Part shown: in pieces, positions 1 to 64,000 of the stretch
How positions within the stretch are numbered: the stretch's first letter is position 1
Layout: each line of letters starts with the position of its first letter
Origin: Mytilus californianus
Lineage: Eukaryota
Reading direction: 5' to 3'
DNA: 64,000 nucleotides
Assembly (NCBI RefSeq): GCF_021869535.1
Contig: NW_026262701.1
Location: 21,514,001-21,578,000, forward strand
The notes under the pieces: model-generated
The model's database searches: none
What the model saw: the letters and a program-made list of their open reading frames with translations, nothing else
Told to the model about the DNA's origin: nothing
Position numbers and translations under genes: made by a program

Positions 1-2489
1 TCGTCAACTTCATATTTGAGTTGGCCTCCCAACTGATTAATTCAAGCTTCACTGATGACTCTTATGTAGACGAAGAAACTCATCTAAGATACCAGGGTTA
101 ATAAACTTTTGTACACCAGAGGGGCGTCTCGTCTACAAAAGACTAATCAGTAACGCTCTAATCAAACAAGTTAAATACAAAGTTGATGGGCGTTTTGAAT
201 AAAAATTCCGATAGGTTTTGCCAGATACAGCTGAGGTTATCTACCTAGGATAGAAAATCCTTCGTAATTCGAAAATTCTAAGTTTTTTACTTAAAGGCGG
301 ATCATGGGTCCTAACTTCACTTAGAAGGATCTGGCACTGCTTTGCTAAATTTACTGCCTTCGGGAACATCTGGTTTTATAATAAACACCAAAAAAAATGG
401 AATTTCCTCCAAATCGATTGCACTCACAGGAGATAAATGCAAACTTTGTTTAGATCTGCTTGAATTAGATTTTTTAGATGTTTAAATAATTATAGATTTA
501 CAAACATAATACGCATACCCATATGGCAATGAGGATATTATTCATAAAGACAAAGAAACAGACATCAACAGGATGTTAAAATGAGTCATGGACACCATTT
601 TACAGATCATAATCATTATATAGACAAGACAATCTGCGAATCGATATACATCACAATAATAAGTATAAAACATACGCATCCCGAACTTAGTACTTTTCAT
701 TCTTAACTTTTACTGTTCTGGGTAAAAGCGAGCCTGATGAAGACAAATCTAGAAAAACTCTATAGACGCATTCAAATCATGAAGTGTTATTTTCATGTCA
801 AAGTCCAAAATCTTCACGCCAGACAAACGGATCAATTGGTTAAGCAAAAGTTTTGACTAGTATAAGATCTCTGTATCCCTATTACAAAAGTAGTTTCAGT
901 AGTTTACATATCACGTTCATTAAAATATAAGAAATTGCTGCAAAATTGTTCCTACAAAACAATCGATACACACTTATGACATTCACCAACAGAAAGTCAG
1001 CATCATGGAAAGACACATTAGCACAGAAAAAGGAAAAGTTGTTCCGTGTATCATACATTTTCTTGTGCCCTAAATAATATGTTAACAAAATGAAAGGGCC
1101 AAAACAAACTTATGGATAGTTGTCGCATTGGCAATCATACCACATCTCCTTATTTGTTGGCAATAATTAAGCATGGATCGTTGTTTTTTGAAGTCAATAC
1201 CAAAAAGTAAAATCACAAAAATACTGAACTCCGAGGAAAATTCAAAATGGAAAGTCCCTAATTAAATGGCAAAATCAAAAGCTCAAACACGTCTAACGAA
1301 TGAATAACAATTGTCATATTCCAAGTGTAGGAAATAACAATAATAGAGATAAATCACAAGCAAATGATAACGTAAGCATACAACGTTTGTATCAGTATGT
1401 TTATTTTTTTTTAATTGGCAAACAATAACATTGACGGTTCTATATTTTACTGCACCAGATGCATATTTTGAAAATTAGTGTTCGCCAGTGATGATCGAGG
1501 TCAAGTATTTGAAAGTCGGAAACTTAGAACAAGCGTTGTAGAGCTTGTAGTGATTTTTATTCATATTAAAATTGTGTTTCCCGTTTAAGATTGTATACCC
1601 CAAAGAGCGCCTTCAGAATCTACATAAACTTATAATATATACACGTTTATTTAGAAGCTTGGAAAGTCCTTATCATTGGAAATTCAAGGTACAAGACATA
1701 CTTTGAAGTTTACAATGCATATTAGCAAAATTAAGTATTTTGAAGTGACGGTGCACTAATAACCTGATGGATGGAATGGTAAATGTTAAGTCTTGTGTCT
1801 AATATAGTCAACTGTAGTTTACCAATTCATAAATGTCTCTGCACAACTAACGACATCTATATAAATTCTTATAAAAAGGTTCATTAAGTTCGTGCTGTTA
1901 TCATATTCTGATAGGAATTGTTTGTAGCTTATCGTACAAATCTTACAAACAGATAAAAATGTTTGTATGACGTTCAAGAAATATTTTTTTGATTAATCAT
2001 CAAACAGCTTTTCCTCTCTTTCATTGAAAATTGTAGGTTAAACTTGGTTTTATAGCTAGCTAAACCTCCCAATTGTGTGACAGTTGTTAATAGTTCCGTT
2101 ATATTGACAATATTATGTGAGAAGCCCAAACATACATAATAGGTAAATGTGACAATAATTGGGACCCAGTAGTAAAAACATACAAATAAATCTAACAAAG
2201 ACGCAAACAAAAAGGGTGTTGTAGACGCCAATTTAAAGTTTTGTAGTTGATAGTTTATATCGTTTACGTATATACCTTACACTTTCTCGATAAAGTACAA
2301 ATTAAGTAAAATATAATTAGAAGGGTTAACAAAAGAGAAATAACTCTGTAAAAACCTCTTAGTCCGAATCGCACCTCTAGACCAATAAAGGGAAAACTGT
2401 TAAGTAAATAAAAAGATACACAACTTCTACCTAGAATCTGTAAGACCGTCTTGTTTTATTTATGAAGTACACACTGAACATTTATCTAT

Positions 2490-3230
2490 AAGGTTCTTTC
2501 CGATAAACTTTGTGCGAAAAAAGGCGAAACCTTGGCTCATTCAATTTTTGCTCAGACACCGATGAAAGTCTGGGTACAACTGCAAGCTCTTGAATATTGT
2601 ATGAGTTGAGAAATGCATACTACATGTACATACGTGGGTGAAGTTAGTATATTGCTGCAAAGGTGAGGAAAATTTATAACCTTGAGATCATCTTGTTTAT
2701 CATTGATTCTGGTAATGAGATGACCGGCAATGTCTAGCAATGAGGCGGAGGAAGCTGTTTCTATGGTTTTTTAATCTCTAGTTTAGAAGGATATGTTGAT
2801 GGGACCCAATCAGAAAAGTTTGGATTGTCGATGGAAAGAACATCAACAATATACATGTATGTGCAATTAAATGATCTACCTTCTTTGATCCTTTGTTTTA
2901 CAAGTATTTGAAGGAAATCAGACTCATATGAAAATAAGATAATGTCGGTCTTTAGAGAAGCACTGTTGGTTCCCATAGGCATGCCGATAACCTGCTGGAA
3001 AATTCTACCTCCAAATTCCACCAAAAGGTTTTGATAGAATTTATTTCAATGAATGACCGAGATTTTAAATTTTCAAGACGTCCTTTTGAGTTCTTTAGAA
3101 TCCACATGGATAATGCCACTACGCGGGTAAACAGTGTCACAGTATTTCTGTAATCCTTCTTTCACTGCCGACAACATTTTGGTTCATTTTACGGACAATT
3201 CCTTGGTTATAAGTGTAGATGAGGCGACAA
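2490..3230 (-). mobile_element. Penelope-like RT fragment
   Basis: Track ORFs 2552-2740, 2761-3024 and 2952-3140 carry FGGRIFQQVIGMPMGTN, MYIVDVLSIDNP and INDKQDD motifs across frameshifts. Confidence 0.85.
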
Positions 3231-3680
3231 TGAACCGTAATTTGTACGGAGCTTTGTAAATTAGGTACTAGTATCCATTACAAACAAGGTTTGTCCTCAG
3301 ATTTGTTGCTCATTGAAATATTCAATAAGGCCAAGAAGGATTTGTGGTGTGGCAAGATCTCATCCTTAAAGGTTACGTTTGTGTACGTGGGATTAAGATG
3401 GAAAACCCGTCAGACATTTTTTTCTTCAAATGTTTACATACGATTTATTTCACCTTCGTGTTTGTGTTTGAGGGCGATGGTTTTCTTGAAAGGGGTGCAA
3501 ATGTTTTATTTGTATTTTGGTCAATGCTGTTTTCAAATCAATCAATCAGAACGATAAAGATTGATAAGTACATAAAAAAGAAATTAAGAGGAAACACAAA
3601 CTAAGCTTATTATTTATCGTTCATATCAATATTGACAGTTTATTTCCTCCTGTACTAAATGTTATAAAGATAGCTTTGTT

Positions 3681-5510
3681 TCAATAATATATTCTTCCCG
3701 ATCGACCTTTATTCCAGCCTTTATTCCAACCTTTATTCCAGCCATAACCTCTGGGATATCTATTGTATCCGTTGTAGTTACCTCTGTAACGCCTTGGATC
3801 ATTATAGTTTGGACCATAATACTGAAATATTGAAAAACGATAAAAGTGAGAATCAATGCTGATGTATATTCAATAACGAAAACTACTAAGTATTCCATAT
3901 CAAAATACGTGTCAGGGTTAAATTTTGTAGGAGTGGGGAGAAAATAACAGATTTTGTTTCATACAATTTTTTGTAAATACAGCAAAACACTCATCACCCA
4001 AACTTTGTATTTGAATTTAAAAAATATGTAGATGTTTTATTCGCATAGTTTTTCGATCTCTCATTAGCGTTTTAAAATCAATAGAAAGTTTGGGCTTCAA
4101 AATACAACAAAATTATTCAATAATTCATACAGAGCATTCGCCTTCGTAAAGTATATTTTTAACACATAATACACGAATGCACAGCAAAATGATTTCTTAA
4201 AATTCTGAAAAAAATATTTTTTTATTCAGTGGTTGAAAGGAAACCATGGTATAGCAAACATCGAATTGCTTCACAAAATCTTATCACACACTATAGACAG
4301 TAGTAAATAAATCTCAAAGGGACGTAAAAAATTCATAAGAACCGTTACACTAGATTCAAAAAAATAATATTTAGATAAAGCTATATACCGCTAGAGATGA
4401 TGAATTGGGACAGGCATATAAACATATGACGGGGTTGTTAAGTATTTAAACACCCCAAAACACAACGATTTTTTTTTAAATGCGGTGGACATTGATTTTG
4501 ATAAGCTAAATAACAAGTATTATTATGTAGTGCGCTTGCAAAAATTGAGACATCAATCCGACAAGACACATGGACAGCTGATGTGAACAACGTAAGGTCA
4601 CCTTATGGCATGAAAATCTAGTACACAAAATAGTTTCCTTCAAACACATTCATATTTTCAGATATTACAAAAAACATTATGACATCGGTTATTGAATCAA
4701 CGCACAATAGATAGACAAAACTGATATAATTTATTTGTATTATTACTTGTAGTTGCTATAAATTCATGTATACTATAGCGCTCATCTCTGTGTTCCATGT
4801 CTATATTGTTCATTTTATCCAAAATTGTATATTGTGTAAAGGATACCTCTTCAATACATTACATTGTTTGTTATTGTTATGTCACTTAAAAAAATAAAAG
4901 TATTTAAAAACTTACATCACCTGCATCTGAAAAAAAACAGAAGCAAAAATAAATTAGGTTCAATAATTCTAAACAAAAAAATTGTTTATTATGTCTGAAA
5001 CTTTATTTGCTAATCAAAAAAATATATCTTAAAAAATGACTGTATACGTGTAGTGTAAGTAAATCTAGTACATGAATTCGTCATTTATTATGAAAGATAA
5101 ATAGTACAAATATATGTAATGAAAAGTTTAATGAAGAAACAGAGCTATAATATATCAGATATCTTTTAACAACCACTTTATTTGTTACTACGTTTTCAAA
5201 TTTATGTTGTCCGGTTTCAAACAATGCCTTTGCATTTTAAATGTACGTATGCTACGATGAATCAAGAATATTAACTTCATGAAAAGATAGTAACTTTTTT
5301 CATATAGACTGTTATCATACATTTTGGCAGTTACTAAAATTAAAAAAAAGACATAGAATAAATTCCAACAGTCTGTTTGAAATTAATAAAAAATGTTGAA
5401 AGTACAAAATATTTTCAACAATTCAAGAAAATTTTTTACATACCACTTTGCACAGCAAATGATCCAATAAGGACTACAGCCAACAAAACTGCGACGTTGA
5501 GATTATTCAT
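3681..5510 (-). CDS. mfp-3: Mussel foot protein-3, copy A (3 exons, 72-aa precursor)
   Basis: Exons 5510-5444 (67 nt), 4926-4916 (11 nt, ATGCAGGTGAT) and 3821-3681 (141 nt), all with GT-AG introns, join in frame: MNNLNVAVLLAVVLIGSFAVQSDAGDYYGPNYNDPRRYRGNYNGYNRYPRGYGWNKGWNKGWNKGRSGRIYY*. The signal peptide and the Y/G/N/R/W-rich mature peptide match the mfp-3 family. TATATAAA at 5599-5592; AATAAA at 3510-3505. Confidence 0.95.
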
Positions 5511-7410
5511 TGTTTTCCTTTCAAACAGATTGCAGGAAGAAGCTGATTACTCAGAATTATCCTTTGTTCTTGATGACATTAGTTTGCGCTTTTTATATAC
5601 TTTGTTCAATCAACTCACTGCAGATCTGTTAATCAAGAGGAAAAATTATCACACACATGTTCCTGTTACAATAAGATTAAAATAAAAATAAAAATGTCAG
5701 TGTATTACATAATCCGTATACCTTGTCAAATTATTTGCAACAATGGAATTTGAAACAGGAAAAATCCATAAAATGTAGATTATTTCATCAATATGATTCA
5801 TTAAAAGAGAAATATAGCTGTTGTAATAAATGACTAAACCATGTTTGTTTTTCTAACAAAAGCAATGCAATTACATAACATAATTTTGCTACTTCACCTT
5901 TTCAGTAATTCAGAACAAAGCGAATTTAAAAATCTCACGGTGGGGAAGGTTGTCCAGCGATAGAAAGCTCTGTGCTGTTGATTTGGTTATGACCGACGCT
6001 GGAGAATTTTGAAAATGTGTAAACATAGACGAAAAAGATTAGTGTAGACGTTTTCTCAAATAGAACATTAAAAAATAATTGAAAGGTTTTCATTTTGTTT
6101 CTGATGGATTAAAAAAAAAGCAAATAAAAAATTTCCCCTTTACATTGTTTTAGTGTGCATAATACAAATGTTCTCATTTCTTAAACAACTAGGACGGACA
6201 AAATATAAAAAAAAAAAGAATTCCTGGAGTCTGTTTTCTAAACAAAACTAGTGATGTGTGACAAGACCGATTTGAATCAAACGTTACAGAATCAACACAA
6301 TTGAACAAAGATTGTATTCAATTGTATTAAATGTATCATAAACATCGTTCTTAGCAGACATAACGTAAAACCTGGACATATGTGCTATTGATATCACATG
6401 GCGTCCGTAGTGGCTGTTGTCGTCGTTGTCGACCTCAAAATAAACGTACTCTAAACTACAGTGCAAAATGTTACTAATCTAATTTTTCTTAGTAAAGTTA
6501 GGTAAAAATAGATATGAAAAGAATTAAAAACCATTTGTTCAGAGAACAATTGAATGTGTTTTTACCTCACATCTTGATATTTTAGATATAAATGAACTTT
6601 TCATGTCGGGGCCTGTTATTGCCGACTATAAGCTATGAGTTTTGTCATTGTTGTAGTCCATACGGTTGCTTCTAATTGCTTGCATCCACTTCATTCGAAC
6701 TCTAGTGGGTAGTTGTCTTATTGGCAATCATACCACAACTCCTTATTTTAATTTTTATACAGATATGCCCTAAAAAATTTTAACAAACAAATTGAACTTT
6801 AGTAAAAACAGTTATTTATTAAATTTCATCAGGTCATTTAAAAGAAGACACAAATCGAGGCAAGAAAAAAAAATGAGGGGATTATAGAAACTCCAACGAA
6901 ATCGTCGACAACGAAAGTATCTCCTGCTACACATGCTTCAACCGCCATGCGAAACCAAACTCGAAAAGACATAAAACATGTCAAATGAGAAAATGCACAG
7001 TTTTGATTAATAACTACAGTTTTTCACAGAAAAAGTTTGTGGTACAGATTTTTGTCTAGAAAGTGGACTCTAGGAAAACAAATTTCTTCCCATCTTGTAC
7101 ATATATTTTGAAAATAAGCAATTTTGTGTTAGGCATAGTGAAACAGTGTAGAGAGCCAATTTTTTCATTGCTTGTTTTTGAACCCATAAGAAACAAAATT
7201 AAAATATTTTAATCATTTCTTTTCATGTTAATTCGCAGAAACGTCAAAAATCTTCTTTTTCATCTTTGTTTACATATTTCAACGATAACCAGCATTGGTC
7301 ATGACCAAATAGCCTCATTTTGATATCTTGTTAGTTATATTTAGATTTAAAGCTTTTCCCAAAAATATATTTGGCTACAAAATATATTTTACAAAGCTAT
7401 ATTAAAATAG

Positions 7411-8103
7411 ACTTTTTCACTTTTTTGGTCTTTTGGAAATTGTTGTTTGTGCTGTATTTAGACCCCTCTACCAAGAAATTTGTTTTACATGCACACGTAT
7501 AAAAAATGCGGTATTTATCAAACGCAATCATAGGTTTGAACGTTGTTTTCAATTTAGACTTTTATATATTTTTTCGTTTGGGCTTGTATTATATTTTCCT
7601 TCGGGTTTATATGATCCGTTCATCCTATTTCGACTCTTTAAAATTCAAGAGTCTTTCCTAAATTGAGGTAAATTATATGGCCTTCCAAATACCGTTTCGA
7701 TCCCTAACATCACTGAAGAGACATAAATTGTCGAAATCCGGATATGGTGTACACATTTTTGCACCTCATGTTTGTGGTAAACCATCTTTTCCACAAGTTT
7801 ATTGTTTTCTGTTTGGTATTAAATTAATATTAAGATCCATTTTGTTAGATCTGGTGATCAATATATTTGGCAATCGCCAATGGCAGTCAGCAGGGTTTAA
7901 GAACATCAGTTGTTCGACCTGTTAGTAAAATGCGTTTTGTTAAAATATACTTTTTCACTTTTTTGGTCTTTTGGAAATTGTTGTTTGTGCTGTATTTAAA
8001 CCCCTCTACCAAGAAATTTGTTTTACATGCACTCGTATAAAAATTGCGGTTTTTATCCAACGCAATCATAGGTTTGAACGTTGTTTTCAATTTAGACTTT
8101 TAT
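7411..8103 (+). mobile_element. Hammerhead-containing element with ~155-bp direct repeats (period 538 bp)
   Basis: ACTTTTTCACTT...TTAGACTTTTAT occurs at about 7411-7564 and 7949-8103 and brackets the hammerhead. It recurs at about 16251-16943. Confidence 0.65.
7707..7750 (+). ncRNA. Minimal type I hammerhead ribozyme
   Basis: ACATCA-CTGAAGA-GAC(ATAAATT)GTC-GAAA-T(CCGG)A-TA-TGGTGT. The core matches CUGANGA/GAAA, with a 6-bp stem I, 3-bp stem II and a palindromic stem III loop. Predicted cleavage is after 7744 (AUA). Confidence 0.75.
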
Positions 8104-9439
8104 TATATATATATATATATATAAAACAAAAATTGAAAAAAAAATCTGTAAATTTCATGAGCCCGAAGCATGTTGTCTAGATTGACTTTCATCCGGAACT
8201 CTCAGAGCCGAATATTTGAAAGCCAAGAATGTATTAGAACCGAATCAGTTGAAGATCTATATGACCAAACAGGACCTATGATACCAACCAAATCCATCGA
8301 AAGTCAACTATGCCCGAGATTGGTTTCCATTGGCAAAACATGTGTGACGCTATGTAAATAATAACTTTTTATAGAAAGTAAACATTTGAATATATGAAGC
8401 AGTTAAATTTTAAATTTATCACGATGTATCAATGCCCAGAATGTGTAAAGACAAAATGTATACGAATAAATATCAGCAAAACCAAAATAAGCGACACATT
8501 ATGCAATTCTGGTATTTAAGTTATTGTGTCCTATTGTAATACAAGAACATTGCTACGAAATTTAGTTACATTTGAAAAAGTCGTAAAATGCTATACTTTG
8601 TTCTATACTCAATCTGGTAGATAAATTAAGAAGAAACGCTTTCTAATATACACTCAAGTGATGTGGCGTATTCGTTAATAAGACAGCACCCAATGGGATA
8701 TATAGTGGTCAAAACACTATCTTTTACAATTGACAAATCTAGCTAATGCCTTACCAGGTCAGGAATATGACAGTTGTTTCCATTCGTTTGATGTGTTTGC
8801 GCTTTATATTTTGCCATTTGATAATAGACTTTCCGTTTTGAATTTTTTGAATTTGAGTTCGGTATTTTTGTTATTTTAATTTCTCTATATACAATATATA
8901 TAGTACTAAATAAACTGGAAGCTAAACATCTGTGCAAAAATCAAATGGGGACGTAAAATAGTATCATAACACAAGATTCAAAGGTTATGAATGACTTCAA
9001 GTCATCGTACAACCTGCAACTCTACTTCAGTATAGTGTATATTTCATTCGAAAAACTTTTTTTTCTATATTTGGATATGTGGTATGGAACCAATAAAACA
9101 TAAAAACCACTTTCACAGTTCATGTATATAATTAGTTACTATATATAACTGTATAAAATGGGACTCAGCTCCCAATTCCTTGTATATCGTGTACATTTAT
9201 AAAGAATATTATATGGCTTTTCCAATATCGTCACGGATGGCTGACACAGAACGAATGTCATTGATTGTATTATAAAAAAAAATACTTGTACTAACTGTAA
9301 AGTTCATAATAAAACCCAATATTGAAAACTGTATAAATGATATGACATTAATAAGTTGTTTGTCTGAATTTCTTAAAGTACACTTTTTTTCTGTAATTCT
9401 TATGTCATATAACAAACTTCTGGTATTTCAAAAACTTAT

Positions 9440-10213
9440 ATGACCTGCATCTAAAAAAAAATTATCAATTATAATTAATGTTTATTTAATCTTAAAGAAA
9501 TTATGTTTCACCACTGTCTGAAAATTTTACCTTCAAATAAAAAATGATATTTGAAAAAGAAATGTAAATAAGAGTCTTAGTGTAAAAAAAAATCCAGAAG
9601 AATTCGTCATGTACCAGACAATATAATAAATTACAATTTATATATAAAGACTGATTGAAAACTAAAAGGACAAAACAATAGAAGAGCTAAAATATACTTA
9701 ACATTTTCAACAACCATTTTATTTGTACCTACATTTTCAGATTTCTATCGTCTGGTTTCATTCAAATTGTTAATAATGCACAATACTTATGCATTTTGAA
9801 TATATTGATGCAATAAAATTGAAAACTAAAGAATATGTGAAAAGTTGCTGAATTTGAGAAAGCATATTATCACGTTCTTCTTCTTTTTTTTCATCTTTTG
9901 TTGTTATAACTGCCCGGTTTGGTATGCCAAAAAGAGTTAATTCAATTGTTTGGCGTTTTTGTGAAAATCTCTGAACCTTTTCACAAAGAAAATGAATACT
10001 TAGATTTTTGCATGCAGTGTATGTCTTTATCAAAAAAATCCGACATACCATATTTGGCAACAATTACGTAGTATGTTTGACAATTGATAAGAATGTTTAA
10101 AGAATACAATATGGTGAACAAATTTTATCAATTAAAGTTTTACTTACCACTCTGCACGGAAATAATCCAATCAGGACTAAAGCCAGCATAACTGTAAGAC
10201 TGAATTTGTTCAT
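9440..10213 (-). pseudogene. mfp-3: Aberrant mfp-3 copy B (MNKFSLTVMLALVLIGLF-type signal)
   Basis: Exon 1 (10213-10148) is 66 nt instead of 67: TTT CC GTG CAG AGT G, a 1-nt deletion. The micro-exon 9450-9440 (ATGCAGGTCAT) is followed by ATAAGT instead of GTAAGT, so its donor is lost. TATATAAA at 10289-10282. No clear mfp-3 exon 3 follows. Confidence 0.8.
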
Positions 10214-11330
10214 TGCTTCTAAATTAAGGAGAGGCTGATTGCTAAGAATTATCCTGTATTCTGGCTGACAATTTTCTGCGCTTTATATACATTGTTCAAT
10301 TAACTCACTGCAAATCGAGAGAAAAAACAATTACACACATGTTCCTATAACAATAGGATTTAAAATGTAAATGTATTTCATAATCCGTTTTCCTTGTCAA
10401 GTTAGATGCAAGAATGAAAATTAAAAATATAAGAAATATTAAAAAAGTTGATTATTTTATCTTTATGATTCATATTCATATTTTTATATTGCTTTTAGGT
10501 GACAACCTTATTTTTGTGTTTCAAACAAAGGCCGTTGCAAAGCATGCACTTACACATACAGTTTTTTTAAAAAGACGACTGCTAATTTAAAAATCAGCAC
10601 ATTTTAGATGGTTTTCAACAGAATATGGTAAGTGGATAGACCGTTTTTGTTGAACCCATGGTTTTTTACAATACTATACCGGTAATTATTTATGAGTTTT
10701 TCATTGGTCTTGCCCATATGTACTCTGATTAAAATTTATCCATTTTAGGCAATATCATGATTCCAACAAAGTTATTGTTTTGTTCTGTATGTTCTTTTTC
10801 CCCAAACGTTAGCATTATCGGAAAAGAACTTACACAAAGTTTTCCGATTTCTGCATAGTATGTACGAAACAAGTTCCTATCATACCTTGTATTTTGAATA
10901 CAAAACTCGCTTCTACCTTCTGCTTTGACTTAACGTTGACTCCTAGAACATATATCAGGGTCTTAAAAGTGTGAAGAGTTTTAACTATTACGAGCTAACT
11001 AAACATTTCAGTCATAATGATTTATTTGTAGATCTAGTTTTGCTGATCTTTTCTCTATTCAAATTTCTACATATTATACTTTTCAAAATAAAAGGCAAAT
11101 ACGCAAAAGCAATGTCTTCTTTAAGGAGTCATGATTTCGGTCATTGACTTTTTTGTAGATCTTTTCTTGCTGATCTTGCTGTTTCATATTTAAAATTATT
11201 TCCTATGCATAAAAGATTTCAAGACAAAAACGCAAAACATTTGTACAAATCGTCTTTAACACAACTTCTACCTAGAATCTGTAAGACCGTCTTGTTTTAT
11301 TTATGAAGTACACACTGAACATTTATCTAT

Positions 11331-12071
11331 AAGGTTCTTTCCGATAAACTTTGTGCGAAAAAAGGCGAAACCTTGGCTCATTCAATTTTTGCTCAGACAC
11401 CGATGAAAGTCTGGGTACAACTGCAAGCTCTTGAATATTGTATGAGTTGAGAAATGCATACTACATGTACATACGTGGGTGAAGTTAGTATATTGCTGCA
11501 AAGGTGAGGAAAATTTATAACCTTGAGATCATCTTGTTTATCATTGATTCTGGTAATGAGATGACCGGCAATGTCTAGCAATGAGGCGGAGGAAGCTGTT
11601 TCTATGGTTTTTTAATCTCTAGTTTAGAAGGATATGTTGATGGGACCCAATCAGAAAAGTTTGGATTGTCGATGGAAAGAACATCAACAATATACATGTA
11701 TGTGCAATTAAATGATCTACCTTCTTTGATCCTTTGTTTTACAAGTATTTGAAGGAAATCAGACTCATATGAAAATAAGATAATGTCGGTCTTTAGAGAA
11801 GCACTGTTGGTTCCCATAGGCATGCCGATAACCTGCTGGAAAATTCTACCTCCAAATTCCACCAAAAGGTTTTGATAGAATTTATTTCAATGAATGACCG
11901 AGATTTTAAATTTTCAAGACGTCCTTTTGAGTTCTTTAGAATCCACATGGATAATGCCACTACGCGGGTAAACAGTGTCACAGTATTTCTGTAATCCTTC
12001 TTTCACTGCCGACAACATTTTGGTTCATTTTACGGACAATTCCTTGGTTATAAGTGTAGATGAGGCGACAA
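11331..12071 (-). mobile_element. Penelope-like RT fragment (duplicate)
   Basis: Copy of 2490-3230 in the second tandem unit. Confidence 0.8.
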
Positions 12072-12521
12072 TGAACCGTAATTTGTACGGAGCTTTGTAA
12101 ATTAGGTACTAGTATCCATTACAAACAAGGTTTGTCCTCAGATTTGTTGCTCATTGAAATATTCAATAAGGCCAAGAAGGATTTGTGGTGTGGCAAGATC
12201 TCATCCTTAAAGGTTACGTTTGTGTACGTGGGATTAAGATGGAAAACCCGTCAGACATTTTTTTCTTCAAATGTTTACATACGATTTATTTCACCTTCGT
12301 GTTTGTGTTTGAGGGCGATGGTTTTCTTGAAAGGGGTGCAAATGTTTTATTTGTATTTTGGTCAATGCTGTTTTCAAATCAATCAATCAGAACGATAAAG
12401 ATTGATAAGTACATAAAAAAGAAATTAAGAGGAAACACAAACTAAGCTTATTATTTATCGTTCATATCAATATTGACAGTTTATTTCCTCCTGTACTAAA
12501 TGTTATAAAGATAGCTTTGTT

Positions 12522-14351
12522 TCAATAATATATTCTTCCCGATCGACCTTTATTCCAGCCTTTATTCCAACCTTTATTCCAGCCATAACCTCTGGGATAT
12601 CTATTGTATCCGTTGTAGTTACCTCTGTAACGCCTTGGATCATTATAGTTTGGACCATAATACTGAAATATTGAAAAACGATAAAAGTGAGAATCAATGC
12701 TGATGTATATTCAATAACGAAAACTACTAAGTATTCCATATCAAAATACGTGTCAGGGTTAAATTTTGTAGGAGTGGGGAGAAAATAACAGATTTTGTTT
12801 CATACAATTTTTTGTAAATACAGCAAAACACTCATCACCCAAACTTTGTATTTGAATTTAAAAAATATGTAGATGTTTTATTCGCATAGTTTTTCGATCT
12901 CTCATTAGCGTTTTAAAATCAATAGAAAGTTTGGGCTTCAAAATACAACAAAATTATTCAATAATTCATACAGAGCATTCGCCTTCGTAAAGTATATTTT
13001 TAACACATAATACACGAATGCACAGCAAAATGATTTCTTAAAATTCTGAAAAAAATATTTTTTTATTCAGTGGTTGAAAGGAAACCATGGTATAGCAAAC
13101 ATCGAATTGCTTCACAAAATCTTATCACACACTATAGACAGTAGTAAATAAATCTCAAAGGGACGTAAAAAATTCATAAGAACCGTTACACTAGATTCAA
13201 AAAAATAATATTTAGATAAAGCTATATACCGCTAGAGATGATGAATTGGGACAGGCATATAAACATATGACGGGGTTGTTAAGTATTTAAACACCCCAAA
13301 ACACAACGATTTTTTTTTAAATGCGGTGGACATTGATTTTGATAAGCTAAATAACAAGTATTATTATGTAGTGCGCTTGCAAAAATTGAGACATCAATCC
13401 GACAAGACACATGGACAGCTGATGTGAACAACGTAAGGTCACCTTATGGCATGAAAATCTAGTACACAAAATAGTTTCCTTCAAACACATTCATATTTTC
13501 AGATATTACAAAAAACATTATGACATCGGTTATTGAATCAACGCACAATAGATAGACAAAACTGATATAATTTATTTGTATTATTACTTGTAGTTGCTAT
13601 AAATTCATGTATACTATAGCGCTCATCTCTGTGTTCCATGTCTATATTGTTCATTTTATCCAAAATTGTATATTGTGTAAAGGATACCTCTTCAATACAT
13701 TACATTGTTTGTTATTGTTATGTCACTTAAAAAAATAAAAGTATTTAAAAACTTACATCACCTGCATCTGAAAAAAAACAGAAGCAAAAATAAATTAGGT
13801 TCAATAATTCTAAACAAAAAAATTGTTTATTATGTCTGAAACTTTATTTGCTAATCAAAAAAATATATCTTAAAAAATGACTGTATACGTGTAGTGTAAG
13901 TAAATCTAGTACATGAATTCGTCATTTATTATGAAAGATAAATAGTACAAATATATGTAATGAAAAGTTTAATGAAGAAACAGAGCTATAATATATCAGA
14001 TATCTTTTAACAACCACTTTATTTGTTACTACGTTTTCAAATTTATGTTGTCCGGTTTCAAACAATGCCTTTGCATTTTAAATGTACGTATGCTACGATG
14101 AATCAAGAATATTAACTTCATGAAAAGATAGTAACTTTTTTCATATAGACTGTTATCATACATTTTGGCAGTTACTAAAATTAAAAAAAAGACATAGAAT
14201 AAATTCCAACAGTCTGTTTGAAATTAATAAAAAATGTTGAAAGTACAAAATATTTTCAACAATTCAAGAAAATTTTTTACATACCACTTTGCACAGCAAA
14301 TGATCCAATAAGGACTACAGCCAACAAAACTGCGACGTTGAGATTATTCAT
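12522..14351 (-). CDS. mfp-3: Mussel foot protein-3, copy A' (duplicate of A)
   Basis: Exons 14351-14285, 13767-13757 and 12662-12522 read the same as copy A shifted by 8841 nt. The gene lies in the second unit of the tandem duplication, so it may be an assembly duplicate. Confidence 0.85.
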
Positions 14352-16546
14352 TGTTTTCCTTTCAAACAGATTGCAGGAAGAAGCTGATTACTCAGAATTA
14401 TCCTTTGTTCTTGATGACATTAGTTTGCGCTTTTTATATACTTTGTTCAATCAACTCACTGCAGATCTGTTAATCAAGAGGAAAAATTATCACACACATG
14501 TTCCTGTTACAATAAGATTAAAATAAAAATAAAAATGTCAGTGTATTACATAATCCGTATACCTTGTCAAATTATTTGCAACAATGGAAATTGAAACAGG
14601 AAAAATCCATAAAATGTAGATTATTTCATCAATATGATTCATTAAAAGAGAAATATAGCTGTTGTAATAAATGACTAAACCATGTTTGTTTTTCTAACAA
14701 AAGCAATGCAATTACATAACATAATTTTGCTACTTCACCTTTTCAGTAATTCAGAACAAAGCGAATTTAAAAATCTCACGGTGGGGAAGGTTGTCCAGCG
14801 ATAGAAAGCTCTGTGCTGTTGATTTGGTTATGACCGACGCTGGAGAATTTTGAAAATGTGTAAACATAGACGAAAAAGATTAGTGTAGACGTTTTCTCAA
14901 ATAGAACATTAAAAAATAATTGAAAGGTTTTCATTTTGTTTCTGATGGATTAAAAAAAAAGCAAATAAAAAATTTCCCCTTTACATTGTTTTAGTGTGCA
15001 TAATACAAATGTTCTCATTTCTTAAACAACTAGGACGGACAAAATATAAAAAAAAAAGAATTCCTGGAGTCTGTTTTCTAAACAAAACTAGTGATGTGTG
15101 ACAAGACCGATTTGAATCAAACGTTACAGAATCAACACAATTGAACAAAGATTGTATTCAATTGTATTAAATGTATCATAAACATCGTTCTTAGCAGACA
15201 TAACGTAAAACCTGGACATATGTGCTATTGATATCACATGGCGTCCGTAGTGGCTGTTGTCGTCGTTGTCGACCTCAAAATAAACGTACTCTAAACTACA
15301 GTGCAAAATGTTACTAATCTAATTTTTCTTAGTAAAGTTAGGTAAAAATAGATATGAAAAGAATTAAAAACCATTTGTTCAGAGAACAATTGAATGTGTT
15401 TTTACCTCACATCTTGATATTTTAGATATAAATGAACTTTTCATGTCGGGGCCTGTTATTGCCGACTATAAGCTATGAGTTTTGTCATTGTTGTAGTCCA
15501 TACGGTTGCTTCTAATTGCTTGCATCCACTTCATTCGAACTCTAGTGGGTAGTTGTCTTATTGGCAATCATACCACAACTCCTTATTTTAATTTTTATAC
15601 AGATATGCCCTAAAAAATTTTAACAAACAAATTGAACTTTAGTAAAAACAGTTATTTATTAAATTTCATCAGGTCATTTAAAAGAAGACACAAATCGAGG
15701 CAAGAAAAAAAAATGAGGGGATTATAGAAACTCCAACGAAATCGTCGACAACGAAAGTATCTCCTGCTACACATGCTTCAACCGCCATGCGAAACCAAAC
15801 TCGAAAAGACATAAAACATGTCAAATGAGAAAATGCACAGTTTTGATTAATAACTACAGTTTTTCACAGAAAAAGTTTGTGGTACAGATTTTTGTCTAGA
15901 AAGTGGACTCTAGGAAAACAAATTTCTTCCCATCTTGTACATATATTTTGAAAATAAGCAATTTTGTGTTAGGCATAGTGAAACAGTGTAGAGAGCCAAT
16001 TTTTTCATTGCTTGTTTTTGAACCCATAAGAAACAAAATTAAAATATTTTAATCATTTCTTTTCATGTTAATTCGCAGAAACGTCAAAAATCTTCTTTTT
16101 CATCTTTGTTTACATATTTCAACGATAACCAGCATTGGTCATGACCAAATAGCCTCATTTTGATATCTTGTTAGTTATATTTAGATTTAAAGCTTTTCCC
16201 AAAAATATATTTGGCTACAAAATATATTTTACAAAGCTATATTAAAATAGACTTTTTCACTTTTTTGGTCTTTTGGAAATTGTTGTTTGTGCTGTATTTA
16301 GACCCCTCTACCAAGAAATTTGTTTTACATGCACACGTATAAAAAATGCGGTATTTATCAAACGCAATCATAGGTTTGAACGTTGTTTTCAATTTAGACT
16401 TTTATATATTTTTTCGTTTGGGCTTGTATTATATTTTCCTTCGGGTTTATATGATCCGTTCATCCTATTTCGACTCTTTAAAATTCAAGAGTCTTTCCTA
16501 AATTGAGGTAAATTATATGGCCTTCCAAATACCGTTTCGATCCCTA

Positions 16547-16590
16547 ACATCACTGAAGAGACATAAATTGTCGAAATCCGGATATGGTGT
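16547..16590 (+). ncRNA. Minimal type I hammerhead ribozyme (duplicate)
   Basis: Same sequence as 7707-7750, offset 8840 nt. Confidence 0.7.
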
Positions 16591-18279
16591 ACACATTTTT
16601 GCACCTCATGTTTGTGGTAAACCATCTTTTCCACAAGTTTATTGTTTTCTGTTTGGTATTAAATTAATATTAAGATCCATTTTGTTAGATCTGGTGATCA
16701 ATATATTTGGCAATCGCCAATGGCAGTCAGCAGGGTTTAAGAACATCAGTTGTTCGACCTGTTAGTAAAATGCGTTTTGTTAAAATATACTTTTTCACTT
16801 TTTTGGTCTTTTGGAAATTGTTGTTTGTGCTGTATTTAAACCCCTCTACCAAGAAATTTGTTTTACATGCACTCGTATAAAAATTGCGGTTTTTATCCAA
16901 CGCAATCATAGGTTTGAACGTTGTTTTCAATTTAGACTTTTATTATATATATATATATATATAAAAAAAAAATTGAAAAAAAAATCTGTAAATTTCATGA
17001 GCCCGAAGCATGTTGTCTAGATTGACTTTCATCCGGAACTCTCAGAGCCGAATATTTGAAAGCCAAGAATGTATTAGAACCGAATCAGTTGAAGATCTAT
17101 ATGACCAAACAGGACCTATGATACCAACCAAATCCATCGAAAGTCAACTTTGCCCGAGATTGGTTTCCATTGGCAAAACATGTGTGACGCTATGTAAATA
17201 ATAACTTTTTATAGAAAGTAAACATTTGAATATATGAAGCAGTTAAATTTTAAATTTATCACGATGTATCAATGCCCAGAATGTGTAAAGACAAAATGTA
17301 TACGAATAAATATCAGCAAAACCAAAATAAGCGACACATTATGCAATTCTGGTATTTAAGTTATTGTGTCCTATTGTAATACAAGAACATTGCTACGAAA
17401 TTTAGTTACATTTGAAAAAGTCGTAAAATGCTATACTTTGTTCTATACTCAATCTGGTAGATAAATTAAGAAGAAACGCTTTCTAATATACACTCAAGTG
17501 ATGTGGCGTATTCGTTAATAAGACAGCACCCAATGGGATATATAGTGGTCAAAACACTATCTTTTACAATTGACAAATCTAGCTAATGCCTTACCAGGTC
17601 AGGAATATGACAGTTGTTTCCATTCGTTTGATGTGTTTGCGCTTTATATTTTGCCATTTGATAATAGACTTTCCGTTTTGAATTTTTTGAATTTGAGTTC
17701 GGTATTTTTGTTATTTTAATTTCTCTATATACAATATATATAGTACTAAATAAACTGGAAGCTAAACATCTGTGCAAAAATCAAATGGGGACGTAAAATA
17801 GTATCATAACACAAGATTCAAAGGTTATGAATGACTTCAAGTCATCGTACAACCTGCAACTCTACTTCAGTATAGTGTATATTTCATTCGAAAAACTTTT
17901 TTTTCTATATTTGGATATGTGGTATGGAACCAATAAAACATAAAAACCACTTTCACAGTTCATGTATATAATTAGTTACTATATATAACTGTATAAAATG
18001 GGACTCAGCTCCCAATTCCTTGTATATCGTGTACATTTATAAAGAATATTATATGGCTTTTCCAATATCGTCACGGATGGCTGACACAGAACGAATGTCA
18101 TTGATTGTATTATAAAAAAAAATTCTTGTACTAACTGTAAAGTTCATAATAAAACCCAATATTGAAAACTGTATAAATGATATGACATTAATAAGTTGTT
18201 TGTCTGAATTTCTTAAAGTACACTTTTTTTCTGTAATTCTTATGTCATATAACAAACTTCTGGTATTTCAAAAACTTAT

Positions 18280-19053
18280 ATGACCTGCATCTAAAAAAAA
18301 ATTATCAATTATAATTAATGTTTATTTAATCTTAAAGAAATTATGTTTCACCACTGTCTGAAAATTTTACCTTCAAATAAAAAATGATATTTGAAAAAGA
18401 AATGTAAATAAGAGTCTTAGTGTAAAAAAAAATCCAGAAGAATTCGTCATGTACCAGACAATATAATAAATTACAATTTATATATAAAGACTGATTGAAA
18501 ACTAAAAGGACAAAACAATAGAAGAGCTAAAATATACTTAACATTTTCAACAACCATTTTATTTGTACCTACATTTTCAGATTTCTATCGTCTGGTTTCA
18601 TTCAAATTGTTAATAATGCACAATACTTATGCATTTTGAATATATTGATGCAATAAAATTGAAAACTAAAGAATATGTGAAAAGTTGCTGAATTTGAGAA
18701 AGCATATTATCACGTTCTTCTTCTTTTTTTTCATCTTTTGTTGTTATAACTGCCCGGTTTTGTATGCCAAAAAGAGTTAATTCAATTGTTTGGCGTTTTT
18801 GTGAAAATCTCTGAACCTTTTCACAAAGAAAATGAATACTTAGATTTTTGCATGCAGTGAATGTCTTTATCAAAAAAATCCGACATACCATATTTGGCAA
18901 CAATTACGTAGTATGTTTGACAATTGATAAGAATGTTTAAAGAATACAATATGGTGAACAAATTTTATCAATTAAAGTTTTACTTACCACTCTGCACGGA
19001 AATAATCCAATCAGGACTAAAGCCAGCATAACTGTAAGACTGAATTTGTTCAT
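18280..19053 (-). pseudogene. mfp-3: Aberrant mfp-3 copy B' (duplicate of B)
   Basis: Exon 1 at 19053-18988 and micro-exon at 18290-18280 carry the same two lesions as B, offset 8840 nt. Confidence 0.75.
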
Positions 19054-20519
19054 TGCTTCTAAATTAAGGAGAGGCTGATTGCTAAGAATTATCCTGTATT
19101 CTGGCTGACAATTTTCTGCGCTTTATATACATTGTTCAATTAACTCACTGCAAATCGAGAGAAAAAACAATTACACACATGTTCCTATAACAATAGGATT
19201 TAAAATGTAAATGTATTTCATAATCCGTTTTCCTTGTCAAGTTAGATGCAAGAATGAAAATTAAAAATATAAGAAATATTAAAAAAGTTGATTATTTTAT
19301 CTTTATGATTCATATTCATATTTTTATATTGCTTTTAGGTGACAACCTTATTTTTGTGTTTCAAACAAAGGCCGTTGCAAAGCATGCACTTACACATACA
19401 GTTTTTTTAAAAAGACGACTGCTAATTTAAAAATCAGCACATTTTAGATGGTTTTCAACAGAATATGGTAAGTGGATAGACCGTTTTTGTTGAACCCATG
19501 GTTTTTTACAATACTATACCGGTAATTATTTATGAGTTTTTCATTGGTCTTGCCCATATGTACTCTGATTAAAATTTATCCATTTTAGGCAATATCATGA
19601 TTCCAACAAAGTTATTGTTTTGTTCTGTATGTTCTTTTTCCCCAAACGTTAGCATTATCGGAAAAGAACTTACACAAAGTTTTCCGATTTCTGCATAGTA
19701 TGTACGAAACAAGTTCCTATCATACCTTGTATTTTGAATACAAAACTCGCTTCTACCTTCTGCTTTGACTTAACGTTGACTCCTAGAACATATATCAGGG
19801 TCTTAAAAGTGTGAAGAGTTTTAACTATTACGAGCTAACTAAACATTTCAGTCATAATGATTTATTTGTAGATCTAGTTTTGCTGATCTTTTCTCTATTC
19901 AAATTTCTACATATTATACTTTTCAAAATAAAAGGCAAATACGCAAAAGCAATGTCTTCTTTAAGGAGTCATGATTTCGGTCATTGACTTTTTTGTAGAT
20001 CTTTTCTTGCTGATCTTGCTGTTTCATATTTAAAATTATTTCCTATGCATAAAAGATTTCAAGACAAAAACGCAAAACATTTGTACAAATCGTCTTTAAA
20101 GGACAAACCTCAAATAAGAACGATTTCGGTAATGTTAGATTATTTGTAGTTCTTGTCTTGCTGATCAGTTTTGCTCTTAACGTTTTTCTCTATCTGTTAT
20201 AGTCTTAATAAAAATATAAAAGGCAAAAATGAAAATAAATTGGTAAAAGTTTTTATTTAACGACAATCAATCTTATAAAAAGTCGCAAAACAGATGTGAT
20301 CTAAATGGACATTATATAGGTTGCAACATTTTGAACATTTCTGCCCGCCAGATTTTCTCAATCTATAGCGGTTTCAAGATAACAAACACAAATGACATTT
20401 AAAACCTGTGTTCTATTTTTAGCCATGTCGCCCATGTTGGTTAGCAGACAGGATAATTTATTTGCAATGTCTTATGTATTTATAAAATAGTTCCTTTACG
20501 TTTATTACAGATTTAAAAA

Positions 20520-20891
20520 TGCATTATTTGTAGTGAAAAGAAACCATGTCAGCATGTGTTGTGAACAACTTCCTTATAGAACTATAGTCAAACAATGGAA
20601 TTACAATATAATGGTTTATTAATATCAATTACAATATAATCATGATGTAAATATTATGTCAAGCGAACACTTATATGTTTTAAATTATGATCCGATTTAT
20701 TCGTGAAACTTTTACTTTTTTTTGTAAGTTACCATTAGTGTATTTAAAAATTCGGAGCAATACAGTTAGCTTCTATAGCTTTAGCAAGCATGGTGTATCT
20801 TTTTGTAGTCTTGGTACCTTTCCTTGCAGTATTTGCATCTACTAAATGTTGTGTTTATGTTGAACGCATCTTTCCCATCAACCGGATCTAA
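20520..20891 (+). other. mfp-5-like 5' region and signal-peptide-like exon 1 (orphan)
   Basis: ATG at 20790 begins MVYLFVVLVPFLAVFASTK. TTTGTAGTCTTGGTAC matches the mfp-5 exon-1 core TGTGTAGTCTTGGTGC. A GT follows exactly 58 nt after the A of ATG, as in mfp-5. The upstream ~270 nt align by eye to 47570-47850 (inverted) and more weakly to the mfp-5 upstream region. Confidence 0.6.
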
Positions 20892-22179
20892 AATGGTCCA
20901 CTGATATAATTAAGCTTATGTCATACCTTAACCTACATCTACCAAATGCCAATGAGAGCCGGTGGATCGATCGAGAACTAAACCTCACCACAAAAGAGAT
21001 GACTTAAGTTTTCCTATTATCTCATTGTGTATATGATCTTGCAGAGCTTGCGTTTCCTATACTGATTTCCTTGATAAAGGTTTGTTGCTTACTAGGAAAC
21101 AATGAAACCACAGGTTGTCAAGTTTATATCGTCTCTTTAAGAAAACCAACGGACGCCGTCATGATTCTTTTAACCGTCATTGAAAACATATTTCAGGTTT
21201 TCAACAGCCAGTACGCGAAAGAAGTTACTTCTCAGTGGAAAACCAAATGTCTCTTTGAAGTAATTTTAAGTACTAGTATTAAGTTTTCGATCAAAATGTG
21301 CTGTAATTTGATGATTTCTACTTTGGTTAACGAAAGTTTTTACTGATTTACTTGTACACTTGACTAAATTTTGTGTTTAAATTATTTTAGACAAATACCG
21401 TTTCTTCAAAAAAAAACAAAAACAAAAATTTGAAAACCGGTTTTTGTAATACTGGTCTAAGATAAATATATCTAAACACAAATAGAACAATTCCCACTTA
21501 ATCTATTTGAATTTAAAAATTACATTGCCAAAAAATATTTCGAACAATATGTAAGACAATTGATATTATGTAAAGTTAGGTTTTAGTTTGAAACAGAGAA
21601 TAATTATATATGAGTGTTTTGAATATGAACCAATTATGTGTAAGTATGTGTTCAGTTACAAAACAAAACTAATTAAACAATAAAAAATAAAACCTGATAT
21701 AGAATTAAATTAATGAAATTAAGAAATACAATTTTGCTAAGGAGCAAACCTATGTTTTTTTAAATGAATATAATTTTTTTTAGATTTAAACTGTTTTGAT
21801 TAAAGCGTCACTGCTGAGTCTTATGCAGACGAAACGAGCGTTTGGCGTTCACAATTATAAGCCTGGTATTTTTAATATGTTTTTACAACCACTGTGTCGA
21901 TGACACTACTCGTGGACATTCCCTGAGGGAATCACCAGCCCAGTAAAATATCATTGATATGCTCTTTTAACGGTAAATCAACTGTTTATGAAATGTTGAA
22001 AATTATTCGAAAGGTTTTTACTACCCCTATGTGTAGATTGCCTCACCCTTATTAGGCACAACACGTTTAACTTTTAATTTCTTAATGCTCGTCAACTTCA
22101 TAATTGATTTGCCACACCCCCCCCCCTACCCCCCAACTGATAAATTCGAGCTTCACTGTTGACTCTTATGTAGACACAG

Positions 22180-22587
22180 AAACTCATCTAAGATACCAGG
22201 GTAAATAAACTGTTGTACGCAAAACGGGCGTTTCGTCTACTAAAAAAACTCATCTAAGATACCAGGGTTAATAAACTGTTGTACGGAAGAAGGGCGTTTC
22301 CTCTACAAAAAAACTCATCTAACATACCAGGGTTAATAAACTGCTGTACGCCAGACGGGCGTTTCGTCTTCAAAAAAACTCATCTAAGATACCAGAGTTA
22401 ATAAACTGTTGTACGCCAGACGGGCGTTTTGTCTACAAAAAACTCATCTAAGATACCAGGGTTAATAAACTGTTGTACGCCAGACGGGCGTTTCGTCTAC
22501 AAAAATACTAATCTAAGATAACAGGGTTAATAAACTGTTGTACGCCAGACGGGCGTTTCGTCTACAAAAGACTCATCAGTAACGCTC
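22180..22587 (-). repeat. Tandem array of six ~65-nt hammerhead-derived units
   Basis: Units start near 22180, 22246, 22311, 22376, 22440 and 22505. The minus strand of 22587-22542 is GAGCGTTA-CTGATGA-GTC(TTTTGTA)GAC-GAAA-C(GCCC)G-TC-TGGCGT. The paralogous position at about 76-140 has one unit. Confidence 0.85.
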
Positions 22588-25500
22588 GAATCAAACAAGT
22601 TATATACGAAGTTGAAGGGCATTTTGGAAAAACATTCCGATAGGTTTTGCCAGACACAGCTAATGTTATCTATTCCTAGGGTAGAAAGTTCTTAGTAATT
22701 TAAAAAACGTTTTGTAAAAAGTTAATTATTAAATTTATGAAACTCAAGTATCGTTCAAATTATAATGCAGGTATCATTGATGATTTTTTTTTTATTGAAA
22801 GACGGATCATGGGTCCAAACTTCACTTAGAAGGATCTGGCACTGCTTTGTTTAATTTTCTGTTTTCGAGATCTTCGGGTTTTATAATAAACATCTACAAA
22901 GAATGGAATTTCCTCCAGGAGAGAATCGAAATGCAAACTTTGTTTAAATCTGCTGGAATTTGATTATTTAAATGTTTAAATAATTATAGGTCTACAAACA
23001 TTATACACATATCAATATGGCAATGATGATATCATTCATAAAAACAAACGGCCAAACCTGTGTGAAGACAGTGTTGATATAAAATTGCAAATCTTATATA
23101 TCTTTGTTGTTTCAAGTTGCATACAAGACATCCTTAATAAACCTACATTTTGTCCATACATAACTTACTTTCAAAGAATTTTATTTTGATTAAGGATGTT
23201 CTCCTTATTAAATTTTGCGATAATTATGGAAAATTTACCAAAATCTACCAAAACTGCAGTACTGAGAAATCTTTAGGTCTGTAATTTTTTTCACTTATTC
23301 AGAATATGTCATAAGGTTATGAAAACGTCACTGGATTGAAAAGCTTCTACAAATGACCCTTCTTGAAATCTAAGAAAAATTAGCCTTGCTTTAATCATTG
23401 GTTGACGTATTTACTACCAACAGAGAAAGTAAAACTAATGATTGTTTTGATCAACTTGTATTAAACATAATCAAATTCATAAAGTTTCCATTGCAGATCT
23501 TTTATATAAATATTAAAAGCATAATTGTATTGTAGTAATTGGTATGAAATAAAACTATGACCCAAAGTCTTTTCAATCGAAATATGAATAGAAAAAATTA
23601 AACAATACAATAAAAATAATGGAATTGTACTCACTTTCCGTTGTATTGATCTGATCAAGCAAAATGGATAAAAACCAATATTATGTTTTACTTGTCACAC
23701 CATACTTGTAAAAGATGTATAAAATTCATGAAAAGTAAATAATCTTTTTAAAAAAATGGAAACTATTAAAAACAAATTGTGCACTCCGTAAAATAAATAG
23801 CTATTTCTACTAAAAACAAGAGGCGGCAAATACTAAATAGACATTCAAAACTCATATGTTGATTGAAAACTTTAATGTACAAAAACTATGATACAAACTA
23901 TGAGGTTAAAAAAATGTGTTTTTTTATATATATTTTTCACCGAATGAGCTTGAAACAAAATAAGAAAAATACGAAGGATTGATCACAAAGTACGACACCA
24001 TTTTATATATCATAATCATTTGATAGACAATCTGCGACTCGATATAAATCACAATAACATGTATTAAACATACACATCCCTAACTTAGTTTTTTTCATCC
24101 TCAGCTTTTACATTTTTGGTTGAAAGCGTTCTTAATAAAGGCAAATCTAGAAAAGCTTTTTGGAATCTTCAAATTATAAAGTGTTATTTTCATGTAAAAA
24201 ATCCTCACACCATTGAAACGGAACATTTCGTTTAGCAAACGTTTTGGCTAGTATAATGCCTGTTACAAAAGTAGTTTTAGTAATTTTTATTTCACGTTCA
24301 TTGAAGTATGAGAAATAACTATTACTACTTATGGAAGAAGCCAATGGAACATCAGCATCATGAAAAGAAACATTTGCATAGAAAAGGGAAAAGTTGTTCC
24401 GTGTATCATCCATTTTGTGTGCCCTTAAAAATATGTAAACAAGAGTGAAAGGGGCAAACAACCTTTGTATCATAAAAGTTTTCAAACGGACAAAGAATTA
24501 TCAATGTTTATACTTTTGATAGTATTTCATGAGTGAATGTGTCAATGTATTGTAACAGTATAGGGCCAATAATAAGTCCAGTCGAAAGAACTATTGGTTG
24601 GAAAAAAATCGTTGTTTTAAAGTCAATACCATTTGTATAAAATAAGCATTATACAGGAAAATCACAAACAAATGATCACGAGAGCATACAATGTGTGTAT
24701 CAGTATGTCTATTTTTTTTAAAATTTGCATTGCCATGTTGCACTATTTTTAAAATTTACATACGACTTTACTTTACAATAACATTGACGGTGCCAATTTT
24801 ACTGTAACAAATGCGTATTTTGACAATTGGTGTCGTTCAGTGATGCTCGAGTGCAAAGTATTTGAAAGTCGAAAACTAAGTAATATCGTTAAAGAGCTTA
24901 TAATCCTTTGATTTTTATTCATATGACAAAATTGTGATTCCCGTTTAAGTTTGTAATCCTAAAACGGTGTCTACAGAATCTGCATAGACTTATGATATAT
25001 ACGTGTTTGTTTAGAAGTTTGGAAAGTCCTTATCGTTGAAAATTTGAGGGACAAGACATAATTTGAAATTGACAATGCATATTAGCAAAAGTAAGTATTT
25101 TGAAGGGACGGTGCACAAATAACCTGATGAATGGACTTGTTAATGCTCAGTTTTGTGTCTAATATAGTCAACTGTAGTTTACCAATTTTTAAATGTTTCT
25201 TCCCACCTAAAGATTTCTATATCAAATCTTATATATAGCTTCATCAAGCTCGTGCTGTTATCCATATAAAATGGAATTCTGATAGAAATTTTTTGAAGCT
25301 TATCATACAACTCTAATAAACATTTGTCCTATGTGAATTGTATGACGTTCAAGTAACATTTCTTTGATTTATCATAAAACTGCTTCTCCTCCCTCTCATT
25401 GAAAATGGTAGGTTAAACTTGATTTTATAGCTAGCTAAATCTCCTTCTTATATGACAGTTGTTAATAGTTCAGTTAGATTTACATTATTGGGTGAGCAAC

Positions 25501-26019
25501 CGAAACAGCTATGATAATTAATGTGACAATACTTTGGATCCAGCAGCCAAAACATACACATAAATCTAACAAAGACGCCAACAAAAAAGATGTTGTAGTT
25601 GATAGTAAATCATCAAAGACGCAGATAAAAAGTTTTTGTAGTTGATAGTACTCATCGTTTACGTATGAAGTATACACTCTCTCGATAAAGTACAAAATAA
25701 GTAAAACATAATTAGAAGGATTAACAAAACTGAAACAACACTGTAAAAACATCTTCGTCCGAAACTAAAGACAAACCTGCACCAGGAACACCCAGAGTCA
25801 ATTACTCGATAGCGGATGCATAAATACAAGTCACGTAAAAAATCATACCACAAAATGAAGCATTCTAGCACGAAAAAAAAAAATAAATTGAAATATGTTA
25901 AGTAAATAAAAAGATATACAACTTCAGCACCTAGAATCTATAACTCAAGACCATCTTGTATTATTGGTGAAATATTTATCTATAAGTTATTGGTTCTTTC
26001 GAATGAACTTTTTGAGAAA

Positions 26020-26580
26020 AAAAGACAAAACCCTGGCTCGTTCAGTTTTTGCTCAGACACCGATGAGTTGAGAAATGTATACTACATACGTAGGTGAAGT
26101 TAGTATATTGCTGCTAAGGTGATGAACATTTATAATTACATTGAAATCGTCTCGTTTGTCATTGATTCTGGTACTGAAATTACAGGTTGATGTCTAACAA
26201 TGAGGCGGAAGAAGCTGTATCTGTGTTTAATTTAATTTAATCTCTAGTTAAGAAGGATATGTTATTAGGACCCAATTAAGAAAAGTTTGGATTGTTGATG
26301 GAAAGAACACCAACAATATATCCGTGCAATTATGTGCAATTTAATGATCTAGCTTCTTTGATCTTTTTGATTTTACAATTGTCTGAAGGAAATCCGTTTT
26401 TTAAATCTTCATGTGGTATGATGGTGTAAAGGGTGGAAAATTGAGATTTTGATAGAATTCAGTTGAGAGAATAACCGAGATTAAAAATTTTCAGATGTTT
26501 TTTTGAGTTCTTTAGAATCGACGTATGGTTAATGCCACTACGCGAGTAAACAGTATTTCTGTAATCCCTTCTTCTGTAGG
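26020..26580 (-). mobile_element. Penelope-like RT fragment, paralog of 2490-3230
   Basis: Colinear decayed copy downstream of mfp-3 C, sharing e.g. TTTTTGCTCAGACACCGATGA and AATGCCACTACGCG.GTAAACAG with the A flank. Confidence 0.75.
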
Positions 26581-27012
26581 CCGTACGATTGCCTATAATT
26601 GCTTACATCCACTTTATTTTAACTTTGGTGGATATTTGTCTCATTGTCAATCATACCACATCTACCTTTTTTTATGTTTATGAATTAGGTATCCAATATA
26701 ACCAAGATTTGTCGTCAGATTTGTTACTCATTGAAATATTTTATAAATGTTTACATACGATTAATACACCTTCGTGTATTGTTTGATAGTGATTGTTGTA
26801 ATCTTTAATTTCTTGAAAAGGGTGTAAATGTTTTATTTGTGTTTTGTTTAATACTGCCTCCAAATCAATAAATCAATCACAACTATAAAAATTGATTAGT
26901 GCATACCAAAGGAACTAAGAGGAAACACAAACTAAACTTTATTATTCATCGTTCATATCAATATTGACCGTTTACTTCTTCCTGTACTAATATTTATAAG
27001 AATATCTTTGTT

Positions 27013-30000
27013 TCAATAATATTTTCGTCCCCATCGACCTTTATTCCAGCCTTTATTCCATCCATAACCTCTGGGATATCCTTTGTATCCGTTATATTTA
27101 CCTCCGTATCGCCATGGATAATTATAGTTTGGGCCTTTATACTGAAATATAGAAAAACGATACAAGTGAAAATCAATTCTGATGTAGAAATATAAAGTAA
27201 GCAATTTTTTTTTTTGATTTCAATAAAACAAATACAGATATATGAACAAAGTTGTCAATGATTCAAGACTACTCTGGCTTACAGATATATGAACAAAGTT
27301 GCCAATGATTCAAGACTACTCTGGCTTACAGATATATGAACACAGTTGCCAATGATTCTGTTTACATGTATGACCTCTTTCTTGGTTCTTATTTTTTTTG
27401 CCTTTGACTTTCACAACACTTTGAAATTGAGAATGGAAATGGGGAATGTGTCAAAGAGATAACAAGCCGACCAAAAGGCAGAAAACAATGCAACCATGAT
27501 AAAAGATATTCCGAAACACATGTTTATATGACATGTTTACTTATTGATTGTTGGTGACCTTGTTGTAACTGTCAAAAAAAAAATTAAACACTAATAATTA
27601 TATTTTCCTCCAAGATTGGAACCGGCTCGGTGTTCTCATGATAGCGTGCTTGCCTTGATTTCTGAAGGGTGTGCTTTAGAATCCAGGCCGGGTCAAACCA
27701 AAGACTTGAAAAAACTGATCGGCTCGGAGTCAGAATAATGTGCCCGGGTAGTATGTCTTCCTATGAACTGTTACTACCGAACTAGCACGTGACCAATGCT
27801 ACTCAACGTGTCGTAGTACAAAGCAAGGTTTATATTTCATATCACATAATCATTATCTCGTCCTGAATATGCATTTTATTTTCCACTGAACGTTAAAGAT
27901 TCATTAGATATGTATCAATTTATCCTCCATGATTGGTTTTATTAGACAAAACATGGGTGACCTTACGTAAAAGATGACAGTTCAAAAACAGAAAAATCCA
28001 GATCCGGGAACTCGTTAAACACCTGTATGTAAACACGTGGATATAAGTAGAAGTTGTATTTTTAAATCATCAGGTTGTGTTAATGCCCAAAAAGTTTAAA
28101 GATAAAAATACCTTTTAAATAAATATCAGCCAAAAACAGAATAAACTACCGATATGCAATAGCTGTATTTTCTACCGTTGTTATAACGTCCTACTTTAAA
28201 ACAAGATTATTTATATACAATTAGTTACACATGACAATTGCATTGAAATGAGGTACATTGTGTAATAATGAAACCGGTTAATAAACAAGGATGTTTCGCT
28301 TTATAATATTGTGATATTATGTATGATCTTTTGTGATTTATTTTTGTAATGATGATCATTTAAATTAAACCTTGTATTTTGATATTTTGTAGGTGTTTTT
28401 TTCGCAAGATCTATCTATTGTGTGTTTATGCCAAGGTTTTCTTTGAATCATTATCAATCTCAATTATCATAGAAAATATATTTTATTATGTGGAACAACA
28501 ACACGCGCCAAATGTGCCTGTTATCTCTTGATTAAACATCAGATCAATATGTTACAAAAAGATATATAATTTTAATTTTGATTACTTTTATAGGTCATGA
28601 ATCTTAGAACATAATAAAGAGTCAATCAAAAGTTCTAGATTGAATAGAAATTGTAAATATGCTTGCAAAAAAAAAACGAGGTGGCAAATACGGAAGTGAC
28701 AACAAATAAACATTCATTTTTAAAACAAATAGACAAAAATCTCTGTACAATATGTCAAACCTTAAATCAAACGAATCTATAGTGCCTTACAAAATTGTGC
28801 GAGGTAGACGAATCCGGACTTAAAATGCTCTAATTAACTTTTTTAATGCAAAAATAGGCAGATCGGTTATATTTTGTCTTCATTTACGCATGGCTTTCAT
28901 TTGGATTAAATTGGAATGATCACAACTTAAGGAGACTGAAAAATGCTATATTCAGTTGAGACACACACACTTTTTTACTTGCGTAGACGTGCGTAAAATA
29001 TATTTTAATTTCTTTCTTCAAACTGATAACTTTTTCAAAGAAGAAAAACGCCTGATGTGTAAAGTTTCTCAAATTTCTGAATAATGCGCTATTTCAGTAT
29101 TGTAAAATTTCTCAGTGATACGAAATTGTGACGAAAAAGTAAGTAATGGCGAATCGAACTTTTTATACCTTGCGTCTCATTGATAAAAATAACATGAACT
29201 TGTCCAGTGTCCTGTTTAACGATTAATTAAATTACTGAACACGTGTGTGTAAAAAGAAATGCAAATGAACCTGTTTTCACATATACAGAATATAATTTTA
29301 TCTTACAGGCATTCAGATTAAGAACTTCCAACAAAGTTTAATTATGACTTATTCAGTATAAAGGTCTGGATGCATGGGGGTCTTTTGTCTGCATTCTAGA
29401 ATTTTTAGGCCATTTTTCTTAATTCTTTATTTATTTGGCCCATTATCCTCTAGTCTGTAAGATTGTACCCCTATTATCCTTTAGTCTGTAAGATTGTACC
29501 CCTATTATCCTTTAGTCTGTAAGATTGTACCCCTTTTATCCTTTAGTCTGTAAGATTGTACCCCTATTCAGACCCTAACGTTTATGAACATTTTTTTAAC
29601 GTATTTTTTTTATATAAAAATCAATGAGTGAATTTGTTCGACTTGAACTGTTAGGATAGAGAACAGAAATCTAAAAACAAATCATAACTATCATTGTTAA
29701 TCTACAAACAAGAGCAATTTTATAATTTCTTAAAGAATTTTTAACCTCCGAACTAAAGTTGCCATCCCTGTCTTCATAAACAATTATCTTTACGTAATTA
29801 AATTCATCGTACTGTAAAAAGATACGCACGATAATTTTTGTTACAGGTAAACAGGTACGATGAAGCAATAATAACTTCACCAAATCGAATTTCGCAAGAT
29901 TCAACAACAATGACCAGTCCATATTAGAATAAGGGGTAAACTATGTTGGGGTATTTAGAAATGATAGATTTTTAATAAAATTTTTGGTAAATATTACAAA

Positions 30001-32193
30001 ACACTCATCTTCCAAACTTTGTGTTTCAATTTTAAAAACATATATATTATTTATTGGTATAGTTTTTCAATCTGTCATTAGCGTTTGTAAGCAAAAGAAA
30101 GTTTGGGCTTTAAAATTCATCAAAATTATTTAAAACTTTATACAGAAAATTCACCTTCTCAAAGTATTAATTTATTAACACCTAATACACGGATACATAG
30201 CATAATCATTTCTTAGGATACTGAACAAAAAAAAGTGTTTATTCAGTGTCATTGCCACAAAGTGCGTTAAAGAAAACTATTATATAGCAAACAACTAATT
30301 GCTTCACAAAATCTTATCACACACTATAGAAAGTAGTGAATAAATCACAAAGAAGGGTAAAAAAATGCATTACAACTGTTACACCAGATTCCAACAAAAA
30401 GAATGTTTAAATAAAGCAATCTACCGCTGGAGATGATGAATTGGGACAGCCATGTAAATATATAATAAGATTGCTAAGTAATTAAAGACCCAAACCCAAC
30501 GATTTGTTTTGAAACAAGGTGGATATAGATTTTTTAGACTAAGTATGAAGTATTAATGTGTAGTACGCATGGAAAAATTGAGACATCAATCTAACAAGCC
30601 ATAAGGACAACTGATGTGAACAACGTAAGGTCACCGTACGGCCTACACATAATTTCCCTCGAAACACATTCATATTTTCAGATCTTTAAAAATATTAAGA
30701 CATTGGTTATGAAATCAATGTACGATAGATAAAACTGATATAATATATTTATGTAATTTCTTGTAGTTGCTAAAGTTTCATGTATACAATAGCTCTCATC
30801 TCTGTGTTCCATGTCTATATTGTTAATTTTAGCCAGAATTGTATGCTGTGTAAAAGATCCATAACATTGCTTGTAATTGTTATGTGAGATAAAAACCTAC
30901 AGGTATTTTTAAACTTACAGCACCTGCATCTGAAAAAAAGCAAAAATAAATAAAATCACATTAGTCGTAAAATCTATTTGTTAATAATGTCTGAAACTTT
31001 ATTTGCGAATGAAAAACAAAAATGACTATATGAGTGTATTGTAAGTAAATCTAGTATGTGAATTCGTCATTTACCATGAAAAAGAGAGGCGAAAGTTACC
31101 AAAGGGACATTCAAACTCATAAGTCGAAAATAAATTGACAACGCCATGGCTAAAAAAGGAAAAGATCAGCAGACAAACAATAGTACACAAAACACAACAA
31201 AGAAAACTATAGAAAACTATAGGTTGCACTTTGTAAATACAGCTGTTTCTCAAACCACGCCTCTTTTGGGGAGATATTTAATATTCATAGGTATGTTAAT
31301 TTGTTAACGTACTGGTTCCCATTGATGATCTCTGTGTTTCATCTCATAGAGAAATCACTTGGGAATGTAACCAGTATAGAAGAACATGGTAGCGGCTAAA
31401 TTTTAATTCTTAGGAGGTCCAAAAATGGAGGTAAGGGTAGTATAGAATTTTAGTATAAGTTTAAACTCTTAGAAGTTCAGGGCATATAAATGTTGAAAAT
31501 ATGCCGCACAGCCCTATATTTTGACCTTTGAATAAAATAGTAGTGCATATAAACTTTCCGTTCTGGGATATTATTTTTCACAGTTTTAGCCGCATAGGGA
31601 GTTCCTATGGGAAATTGCATTGTCTGTATTTACAGAATTGCAACCTATAGACTGAGCAACACGAACCCCACCAAAACCTGGGGGTGATCTCCATAATATA
31701 TAGATATCTTTTAACAACCATTTCTATTGTTACTAAGTTTTCAGATTTATTTTGTCCTGTTTCAAACAATGCCTTCGCATTTCAAATGTACGGATGTTAT
31801 GATGAATAAAAACCTGATGAAAAGAAAGTAATAAAAAGTGACATGTTTAATGTGCGCAAGCTCACTATTACATTGTTTTTTTTTCTATTACATGTGTTAT
31901 TAAAATAACAAGACTAAAACTATTTTTTTTCAGATATTTTACACTTCGGCTATTTTGAATATGATGCAACTGTTTCATATAGACTGTTATCATACATTTT
32001 TGCAGTTACTAAAATTTAAAAGAAATCCAGAATAAATTTCAACAATTTGTTTGACATTTATTAAAAAAAACCCTTGGAAGAATGAAATATTTTTAACAAT
32101 TCTTTTTATGACAAACTTTTACTCACCACTTTGCACGGCAAATGATCCTAGAAGGACCAAAGCCACCAAAACTGCAATACTGAGATTTTTCAT
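27013..32193 (-). CDS. mfp-3: Mussel foot protein-3, copy C (3 exons, 68-aa precursor)
   Basis: Exons 32193-32127, 30929-30919 (ATGCAGGTGCT) and 27141-27013 give MKNLSIAVLVALVLLGSFAVQSDAGAYKGPNYNYPWRYGGKYNGYKGYPRGYGWNKGWNKGRWGRKYY*. GT-AG sites intact; TATATAAA at 32280-32273; AATAAA at 26837-26832. Track ORF 27013..27204 contains exon 3. Confidence 0.95.
27233..27357. repeat. 47-nt tandem repeat x2.7
   Basis: TACAGATATATGAACAAAGTTG(T/C)CAATGATTCAAGACTACTCTGGCT at 27233 and 27280, partial at 27327. Confidence 0.92.
27615..27900 (+). mobile_element. Decayed tRNA-derived SINE in mfp-3 C intron 2
   Basis: GGTGTTCTCATGATAGCGTGC (A-box-like) ... GGGTCAAACCAAAGAC ... GGCTCGGAGTCAGAATAATGTGCCCG resembles my recollection of bivalve tRNA-SINEs. 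Confidence 0.6.
29442..29565. repeat. 31-nt minisatellite x4
   Basis: ATTATCCTTTAGTCTGTAAGATTGTACCCCT at 29442, 29473, 29504 and 29535. Confidence 0.95.
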
Positions 32194-34019
32194 TGTTTTA
32201 TATTCAAACCGTTTACTGGAAGAATCTGATTACTGAGAATTACCTTCTACTCTAGCTGACAATTGTCTGAGCTTTATATATACTTTGTTCATTCAACTTA
32301 CTGCAGATCTGTTAATCAAGAGGAAAAATAATCACACGCATATTCCTGTAACAATAGGATTAGAATTAAAATAAAAATAGCTGTGCATTACATACTCTGT
32401 ATACATTGTCAAATTATTTGCAAGAATGGATATTAAAAAAAATTAAAAATTAAAAAAATGTAGATTATTTCATCATTATCATCCTTTAAAAGAAAAATAA
32501 AGCTGTTGTAATAAGTGATAAAATTGTTTCTGTTTTTAAAACAAATGCATAGCAATTACAAAACATTACTTTGCTACTTCACATAATCAATTATTCAAAA
32601 TGGAACAAAGCTGGTTATTTGGTAATTACCAGTGCTGGAGAGAGTTGAAAATGTGTAAACAAAGACGAAAAAGATGATTGTAGGCATTTTTTCAAAATAA
32701 AAAGTGAAAAAAAAATAATTTACGCTGTTTTAGTATGCGTAATACAAAAGTGCTCATTTCAAATACATCTAGGACGGAACAAAATAAACAGAAGGGTTCC
32801 TAGAGTCCTATACAAAAATCTGCACGACAATTTTTTTAATGAGAAACCGTAACAATTTATCAAAAATTAAATTGTGCATTTTCTCAGTTTAGTTTAGCTT
32901 TGTGCTGATGAGTCTTGATAAGGTGCTAGTGATTTGTGACAAGACGTTAGTGCGATTTGAATCAAGCATTACAGAATCAAAACCATTGGGCAAAAAATTG
33001 CAGTCAATCGTATTTTTGCTCCAATGTTTACCTTTAGACATCCGTTTCACGGTAAACAGTGCACACTGGGACATAGTCAACATTGGATTACATGCATTTA
33101 TTGGGGGTCATAAACCATGAACTGCTAGGGAAGTGAAATATTGCTACCTGCTGGGCCAATTAACAGGTGGTCATCCATGTGTGTAATTTTACTGCCACAG
33201 GTTCACTATTTTGATTCATATTTTGGACATGTAAAGGTTCATGTTACCTTTTTTTTACAGGTGATCTTTTGATAGGAGAAATCAATCAAACAGGAAATGA
33301 AAAAAGAACTTTGTTTGTATAATTATAGAAAATATTAATTAATTGTACATTTTCACAAATTATATGATCTAAATCATATGTAAATGCTATCTTGATTCAT
33401 TACTAATCAAAAGATCAAAATTATTATCGAGTAAATTATGTTCATTTATTATATATTTCAAATTAAAGTGCTAGGTCAAAGGTTAGAAGAAAAATAGCCA
33501 AATGTCATAATATAAACATTTTGTATGTTGTACAGTCATTGCTTGTTTTTAAACCCATAAGAAACAAAATTAAAACTTTTTCAATTATTTCTTTTCATTT
33601 TTATTCGAAAAGAACGTCGGAAATCATCTTTTTTGTTTTTGTTCACATATTTTAACGATCACCAGCATTGGTCATGACCAAATCACCAGCACATGACATT
33701 CTCTGGTATGACAACCTTACCCACCGTGTAAGTTTTTAATAAGCTTTCTTCTATTTTGAATAATTGAATAGGTGAGCGTTCGTCTATTTTGAATTAGTGA
33801 ATAGTTGTGCTTTCTTCTTATTTGAATAACTGATTAGGTGAAGTAGCAAAGTAATATTATGTAATTGGATTGCATTTGTTTAAAAAGTAAAAACGGTTTT
33901 GTCACTTATTACAATAGATATATTTCTCTTAATGAAGCATAATGATGAAATAATCTACTTTTTTGGGATTTTTTTATTCTTTCAATTTCCATTGTTGCAA
34001 ATAATTTGACAAGGTAAAC

Positions 34020-34223
34020 GGATTATGTAATGCACTGACATTTTATTTTAATTTTAATCTTATTGTAACAGAAACATGTGTGTGATAATTTTTCCTCTTG
34101 ATTAACAGATCTGCAGTGAGTTGATTGAACAAAGTATATATAAAGCGGAGAAAATAGTCAGCTAGAATATTGGGTAATTCTCAGTAATCAGCTTCTTCCT
34201 ACAAACGGTTTGAATATAAAACA
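34020..34223 (+). promoter_or_regulatory. Conserved mfp-3 proximal promoter (shown for copy D)
   Basis: GGATTATGTAAT ... CAGATCTGCAGTGAGTTGATTGAACAAAGTATATATAAAG ... TCAGTAATCAG ... AAAACAATG. The block is recognisable upstream of A, A', B, B', C, E and F, with TATA about 80 nt before the ATG. Confidence 0.7.
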
Positions 34224-37200
34224 ATGAAGAGTCTCAGCATAGTAGTTTTGGTGGCTTTAGTCCTTATTGGATCATTCGCTGTGCAAAGTGGTAAGTAAAA
34301 TTTGTCTTAGAAATATTGTTTATTATCGCTGTTTTGTGCATTTTTCCTTTGATCTTTTTCATATCATGCTACTCGCTTGCAATGGAAAATTATCGCAAGA
34401 AATTAAGGGTCACTTTGTCAATGTAAACATCAACAACGTCATAGGCAGAATAGCAATGAACAGATTACCAATGGTCTTTAAAGCTCGAGAATGTTTCTCG
34501 GCAACATCTCATCTCAGGGCTGTTGCCCTTTGATGAGATTGTAGCTGAAAAACACCCTCTCGTTTGAAAAAAAAACAACCATAATCCATAATTTTATTTT
34601 TTCATTCATTGCAGTTTTTTATCAAATGTCAAACAGACTAAGCATCTGTTGATATCTATTCTATGTCGGATTTTAAAAACATTTTGGTAATTGCAAATAA
34701 AAAAGTAGTCTCATATTGATAATATCGGCCAAAGAGTATACAATTTTAAACGAATTATTTTTTGTCTTTTTATCTTACTAAAACTGAACAAAATAAATAG
34801 TGTGCTTGCGCAAATTAAACATGCAAATTTTCTTTACTCTCTTATTTTACAATTTTAAGTATCTTTATTCATCATTGTATTCGTACAAATAAAATGCAAA
34901 CTAGGTAAATGTGCATTATTGACCATTTGATCAAAATATGACAAAATAAATGTGAAAACGTATCTAGATAAAATGATAATTGAAAGATATCTGTATATTG
35001 CAGGTTTGTTCCCAAATTAAAATATTCATTCAGTCCCAGTCATGAGGCTCTGTCATTTTATAGTCTTTTATCTCTTTTTAATTTTAGTTCATTTATATTT
35101 TTTCCGGAGTTTAGTGTGACGTCCATTTCCGATGAACTAGTATACATTATTGTTTAGGGGTCATTTGAATCCCGCCTCCGGACGCTGTATTTTTTTCGCT
35201 GTGTGGAAGAACTTTTGATGTACTAGGGCTGTTTTCTGCTGTTTGGTCGAGTTGTTGTCCCTTTGACACATTCCTTGTTTTCATTCTGAATTTATTCCAT
35301 ATTTAAATTTGTACTATTCATCATTCCTGGTAAATAACGAACTCATATTATTAGATTGGCTTACACTGCACTCATAAAGTCATGTCGTTTTAAGATATTA
35401 TTTTTGTTTTGCAATTTGAGACTAGACAACAAATAAATTTCAAGGCTAATTGAACATTATTAATGATTGATATTTTTTTTTTCAGATGCAGGTGGTGTAA
35501 GTTTAAAAAACCTTTAGTGTTTTATGTGACCTAGCAATAACAAACAATATAATGTATCGAAGAGGTATCCTTTACACAGTATACAATATTTGGTTAAATG
35601 AACAATATAGACATGGAACATAGAGATGAGAACCTTTGCTAAATGAAATATAGCATCTACAAGTAATAACATAAGTGGATAGACCACTTTCGAGTTCGTT
35701 GCATTTCCGTCAAAAACTTTGGTTTTAGTGAACATCATTCTTGCGTTTAGGTGCATCATCACTTCCTTCCAATGTTGAGCGAGCGGTTGACAAAAATATG
35801 ATGCTATATCACACGAATTATTTGGCAAATTAAATTCCTATAATTGATAATCACCACTGCTGTCATTAGGGAATTGTGATTAAGTACCTACGGAACAAAC
35901 ATTATTTCTAGTTTATCCTGCATAATGATGATCATGAAGACTCTTGGTGATCTTTAATAGTACAGGGATACAGGAGGGCCCCTCTATCTTTTAAATGACC
36001 TCATAAAGGCTTGCATAATTGACGAACTTTTCCGGTGAAGGACATAACACGGAAGTGGTCTATTGTATCAGTTTTATCTATCTTCCATTGATTCAATAAG
36101 AAATGTCTTAATGTTTTTAAATATCTGAAAATATAAGTGTTTCGAAGGAAATTATTTTCTTTTTACAGGCCGTACTGTGACATTACGTTGTTCACATCAA
36201 TTGTCCTAATGTCTTTTTTGATCAATGTGTCAATGGTTGCAAGCGTACTACTTGATAATAATTTATATGGAGTTTTAAAAATCAATATCCGACGCATTTA
36301 AACAATCCTTGGGTGATTGGTACTAAATAACCCTGCTATATGTTTACTTGTATGTCCATTTTAATGATCTCTAGCGGTAGATAGCTTTATGTTAATATTG
36401 TTGTGGGAATCTGGTGTCACAATCAAACTTGGACGTTCTTTTGAGATTTATTTGCTGTGGCCTTTAGTTTGTAATAAGATTTTGTGAGGAAATTTGATGG
36501 TATTCCTTAAACGCACTTTTTGCCAATAACACTTACTATGCGAAATGAAATTTTGTGTAGTATTTCAAGAAATGATTTTGTTATGTATCCCTGTATTTTG
36601 TGTAAATCAGTTAACGCTTTAAGGAGGCAAACTTTCTGTATAAAGTCAAAATGTTGTTGAATTTTGAAGCCCAGACTTCTTATTGCTTTAAATATACAAA
36701 GGGAAGATCGCAAAAAATATGCCAATACAGAAATATAGTTTTGTTAACTTCAGACAAAAAGTATGGGTGATGAGTGTGTTGTAGTATTTACAATAAGTGT
36801 TATGAAACCTGACATTTTCTCCCTACCAAATTTACCTCCAACACTTAATTTGATATGGACTAGTCAGTGTTGTTGAATCTTACGAAATTCGATTGAATGA
36901 AGTTACTATTGCTTCATCTCACCTGTTTTCCTGTTCAAATTTGTCTTGCGTATTTTTTGTCAGAACGGACATTTTATTGCGTAACGACTATGGTTTATAA
37001 GGACAGTGAGGTCAACTTTAGTTCTGAAGTTGAAAATTCTTTCATAAATAATAAAATAGCTTTGGTTTCTGGATTAAGAATTTTAATTATGAATTGTCTT
37101 TAGTTTTCTGTTCTCTATTCTAAAGGTTCATGTCGAACAAATTTACTCATTGATTATTTTTAAAAATATGATAAAAAACCATTTTCATCAGGGTCTGAAT

Positions 37201-39407
37201 AGGTTTATAGACTCGTAAATGATGGGAAGCAAAATCAAGAATAGAGAAAAATGGCCTATGATTAAGATACAGAAATGAATATCTGCATTCAGTCCCTCAC
37301 ACTTGATAAGTCATCATTTAACTTTTTTGAAAGTTCCAAATCTGAATGCCTATTGTTATATTCTGTTCATCTGAAAACAGGTTCAATTTCATTTCTTTTT
37401 ACAAACAATTGTTCTGTAATATAATTGACAATCGAACTATACATAGGACGAGTTCGTGCTATTTCTGTCAGTGAACATAGAGATACATTTAAAGCTTGTG
37501 TGTCTTAAAACAAACATCATTTTTCAGTCTTATAAAGTTGTTATCTTTCTAATTTTATCCAAATGAAAGCACAAAACCGATCTTTTTTGCATATAAAAAG
37601 TCATTTTTGATCACTTTAAGGGCGGATTCATCAACCATAAATAATATTGTTAGACCCTATAGATTCGTTTGATTTAATGTTTGATATATTGAATATAGAT
37701 ATTTGTCAATCGTTGAAGACAAATATTTTGACCACTAAATGTGTCATTGGCTGCTGTATGTACACTCATGTATTGGCCACATTGTGCGTGCATATTTACA
37801 ATTAACTTTTAATTTTAAACTTTTGATTGACTCTTTCATATACTCAAAGATTCATGGTCGATACAGGTATTCGAAATTGAAATTGGATATCCCTTTGTAA
37901 CATATTGATCTGATTTAATCAAAAGATAACAGGAACATTTGGTTTCACCTTTGCAGATTATACAATGATCTGATTGTTTATGAATCAAAGAAAGTCTTGC
38001 CATATACACACAATAGATGGATATCATAAGCTTTGCGAAAAACAACATCATTTCAAAAACAATCACAACAGATCATAGAAAAATATTGTAAAGCGACACA
38101 TCTTTCTTTATTCACCAGTTTCAGTATTGAACAACGTTCTTCATTTAAACCCAATTGTCAGGTGTTTCTAAATTTCATAGCAATATTCATATATCACAAC
38201 TGGAAGTAAGAAGAATGGTAAAAGCACAACTATTGCATATCGGTTGTTCATTCTGTTTGTGGCTGATATTTAGTCAGGATTTTTTTCTCTACACTTTTGG
38301 GGCATTCATACAACGTGATAGTTTAAAAATGCAACTTCCACTTATATCCACATGTTTACATACAGGCGTTTGACGAGTTTGCGATTCTGGAATTTGCAAT
38401 TTTTGTACTGTCATTATATTGTGTCTATTGCACAAAATCTTTGAGGATGTATTGATGGAGGGATAGATGGATGTTTAATGGCATATCAAATACATAATCA
38501 GGATGAGAACATGATTATATGATATAAAAATTAAACCCTACTTTGTACTAAACCAACACGATGAGCCGGAATTTTGACATGATAGTTCACAAGATAACAG
38601 TCAAACTGACGACATGTAAACCAACCGGACACATAATTCTGACTACGAACCGACTACTCTTAGCGTGCTAATCAGTGAAGCAGCAAATAGCAATTTTTAA
38701 GGCTTTGATTTAAACCTACCTGAGTTCAACCAAGGATCTCCCACACTCGAGACAAAAACACTACCATGAGACCACCAGGTTTTTAAAGAATCGTTCATAT
38801 CTACTGTTTTAACTCCAGTTTTTGGTGGGGATCGTGATGCATAGTCTTTAGTTTTCTATGTTGTGTTTTGTGTACTATTGTTTGTTTGTTTGTCTTTTTC
38901 CTTTTTAACCATGGCGTTTTCAGTTTATTTTCGATTTATGAGTTTGAGTGTCCCTCTGATATCTTTCTCCTATCTTGTCTAATGTTTTGTTCTCCTTGTT
39001 GTTCTTGACAGCTGCAGCAAGGTCAAAAACAATCAAATACAGTAAACATGTCATATAGGCATGTGTTTCCGGAATATCTTAATGTTGTGGAAAAAGCAAA
39101 ACAATTGAAAACCAACAAAAAACCCAGAAAAATGGGTACAAACAGAATAGCCAAAGTAATCTTGAATCATCGGCAAGTTTGTTCATACATCTTTATTTGA
39201 CTATTGATATTACGTTAAGTTTGAAATTCTTTTTATTTCTTCATCAGAATTGATCCTAACTTTTATCGTTTTTCGATATTTCAGAATTATTATCCAAAAT
39301 ATAATTATCCAAGGGGATACAAAGGTAGATATAACGGGTATCCCAGAGGAAATTATGGTTGGAATAAAGGCTGGAAGAAAGGTCGATGGGGACGAAAATA
39401 TTATTGA
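34224..39407 (+). CDS. mfp-3: Mussel foot protein-3, copy D (3 exons, 66-aa precursor)
   Basis: Exons 34224-34290, 35486-35496 (ATGCAGGTGGT) and 39285-39407 give MKSLSIVVLVALVLIGSFAVQSDAGGNYYPKYNYPRGYKGRYNGYPRGNYGWNKGWKKGRWGRKYY*. GT-AG sites intact; TATATAAA at 34137-34144; AATAAA at 39578-39583. Confidence 0.95.
38540..38780 (-). mobile_element. Decayed tRNA-derived SINE in mfp-3 D intron 2
   Basis: Reverse complement of the same SINE family (CGGACACATAATTCTGACTACGAACC; GCAGCAAATAGCAATTTTTAAGGCTTTGATTT) at the position corresponding to the C copy. Confidence 0.6.
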
Positions 39408-40871
39408 AGCAAGCTATCTCCATAACTATTAGTACAGAAACAAATTAACTATCTATACGGAAATGAATGATGATAATAAAGCTTAATTTGTGCTTCCTCG
39501 TTATTCCTTTTTTATGTACTCATCATATCTTTATCGTTGTGGTTAATTGATTGGAAGACAGCACTGAGCAAAATACAAATAAATCATACATACCCTTTTC
39601 AACAAAAACCAACACCTCGAAAATCGGTGTCAGAAACAACTAGGAAGTTATTGTAAAAGCTGTTAAGCCGCAAACACTTTAAACAAATTCTTCAGCACAG
39701 TTACAAAAAAGCAAAACAATTTCTTTTCAGCCCCAAAAAGTGAAACGTAAAAGTGTATTTATGTTCTTAATCGTGTAATTTGGAAGCTGCAATTTGTTAG
39801 TCAAAACCAGCACAACAAAAATACCGAACTCCAAGGCAAATTCAAAAAGGAGAAGTGCATAAAAACTGACAAAATCAAATGTTATTAATCAACAGAACAA
39901 GTGAAAACTAACTGCCATTTTCCTAACTTGGTACAGGCATTTTTGAAATAGTGGATTAAACCTGGTTTTATAGCTTGCTAAACCTCCATCTTGTATGACA
40001 ATTGTTTATAGTTCCGTTATATTCACAAAAGGGGGTAAGCAACCAAAATATATAAAAGGTTAATTTGACAAAACTCGGATACAAACTAAAACATAATTTA
40101 ACATCAGATTAAGAAATAATCGATTATTTTATACCCAAAAAGGAGAAAGTCATCACGAGACACCTATTAAAATCAGAGCATTATATCTTGAAATATCAAC
40201 TTTCAAATTATAAGAGAAAATAGAGGCGAAATATACCAAAAGGACATCCAAACTCGAAAACGCCATGGCAAAAACAGATAGAAAACAGAAAGAGAGATAT
40301 TTTGAATGCACCAGCTATGGAATCTTGAATCTAAGGTACTCAATGAAAGAAAGAGAAGAAACAGTTTTATGATAAATCAAAGGAATATATTTTGAACGTC
40401 ATACAACTCACACAGCACACTTATATCTGTTTGTCCGATTTTTACGATAAACTACCAAAATTTTTACATTAGGATCCAATTACATATGGATAACGACACG
40501 AGCCTGATAAAGCTATACTGTAAATTCATGAATTATTGCTTGCATTTATTATTGCAATTTTGTCATTTTAGACTAAAATGCGATTTTAATTTTTGCGATA
40601 TTGAAAAAAATCCTTTTTAATTCATTTAAAAAAATTATTGCGATTATACCCTGTCGCATTTTTCGCAATAATGAAAGCATCGCAATAATTTCTGAATTTA
40701 CAGTATATAAGAATGAATTTAGAAACCTTTAGGTGGTAGACAGAAACCTTAAGGATATATTCCTCTGACGTTTTGGTCTCGTTGAAATCTCGTTCGAGAA
40801 TTATTTCCAAAACATGTGATACAAGTGAAAAATTTCAATGAATTTAAAAAAACATTATAATCAAACTTAAC

Positions 40872-41251
40872 TTATAATCCTGGTACCTTTGATAACTACT
40901 TACACCACTGGGTCGATGCCGCTGCTGGTGGACGTTTCGTCCCCGAGGGTATCACCAGCCCAGTAATCAGCACTTCGGTGTTGACATGTATATCAATTAT
41001 ATGGTAATTTTTATAAATTTCCTGTTACAAAACTTTGAATTTTTCGGAAAACTAAGGATTTTCTTATCCCTGAATAGATTACCTTAGCCGTATTTGGCAC
41101 AACTTTTTGGAATTTTGGGTCCTCAATGCTCTTCAACTTTGTACTTATGTTGCTTTATAACTATTTTGATCTGAGCGTCACTGATGAGTCTTATGTAGAC
41201 GAAACGCGCATCTGGAGTATTAAATTATAATCCTGGTACCTTTGATAACTA
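40872..41251 (+). mobile_element. Non-LTR retrozyme-like monomer (period 353 bp) with degenerate hammerhead
   Basis: The 27-nt direct repeat TTATAATCCTGGTACCTTTGATAACTA occurs at 40872-40898 and 41225-41251. Hammerhead GCGTCA-CTGATGA-GTC(TTATGTA)GAC-GAAA-CGCGCATC at about 41175-41218 has stem mismatches. A decayed relative lies at about 21800-22175. Confidence 0.75.
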
Positions 41252-42689
41252 TTAAATCTGTGAAAAAATTGTGTATTTACAATAAGTAGTTTTTGAGTAA
41301 TAAAATTTTCAAATTTTATAACCAATCAAGTCAGTCTCATTAGCTAAATTGTTGAGAAAATGGGTGAAGGGTACAAGAAATGCTTTTATCAGAAACATGT
41401 ACATCCCATATCAATTTTTCTTTTCAAATTTCTTAGATATGTATTTGTTTAATCATTTATAGCAAAGAAGTTGAAATAATGTGCTTTTTGTTCTAAAAAA
41501 AAGAAGAAGAAAAATCACAAATTGACAAAATTGACAGCATGGTAAATTTGACACGAAAAAGCAACAAAATTCTATAAAACTTTCTTATATTAACACCTAT
41601 CTGTAGTTTTTTTAAGTAAAATCTATTCAGATTGGTCCTCTTCATGTTAAGTGAAATTATGAAAAAAACTTTAATTGTGAAACTGATTTTTTTCATGATA
41701 ATAGCCCAAAAATGGGTTAAAATTTTCCATTTGTATAGCGTGAAAATTTTAGACATGAAAATAATATTTTTATAATTTTATGCGTGCAAAGACCTTACGT
41801 GATTTGCCTTCATCATGAACCCTCAAAACCAAAAGTTAATGCTAAGAATATATAAGTACTAAGGTCCAGATGCGCATGTTTTATACATATTATTGTGATT
41901 TATATCGATTCGCAGATTGTCTATCAAAGGGTTTACAATCTATAAAATTGTGTCCATGACTAAATTTAGCATCCTATTGGTCGTATTTTCGGATAAAATA
42001 TCTTCAACCTCCTTTGGCAAATATATATCTAAAACAAAACACATTGTATGCAACTAATTACTTGTTACCTTGAAGTTTGGATCTAAGTGTTTTTGAATAA
42101 TACAGTTTTTAATCAAAATATGAGTTTTGATTATACCTTTGGTATTTCGTCCTTTTTTTAGTAAAAATAGCTATTTCTATGACGGAGTTCATCATATTTT
42201 TTCCATAGTTTTCACTATTTAAGAGGATTTAAAATACTTTTCATGAAACAAATATAAACTTATAACAATGAACAATTTTATGGTTTGACAAGGAAAACAT
42301 ATAATGGGTCTATATCCATTTCGGTTGATTAGACCAATACAACTAAAATGAAATACGATTTCTTTATTTTCATTTTTATAGTTTTATTTTTCCATTCCTC
42401 TTTTTATTCAAAAGACTTAGAGCCATAAGTGTGTTTGATACAAATTACTACAATGCAATATGCGTTGAAAGTTGAAAGAAAACATCTGAAATAGAAACTT
42501 TATGAATTTGATTACAGTTAATACAAGTATATTAAAAAACATCATTATTACTTTTTTACTAGTTATAAGTTCGTCAACTAATGATTGAAGATGGGCTAAT
42601 TTAACAAAAATTTCTATCACAGAAGGACATTTTCAGAAGTAATTCAATTCAAAATTTTGTCCGCAGTGAAAGAGGAATTACACAAATAA

Positions 42690-43500
42690 TGTGCCACTGC
42701 TTACTTACGTAGTTGCTTTAACCATATGTGGATTCTTTAAAAGACATCAAAAGAACTTCTAGAAAATGAAAAAATCACGGTCATTTTTTTAAAATAAATT
42801 CAATCAAAACATTCGATTTTCTCACGCTTTACACAACCTTACAACCTATGTATCATACATTACAAATTTATTGTTTTGGGATATAAATCGACATATTAGT
42901 TAAAAATGAGCACGAAAATAAATATGCACCAAAGAACAAGTGATCAGTATGCTCGGGTTTCTCATTGATAACATATTTGTTGAATGCCGAGGTAGAATAT
43001 TCCAGCAGGTTATCGGCATTCCAATTGAAACCAACTTTGCACCTCTCCTGACCGAGCTTTTCTGATTTTCATATGAATCGGAGTTCAATCAGAAACTTTT
43101 GAAAAACACGAAGATCAAACATATCAAAGAATTTAGATTTTTTAATTTCACATACAGGTATATTGATGATGTTCTTTCCATTAACAATCCAAACATTTCT
43201 GATTGGGTCCCATTAATATATCCTCCTGAACTAGAGTTTAAAGAAACTAGAGATACAGCTTCCTCCGCATCATTTCTAGACATTTACCTCGAATATGACA
43301 ACAGCTGTCATCTCAGTACCAGAATCTATGACAAACGAGACGATTTCAATTTTGGAATTATAAATTTTTCTCACCTTAGCAGCAATTTTCCAACGTCACT
43401 CTCGTATGGAGTGTACATGTTCCAACTCATACTATATTCAACAGCTTGCAGCTGCTACTCAGACTTTGTAAAACGTCACAAGCGTCCTGAGGTGCAATTC
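42690..43500 (+). mobile_element. Penelope-like RT fragment
   Basis: ORF 43099..43629 contains FTYRYIDDVLSINNP...IYDKRDDFNF...YGVY. The preceding frame encodes GIPIETN. Confidence 0.88.
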
Positions 43501-44724
43501 GGACATATATGGGTTTTACAGTGTTGTTTCTGTTTTGTTTACCCTTGCATTTCTATTAACTTAATTTTTACTTTATCGAGAGAGTGTTGGAGTTCAGTAT
43601 TTTTGTTATACTTTTTTTCGAAGGCTTAATAATTGTACCTTCAAAGCTTTAAGAACATATCATTATGGCGTATTTCTGAACATGTAACAAATGTTACAGA
43701 CCTAAATATTTCTCTTTTTTCTATGGTAGATTGTTTCTTCTCGTAACTGTTGCAAACTGAATAATGGAGAACAAGTTTAGCCAAAGTATATTTATATTCG
43801 AAGTTAAGCTATCCTTGTTTTCATTAACAAATGAATTTTTAGTTTGTTTAGATGGTTCTTGGATGCAACTTTTCACAGCATGAACAAATAAAATTTGCAA
43901 TTTTGTATCAAAACTGTCTTCGCACATTTTAGCATAGAGGATGGAAATGGGGAATGTGTCGAAGAGACAACAACCCTCCCGAAGATAAGAAAATTATAGA
44001 GATTATGAGGCAAAGAGTGGTGCATAGGGTAGTTAAATCAAAATTTTTAACAGATTGGAAAGCACCAATATGTGCATGCAATTTATCACGTACTTCCAAC
44101 GAATTTTTGACACTCCAAAAGTAATTAATTCCACTATTTTTGTAGACCTCATTTGCAAATTTTATTACCGTGTTTTTGATTATATCAAGTGAACTAGTAA
44201 GTAGAAAAAACAGTAAGTATAATTGTCATTTTTCTCTATGGATAATTGCCTCATTGCCAATAATAATACATCTCCTTGATTCTTATTTTCAACATCAATG
44301 TAAAGCGCTGAATCCATTTTCATTTTATGGTTATGTGTATAATTAGTATAATCCGTGATTGCAATAGATTTTGAAGAACTCCTTTTTTGTTGGTGTGTAT
44401 CGTAAAACTTGAAGATCCACAAAACAGAAAGTTAAACAAAGCAGTGTCAAATCCTTTAAGTGAAGCCAGGACCCGCATTTCTATAAAAACTTATAAAACA
44501 TATTTGGATTATAGTTGTGTACGGAAGACTCTCGTTTCGTCTACATTAGAGTCCCTTGTGAAGCTCGAATCGAAACAGTTGTAAGTTCAATACGAAGGTG
44601 ACGAGCATTAAAACTTACAGTCAAAAAGGTTGGCCAAATAAATCTAAGGTAATGTACACCTTGGGGTTGGAAGTACGTTAGTGTTTCGAATATTTCATCA
44701 TTTTATAAACAGTAAATGCACAGT

Positions 44725-46131
44725 AAACAAGAGACTCTCAAGAGCCTGAATCGCTCACCTGTATTTCAGAGGAGAAGATTTTTAAATGTTAGCAAACTTG
44801 ATGAAAAAATTGTGTAAAATTGTCTTTAAAGGGCAATAACTCCTTAAGGAGTCAATTGACAATTTTGGTCATATAAAACGTTTTTGTAGATCTTACTTTG
44901 CTGAACATTATTGCTGCTTACAGTTTAAATATATCTATAATAATATTCAAAATAATAACAAAAAACTGCAAAATTTTGTAAAAACTACCAATTCGGTGGC
45001 AGCAACCCAACAATGGGTTGTTCGATGCGTCTGATAATCTTAGATCTTGACCAATTAAACAATTTTACCCCATGTCACATTTGCTCTAAAAGATTTAGTT
45101 TTTAAGATATAAGCCAAAAACTGCATTTGACCCTTATGTTCTATTTTTAGCCATGGCAGCCATGTTTGTCGATGGATACAAACTTCGGATACAATTTATA
45201 AACAAGATACCCCAAGGAACTTTTAGTTAAAGTTTGAAGGTAACTGGCCCAGTTTTTTCAGAGGAGAAGATTTTTAAATAATAGCAAACTTGATGAACAA
45301 ATTGTGTAAAATTGTCTTTAAAGGGCAATAACTCCTTAAGGGGTCAATTGACAATTATGGTCATATTAACTTTTTTGTAGATCTTACTTTGCTGAACATT
45401 ATTGCTGCTTACAGTTTATATATATCTATAATAATATTCAAAATAATAACAAAAAACTGCAAAATTTTGTTAAAACTACCAATTTGGTGGCAGCAACCCA
45501 ACAATGGGTTGTTCGATTCGTCTGAAAATTTCAGAGCTGATAGATCTTGACCAATTGAACAATTTTACCCAGTCAGATTTGATCTAAAAGCTTTTTTAGT
45601 AAGCAAAAAACTGCATTTGACCCCTATGTTCTATTTTTAGCCATGGCGGCCATAATAACAAAAAACTGCAAAATTTTGTTAAAACTACCAATTTGGTGGC
45701 AGCAACCCAACAATGGGTTGTTCGATTCGTCTGAAAATTTCAGAGCTGATAGATCTTGACCAATTGAACAATTTTACCCAGTCAGATTTGATCTAAAAGC
45801 TTTTTTAGTAAGCAAAAAACTGCATTTGACCCCTATGTTCTATTTTTAGCCATGGCGGCCATGTTTGTTGATAGATCAAAACTTCGGATACAATTTATAA
45901 ACTATATACCCTAAGGAACAATTAGTTTAAGTTTGAATGTATTTGGCCTAGTAGTTTCAGAGGAGAAGATTTTTGAAATAGTTTACGACGATAGACGACA
46001 AAAGACGACGACGACGACAGACGACGACGACAGACGACGACAGACGACGACGACAGACGACGGACAACGACGGACGCCAAGTGATGGCATAAGCTCACAT
46101 GGGGCCCTTCGGGCCCCGGTGAGCTAAAAAA
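44725..46131. mobile_element. Helentron/DINE-1-like non-autonomous element with internal tandem repeats
   Basis: Subterminal GCTCACC (44753-44759) and GGTGAGC (46118-46124), GC hairpin GGGGCCC-TTC-GGGCCCC (46101-46117), a (GAC)n-like microsatellite at about 45985-46075, satellite-like internal units and an exact 209-bp duplication at 45443-45862. Confidence 0.72.
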
Positions 46132-46949
46132 CGGACACATTAATGATATTTCACTTCAACACAAAAGTGCCTACTACTTGGCTTGTGATTTCCTCGGAGA
46201 CGTAGTGGCATCGACACAGTGGTTGTAAAAACTTATCAAAGATGCAAGGTTTATATCTTTGTACGATAGACGCGCGTTTTGTGTACATCAGTCTCATCAG
46301 TGACGCTCGAATCAAAACATTTTGCGTCTAAAGGAATGTTTTATTGAAGAAGAAAAACAGCATTAGTTGACTCCTTATCAAATTGTTTTTCTTAATTTCA
46401 TTTCATTTCAATTTATTGCATATCAACTTTTTTTATATTTTTTTTATTTTTGAATTAGTTTTTGTATAACTGAACACTTATTCACATAATTGAAAATGCC
46501 CTGTACCAAGTCAGGAATATGGCAGTTGTTATCAAATAGTTCGTTTCTATGCATGTTGGCGTATGTTTTTGTTGCACTTCAGTGTTCCTGTTGTTCCTTT
46601 GTTTTCCTCTTATAATTGATGTGTTTCCCTCGGTTTTAATTTGTAACCCGGATTTTTTCTCTCTCAATCGATTTATAACTTTTGAAAACCGGTATACTAC
46701 TGTTGCCTTTATATAACTGATCGGTTCATTTTCAATAATCGTATTTATCATGTTTATTATCATTACCTTTACTTAGAAAAAAAATTGTTTTGGCTGAGGG
46801 AAAGAGCGGGGGGAGTTAATTTGGTTTTGCTGATATATCTTTATTTTAGATCAATGATGGTTACTCCAGTTTAAAAATGTTCTTTTTTGTGGTAACATTA
46901 GATTTTCTTTGTTCAAAATTTTTATTTAGACACAAAGTTTTATCAAAGC

Positions 46950-47850
46950 AGAAATCATTAAATTGCATACACCACCTCTTGATCGGAAACTTATTAACAG
47001 TAATTGAGACTGTGAATTCATATTCGGACAGTATATTCCAGTGGGAGGTAGCTTTTTTCCGTGCAAGTTGTTGAAAGCTTGTAATATGTTCTCTTTGACG
47101 GTCAAAAAAATTATGAGGGCGTCTGTAAAGTTTCTAAAGACAAAACTTGACCCATTAGAACGCTTGGTTCAATAGTTTCCTAGTAAGCAGCAACACATTA
47201 TCAAGGAAATCAGGGTTAGAAACGTAATATCTGCAAGATCATATACACTTGGAGATATATACTACATATAAAGGCGCTACTGGAATGTTGATACATAAAA
47301 ATGAAAGTTAACAATAAGAAAGCTTAACTCATCTCTTTTGTCGTAATGTTTAGTTTTAACCTATCCTCATTGTCAATTGCTTAATGTAGGTTACGATATG
47401 ATGTAGGTTACGATATGATGTAGGTTATGATATGAGGCCGATTTATATATAACAGTGGACTACTTTATATCAATTTCGATGGGATAGATCCGTTCAACAA
47501 AGTCATCAAATTAATAAGCTACAGATTGCAAGAAAGAGTACCAAGACTACAAAGAGAAGCGTCATACTTGCTATTAATATGAACAGTACCTGTATTGCAC
47601 CGATTTTTATGCACAGATGGTAACTAAAATCAAAAGTTACACAAATTCAAGCGGATTATCATTTAAAACATGTAAGTGTTGCTTGACTCTGCATGGTTTT
47701 ATGGTATAAATATTATAACATAATGTTTACATCATTATTATATTGTTATTTATATTTAAAAATCATGTACTTCCATTTTTTGATTATTCTACAATTAAAT
47801 TGTTCACAACACTTGCTGACATGGTCTTTTTCTTATTGCCTATCATCTTT
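46950..47850 (-). pseudogene. mfp-5-like promoter, exon 1 and intron 1 relic
   Basis: 47565-47506 reads MTLLFVVLVLFLAICSLLI* (frameshifted, donor lost). The flanks share blocks with mfp-5 63100-63750, e.g. ACAGATGGTAA, GGATTAT.AT.TAAAACATG and GTTGAAA.C.TG.AATATGTTCT. Confidence 0.65.
47384..47434. repeat. 17-nt tandem repeat x3
   Basis: ATGTAGGTTA(C/T)GATATG three times. Confidence 0.92.
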
Positions 47851-47949
47851 AAAACTATAACAGATAAAGAAAAGTTAAAAGGCAAAACATAACCACAAGA
47901 CATTGTCTACAGATAATCTGCCATGATCGAAATCGTCCGTAGACTCCTT

Positions 47950-48500
47950 ATTGGAGTTATTGTCCAGCGCCTGCATACGGAGTATATATCTCCCAATTGA
48001 TACGATATTCCCGGGCTTGTATTTCCTATCATGATTTCCTTGATAGAGGATTGCTGCTCACAAGGAAGCTATTAAACTAAGAGTTCCAAATGGTGAAGTT
48101 GAAATCATCCCTTCGTAAATTTTACGGACGCCATCACGAGTTGGTTGACCGTTATGGAATAACCGTTTCACAGATGATATCGGATATGTTCCTTATGTCG
48201 TAACTACAATACCCTTCCCTTTTCATTAATGTGACCTACCGAATTAGACTATTAACCGGATTTGTAATAACATAAGCAACACGACGGGTGCCACATGTGG
48301 AGCAGGATCTGCCTACCCTTCCGGAGCACCTGAGATCATCCCCAGTTTTTGGTGGGGTTCTTTTTGCTTAGTCTTTAGTTTTCTATGTATGTCATCTATA
48401 CTATTATTTTTCTATTTGTCTTTTTATTTTTGGCCAAGGCGTTGTCAGTTTGTTTTCGATCTACGAGTTTGACTGTCCCTCTGGTAACTTTCGTCCCTCT
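47950..48500 (+). mobile_element. 5'-truncated Penelope-like element 3' end
   Basis: GAGTATATATCTCCCAATTGATACGATATTCC...TTTACGGACGCCATCACGAGTTGG followed by the same 3' tail as the 52970-55660 copy. Confidence 0.85.
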
Positions 48501-48659
48501 TTTGCAAAAGTGCATGTAAGTTGTTCAAAACCAGCAATGACAGAGTTCCTGGAAATTAACATATGGTGAATTAAAATAATTTTTAAGCCATCACTCCAAT
48601 ATTTATCAAGATAAGAGGTATAAAAAGGGTATCCCCGTATCTTAATGGTTACGGCAAAG

Positions 48660-49367
48660 AAATTGAAAGCAAGGTATGATAGGAACTGGTCCAAACTATG
48701 ATGAAATGATAAACTTTGTGTCAGTTAATTTCCGAAATTGCTAAACGTTTGGGGAAAAAAAATAAACACAACAAAACAATAACATTTTGACAGACTTTGT
48801 ATCATGTTGTCACTTTGATATTGCCCTGAATGGATATATTTTAATCAATATGGGAAAGATCAATGAAAACGTACAAATAGATATAATATTGTAAAAGGCC
48901 ATGGTTTCAACAAATTCGTTTTTCCACTTACCAAATTCTGTAAAAAAACATCTAAGATATGCTGATTTTAAATATCTGAACGGGTAAGGTAGCAAAGTGT
49001 GGCTTTGCAATTATATTGCCTTTGTTTAAAATACAACATTTGTGTTGTCACTTATTACAACACCAATATAATGATTTTCCTTTCTTTTAATGAATCATAA
49101 AGATAAAATATTCCAGATTTTTGGTAGTTTTAAATTTTATTTTCATTCTTGCATCTAAAATGACAAGAATTACGGATTATGTAATATATTTACATTTTTA
49201 ATCTCAATAGGAACATGTGTTTCATTGTTTTTTCATCTTGATTTGCAGTGGGTTGATTGCGAAATGTATATAAAGCGCAGACAATATTCAGCCATAATAG
49301 AAGTATTTCTCAGTAATTGGTTTATTCCTTCTAACAGTTTGATTTAGAAGCAACGAATAAATTCATT
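48660..49367 (+). pseudogene. mfp-3 remnant F: B-type promoter and dead start codon
   Basis: Inverted homolog of about 10200-10900. TATATAAA at 49267-49274. TTTAGAAGCA ACG AAT AAA TTC A (ACG at 49353-49355) corresponds to B TTTAGAAGCA ATG AAC AAA TTC A. The sequence is then cut by repeat DNA from about 49370. Confidence 0.75.
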
Positions 49368-49429
49368 TAAAACAGTTGTTATTCATTCGTTTGATGTGTT
49401 TGAGCTTTTGATTTTGGCATTCGATTAGG

Positions 49430-49960
49430 ACTTGTATCTAGAAATTGACTATGAGGGTCGGTTGAAAACAAAACTTTACGACAAAAGAGATGATTTTAGC
49501 TGCCCAATTGTGACCTTTTCATTTTTAAACCAAGAGTTTCAAATGGTGCAGTTGAAATCATAACTTTGTACATTTTACGGACGCCATCACGAGTTGGTTG
49601 ACCGTTATATATGGAATATCCGTTTCACAGATGATATCGGATATGTTCCTTATGTCGTAACTACAATCCCGTTCCCTTTTCACGAATGTGACCTACCGAA
49701 TTAGACTATTTACCGACTTTGTGATAACATGAGCAACACGACGGGTGCCACATGTGGAGCAGGATCTGCTTACCCTTCCGGAGCACTTGAGATCACCCCC
49801 AGTTTTTGGTGGGGTTCGTGTTGCTTAGTCTTTGGTTTTCTATGTTTTGTCATCTGTACTATTATTTGTCTGTTTGTCTTTTTATTTTTGGCCATGGCGT
49901 TGTCAGTTTGTTTTTGATCTATGAGTTTGACTGTCCCTCTGGTATCTTTCGTCCCTCTTT
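49430..49960 (+). mobile_element. 5'-truncated Penelope-like element 3' end (internally deleted)
   Basis: AAACTTTACGACAAAAGAGATGATTT RT segment plus the shared 3' tail. Track ORFs 49729-50000 are shadows of this tail. Confidence 0.82.
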
Positions 49961-50849
49961 CAGTCTCACAGTTTTGTTGGCACAAAAGTTTTCAATTTAA
50001 AATAGACAACAAAAATAGTCAAAATATTTGAAAATGCATCCATTCAACATAAGATGTTATTTCATTTTGTATTTTTTTTAATACCTTTATCTTTCATGAA
50101 CATTGAAAAAAAATTGAAATTGCACCCCTGGTTAACTAAAAAAACAGCTCTTAGTTAATCTTACTTCTCCGAATTTTAGTTTGTCATTCAATTATACACG
50201 ATCACCATTTTTATCAAACATAAGATCAATGCGTTTGATATAGCGCTTTTTGTCCGCAATTTGTTTTTTGTGCGACGTTGCGTTTGGCTGACGTTGATGT
50301 TTGTGTGACGTTGCATTTTGTCCGACACTGCTTTTTGTTAAATTTTATTATCTTTTTAGCCCGAAATTATTGCTTTTTTCTGTTACTTTATATCCTACTT
50401 GATATATGACCGAAATTTATTCTTTTTGTCCGAAACTGTTCTATATCAATGTGTGAGCAACCCAAACAGACATTATAGGTAAAAATGTCAAAAATTGGGG
50501 TACAGCAGTCAACATTTTATTATATCTTAATCTCTATAAAACAACCCAAATATATCAACAACGAAAACCAAATGGCATGTAAATACTCTTTAGACAAAGC
50601 ACATAAACAAAAATGAAACACAAGAATACAAATAATGACCATAGTTCAATAACACAATGGCGGGATATATGAATACCTAGCAACGCCAAAAGGATATTAC
50701 CAAACATGGACTAAATAGTAAAGGTTAAAAATATACAAAGAGAAATAAATAGAACCCTTTAACACTTAATTGAGATGATTAACAACATCAGTACCTATAA
50801 TCCATACTTCAAGACCATCATATACTATATGTGAAGTTGATACAGAATA

Positions 50850-51350
50850 TTTATAAACAAGGTCTTGGTATCTTCCGATGAAATTTTTAGAAAAAGGACG
50901 AGATGTTCTTTGACATAACCCTGGTTCATCAACTTTCTGCTAAGACACTGGTGTTGTTTTATAAAGTCAAAGTAGCAGCTGCAAGCTCTTGAATACCAAA
51001 TGAGTTGGGAAATGCATATGCAGGTGAGGTTGGTATATTGCAACCAAGGTGGCGGAAATTTATAATTTCAATTAAAATCGTCTCGTTTGTCTTAGATTCT
51101 GGTACTGAGATGACCGCTTATGTCAAATTCGAGTTATAAGTCTAAAAATGAGACGAAGGTAGCCGTGTCTGTTGTTTCTTTAATTTCTAGATTTGGAGGA
51201 TATATTAATGGAACTGAAACAGAAAGGATTGTTAATGGAAAGAACATCATCAATATATCTGAATGTGAAATTAATTGATCTGGCTTCATTGATCTTCTTG
51301 TTTTTGACAAGTGTCTGAAGGAATTTCGACTCATATGAAAAAAAAGAGGT
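50850..51350 (-). mobile_element. Penelope-like RT fragment
   Basis: ORFs 50825-51043, 51134-51334 and 51180-51368 include FTFRYIDDVLSINNP, LEIKETTDTATF and SQLIWYSRAC. Confidence 0.85.
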
Positions 51351-51351
51351 T

Positions 51352-51900
51352 AACAAGGAGAGGCGCACAGTAAAACACCAGTTGTATAGACGTTGCGACC
51401 GTGATATGACCTCTCAATAAAAAAATACGATCGCAAAGAAATTGGAAAGATCTCTGCGACATCTTGATTGGTCCAGATAACAAGAAAACATTGCATTAAA
51501 CAATGGACAGCTGGAGAAATATCTTCCGTGGTTAAAAAAATGTCAACATGTGACACTAAAACTTCGAAAAATCTAAGTTTAGGTAAGCCCATCTTATTTA
51601 AATATCATGGAAGGTCGAAAGCAAGAGTGACCTTAGCCTTTGACTTATTAACCTCAAAATGTTCGTTACCATTTTCCGACCACAAAATGCGTTTTGGTAA
51701 CAGTGACCTTGATCTTTACCTTAATGATCACAATATCAATACTCTTCTTACATTTTCCATCTGTATAAGTTCCTTTTACATTAAGCAAGGGATACACAAG
51801 TTGTTTTACGGAAACTATTTGTTTCGGTCACATGACGGACTGACAATGCGATCATTTCATTCTCCTGAATGTTTCTCGTTATTGTTTTGTTATAAATCTA
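51352..51900. mobile_element. Probable second Helentron-like insertion interrupting a Penelope-like fragment
   Basis: Starts AACAAGGAG, contains GTGACCTT.G.C.TTTGAC satellite-like motifs and ends near GACGGACTGAC. The RT similarity stops at its left edge. Confidence 0.45.
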
Positions 51901-52969
51901 AATCTATTTGATAGGTAAAAAATTACAACATGGTTACTTCATGATATGTATTCCTTTGGTTTAAATAACCAAGAATGCGTTTATTTTACAACGGACATTT
52001 ACCTCCAGGAAACAGACTTTAAATAGATTTGATATGAGGAACAATATTTGTCTTTTTTCCTGATTTTCAATATTTCGGTTTCACAAATGAAACTGCATGC
52101 AAATATTTACCAGAAAGAGACAATATGTCGTTCCCTATTGTTAATTTTCAATTTTAAAACGATGTTTCTTTGGTCCCCTCTAATGGTGCTTTTATTTCTC
52201 TACTGGTTCGTAATGTCCGTGTCTGTAGTTACGTAACGATTTCAATAAACATACTCTATATATAACTAGTAAATTATCAAGTCAGGGATATTACTACCAC
52301 AAATGTAATTAAACCTTTACTTGCCATAATCAATGCTATTGTTTTCAGTAGTGGAGCAGGATCTGATTATGTTCCCCGAGCACCTTCAATCATTTCTGTG
52401 GTTTTGTGTTTCTCGGTCTTTAGTTTTCTGTGTAATGTTTCGTAGACTTTAATTTTGTTTATCCTTTAGTTCTTGTTGTATTTTTCTCTTCAGCTTGATG
52501 TGTGTTTTTTTTTTCATTGTTATTCTTTGATTTTTAGCCTTTGTTTTTACAAAAGAGACAAAACGTTTCCTTACATTACAATTAATATAAAAATGATTTT
52601 TTTTTTAAATTGAACGTTCTGAGGAGTAAATTTCAGATTTTATTTTCAAATTACTATGCTAAGAACAATTGAAATTTGAACTATGGTGGAAAGTTGTCTC
52701 AATAACACATACCACATCTACTTATTTTTATATTTTATACAGATACACAAGAAAAAAATATATAACATTCTATAAAAACACGGTGTCTTGCATAGATTAA
52801 AAAAAAACCAGTAATTAATCGAATTTCATCAGCTCATCTAAATGAAGACACAAATCAAGGTAAGAAACACAAAACCTGTAAACTGAGAAAATGAACAAAT
52901 TTTGATGAATTGCTTCATTTTTTCACAAAAAAAGTTTGTTGTGCAGATTTTTGTATGAAAAGCAGAGAA

Positions 52970-55660
52970 ATTCATCCTCTTGGTTGCACCACTTAACTAA
53001 TAATCCTCATCTTGCAAAACCTCTCGGTGGACAAAAAGAAGACTAATAGATCCGACAATTGGGAACTAGACATCATATGGTTGCAATGGCAAAATTGATG
53101 GTATAGGTATTCTATCTAGTCCTTCCTGTAGGTCGGTGAATGTGATGAACATTTTCAACTTTACTCCTCAACGTAGACGCAGCCAAGGTCATTGTCATTA
53201 TACATCACCTTCTATCCATGATGTATCTATTAATGACCTGCTGCCATTTATACAAAAGCCATCAGGTATTCATCACATTCGCACGAAGCTTTATGTATTA
53301 TCCCTTTCAAAACTTCATTCTCTGTACAACTCATGTTTGGAAACCACTGTTACAAACCCCCATTCAAACCAATACAAACTTGCAGCTATCATCTCGGATA
53401 TTTCAAGTCACAGACTTTTCAAACCAATTCGCATTGCAAAAGATGAAAAGGAGAAAAGATCCTTTCGAAAACTTTCCTTCGCCAACAAAGGTCTCGATGC
53501 CATCAACTTGGGCACTATCCTTCATCATAAATCAGTTCACTTGAAAATACCTCCCTATTTTAAAGATCAGTCTCTACCTATCATTTTTATACCTATACCA
53601 AACCAATTGTAACTAAAATTTCAATTACAAACACGTGTTGCAGGATCTTAATATTGACGACTTCGAGTCTAAACCTCCTGATTGCACCTTTGTTCCCAAT
53701 TTATATATGATCCGGCTATCCACGTTATTACTGGTGACCTAAACATTGTCAATAATACTTCTCTGCGAAATGTGTTATCCGAAGGCCCGAAATATCGTGA
53801 GCTGAAATCCATCAATTAGAAACACAACTTCAAAATACTGATGGATTCAGCCGAGGATTATACCTGGCAATGTGTTAAACGCGAGAAAGAAGACGAAGAT
53901 AATCTTTCCGAATGGGTTAAGGCTGTGAGGTCATTGATACAAATCAGAATTAAAAAACTGAATGGGTCTATGAATATCCATGTTACATCAATCTTTAAAG
54001 ACCCAAATGCTGCAAAACACCTGTTCTACCTCCATGACAAATATGTTGTTGTCCCTGCAGATAAAGCCCCAAACAACATCGTGTTAACCACATTATATTA
54101 ACTGCTTGATAAATGAACTGGGTATTAACAATTCACTTGGAAACTCAACTTATACCCTCATGACACTTACCAAGGAGGAAATCCTATATAATCATAGGTC
54201 TGTTCTATGTTATTTTGGAATTTCAACCAAAGATGAAGAACTGGATATTCCCTCACTGTATTGGATACCCAAACTACATAAGTGTCCTTACAAACAACGT
54301 TATATTGCTGGGTCTTCCAAGTGCTCCACGAAACCTCTTTCTAAATTATTATCATCAATTTTAACAGCAATCAAAGCCGGGCTTCAAAGTTATTGTGAAA
54401 CTACCTATTCTAAAGGTGGCGTGAATCAGATGTGGATACTAAAATATTCCAAAGATCTTTTAGAATACATACAATCTAAGGTACTTTCATCTTGCAACAG
54501 TATTAAAACATTTGACTTTTCTACACTTTACACAAGTATTCCCAATTCCAAACCAAAAGAAAAATTGAAAGAGTTGGTCCTGCTTTGTTTCATAAAAAAG
54601 AATGGCCAATGTAAATACAAATCTTATCATAGGGAGGGATAAATCGTACTTTGTAAAAAATAACTCTGATTCAAACAAAAAAGTTCTCTGAAACTGATAT
54701 TAACAACATACTTGTTACGTTTGGGGGACGTGTTTTTCAACAAACAATCGGTATTCCCATGGGAACCAACTGTGCTCCTCTTTTTGCCGACTTGTTTCTT
54801 TATTCATATGATGCTGACTTCATACAGGAACTTTTTAAAAAGAAAAAAAAGTTAGCAGTATCCTTTAACTTTACTTTCCGCTATATAGATGATGTTGTAT
54901 CACTACATAATTCAAAATTTGTCGACTACTAGTATGTTGAACGCATCTATGCATCTATGCATCTATGCAATTGAACTTGGGATAAAGGATACGACAGATA
55001 CAGTTAAGTCTGTCTCATATCTTGAATTACATATAGAAATTGAAAACAAAATTTTACGACAAAAGAGATGATTCACTTTTCCAATTGTGAACTTTCCATT
55101 TTTGTGTAGCAATATTCAAGCAGTGCCTGCATACGAAGTATATATCTTCCAGTTGATACGATGTTCAAGAGCTTGTATTTCCTATCATTATTTCCTTGAT
55201 AGAGGGTTGCTGCTGACAGGGAAGCTATTAAACCAAGAGTTCCAAGTGGTGAAGTTGAAATCATCACTTCGTAAATTTTACGGGCGCCATCAAGTTGGTT
55301 GACCGTTATGCAATATCCGTTTCACAGATGACAGCTGATATCCTCCAATTGTCTTAATTACCATCCCATCCCCTTTTTAACGAATGTGACCTACCGAATT
55401 AGACTTATAACCGGGTTTGTACTAACATGAGTAACGATACGGATGCAACATGTGGAGTAGGATCTGTTTACTCTTCCGGAGCACCTGAGATCACCCCTAG
55501 TTTTGGTGGGGTTCGTATTGATCAGTCTTTAGTTTTCTATGTTGTGTTTTGTGAACTGTTCTTTGTCTGTTGAACTTTTTCTTGTTTAGCCATATCATTG
55601 TCAGTTTACTTTCTACTTATGCGTTTGTATCTCCCTTTGGTATCTTTCGCCTCTCTTTTT
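52970..55660 (+). mobile_element. Degenerate Penelope-like retroelement, endonuclease remnant upstream of RT (Naiad-like order)
   Basis: Broken frames encode LYWIPKLHK, TFDFSTLYT, GIPMGTNCAP and FRYIDD, then the C-terminal KSSLRKFYGRH and the shared 3' tail (TGTGGAG(C/T)AGGATCTG..TAC.CTTCCGGAGCACCTGAGATCACC). A decayed QKED**IRQLGT..(S)YGCN motif at about 53032-53087 resembles the end of a PLE GIY-YIG domain. Multiple stops and frameshifts. Confidence 0.8.
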
Positions 55661-55921
55661 CGTCTTTGTTTTATTTTTTTTAATTTCCATTCTTGCAAAT
55701 AATTTGACAAAGTATACGGATTATGTAATACATTGATATTTTAATTTTAATTTTGATCTTATTGTAACAGGAACATGTGTGTGATAAATGTTTCCTCCTT
55801 ATTTTCAGATCTGCAGTGAGTTGATTGAACAAAGTATATATAAAGGAAAAAATTGTCTGCTAGAACAGAGGGAGCTTCTCAGTAATCAGATTCTTCCTGC
55901 AAACGGTTTGAATAGAAAACA

Positions 55922-57135
55922 ATGAATAATCTCAGTATCGTAGTTTTGGTGGCTTTGGTCCTTATCGGATCATTTGCTGTGCAAAGTGGTAAGTAAACGT
56001 TTGTCTTAGAAATATTGTTTATTATGATTTTCCATCCTTTAAAGTTTTTTTTATTAATTTCCAAACAGACTAAGCGTCTGCTGATATATATTCTATGTCG
56101 GATTTTAAAAATGTTTAGTAATTGCAAAAGTCTTTGATAGCAGTCTATATGAAAAAGTAGCGTCATATATTAGATTTGCTTACCCTACTCTCATATAGTC
56201 ATGTCTTTTTAAGATATTATTTTTGAGTTTCAAATAAAGGACGAGACAACCAATTTATTTCAAGACTAATGTGATATTACTTGTAATTGATATGTTTTTT
56301 CAGATGCAGGTGGTGTAAGTTAAAAAATGCCTGTAGTGTTTTAAGTGATATAACAATAACAAACAGTATAATCAATTGAAGAGGTATTCTTTACACAAAA
56401 TACAATATTGGCTAAATTGAACAATATAGAGATGGTACACAGAGATGAGAACCTTTGTTTACACGAAAGTATAGCCACTTCAAGTAATCACATAAATGAA
56501 TTGTATCAGTTGGATCAATCTTCCATTGATTCAATAAGAAATGTCTGAATGTTTTTAAATATCTGAAAATATAAGTGTATTTCGAAGGAAGTTATTTTCT
56601 TGTTCAGGTCGTATTGTGACATTACGTTGTTCACATCAATTGTTCTTAGGTCTTATCTGATCAATGTCTCAATTGTTGCAAGCGTACCACTTGATAATAT
56701 GTTATATGGATTCTAGAAAAATCAATGTCCACTGCCTTTTTAATATAATAGTTTGGTAATGGGGGCTGAATAAACCTGATAAATGTTTATATGTCTGTCC
56801 TAATTCATGATCTCCAGCGGTTGATAGCCTTATCTAAATATTGTTATTGGAGTCTGGTGTTACGGTACATTTTTTGACGTTCCTTTGAAATTTATTTCCT
56901 ACTGTCTTTAGTGTGTGATAAGATTTTGTGAGGGTATTTGAAGTTTGTTAATCATGGTTTTCTTAAATAGATACAAGAAGATGTGGTATGAGTGCCAATG
57001 AGACAACTCTCTATCCTAGTTTGTAATTTTTAAAAGTAATCAGTTTTTCCCTACCTAATTTATCTCTAATATTTATTTTGATATGGACTGGTCATTGTTA
57101 TTGAAACTTGCGGAATTCGTTTAGGTGAAGTTATT
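55922..57135 (+). pseudogene. mfp-3: mfp-3 copy E: intact exon 1 and micro-exon, no exon 3 in the window
   Basis: Exon 1 at 55922-55988 (MNNLSIVVLVALVLIGSFAVQS), micro-exon at 56304-56314 (ATGCAGGTGGT), intact GT donors, TATA at 55835-55844. Intron-2 similarity to C and D runs to about 57135, where it meets the mfp-5 stop codon. I found no TGGAATAAAGG-type exon 3 on the + strand downstream. Confidence 0.8.
57072..57077 (-). terminator. Candidate mfp-5 polyadenylation signal
   Basis: AATAAA on the minus strand, 60 nt after the mfp-5 stop codon. Confidence 0.55.
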
Positions 57136-57137
57136 TA

Positions 57138-60100
57138 CTAACTGCTACCGCCTCCATAATATTTCTTGTAATCTTTTCTGTGGTATTTTCTAGCTTTCTT
57201 AAGATATTTGTACTTTCCAGTGCGCTTATATTTGTAATAGTATTTCCTTCCTTTTCCGTAATACTTTCCCTTGTATCCATGCCCGTGATATCCGTGCCAA
57301 TGACTTCCAGATGGATAGTACGCATTGCCTGGGTAAAAGGCGCCACTGTAATCCTGTCGAAAATAAATCCTGCTATTACACTGTACCGAATGAATATTTC
57401 AATATAACGCAGATTTGAATGGTAATTCAATTCTAAAGAAAATTTTTATAAATTGATTTAACGATATAAAGGGAAATATTTCTTTTTGTTGCGTCTGACG
57501 TCACAAATGGTGTATAAGCAGACTAAGCAATGACAGGTTTGCTTTGGTAATAACAAGCCTTCTTTGATAAGGCATTATTTATATTGTTTGATTTGATTTC
57601 TCAATTTGTCGCCTGTAATAACCATACATTTTTTAATGTACGTCCTTCTCTTTGACTGCTGTTATTCCACTCATCAATAGAGAGAAAAAAGTTATATACT
57701 TTAACACTGTATAATCCTGCTAGAAATTAATGTGCCTACCCCCAAGCAAGGAACCTCGTCATTGGTTCATATCTATTTTCTTTTCTTTCATTAAGGACGT
57801 ATGCGGTTCAATAAGAGTCTTTTTTATTTCTGTTTGTTTGCTAATTGTGTTGTTATGGTGCCGTTTACATATAACTGACTTCATCATCGAATATCATGCA
57901 CTACGTGAGTAAATTTAATAGCAAGTATTCGGTGGTTCATGGTGCATATACCCCGTAAACAAAAGCGGTGATTTGAATGTTAATTATTGTTTAAATAACA
58001 CTCAAGTATATTACATCTTTCGCTTGACGGCTCAGGAGATATAAAAACTTACTGAGAATATGAGCCAATATCCCCTGTGAAGATCCCGAATTACATATAA
58101 TGTCTAAAATAAACCCGTTGTCTACACATTCTTTTACACAATTATATATGCATACAGTACGCGATATCCGGTAGAATGCAATATCTATTGTTCTATTCAG
58201 ATTGATTTATTTATATGCTTGTTAATATATTGAAATGTCAATTTGTCCAGACATTTTTTACACAATCATATCCATGTGATATTATTGCATTCTAGTTTCA
58301 TATTTTGAATATATATTATTGTCATACCTTTTAATTTGCGAATAATGCAAGTAGGTGAGTATCGCAATAATAAGAACTCGCATTCCGAAATCTGACACAT
58401 ATATTTGTATGCAGTTTTTCTTGTTTTTGCAATAATTATTCTCACATATTGGTCTGTCATGTCGAAATAGCATTAATAAATGCACGCAATAATTTCTGAA
58501 TTTACAGTATATGATTAAAATACTGAAAACATATCCATTCAAATGGATACTTTAACATTATTTCTAAGACAGACATATCCATTCAAATGGATACTTTAAC
58601 ATTATTTCTAAGAAAGAATAAACTGATAAAAAAGGCTGTGACGAATGCGATAAAGGGTAAATTTGTAAACTATATTAGAGAAATCAATTTATTATGACCA
58701 AATTAGCGGATGAGCGCGGCTCTCTGGAAGGGTAAACTGACTCCGTTCTATCCGTATCTTAACATATATTCAGAATAAATTAATGATTAAAATTAGTGAT
58801 AGGACGTCAAAACAAAAGCCGACTGGTAGATGGTTGTCTTAGCTATTATATGTCCAACACTAAAGGGTCGTCCTGTCAATATAATGGAATTTGATGAGAC
58901 TGTCATACAAGTGAGAGGGTAGCTAGCTGTAAAACCAGGTTCAATCCACCATTTTGTACATAAGAAAATGCCTGTACCAAGTCAGGAATATGACAGTTGT
59001 TATCCATTTGTTTCATGTGTTTGAGCTTTTGATTTTGCCATTTGATTAGGGACTTTCCTTTTTGAGTTTTCCTCGGAGTTCAGTATTTTTGTGATTTTAC
59101 CTGTTAGTTGGAAAGGATTTATAGATCCACAGCATCGTACGCACGTTTTAATTCAGCTTAATAGAAAAAAAAAACTAACCAGTTCATGGTTTATTGATCT
59201 GTAAGTTTTTTTCATATTTGGATTTAAAGTTTTCAAAAGTTTTTACACACATTTAAAAAAACATATATAAATGAAAAACGAATCTGGAGGTTAAAAATTA
59301 TCTGTTTTTATCCGGAAATTAGTTAACTATATGCAATATTTGATTCGGGCCATTCGTAATTGGATTTTTGTTTAACCATTATATATCTCTCAGATACTTA
59401 GAATACTTCCTATCTAATATAAATTGCCAAGATACATTTTGGAAAGTAACCGGAATCATGCATCGTAATTTACTTGCTACGAGCAAAACAACAGGATCCG
59501 GTGGTTGAATAGCAACTGCCAAATTTTCTCAAGCGCCTGTCTTCATCATGGTTTTTGTACTTTTTTGTATGAGCATAATATTCAGAAACTTATGTTTCAA
59601 CACACTCAGGCAAAGATGACCTTAGACGATGCGAACTAGACGTATCACCTATTTTAAAGAGTGATGCATGCATACCTTTACTGGAATAGTGCATATGTCT
59701 ATTTAAACGAACAACCCCTTTGAAACAATATCTTTGATTACAAGAAACATAAGATGCAGGCTCATTTAAACGTACAAGCTGCATTTTAATAATAGACAAA
59801 AACAAACGCAATTTATTTTAGCAAAAACCTTTTACGTGTCAGGAAATGTATCTCTGTCGGTTGTAATGTGTGCGCCTGTGTTTGAAGTACCTGTTTGATG
59901 ATTTTTTTTTTAAAATCCACATTTAAACAAAGTCTTTTTAGTATGACTTCAATCATGCTATTGATATTTCTTTATCTAATACGATTTAATTATTAAGCTT
60001 TAGATTATTTCATAAATGGAGAATATAGTAAGCAAAACTACAGTTAACTTAAAATATTTTGTGACATACAGGTCTTTCGTTTATTTACATAAATTTTCTA

Positions 60101-63100
60101 GTTCATAAGCGGCGTTGCTGCCTTTACTTTATATACGATAACATGCCTTTCGTGATTTTTTCATTGCTTGATTTGAATAGTATGTTGTTTCTATAATGAT
60201 TATCCAATAGTTTGGCTAAATTTTTTTCTTTGATAAAATTTTGTCCGGAATCGTTGGAAATATAGTGAATTATTTCAAAAGTCAAAACTACGTACTTTCG
60301 TGTGCTGCTGCCATTTTCTGCAAACATGTTTTTGTGAGCACAATCTTGACTGTATGAATTATTCTATTATATAATAAAATAATCATAAAATATACTTACA
60401 TCATATCCTGAGCCTACATCTACAATATACATTAAGCATTTCAAAAATCATTCGGCAATTTCCATACATGTATACGAGTTAATAATTTAATCAGTATCTT
60501 AACTTTGTAAGAAGACTGTGTATACATTTACTGATACAAAAGTCAATTGTAAACAATCTGTATGGTCTGATAAGGAGAAAGTGACATAACTATTCATCCA
60601 TTTTCAAAGATTAATACAACGGAATATAAATTCCTATATTTTCATTGTTATCATTTCTATTTTTCAATTCGGCTTTTGATGGAAAAGAATTTGAACAACA
60701 AGTGTTTTCCATCAGTTACTGCAGTGCAATAGCCTTTCAAAGTTGATGTAAAAGAATCAGCAACAGCAACTTTATGAATTACATTTTTTTTAAATAAAAT
60801 CTGATTTAAATACATCCGTTATAAGTTCTCTTCTAATGATAATGACTCGAAGGTGTGTATCATTAAATAAAAGTATAACCCGAAAAGGTCCTCGAAACAG
60901 TATGAAAACAAAGCCGTGTCAAAACCTTGTACACATGTCATGTATTTCTATCAGGAAGCTTTAAAAGACAGTTATATTAACAATATCTATTTGCTCATGA
61001 TTAATACGATTGAGATATACCAGCATTTTTTGACATTATAGACGTAAAAACAAACAGACACACATGGGAGTAGAAATAATCTTATCCTGCAATTAGCACT
61101 TTTCCAGTGATTCAGTGCGTTGATAGGGTGTTATCCTTTGCTGGTAAAATCATCAAAGAAATCAGGCTTATAAATTGCAATGCCTGATGGGCAATTTGTC
61201 TCTTAAGACTCATCAGTGGCACACAAATCAATACAATTTTATCTTCCCAATTGTGAACTTTCCATTTCTATGTATCAAAATGTCAGCAGCGATTGCAGAT
61301 GGAGTATATATCTCCAAGTTGAAACGATATTCCAGAGCTGGTATTTCCTATCATGAATTTCTTTATAGATGTTGCTGCTTACGAAAGAGCTATTAAACCA
61401 CAGGTTCCAAGTGGTAACGTTCAAATCATTCTTTCGAACATTTAAGGATTCCATCACGATTTGGTTGGCCATTATAGAAAATCTGTTTCAAAGATAACAT
61501 TGGATATGTTCCGATTAAGGTACTACAATTCCGTCCTCTTTTCCTCGAATGTGATCTACCGAATAAGACTTACTTACATGACCAACATGACGTGTGTCAC
61601 ATTTGGAACAGGATCGGTATGCACTTCCGGATCACCTGATATCAACCTTAGGTTTTTACGGGGTTTTTTATGCGCAGTCTTCAGTTTTTTATGTTGTGTT
61701 TTGTGGACTTTTGATGGTTTTTTGGTGGTCTTTCGTTTTTAACGATGGGGTAGACAGTTTGTTTTCAATTTATAAGTTTTACTACTTTCAATATCTCTTT
61801 GGTATCTTCCGCCTTTCTTTGAAGGCAAAATCAAATACAAAATTAAAGTTCATACAAATGTATCACTCATTATATGATTCACTACATATTTGATATGCAT
61901 ACAAATGTATCATTCATTATATGATTCACTACATATTTGATATGCAAAAAATATAGACGATTTGTACCTTATATTATTTCATTATTAAGTGTGTGTTATT
62001 AATTTCTTTATAATTATGTTGGTTTAAAATTGGTTAATTATTATGAATTTTAGTCATCATTACTGTCTTTTCAATATAAAAACTAACATTTGCACCGACA
62101 TCTGCCTTTCATACATCCAAAGAAGTTTGTTTCTCGATAAAAAAAAATTAAAATAATGGAAAATTTCCGCTTAAATATTTTATTTTTATTCTTGTTGTTG
62201 GAAATTGGGAAATATCGAGTCACAAACACATTACACACAAAATATAATTCAAAGGTCAAAATGAGTATTGGATTTGATTTAAAAAAAAAATGATAATTTC
62301 CATTTGCTTTTAATCCGATAAGAAAAAAAATTTTCATCTTAATGTAGGCAAAAAATAACTTATATGTAAGTAATATATAAATCAAAGTATAAAGAATTGT
62401 AGATGATTTGAAATAACAGTCGCGTCTAGTCTAACGATTTAGAAACTGAACACGGAATTATGGCGTGACCAAATAGTTTTTTGCCTCCACCTCCATAGTT
62501 GGTTTGCATGTATTTGTCCCCTATAGTGACATGTAAAATGAGACAAATCACTGTCACAGTTCAGAATATTTTAGTCAGATGAAGCGATATAATACTCTTA
62601 TGATATAAAAGATGAAAAGTTATAGTCGATTTTTTATGTGTTGTACAAAATCTAAGGTTTTATTCGCCAAATCAAAATTGATGACAACGGTTTTTACTGT
62701 TGTATTTCTTAACCCTGTTTGTTTCGATCATCTAACATCTCACTTTTCTTTTATATTTAACAAAATATTTGGTCCAGGAATATTTGATTAAGTCAATTCG
62801 AAAACTATCTGGTCTGCTCATTAAAATAAACCTCGTGCGTTAATACCTAACATATGACATATTACGGTCACCATCATATTTCATTGTTTCATAGTAAGTG
62901 TGTCACAAATGATAGTTCACATATTTCTCTCAATGTCTAAAGTTGTGTTACGGATGTGACCGTTATCGAATGTAACGTTTTATCGGTTTTTTAAAGAACA
63001 ACAATTATTCCGACCTCAAATTTACCGAAAAAGAACTTTCACTTTTTTTCTTATCAAGGAAATATGTGTAAGATAAATATTCAGAGAGTCATTAGGTATT

Positions 63101-63413
63101 CCAAGGGGTAGTAACTGTCCCTTTGCACTGGTCGTTCGGAATATGGCTGAAATATTTCAACTGGACGTTGAAAACCTGAAATATGTTCTAATGAACAAAT
63201 ATATTAACAAGATTGCATTTACATTTTTTGATAATAGCATTGCTGTTGCTGATTAAGAAAACAAAAATCTAAATTGGTTATCATCGAAGATAGTTTTTCA
63301 TTTATGTCCATTATACATCATATGATAAAACAGTGTTATGGAAATATAGAATTACCGATACAAGCTGCTAAAGTTAAAAGAAAGAGCACCAAGACTACAC
63401 AACTAAGCTTCAT
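57138..63413 (-). CDS. mfp-5: Mussel foot protein-5 (3 exons, 97-aa precursor)
   Basis: Exons 63413-63356 (58 nt), 60419-60400 (20 nt, ATGTAGGCTCAGGATATGAT) and 57353-57138 (216 nt), with GT-AG introns, give MKLSCVVLVLFLLTLAACIDVGSGYDDYSGAFYPGNAYYPSGSHWHGYHGHGYKGKYYGKGRKYYYKYKRTGKYKYLKKARKYHRKDYKKYYGGGSS*. The C-terminal YKYLKKARKYHRK.YKKYYGGGSS is the mfp-5 signature. AATAAA at 57077-57072. Confidence 0.96.
58529..58613. repeat. 44-nt-period direct duplication containing a small palindrome
   Basis: ACATATCCATTCAAATGGATACTTTAACATTATTTCTAAGA at 58529 and 58573. It contains TATCCAT-TCAA-ATGGATA. Confidence 0.9.
58880..59101 (+). repeat. Abundant interspersed repeat (unclassified)
   Basis: AATGCCTGTACCAAGTCAGGAATATGACAGTTGTT...GAGTTCAGTATTTTTGTGATTTTAC. 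Partial copies at about 1200-1330(-), 8745-8885(+), 39785-40030(-), 46495-46715(+) and 49370-49430(+). Confidence 0.8.
61215..61820 (+). mobile_element. Penelope-like 3' fragment in mfp-5 intron 1
   Basis: ORF 61175..61396 reads FPIVNFPFLC...GVYISKLKRYSRA, followed by a decayed copy of the shared 3' tail. Confidence 0.8.
61851..61946. repeat. 47-nt direct duplication
   Basis: CATACAAATGTATCA(C/T)TCATTATATGATTCACTACATATTTGATATG twice. Confidence 0.9.
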
Positions 63414-64000
63414 GTTGGCTAAAACTATGAGCTTTAATTGAATTGTTCTGTTGTTATATTGCATTATGAAACAGATGGTAATTGCACGCAAAAATTAACA
63501 ACAGGATTATAATGTAAAACATGCACAATGCATGAAAGTGCTCGTTTGACTTTTCATCGTAAGACGATGTTTTACAACATAAATATAGAGACGTAGGTTT
63601 ACAACATGATTATATTGTTACTTTTATTTAAAGAAAAAACATCTTAAGTTGTTTCCGTTGTTTGATTGTATTTCTACAAGGTGATCGTTCACAACTCACG
63701 CTAGAATGGTTTCATTTCACAGCCAATAATGCAATGTTAAATATGTTATGAACTTGAATTAAACTACTTCATTAATAGATATGCAATGTTAAAGTATTAA
63801 TCCCAGTTTCAAGCAAGAAGAATTATATTTGCAACTGTATTGCTCTCGTATACTTATAATTACTTTCTCTACTATTACAGTCAATTCCATTTTCTCGTCG
63901 TTATACAAAGGCTTGATACATTTTAGAAAGGAAAACACTTCACCACTAAAAAATTTGATATCAAAACTTTTCATATTTCGAGGAACAGATATGAATAGAA

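Follow-up and report, generated by a model that had tools for sequence, protein, structure and literature searches.

A truncated mfp-3 copy abuts the mfp-5 stop codon in Mytilus californianus and probably supplies the 3' end of the mRNA

Results

Organization of the mfp-5 locus

The gene mfp-5 encodes the most Dopa-rich interfacial mussel adhesive protein, and Mytilus californianus is the main model for it. We analyzed a 64,000-nt stretch of M. californianus DNA (contig NW_026262701.1, positions 21,514,001 to 21,578,000; hereafter the window), which carries mfp-5 together with the mfp-3 copies A, B, C and D. The sequence of the window matches assembly GCA_021869535.1 without a difference. Coordinates are window positions and are counted on where the searched sequence (73 kb) extends past the end of the window. 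The coding parts of mfp-5 are arranged as follows.

57138..57353, reverse strand: mfp-5 exon 3, 71 codons plus TAG (translation)
60400..60419, reverse strand: mfp-5 micro-exon of 20 nt, coding for D-V-G-S-G-Y-D with 1 nt of exon 1 (pattern search, in agreement with the protein)
63356..63413, reverse strand: coding part of mfp-5 exon 1, signal peptide MKLSCVVLVLFLLTLAACI (sequence and protein)

The product of exon 3 is 100% identical to the M. californianus RefSeq entry LOC127702696 and, over exon 3, 71% identical to mefp-5 of M. edulis (UniProt Q8WTE8, GenBank AAL35297). The orthology is marked by this identity, by the three exons with a 20-nt micro-exon and by the alignment of the locus to M. 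trossulus and M. edulis, whose mfp-5 loci can be aligned at exon 1, at exon 3 and at its upstream intron edge. The three-exon, phase 1/0 layout was read directly in M. californianus alone. Protein searches (word-index and full HMMER) yielded nothing beyond the RefSeq protein of M. californianus, the mefp-5 cluster and a synthetic fp-3/fp-5 fusion; the mfp-5 sequences used for comparison are genomic loci of M. trossulus and M. edulis.

Facing mfp-5 is a stretch of mfp-3-type homology at 55655-57135, which is colinear with the 5' halves of D, C, A and B (blastn) and starts at about 55655, not at 56315 as in the earlier note on this DNA. Judged from these alignments, it is a fifth, truncated mfp-3 copy without exon 3, here called E, which runs convergently (tail-to-tail) with mfp-5 and comprises an mfp-3 promoter, exon 1, the micro-exon and 821 nt of C/D-type intron 2. 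The features of E and the counterparts of its intron block in D and C are listed below.

55835..55846, forward strand: TATA-box-like motif of E, ~75 nt upstream of the ATG (read from the sequence)
55922..55988, forward strand: exon 1 of E, intact signal-peptide coding part of 22 codons plus 1 nt, then a GT donor (ORF scan and sequence)
56304..56314, forward strand: intact 11-nt micro-exon of E, ATGCAGGTGGT, between AG and GTAAG, the same as that of D (pattern search in E, D, C and A)
56315..57135, forward strand: truncated intron 2 of E (the block), the reverse strand of which is the 3' flank/3' UTR of mfp-5 (blastn)
57108..57135, forward strand: last ~28 nt of the block, common to C and D, not A/B (alignment)
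35497..36905, forward strand: corresponding stretch of mfp-3 D intron 2, an intron that continues 2.3 kb to exon 3 at 39242
29870..30918, reverse strand: corresponding stretch of mfp-3 C intron 2 (blastn, pattern search)

The 5' region of E that holds the TATA-like motif matches D 33958-34326 at 88-90% (blastn), and its exon 1 (MNNLSIVVLVALVLIGSFAVQSG) has 7 differences from D in 67 nt. As in mfp-3, the signal-peptidase site is completed by the 11-nt micro-exon. A contig of the sequencing run X1 that aligns up to 55988 goes on with ATGCAGGT, the start of the micro-exon, and may originate from a paralogue.

The colinearity of the block with intron 2 of D and C, which the earlier note had reported, is confirmed and includes A and B as well (blastn expectation values down to 1e-156); the intron starts it had given (56315 in E, 35497 in D and 30918 in C) are exact, the preceding micro-exons of D and C lying at 35486-35496 and 30929-30919, respectively. 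Over the whole block, E and D are 77.4% identical, E and C 75.0%, and E and A 73.9%. In blastn searches against the window, E 56163-56501 and 56500-56941 matched D 35343-35680 and 36062-36497 (82%, expectation values 6e-87 and 5e-120), E 57041-57133 matched D 36813-36905 (81%), E 56163-56967 matched C 31061-30267 (72%, 2e-131), E 57073-57135 matched C 29932-29870 (89%), and E 56163-56964 matched A and B (75%, 2e-156). The homology among A-D ends at D 36868-36885, and C and D have ~2.3 kb more before exon 3. This C/D-specific segment was considered as a transposon and rejected, having no terminal inverted repeats and no ORF of more than 76 aa. Since the last ~28 nt of the block occur in C and D but not in A and B, E is a copy of the C/D type.

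Exon 3 of mfp-3, which encodes the Tyr/Gly/Arg/Asn/Lys/Trp-rich mature peptide, was found on neither strand of 57136-73464 by composition scan, tblastn or an nhmmer profile, and E is thus classified as a truncated copy rather than a complete mfp-3 gene. It is one of several partial mfp-3 copies, which also include a promoter relic at 48670-49365 and an M. edulis 5' half without exon 3 (locus L003, 5315-5617), and in this respect resembles the truncated paralogue relics of tandem clusters. Unlike these, E has kept both of its small exons whole, and the point at which it is truncated is also where a functional neighboring gene ends.

Copy number of the shared block

Two pieces of repetitive DNA lie next to or within the mfp-3-type sequence.

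55078..55659, strand not assigned: dispersed repeat copy directly upstream of E (self-blastn; depth 3e5-8e5 over 55500-55699 in DNA runs X17 and X19)
56975..57020, strand not assigned: 46-nt piece within the block that belongs to a hyper-abundant dispersed repeat and that C and D lack at this position

Other copies of the upstream repeat were detected by self-blastn at 47965-48503, 49525-49960 and 61244-61820. The 200-nt bin with the 46-nt piece (56900-57099) has a mean depth of 1.46 million in X17 and 0.6 million in X19, and loose contig ends occur at 56975, 57011 and 57020 in all runs. With a cluster so rich in repeats and with two high-copy pieces at hand, the block could in principle be a dispersed repeat or transposon residing in mfp-3 introns and beside mfp-5 rather than mfp-3-specific sequence, a possibility raised in the earlier note. 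However, apart from the 46-nt piece, the block is at single-copy depth in two DNA runs at a likeness of at least 90%: X17 covers 55700-56899 at a depth of 17-58 and X19 at 8-21, against respective baselines of 23-37 and 11-23 in single-copy mfp-5 bins. Furthermore, the colinearity takes in the mfp-3 promoter, the signal-peptide exon and the micro-exon, not the intron alone, and within the 73 kb the block was found only as part of mfp-3 units. We therefore regard a repeat origin of the block as extremely improbable.

The junction between E and mfp-5

The two genes meet at the following position.

57136..57137, strand not assigned: breakpoint, two bases outside both the mfp-3 homology (which ends at 57135) and the mfp-5 orthology (which ends at 57138)

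That the match ends at 57135, 2 nt from the mfp-5 TAG (57140-57138), had been noticed before and holds; directly after the TAG, and in frame with it, comes a TAA (57137-57135). A scan in 40-nt windows gave 75-88% identity to C and D as far as 57134 and background identity after 57135. As assembled, the mfp-5 stop codon abuts the truncated end of E with a gap of 0-2 nt.

A misassembly would give the same picture, the join at 57135-57138 being a chimeric contig join and the real mfp-5 being followed by other sequence. Paralogues and repeats are clustered in this region, and none of the DNA contigs among the matches listed bridges 57135, so that the published assembly is the sole source of the join. 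The join itself is nevertheless free of repeats, the nearest repeat piece ending at 57020; two DNA runs from different studies show unbroken depth over 57100-57299, there is no loose end at 57135-57140 among those reported, and the DNA runs contain 45-69% of the sampled 31-mers of 57030-57353. An edulis-type UTR occurs nowhere in the 73 kb. An artefact is, in our judgment, very unlikely.

Comparison with the orthologues places the break at the same point. Identity over exon 3 is 76-87% for the M. trossulus mfp-5 and the two M. edulis copies, and the alignment ends at 57138, with the stop codon, beyond which these loci carry an unrelated ~110-nt 3' UTR. The 3' UTR and flank are alike in M. edulis and M. 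trossulus (85% over 1.8 kb), and the first 134 nt of this UTR sequence have no match in the 73 kb of M. californianus. Conversely, the mfp-5 3' ends of M. edulis and M. trossulus contain no antisense mfp-3 sequence. The edulis complex thus has an mfp-5 UTR of its own, and its mfp-5 stands in tandem with mfp-3, not convergent as in M. californianus. The chimera is directly visible in the junction alignment of E, the mfp-3 copies and the mfp-5 orthologues. Because the orthologues lose homology at the stop codon and continue with a different UTR, the junction is most likely a rearrangement breakpoint of the californianus lineage that removed the ancestral mfp-5 3' UTR; the polarity follows from E being a truncated and hence necessarily derived copy. 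We also considered 46517-46714 as the displaced original mfp-5 flank and rejected it, as the edulis/trossulus flank from +134 consists of repeat copies with many matches in the window.

The earlier note had offered two explanations: that mfp-5 acquired its 3' end from an inverted mfp-3 copy, or that mfp-3 and mfp-5 formed an ancestral overlapping antisense unit, of which the long introns of C and D still hold decayed antisense mfp-5 exons. For the overlapping unit speak short by-eye matches just past the junction (for example, AAAATAC and AGCA), a slight rise in forced-alignment identity, to 45-52%, in the first 80 nt after 57135, and a piece of C/D intron 2 that recurs upstream of mfp-5. However, Smith-Waterman scores of antisense mfp-5 exon 3 against the C/D continuation were lower than the average for shuffled sequences (z -0.5 to -1.1, p 0.69-0.89), junction-anchored extension gave p 0.45 for D and 0.75 for C, whereas C against D scores 200, and tblastn of the exon-3 peptide found nothing in D 36906-39225 or C 27219-29869. 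The weak similarity that had seemed to continue into the mfp-5 coding tail is thus at chance level in alignment with shuffled controls, and the overlapping unit is rejected on this ground. Moreover, in C and D the shared intron piece runs in the direction of intron 2a, and next to E it is reversed, so that C and D cannot be decayed copies of the E/mfp-5 layout, and the M. edulis and M. trossulus 3' ends described above likewise speak against it; we consider that such a unit almost certainly never existed. The acquisition of the mfp-5 3' end from an inverted mfp-3 copy is supported by a flank that reads as the antisense of truncated E, by the sharp break, by the loss of orthologue homology at the stop codon with a different UTR beyond it, and by the RNA depth, which places the mRNA end in the block.

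The 3' end of the mfp-5 mRNA

The nearest AATAAA after the mfp-5 stop codon is the one that the earlier note had pointed out inside the block (hexamer scan).

57072..57077, reverse strand: first canonical AATAAA in the direction of mfp-5 (+61 nt from the stop), canonical only in E

The next AATAAA on this strand is at +242 from the stop, with no other canonical hexamer within 240 nt. Alignments confirmed the hexamers previously given for the same columns, AATAAG in C, AATTAA(G) in D and AATACG in A. Since the sixth position is occupied by G in C, D and A alike, by parsimony a single G-to-A change would have made the hexamer of E canonical.

RNA coverage of mfp-5 was taken from Logan contigs of one run, X1, which are unstranded and in which high-depth unitigs are short; X1 is presumed to be RNA and is foot-like, its kind and tissue not being on record. 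Depth is ~100,000 on mfp-5 exon 3 (103,659 in the bin 57100-57299), 25-86 in the mfp-5 introns, 0-3 in the bins below 56900 and nowhere more than 3.6 there, and the ratio of exon 3 to introns fits RNA from a secretory tissue. The only run on record as RNA, X5, has no reads on mfp-5, only on repeats, and is probably not from foot. The drop in X1 depth beyond 56900 indicates that the mfp-5 mRNA ends within ~240 nt of the stop (56900-57137), entirely inside the block, and that mfp-5 is still very highly expressed in the foot-like transcriptome. Cleavage and polyadenylation likely occur at the AATAAA at 57077-57072.

Alternatively, mfp-5 may use another end, be it at a non-canonical site closer to the stop, at the second AATAAA (56896) or in a spliced 3' exon. 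High-depth X1 contigs add little to 56900-57099 (mean 1,748, in a bin contaminated by a repeat, versus 103,659 in the next bin), which could mean a very short UTR. However, the same contigs miss 57300-57353, which is certainly exonic, so that the contig ends reflect allelic divergence and short unitigs rather than RNA ends. Given also the scarcity of canonical hexamers near the stop and the lack of any reported joint from mfp-5 exon 3 to elsewhere among the X1 contigs, we hold another end to be unlikely, and the AATAAA inside the block remains the favored signal.

History of the rearrangement

Relics beyond the window suggest how the two genes came to face each other. A distal mfp-3 3' UTR/flank relic at 66397-66551 (reaching to ~66912) has the orientation of E (nhmmer expectation value 7e-19), and a distal piece of C/D-type intron 2 at 64895-65246 is inverted relative to E (8e-59). 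Thus, the 5' half of E and the UTR relic are both on the forward strand, while the intron piece between them is flipped. We infer that the simplest history would be an inversion of ~9.26 kb, from 57136 to ~66396, with one break in intron 2 of E and the other just past the mfp-5 stop. The model has gaps: no C/D intron 2 homology was found in the 1.15 kb that separates the inverted piece from the proposed second break, no exon-3 relic between the inverted intron piece and mfp-5, and no inverted repeats at the two proposed breakpoints. These gaps make more than one rearrangement event likely.

Two other identities were tried for the relics and rejected. The mfp-3-type UTR relic at 66397 was considered as the old mfp-5 UTR on account of a shared TTGATA(T)GAATG motif, but its alignment scores with the edulis-type mfp-5 UTR are not significant (p 0.09 and 0.53), which is a further gap in the inversion model. 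For the inverted intron piece, a tRNA-derived SINE was considered, but ARAGORN and Rfam found nothing; as the piece matched nothing in the 116 kb of M. edulis searched and gave a single 59-nt match in M. trossulus, it was treated as low-copy.

Discussion

Taken as a whole, the account in which E lies tail-to-tail with mfp-5 across a californianus-lineage break, with the proposed inversion history and the presumed use of the AATAAA, appears probable to us. A full-text literature search found no published description of the genomic organization of mfp-3 and mfp-5.

Eukaryotic gene evolution is known to include cases in which a rearrangement or insertion replaces the 3' UTR and poly(A) site of a gene and an AATAAA that is cryptic or comes from a transposon takes over. 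Here too, the gene retains its coding sequence and would have lost its original UTR at the break, and a near-canonical hexamer in unrelated non-coding DNA has probably become the signal. The present case differs in that the donor is not a transposon but the antisense strand of an intron of a neighboring paralogue in the same adhesive cluster, and in that no more than 2 nt separate the break from the stop codon. The acquisition of the mfp-5 3' end is a fairly ordinary case and not a new kind of mechanism.

The arrangement also resembles cis-natural antisense pairs, in that the promoter, first exon and splice sites of E point at the 3' end of mfp-5 and overlap is possible. It differs from them in that E has no terminal exon and RNA depth over the intron of E is at most 3.6, compared with ~100,000 on mfp-5. 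Low-depth X1 contigs (3-3.6, unstranded) at 56306-56471 and 56815-56989 may be E pre-mRNA, mfp-5 read-through or DNA carry-over. Conceivably, E has a live promoter in the same gland cells, and its spliced transcript of exon 1 and micro-exon, without a terminal exon, runs antisense through mfp-5 exon 3 and tunes mfp-5 output in M. californianus only, but we consider this highly improbable. If true, the rearrangement would have created a convergent sense/antisense pair acting on the main adhesive primer protein.

For the mussel adhesive genes, the finding means that mfp-5 probably lost its ancestral 3' UTR and yet is very highly expressed, with a tail from the reverse strand of a paralogue's intron. 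The locus would thus provide a dated experiment of nature on the minimal 3' UTR that such a gene requires, and the junction a marker for structural change of the mfp-3/mfp-5 cluster in the californianus lineage versus the edulis complex. In practice, UTR-based probes and quantification from M. edulis or M. galloprovincialis will not transfer to M. californianus.

The 3' flank of mfp-5 is a truncated mfp-3 gene

The window is the mfp-3/mfp-5 cluster of Mytilus californianus and is identical to GCA_021869535.1, record JAKFGE010000005.1. A composition scan for mfp-3 mature-peptide exons located four genes (A to D), and blastn of 55800-57800 against the window uncovered a fifth copy, E, of which the 5' half is present on the plus strand.

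Mature-peptide exons (composition scan) and last exon of mfp-5
3684-3869, minus, mfp-3 A
12525-12710, minus, mfp-3 B
27016-27219, minus, mfp-3 C
39225-39404, plus, mfp-3 D
57353-57138, minus, mfp-5 last exon, ending GGGSS, TAG, then an in-frame TAA

Features of E
55835-55846, plus, TATA-like motif
55922-55988, plus, signal-peptide exon, intact, with GT donor
56304-56314, plus, micro-exon of 11 nt, intact and identical to that of D, between AG and GTAAG
56315-57135, plus, intron 2, 821 nt retained

blastn matches of E
E 56163-56941, D 35343-36497, 82%
E 57041-57133, D 36813-36905
E 56163-56967, C 31061-30267
E 57073-57135, C 29932-29870, 89%

The earlier note had described 56315-57135 (the block) as colinear with intron 2 of C and D. 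This colinearity was recovered by blastn, and the intron-2 starts are exact, agreeing with the micro-exon ends (56314 in E, 35496 in D, 30919 in C); however, homology does not start at 56315 but runs from ~55655 and takes in the promoter and exons of E. A and B match the region at 75%, with E-values to 2e-156. Overall, E is about equidistant from D (77% identity), C (75%) and A (74%), and is therefore not a recent copy. Since the last ~28 nt of the block (57108-57135) are common to C and D only, and A and B lack the 2.3-kb segment that C and D have between the counterpart of these nucleotides and exon 3, E is of the C/D type and truncated about 20-28 nt inside that segment. An mfp-3 exon 3 was not found on either strand of 57136-73464, that is, the rest of the window plus 9.46 kb covered by L001, a M. 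californianus locus reaching beyond the window end.

Several other features of the cluster were recorded. A and B are carried on an 8.84-kb tandem duplicate (2418-11259 and 11259-20099, 99.92% identity), reflecting a very recent duplication or, alternatively, the serial assembly of two haplotypes. Each unit holds a second signal-peptide-like exon (MNKFSLTVMLALVLIGLFPC..., at 10213 and 19053, minus strand), which adjoins a copy of the mfp-3 5' region at 10035-10889 and could belong to another secreted-protein gene or represent a decayed mfp-3 head. A further mfp-3 promoter relic (48670-49365, plus strand), matching E 55679-55929, breaks off ~7 nt into coding sequence, after which comes a dispersed-repeat copy (49525-49960). 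In RefSeq, the mfp-5 protein P0001 is given a start (63413-63464, minus) at an ATG 17 codons ahead of the MKLSC signal peptide that mefp-5 uses; the annotated start is probably too far upstream.

The block is single-copy

The possibility raised earlier that the block is a genome-wide repeat was ruled out by DNA depth. In X17 and X19, two DNA runs from different studies, depth over 55700-56899 was 17-58 and 8-21, respectively, equal to that of single-copy bins elsewhere in the window, so that the block is single-copy apart from a 46-nt piece.

High-copy pieces
55078-55659, directly upstream of E
56975-57020, 46-nt piece inside the block, bin depth up to 1.46 million

C and D lack the 46-nt piece at the matching position. 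Many X17 and X19 contigs join 55659 to 56966-56976 directly, and also 58509 to 56975. Because of such direct joints, in which the shorter side measures only 22-31 nt, the two pieces may, on weak evidence, adjoin each other within a single element at other places in the genome; here, they lie 1.3 kb apart, with the 5' half of E in between.

The junction lies within 2 nt of the mfp-5 stop codon

Identity to C and D, taken in 40-nt windows, stays at 75-88% as far as 57134 and is at background from 57135, in agreement with the sharp end of the match noted before. The join at 57135 is that of the published assembly sequence, and no bridging read was present among the matches listed.

Genomic loci of two further species, M. 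trossulus (L002) and M. edulis (L003), were reached through the mefp-5 protein cluster; the second carries two mfp-5 copies, ending at 14334 and 106516, the first of which has a premature stop four codons early (…KNYY*GGSS). For each of the three genes, the alignment with M. californianus covers exon 3 and the neighbouring edge of the intron at 76-87% and stops at 57138, the final base of the stop codon. The M. edulis and M. trossulus genes have a common, different UTR of ~110 nt with its own AATAAA, and their flanks share 85% identity across 1.8 kb. Of this edulis-type UTR, the initial 134 nt had no match in 73 kb of M. californianus; the flank past 134 nt consists of repeat copies. The chimera is directly visible in an alignment of these sequences (A2), where M. 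californianus tracks the orthologous mfp-5 genes on the left side of the stop and antisense C/D intron 2 on the right. Whereas mfp-5 stands in tandem with mfp-3 genes in the edulis complex, in M. californianus it is convergent with E, and the edulis-type UTR has been lost.

As an additional observation, the M. edulis copies (L003 9826-16104 and 102414-107823) are 92 kb apart and 86-95% identical, with a Helitron-like gene (2,983 aa) between them. RefSeq isoform X1 (P0003) covers 96 kb, apparently by combining exon 1 from one copy with exons from the other.

Two origins had been proposed. With the flank being antisense to E intron 2 and the orthologues diverging at the stop, the data bear out the acquisition of the mfp-5 3' end from an inverted mfp-3 copy. 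The alternative, an ancestral overlapping pair whose decayed antisense mfp-5 exons persist in the C and D introns, drew on a by-eye similarity running into the mfp-5 coding tail, which proved to be at chance level. Local alignment of antisense mfp-5 exon 3 with the C/D continuation scored below the dinucleotide-shuffle mean (z -0.5 to -1.1), junction-anchored extension gave p values of 0.45 (D) and 0.75 (C), with a score of 200 for the C-against-D positive control, and an unfiltered tblastn search with the exon-3 peptide had no match in the C/D intron parts. The junction at 57135 most probably arose by rearrangement in the californianus lineage, because E is truncated and truncation is necessarily derived; with M. 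edulis and M. trossulus as the compared species, polarity rests on this derived state.

Possible history of the rearrangement

Relics beyond the window end (nhmmer)
66397-66551 (L001 6914-7068 reverse), E's orientation, distal mfp-3 3' UTR including poly(A) signal, E 7e-19
64895-65246 (L001 8219-8570), inverted relative to E, C/D-specific distal intron-2 piece equivalent to D 38452-38779, E 8e-59

The mfp-3 downstream flank continues colinearly after the UTR relic to about 66912, and no exon 3 precedes the relic. The low-copy intron-2 piece shares the orientation of mfp-5, whose ATG is 1.5 kb downstream of it; a 59-nt match to it occurs upstream of M. trossulus mfp-5 (L002 3622-3680). The 5' half and 3' end of one C/D-type mfp-3 unit hence point in the same direction, 9.26 kb apart, and the interval contains mfp-5 and, in flipped orientation, a piece of the intron of this unit. 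A single inversion from 57136 to about 66396 would account for the orientations of E, the relics and mfp-5. However, the 1.15 kb adjoining the second break has no C/D homology, and no exon-3 relic was found. We consider this history plausible, at somewhat less than even chances, and a multi-step history at least as likely. The proposed breaks carry no inverted repeats, and comparison with the edulis-type UTR did not identify the relic at 66397 as the old mfp-5 UTR. In M. edulis, a mfp-3 5' half without exon 3 lies 4.4 kb upstream of one mfp-5 copy in the same orientation, resembling the predicted pre-inversion arrangement in layout; a comparison with E did not establish orthology.

mfp-5 transcripts end within the block

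X5, the sole raw-read run recorded as RNA, had no reads on mfp-5 and is uninformative. X1 is kept as contigs without strand, its kind and tissue being deduced.

X1 depth
57100-57299 (exon 3), 103,659
mfp-5 introns, 25-86
Bins 56100 to 56899, 0-3

This exon/intron ratio is impossible from DNA; therefore, X1 behaves as a foot transcriptome, with high expression of mfp-5 exon 3. The end of the mRNA must fall between 57137 and about 56900, where all sequence is E-derived or belongs to the small repeat piece, which inflates the depth of bin 56900-57099. The high-depth X1 unitigs are short, and their limits reflect allelic divergence, because exonic 57300-57353 is uncovered by them too. Over 57100-57353, X1 and the reference have markedly different mfp-5 alleles, with a fixed C-to-A at 57282, and the introns are only 93-95% identical, as expected if mfp-5 varies strongly between alleles or copies.

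For E itself, two X1 contigs hint at transcription, with splicing at intron 1, of a mfp-3 copy at least 90% like E, either E or a paralogue. One, aligned up to 55988, goes on with ATGCAGGT, the micro-exon start; the other, of low depth and 186 nt long, starts 2 nt inside the micro-exon and extends into intron 2 (56306-56471). We infer that E is at most weakly transcribed.

The first AATAAA lies 61 nt past the mfp-5 stop and the second at 242 nt. As reported before, the hexamer is canonical in E and differs in C, D and A, all with G at position six, so that, by parsimony, one G-to-A change in E would have made it canonical. The AATAAA at 57077-57072 probably directs mfp-5 polyadenylation, which the change may have helped.

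A full-text literature search found no description of mfp-3/mfp-5 genomic organisation. Events in which a gene has its 3' UTR replaced at a rearrangement breakpoint and recruits a near-canonical hexamer from foreign non-coding DNA are known, and M. californianus mfp-5 is an instance. It is unusual in that the donor is an intron, in antisense, of a paralogue from the same cluster and that the break falls within 2 nt of the mfp-5 stop.

What the first reader, a model, noticed from the sequence alone, without database searches (positions are those of the whole stretch)
57138..63413. mfp-5 and mfp-3 share a three-exon, micro-exon layout and sit in one cluster
Seen: both genes have a signal exon ending in phase 1 on the G of an Asp codon (67 nt in mfp-3, 58 nt in mfp-5). 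Both then have a micro-exon starting AT G(C/T)A GG (ATGCAGGTGAT versus ATGTAGGCTCAGGATATGAT) and ending in phase 0, and one last exon carrying almost all the Tyr-rich mature peptide. Established: these are the two Dopa-rich interfacial plaque proteins, usually treated as separate families with little alignable sequence. Inference: they descend from one ancestral secretory cassette, and the last exon is the interchangeable module.
Basis: partly seen in the sequence, partly recalled or inferred. Interest (0 to 1): 0.78.

Follow-up and report, generated by a model that had tools for sequence, protein, structure and literature searches.

The report
Mussel glue genes share micro-exon layout
In the California mussel, the genes for the two main surface-bonding glue proteins, mfp-3 and mfp-5, lie interleaved in one 300-kb cluster and share the same build (signal exon, tiny exon carrying the signal-cleavage site, one body exon), which hints at a common origin but does not prove it.

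Summary
The window is Mytilus californianus C121:21,514,001-21,578,000. It holds one mfp-5 gene (exons of 58, 20 and 216 nt, minus strand) and mfp-3 copies A, A', C and D (exons of 67 and 11 nt plus a body exon), along with defective copies. cDNA-derived proteins, a RefSeq model, one RNA contig, a second mfp-5 paralog and M. galloprovincialis mfp-3 loci all support the junctions.

The phase-1 signal exon ending in G is generic: myticin and defensin genes of the same genome have it too. The micro-exon is the only specific shared trait. It starts Asp-(Ala/Val)-Gly and covers the predicted signal-peptidase site. No sequence homology between the two families was detectable in signal exons, promoters, intron flanks or body exons.

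No chimeric gene shows last-exon swapping. The candidates are a truncated mfp-3 copy and mfp-5 5' relics cut by a repeat. However, the Lys/Tyr half of the mfp-5 body is clearly homologous (E 1e-11) to the C-terminus of a His-rich gene on another chromosome, so the mfp-5 body may be a mosaic.

My best reading is ancient whole-gene paralogy, with moderate confidence. This is a new variant of a known kind and of moderate interest. Other notes of this scan had already recorded the mfp-3 micro-exon.

The parts
63356..63413 (-). mfp-5 (copy 5a) exon 1: start codon plus 19 signal-peptide codons plus G, 58 nt, phase 1, donor GTAATT
   Evidence: RefSeq model P0001 and the mefp-5 cDNA protein P0002. The published Mcfp5 numbering K2, C5, C18 puts the start at MKLSC, so the 17-residue N-terminal extension in RefSeq is probably an annotation artefact.
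60400..60419 (-). mfp-5 micro-exon, 20 nt, (G)AT GTA GGC TCA GGA TAT GAT = D V G S G Y D, enters in phase 1 and leaves in phase 0; it covers the predicted signal-peptidase site
   Evidence: Identical in paralog 5b. SignalP 1-25 for Mcfp5 in PMC7018726.
57138..57353 (-). mfp-5 last exon, 71 codons plus TAG: Tyr/Gly/His-rich N-terminal half and Lys/Tyr-rich C-terminal half
   Evidence: 71% identical to Mefp-5 Q8WTE8. The C-terminal half is 72% identical to the C88 gene.
5444..5510 (-). mfp-3 copy A exon 1 (67 nt, phase 1, ends in G); identical copy A' at 14285-14351
4916..4926 (-). mfp-3 copy A micro-exon ATGCAGGTGAT (D A G D); identical copy A' at 13757-13767
3681..3821 (-). mfp-3 copy A last exon (46 codons plus stop); identical copy A' at 12522-12662
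   Evidence: PF04202 51.1 bits.
27013..32193 (-). mfp-3 copy C: exon 1 at 32127-32193, micro-exon at 30919-30929 (ATGCAGGTGCT, DAGA), last exon at 27013-27141
   Evidence: Micro-exon and last exon equal the cDNA-derived Mcfp-3 variant 2 P0005.
34224..39407 (+). mfp-3 copy D: exon 1 at 34224-34290, micro-exon at 35486-35496 (ATGCAGGTGGT), last exon at 39285-39407
55922..56314 (+). mfp-3 copy E: exon 1 at 55922-55988 and micro-exon at 56304-56314, both intact. No last exon was found. Its intron-2 homology to copies C and D ends at about 57135, against the mfp-5 stop codon.
9440..10212 (-). mfp-3 copy B (and B' 8840 nt further on): 66-nt signal exon, micro-exon ATGCAGGTCAT with an AT in place of the GT donor, and no body exon found. 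Probably dead.
47530..47760 (-). relic of an mfp-5-type promoter plus signal exon (65% identical to 63378-63632)
49081..49365 (+). relic of an mfp-3 upstream region, head-to-head with the mfp-5-type relic
   Evidence: nhmmer E 2e-57

Best explanation
mfp-3 and mfp-5 are two families of small secretory genes interleaved in one cluster of about 300 kb that grew by tandem segmental duplication.

Both families are built the same way. Exon 1 carries the 5' UTR and the n- and h-regions of the signal peptide and ends in phase 1. A micro-exon (11 nt in mfp-3, 20 nt in mfp-5) starts Asp-(Ala/Val)-Gly, carries the end of the signal peptide with the signal-peptidase site and the first residues of the mature protein, and ends in phase 0. 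One last exon carries the rest of the Tyr-rich body and the stop codon.

The most likely history is descent of both families from one ancestral three-exon gene by whole-gene tandem duplication. The families then diverged so far that only the architecture and the first codons of the micro-exon are still recognisable. The mfp-5 body either kept or acquired a Lys/Tyr module that it shares with a His-rich gene on another chromosome.

Shown: the exon structure, the junctions, the cluster and the module shared with C88. Inferred: the common ancestry and the role of the micro-exon as carrier of the cleavage site.
For: Same phases and exon order in mfp-5a, mfp-5b and 13 mfp-3 loci of both subfamilies.

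The mfp-3 micro-exon is conserved between M. californianus and M. galloprovincialis.

The two micro-exons agree at 6 of their first 8 nt and both encode D-(A/V)-G. My estimate for chance is roughly 0.004 for the 8-mer alone.

A micro-exon after the signal exon is absent from myticin, two defensin-type families and macin.

The motif is at chance level genome-wide, apart from 12 hits in this cluster.

All PF04202 hits and both mfp-5 genes lie within C121:21.487-21.787 Mb, and mfp-5-type 5' relics sit between mfp-3 copies.

Predicted signal-peptidase sites (Mcfp3 1-24, Mcfp5 1-25) fall in residues coded by the micro-exon (PMC7018726).

There is a weak, not significant, collinear resemblance between the start of the mfp-5b body and the slow-type mfp-3 bodies (p 0.02-0.04, uncorrected).
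Against: No detectable homology was found between the two families:
- Signal peptides score p 0.05-0.18 against shuffles and against signal-like open frames.
- nhmmer profiles of the mfp-3 exon 1 and exon 2 flanks find every mfp-3 copy (E below 1e-50) but not mfp-5, even at E 100.
- The conserved promoters share no 8-mers.
- hhalign probability is 7.6%.
- PF04202 does not hit mfp-5.
- BLASTP of the body exons gives E 0.38.

The case therefore rests on architecture, three or four codons and map position. The control set for micro-exon frequency is only four families.
Confidence: 0.55

Rival explanations
1. One secretory 5' cassette (signal exon plus micro-exon) has been combined with different last exons by recombination in intron 2, so the bodies of mfp-3 and mfp-5 are unrelated modules.
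For: Intron 2 is phase 0 in both families, so a swap would keep the frame. A rearrangement breakpoint does lie in intron 2 of mfp-3 copy E, right at the mfp-5a stop codon. The bodies have no significant similarity. The C-terminal half of the mfp-5 body is shared with a gene on contig C88 (E 1e-11), so modules have moved or been retained independently of the 5' part. Three weaker mfp-3-type signal-exon hits without any mfp-3 body hit lie 7-27 kb before the window. They could belong to another family, but I could not read them.
Against: If the cassette had been reused recently, the signal exons, introns and promoters should resemble each other, and they do not. No intact chimera was found: copy E has no body exon, and the mfp-5-type 5' ends in the 40-kb repeats are cut by an interspersed repeat with hundreds of genomic copies.
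Confidence: 0.15
2. Independent origin. The two families are unrelated, the like layout is coincidence or convergence, and they are neighbours because foot-gland genes are co-regulated or because the region is prone to duplication.
For: Phase-1 signal exons ending in G are generic. There is no sequence homology anywhere. D-(A/V)-G is only three residues and fits the small-residue rule for signal-peptidase sites.
Against: A micro-exon of 11-20 nt directly after the signal exon was seen in none of the four control families. The shared start motif is at chance level elsewhere in 1.65 Gb. The interleaving in the cluster includes head-to-head mfp-3 and mfp-5-type pairs.
Confidence: 0.25
3. The mfp-5 micro-exon is a gene-model artefact and the real transcript is spliced differently.
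For: My single read-laying run gave no read across the junctions of the window copy. Run X7 has no depth on the gene. The high depth in run X1 carries the alleles of paralog 5b.
Against: The published 96-aa Mcfp5 precursor has D20, S23, D26, Y28 and D30, exactly as exon 1, the micro-exon and exon 3 of 5b predict. The M. edulis cDNA protein has DVGS after the signal. The RefSeq model agrees. The splice sites are canonical and conserved in both paralogs.
Confidence: 0.03

Closest known systems
Phase-1 introns at signal-peptide cleavage sites of animal secreted proteins (Tordai and Patthy; Vibranovski et al.; summarised in PMC1626468)
   Same: The signal exon ends in phase 1 in a G|G-type context close to the cleavage site. 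This is seen here in mfp-3, mfp-5, myticin and defensin genes.
   Different: That rule predicts one intron. Here a second intron follows 11 or 20 nt later, which isolates the cleavage site on a micro-exon.
Mfp-3 family, Pfam PF04202, and the published Mcfp-3 cDNA variants
   Same: Copies A and C pass the Pfam cut-off. Copy C's micro-exon and last exon equal variant 2.
   Different: mfp-5 does not match this model. The genomic architecture with the micro-exon was not found in the papers searched.
Mefp-5 / Mcfp-5 (Q8WTE8; ABE01084)
   Same: The window gene is 71% identical to Mefp-5. Paralog 5b fits the published Mcfp5 residue numbering.
   Different: The window copy (5a) is a divergent paralog, 91% identical in nucleotides over the body exon. 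Its homology with 5b stops right after the stop codon, and its own expression was not shown.
Conotoxin-type three-exon peptide genes (signal / pro / mature), e.g. PMC3862624 (seen only as title and abstract; the rest is general knowledge)
   Same: Small secreted products, tandem families, one exon per functional part, fast-evolving mature exon.
   Different: In conotoxins the signal exon is the conserved part of a superfamily. Here the signal exons of mfp-3 and mfp-5 are not alignable, and the middle exon is a micro-exon, not a pro-region.
Tandem fp-3 and fp-5 gene arrays in Perna viridis (PMC7971044)
   Same: Foot-protein genes are multicopy through tandem duplication.
   Different: Pvfp-3 and Pvfp-5 lie on different scaffolds, and Pvfp-5 is an EGF-repeat protein. 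Exon layout is not discussed there.
Myticin genes of the same genome (PF10690)
   Same: 49-nt signal exon, phase 1, ending in G; clustered paralogs.
   Different: The next exon is large and carries the rest of the signal plus the mature peptide. There is no micro-exon.

Membership tests
Mfp-3 (Pfam PF04202) | Body exon matches the family model above its 22-bit cut-off | tested here: met
   Copy A scores 51.1 bits and copy C 24.7 bits. Copy D scores 12.2 bits, below the cut-off, but is 83% identical in nucleotides to C.
Mfp-3 (Pfam PF04202) | Signal peptide of the family (model positions 1-24) | tested here: met
   Signal-exon hits at copies A, A', C, D and E and in the extended cluster.
Mfp-3 (Pfam PF04202) | mfp-5 proteins match the Mfp-3 model | tested here: not met
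   No hit for P0001, P0002 or the mfp-5 body exon at E up to 1. hhalign probability 7.6%.
mfp-5 | Sequence similarity to a characterised mfp-5 | tested here: met
   71% identity over 99% of the query to Mefp-5 Q8WTE8, E 4.5e-13.
mfp-5 | Transcribed in the foot | tested here: inconclusive
   Run X1 has a depth of about 1e5 on the body exon against 25-85 in the introns. At 57172, 57198 and 57282 every contig carries the letter of paralog 5b. Contigs drop rare variants, so copy 5a is neither shown nor excluded.
One ancestral secretory cassette shared by mfp-3 and mfp-5 | Same exon order, intron phases and micro-exon | tested here: met
One ancestral secretory cassette shared by mfp-3 and mfp-5 | Recognisable sequence homology of signal exon, promoter or intron flanks | tested here: not met
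One ancestral secretory cassette shared by mfp-3 and mfp-5 | The layout is rare among unrelated secreted-peptide genes of the same genome | tested here: inconclusive
   A phase-1 signal exon is seen or inferred in 3 of 4 control families, so that part is not rare. A micro-exon is seen in 0 of 4. The motif is at chance level outside the cluster. The sample is too small for a rate.
Last exon as interchangeable module (exon shuffling) | Intact chimeric genes, or the same body behind different cassettes | tested here: not met
   Copy E is truncated. The mfp-5-type 5' ends in the 40-kb repeats are cut by an interspersed repeat.
Last exon as interchangeable module (exon shuffling) | A body module found in another gene context | tested here: met
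   mfp-5 body residues 28-66 against the C-terminus of the His/Gly/Arg-rich open frame on C88: 72% identity, ungapped, E 1e-11. The 5' exons of that gene could not be read.

The most novel reading that the evidence does not exclude
The micro-exon is a retained 'adaptor' that carries the signal-peptidase site of a single ancestral adhesive gene. Downstream of its phase-0 intron, different bodies were assembled as mosaics. The mfp-5 body would combine an mfp-3-like Tyr/Gly start with a His-rich stretch and a Lys/Tyr module shared with a His-rich plaque-type gene on another chromosome. Other small foot proteins, possibly the unread mfp-3-type signal exons just before the window, would use the same adaptor.
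Probability: 0.2. Interest if true: 0.7.

Novelty: new variant of a known kind. Interest (0 to 1): 0.45.

Why it matters
mfp-3 and mfp-5 are the Dopa-richest proteins at the plaque-surface interface and the templates for most mussel-inspired adhesives. Their evolutionary relation is open because their low-complexity sequences do not align. Gene architecture and map position are characters that survive when sequence does not. A shared micro-exon in one cluster makes the question 'one origin or two?' testable in other mytilid genomes. The shared Lys/Tyr module on another chromosome suggests that the adhesive motifs may have been passed between genes. The cluster map (functional copies, dead copies, and which mfp-5 paralog is the expressed one) is also of practical use for expression and knock-down studies.

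Tried and rejected
- Signal-peptide homology: the best alignment (MK-LS-VVLV) looked good by eye but scored p 0.13 against signal-like open frames of the region and 0.05-0.18 against shuffles.
- Body-exon homology: residue shuffles gave p 0.002-0.03 for mfp-5b against slow-type mfp-3. Dipeptide-preserving shuffles raised this to 0.02 or more, uncorrected for 12 tests, so I do not claim it.
- The 'MQYSYC..' open frames at about 40-kb spacing beyond the window looked like an mfp-5 signal exon fused to a new body. The downstream part is an interspersed repeat (875 first-look candidates genome-wide), so these are relics, not chimeras.
- Read laying: 6,000 letters cannot span the 6,276-nt gene, so I chose 55700-61699. 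Run X7 (RNA) has no depth on the gene. Runs X5 and X6 behave like DNA. Run X1 supports mfp-3 exon 1 to exon 2 splicing and very high mfp-5 expression, but of paralog 5b. Repeats flooded the joint tables.
- The word search with the C88 open frame returned nothing because its repeat words saturated the candidates. Pfam found nothing for it or for three long window ORFs.
- A search for an mfp-5-type signal exon elsewhere in the genome found only 5a and 5b.
The three mfp-3-type signal-exon hits before the window and the 5' end of the C88 gene stayed unread, and I did not walk to them by other tools.
- Papers: no paper in the held library describes the exon structure of mfp-3 or mfp-5.
- Joined spliced models were not sent to any search. 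Exons were searched one by one by reference, and full-length comparisons used database proteins only.
- Complex prediction, structure prediction and the big protein search were not used, because they do not bear on the question.
Full report
WHERE WE ARE. The window is Mytilus californianus, contig C121:21,514,001-21,578,000. The last exon of the reported gene is 100% identical to RefSeq protein LOC127702696 (P0001) and 71% identical to M. edulis Mefp-5, Q8WTE8 (P0002).

THE OBSERVATION.

The stated coordinates (57138-63413) hold only mfp-5, on the minus strand.
- Exon 1 is 63356-63413: 58 nt from the ATG, 19 codons plus G, donor GTAATT.
- Exon 2 is 60400-60419: 20 nt, acceptor TAG, donor GTAAGT.
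- Exon 3 is 57138-57353: 71 codons plus TAG.

mfp-3 lies elsewhere in the window, in several copies.
- A and its 99.9% identical tandem copy A' are on the minus strand.
- C is on the minus strand and D on the plus strand.
- E is on the plus strand and has exons 1 and 2 only.
- B and B' are defective.
- Each intact copy has a 67-nt signal exon ending in G, an 11-nt micro-exon ATGCAGGTNNT between a long T-run plus CAG and GTAAGT, and one Tyr-rich last exon that starts in phase 0.

ARE THE JUNCTIONS REAL?

For mfp-3:
- The cDNA-derived Mcfp-3 variant 2 (P0005) reads QS/DAGA/YKGP, which equals the translations of copy C's micro-exon and last exon.
- In run X1, a contig ends its match at 55988, the last base of a signal exon, and goes on with ATGCAGGT. 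X1 behaves like foot RNA, with depth about 1e5 on the mfp-5 body and 25-85 in its introns.
- Two M. galloprovincialis loci show the same 67-nt and 11-nt exons (ATGCAGCTGAT and ATGCAGCTGCT).

For mfp-5:
- The RefSeq model uses both junctions. It only starts at an upstream ATG.
- The M. edulis cDNA protein has DVGS right after the signal.
- A second gene, 5b, lies at C121:21,780,956-21,787,114. It is collinear with the window copy (5a) over 7.8 kb at 92.6% identity and has an identical micro-exon.
- PMC7018726 lists residues of the cDNA-derived 96-aa Mcfp5 precursor (K2, C5, C18, D20, S23, D26, Y28, D30, K53). These fit 19 + 1 + 6 + 70 residues from the three exons of 5b exactly.

I could not get reads across the junctions of 5a itself. 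The gene is 276 nt longer than the 6,000 letters allowed per read-laying run. In X1, every contig carries the 5b letter at 57172, 57198 and 57282. So 5b is the canonical, highly expressed Mcfp-5, and expression of 5a is open.

THE CLUSTER.
- All 21 PF04202 hits of the 1.65-Gb genome lie in C121:21.487-21.778 Mb.
- I read the 200 kb after the window. It consists of tandem units of about 40 kb at about 99% identity. These carry slow-type mfp-3 genes with micro-exons ATGCAGGTTAT or ACGCAGGTTAT.
- Three copies lost the micro-exon and are out of frame.
- There are five mfp-5-type promoter-plus-signal-exon relics. Each relic is cut after about 58 nt of the exon by an interspersed repeat with hundreds of genomic copies.
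- A further mfp-5-type relic (47530-47760) lies head-to-head with an mfp-3 upstream relic (49081-49365) inside the window.

The two families are truly interleaved.

WHAT IS GENERIC AND WHAT IS SPECIFIC.

Phase-1 introns near the cleavage site are the most common arrangement in animal genes with signal peptides (PMC1626468). I checked four unrelated secreted-peptide families in this genome.
- Myticin: 49-nt signal exon, phase 1, last base G. The next exon is large and starts inside the c-region.
- An MGD-type defensin: a phase-1 acceptor with a candidate 55-nt phase-1 signal exon upstream, then the mature exon.
- A second defensin-like group: the acceptor side fits phase 1; its signal exon was not located.
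- Macin: signal and domain in one exon.

So 'signal exon ending in phase 1 on a G' says nothing about kinship, and none of the four has a micro-exon. Genome-wide, AGATGYAGG-N(1-13)-GTAAGT has 61 matches against 58 for the reversed control. Twelve of the 61 are the mfp-3 (10) and mfp-5 (2) micro-exons of this cluster, and the rest are scattered singly. The micro-exon, with its D-(A/V)-G start, is therefore the one specific shared character.

PMC7018726 reports SignalP sites after residue 24 for most Mcfp3 variants and after residue 25 for Mcfp5. These fall inside the micro-exon-coded residues 23-26 and 20-26. That fits the mature N-termini I recall from the literature for Mefp-3 (AD..) and Mefp-5 (SSEE..).

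IS THERE SEQUENCE HOMOLOGY? No test found any.
- Signal peptides: p 0.13 against signal-like open frames and 0.05-0.18 against shuffles.
- nhmmer profiles of the mfp-3 exon 1 region (-300 to +200) and of the micro-exon plus or minus 150 nt recover every mfp-3 copy, fast and slow type, at E below 1e-50. They do not touch mfp-5 even at E 100.
- The family-conserved promoter 8-mers do not overlap.
- hhalign of database precursors gives 7.6% probability over 8 signal columns.
- PF04202 does not hit mfp-5.
- Body exons: BLASTP E 0.38. A collinear resemblance between the start of the 5b body and the slow-type mfp-3 bodies is not significant once dipeptides are preserved.

IS THE LAST EXON INTERCHANGEABLE?

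I found no intact chimera. Copy E is instructive but dead. Its intron-2 homology with C and D runs to about 57135 and then meets the mfp-5a stop codon on the other strand. The homology between 5a and 5b ends at the same point. So a rearrangement breakpoint lies in intron 2, and the 3' flank of 5a is antisense mfp-3 intron. Two other notes of this scan say the same.

One unexpected result does speak for modular bodies. Residues 28-66 of the mfp-5 body are 72% identical, ungapped, E 1e-11 with composition adjustment, to the C-terminus of a 346-codon His/Gly/Arg-rich repeat exon on contig C88. That exon also starts in phase 0. Its 5' exons lie outside what I could read. No mfp-5-type signal exon or micro-exon motif was found near it.

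VERDICT. The layout and the cluster are confirmed. I put common descent of the two gene scaffolds from one three-exon ancestor at about 0.55. The cassette-plus-swapped-exon version gets 0.15, independent origin 0.25 and artefact 0.03. The genes and their products are well known, and public gene models already contain these exons. What is new is the comparison, the cluster map and the shared C88 module. No paper in the held library describes any of this. Other notes of this scan had already recorded the mfp-3 micro-exon on neighbouring DNA.

PROCEDURE. Exons were searched singly by reference.

Noticed in passing
L003:1495-2532 (-) = G000:C88:113,916,240-113,917,277: A 346-codon open exon of His/Gly/Arg-rich repeats (HRHGRFG-like units). 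It starts in phase 0 after a CAG acceptor and ends in a Lys/Tyr module 72% identical to the C-terminal half of mfp-5 (E 1e-11). It has no Pfam hit, no word-search hit and no paper with the repeat motif.
   Followed up: partly
window 2418-11259 and 11259-20099: An 8,842-nt direct tandem duplication at 99.92% identity that carries mfp-3 copies A+B and A'+B'. It is either very recent or an assembly duplication of two haplotypes.
   Followed up: no
window 56315-57137: The 3' flank of mfp-5a, where its UTR and an AATAAA must lie, is the antisense strand of mfp-3 intron 2 (homologous to introns of copies C and D). Homology with paralog 5b stops within about 30 nt after the stop codon. The 3' flank of 5b matches nothing in the 264 kb read.
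   Followed up: partly
window 57172, 57198, 57282: In the RNA-like run X1, all contigs over the mfp-5 body (depth about 1e5) carry the letters of paralog 5b. The expressed Mcfp-5 of the literature is therefore 5b, and the window copy may be weakly expressed or silent.
   Followed up: partly
window 63414-63464 (-): The RefSeq model starts 17 codons upstream of MKLSC, at an ATG that overlaps the TATA-like AATATAA. cDNA-based numbering (K2, C5) puts the start at MKLSC.
   Followed up: partly
L010:3300-3638, L014, L018 (window-frame 97300-97638, 137758-138096, 178710-179047): Three slow-type mfp-3 copies have only 157 nt between the signal exon and the body exon. They have no micro-exon, and the phases do not fit (1 into 0). 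They are probably dead copies multiplied with the 40-kb unit.
   Followed up: partly
L009, L013, L017, L021, L024 (e.g. L013:1941-2048): Five relics of an mfp-5-type promoter plus signal exon (62-67% identical over 300-400 nt to 63363-63759). Each is interrupted near the exon end by an interspersed repeat, and they lie head-to-head with slow-type mfp-3 genes.
   Followed up: yes
G000:C121:21,486,789-21,506,912 (7-27 kb before the window): Three weaker mfp-3-type signal-exon hits (18.7-19.6 bits), about 10 kb apart on the minus strand, with no mfp-3 body hit nearby. They may belong to another small foot-protein family. The published Mcfp6 precursor has S22 followed, by my recollection of the mature sequence, by GGG. 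That would fit a 22-codon mfp-3-like signal exon ending in phase 1 on G.
   Followed up: no
window 9440-10212 and 18280-19052: mfp-3 B and B' have a signal exon one base short (66 nt) and ATAAGT in place of GTAAGT after the micro-exon. No body exon was found downstream.
   Followed up: no
window 61233-61783, 58874-59106, 56967-57048: Interspersed repeats inside the mfp-5 introns and 3' flank. They have many copies in the cluster in both orientations and very high depth in all runs, and they flooded the joint and loose-end tables of the read laying.
   Followed up: no
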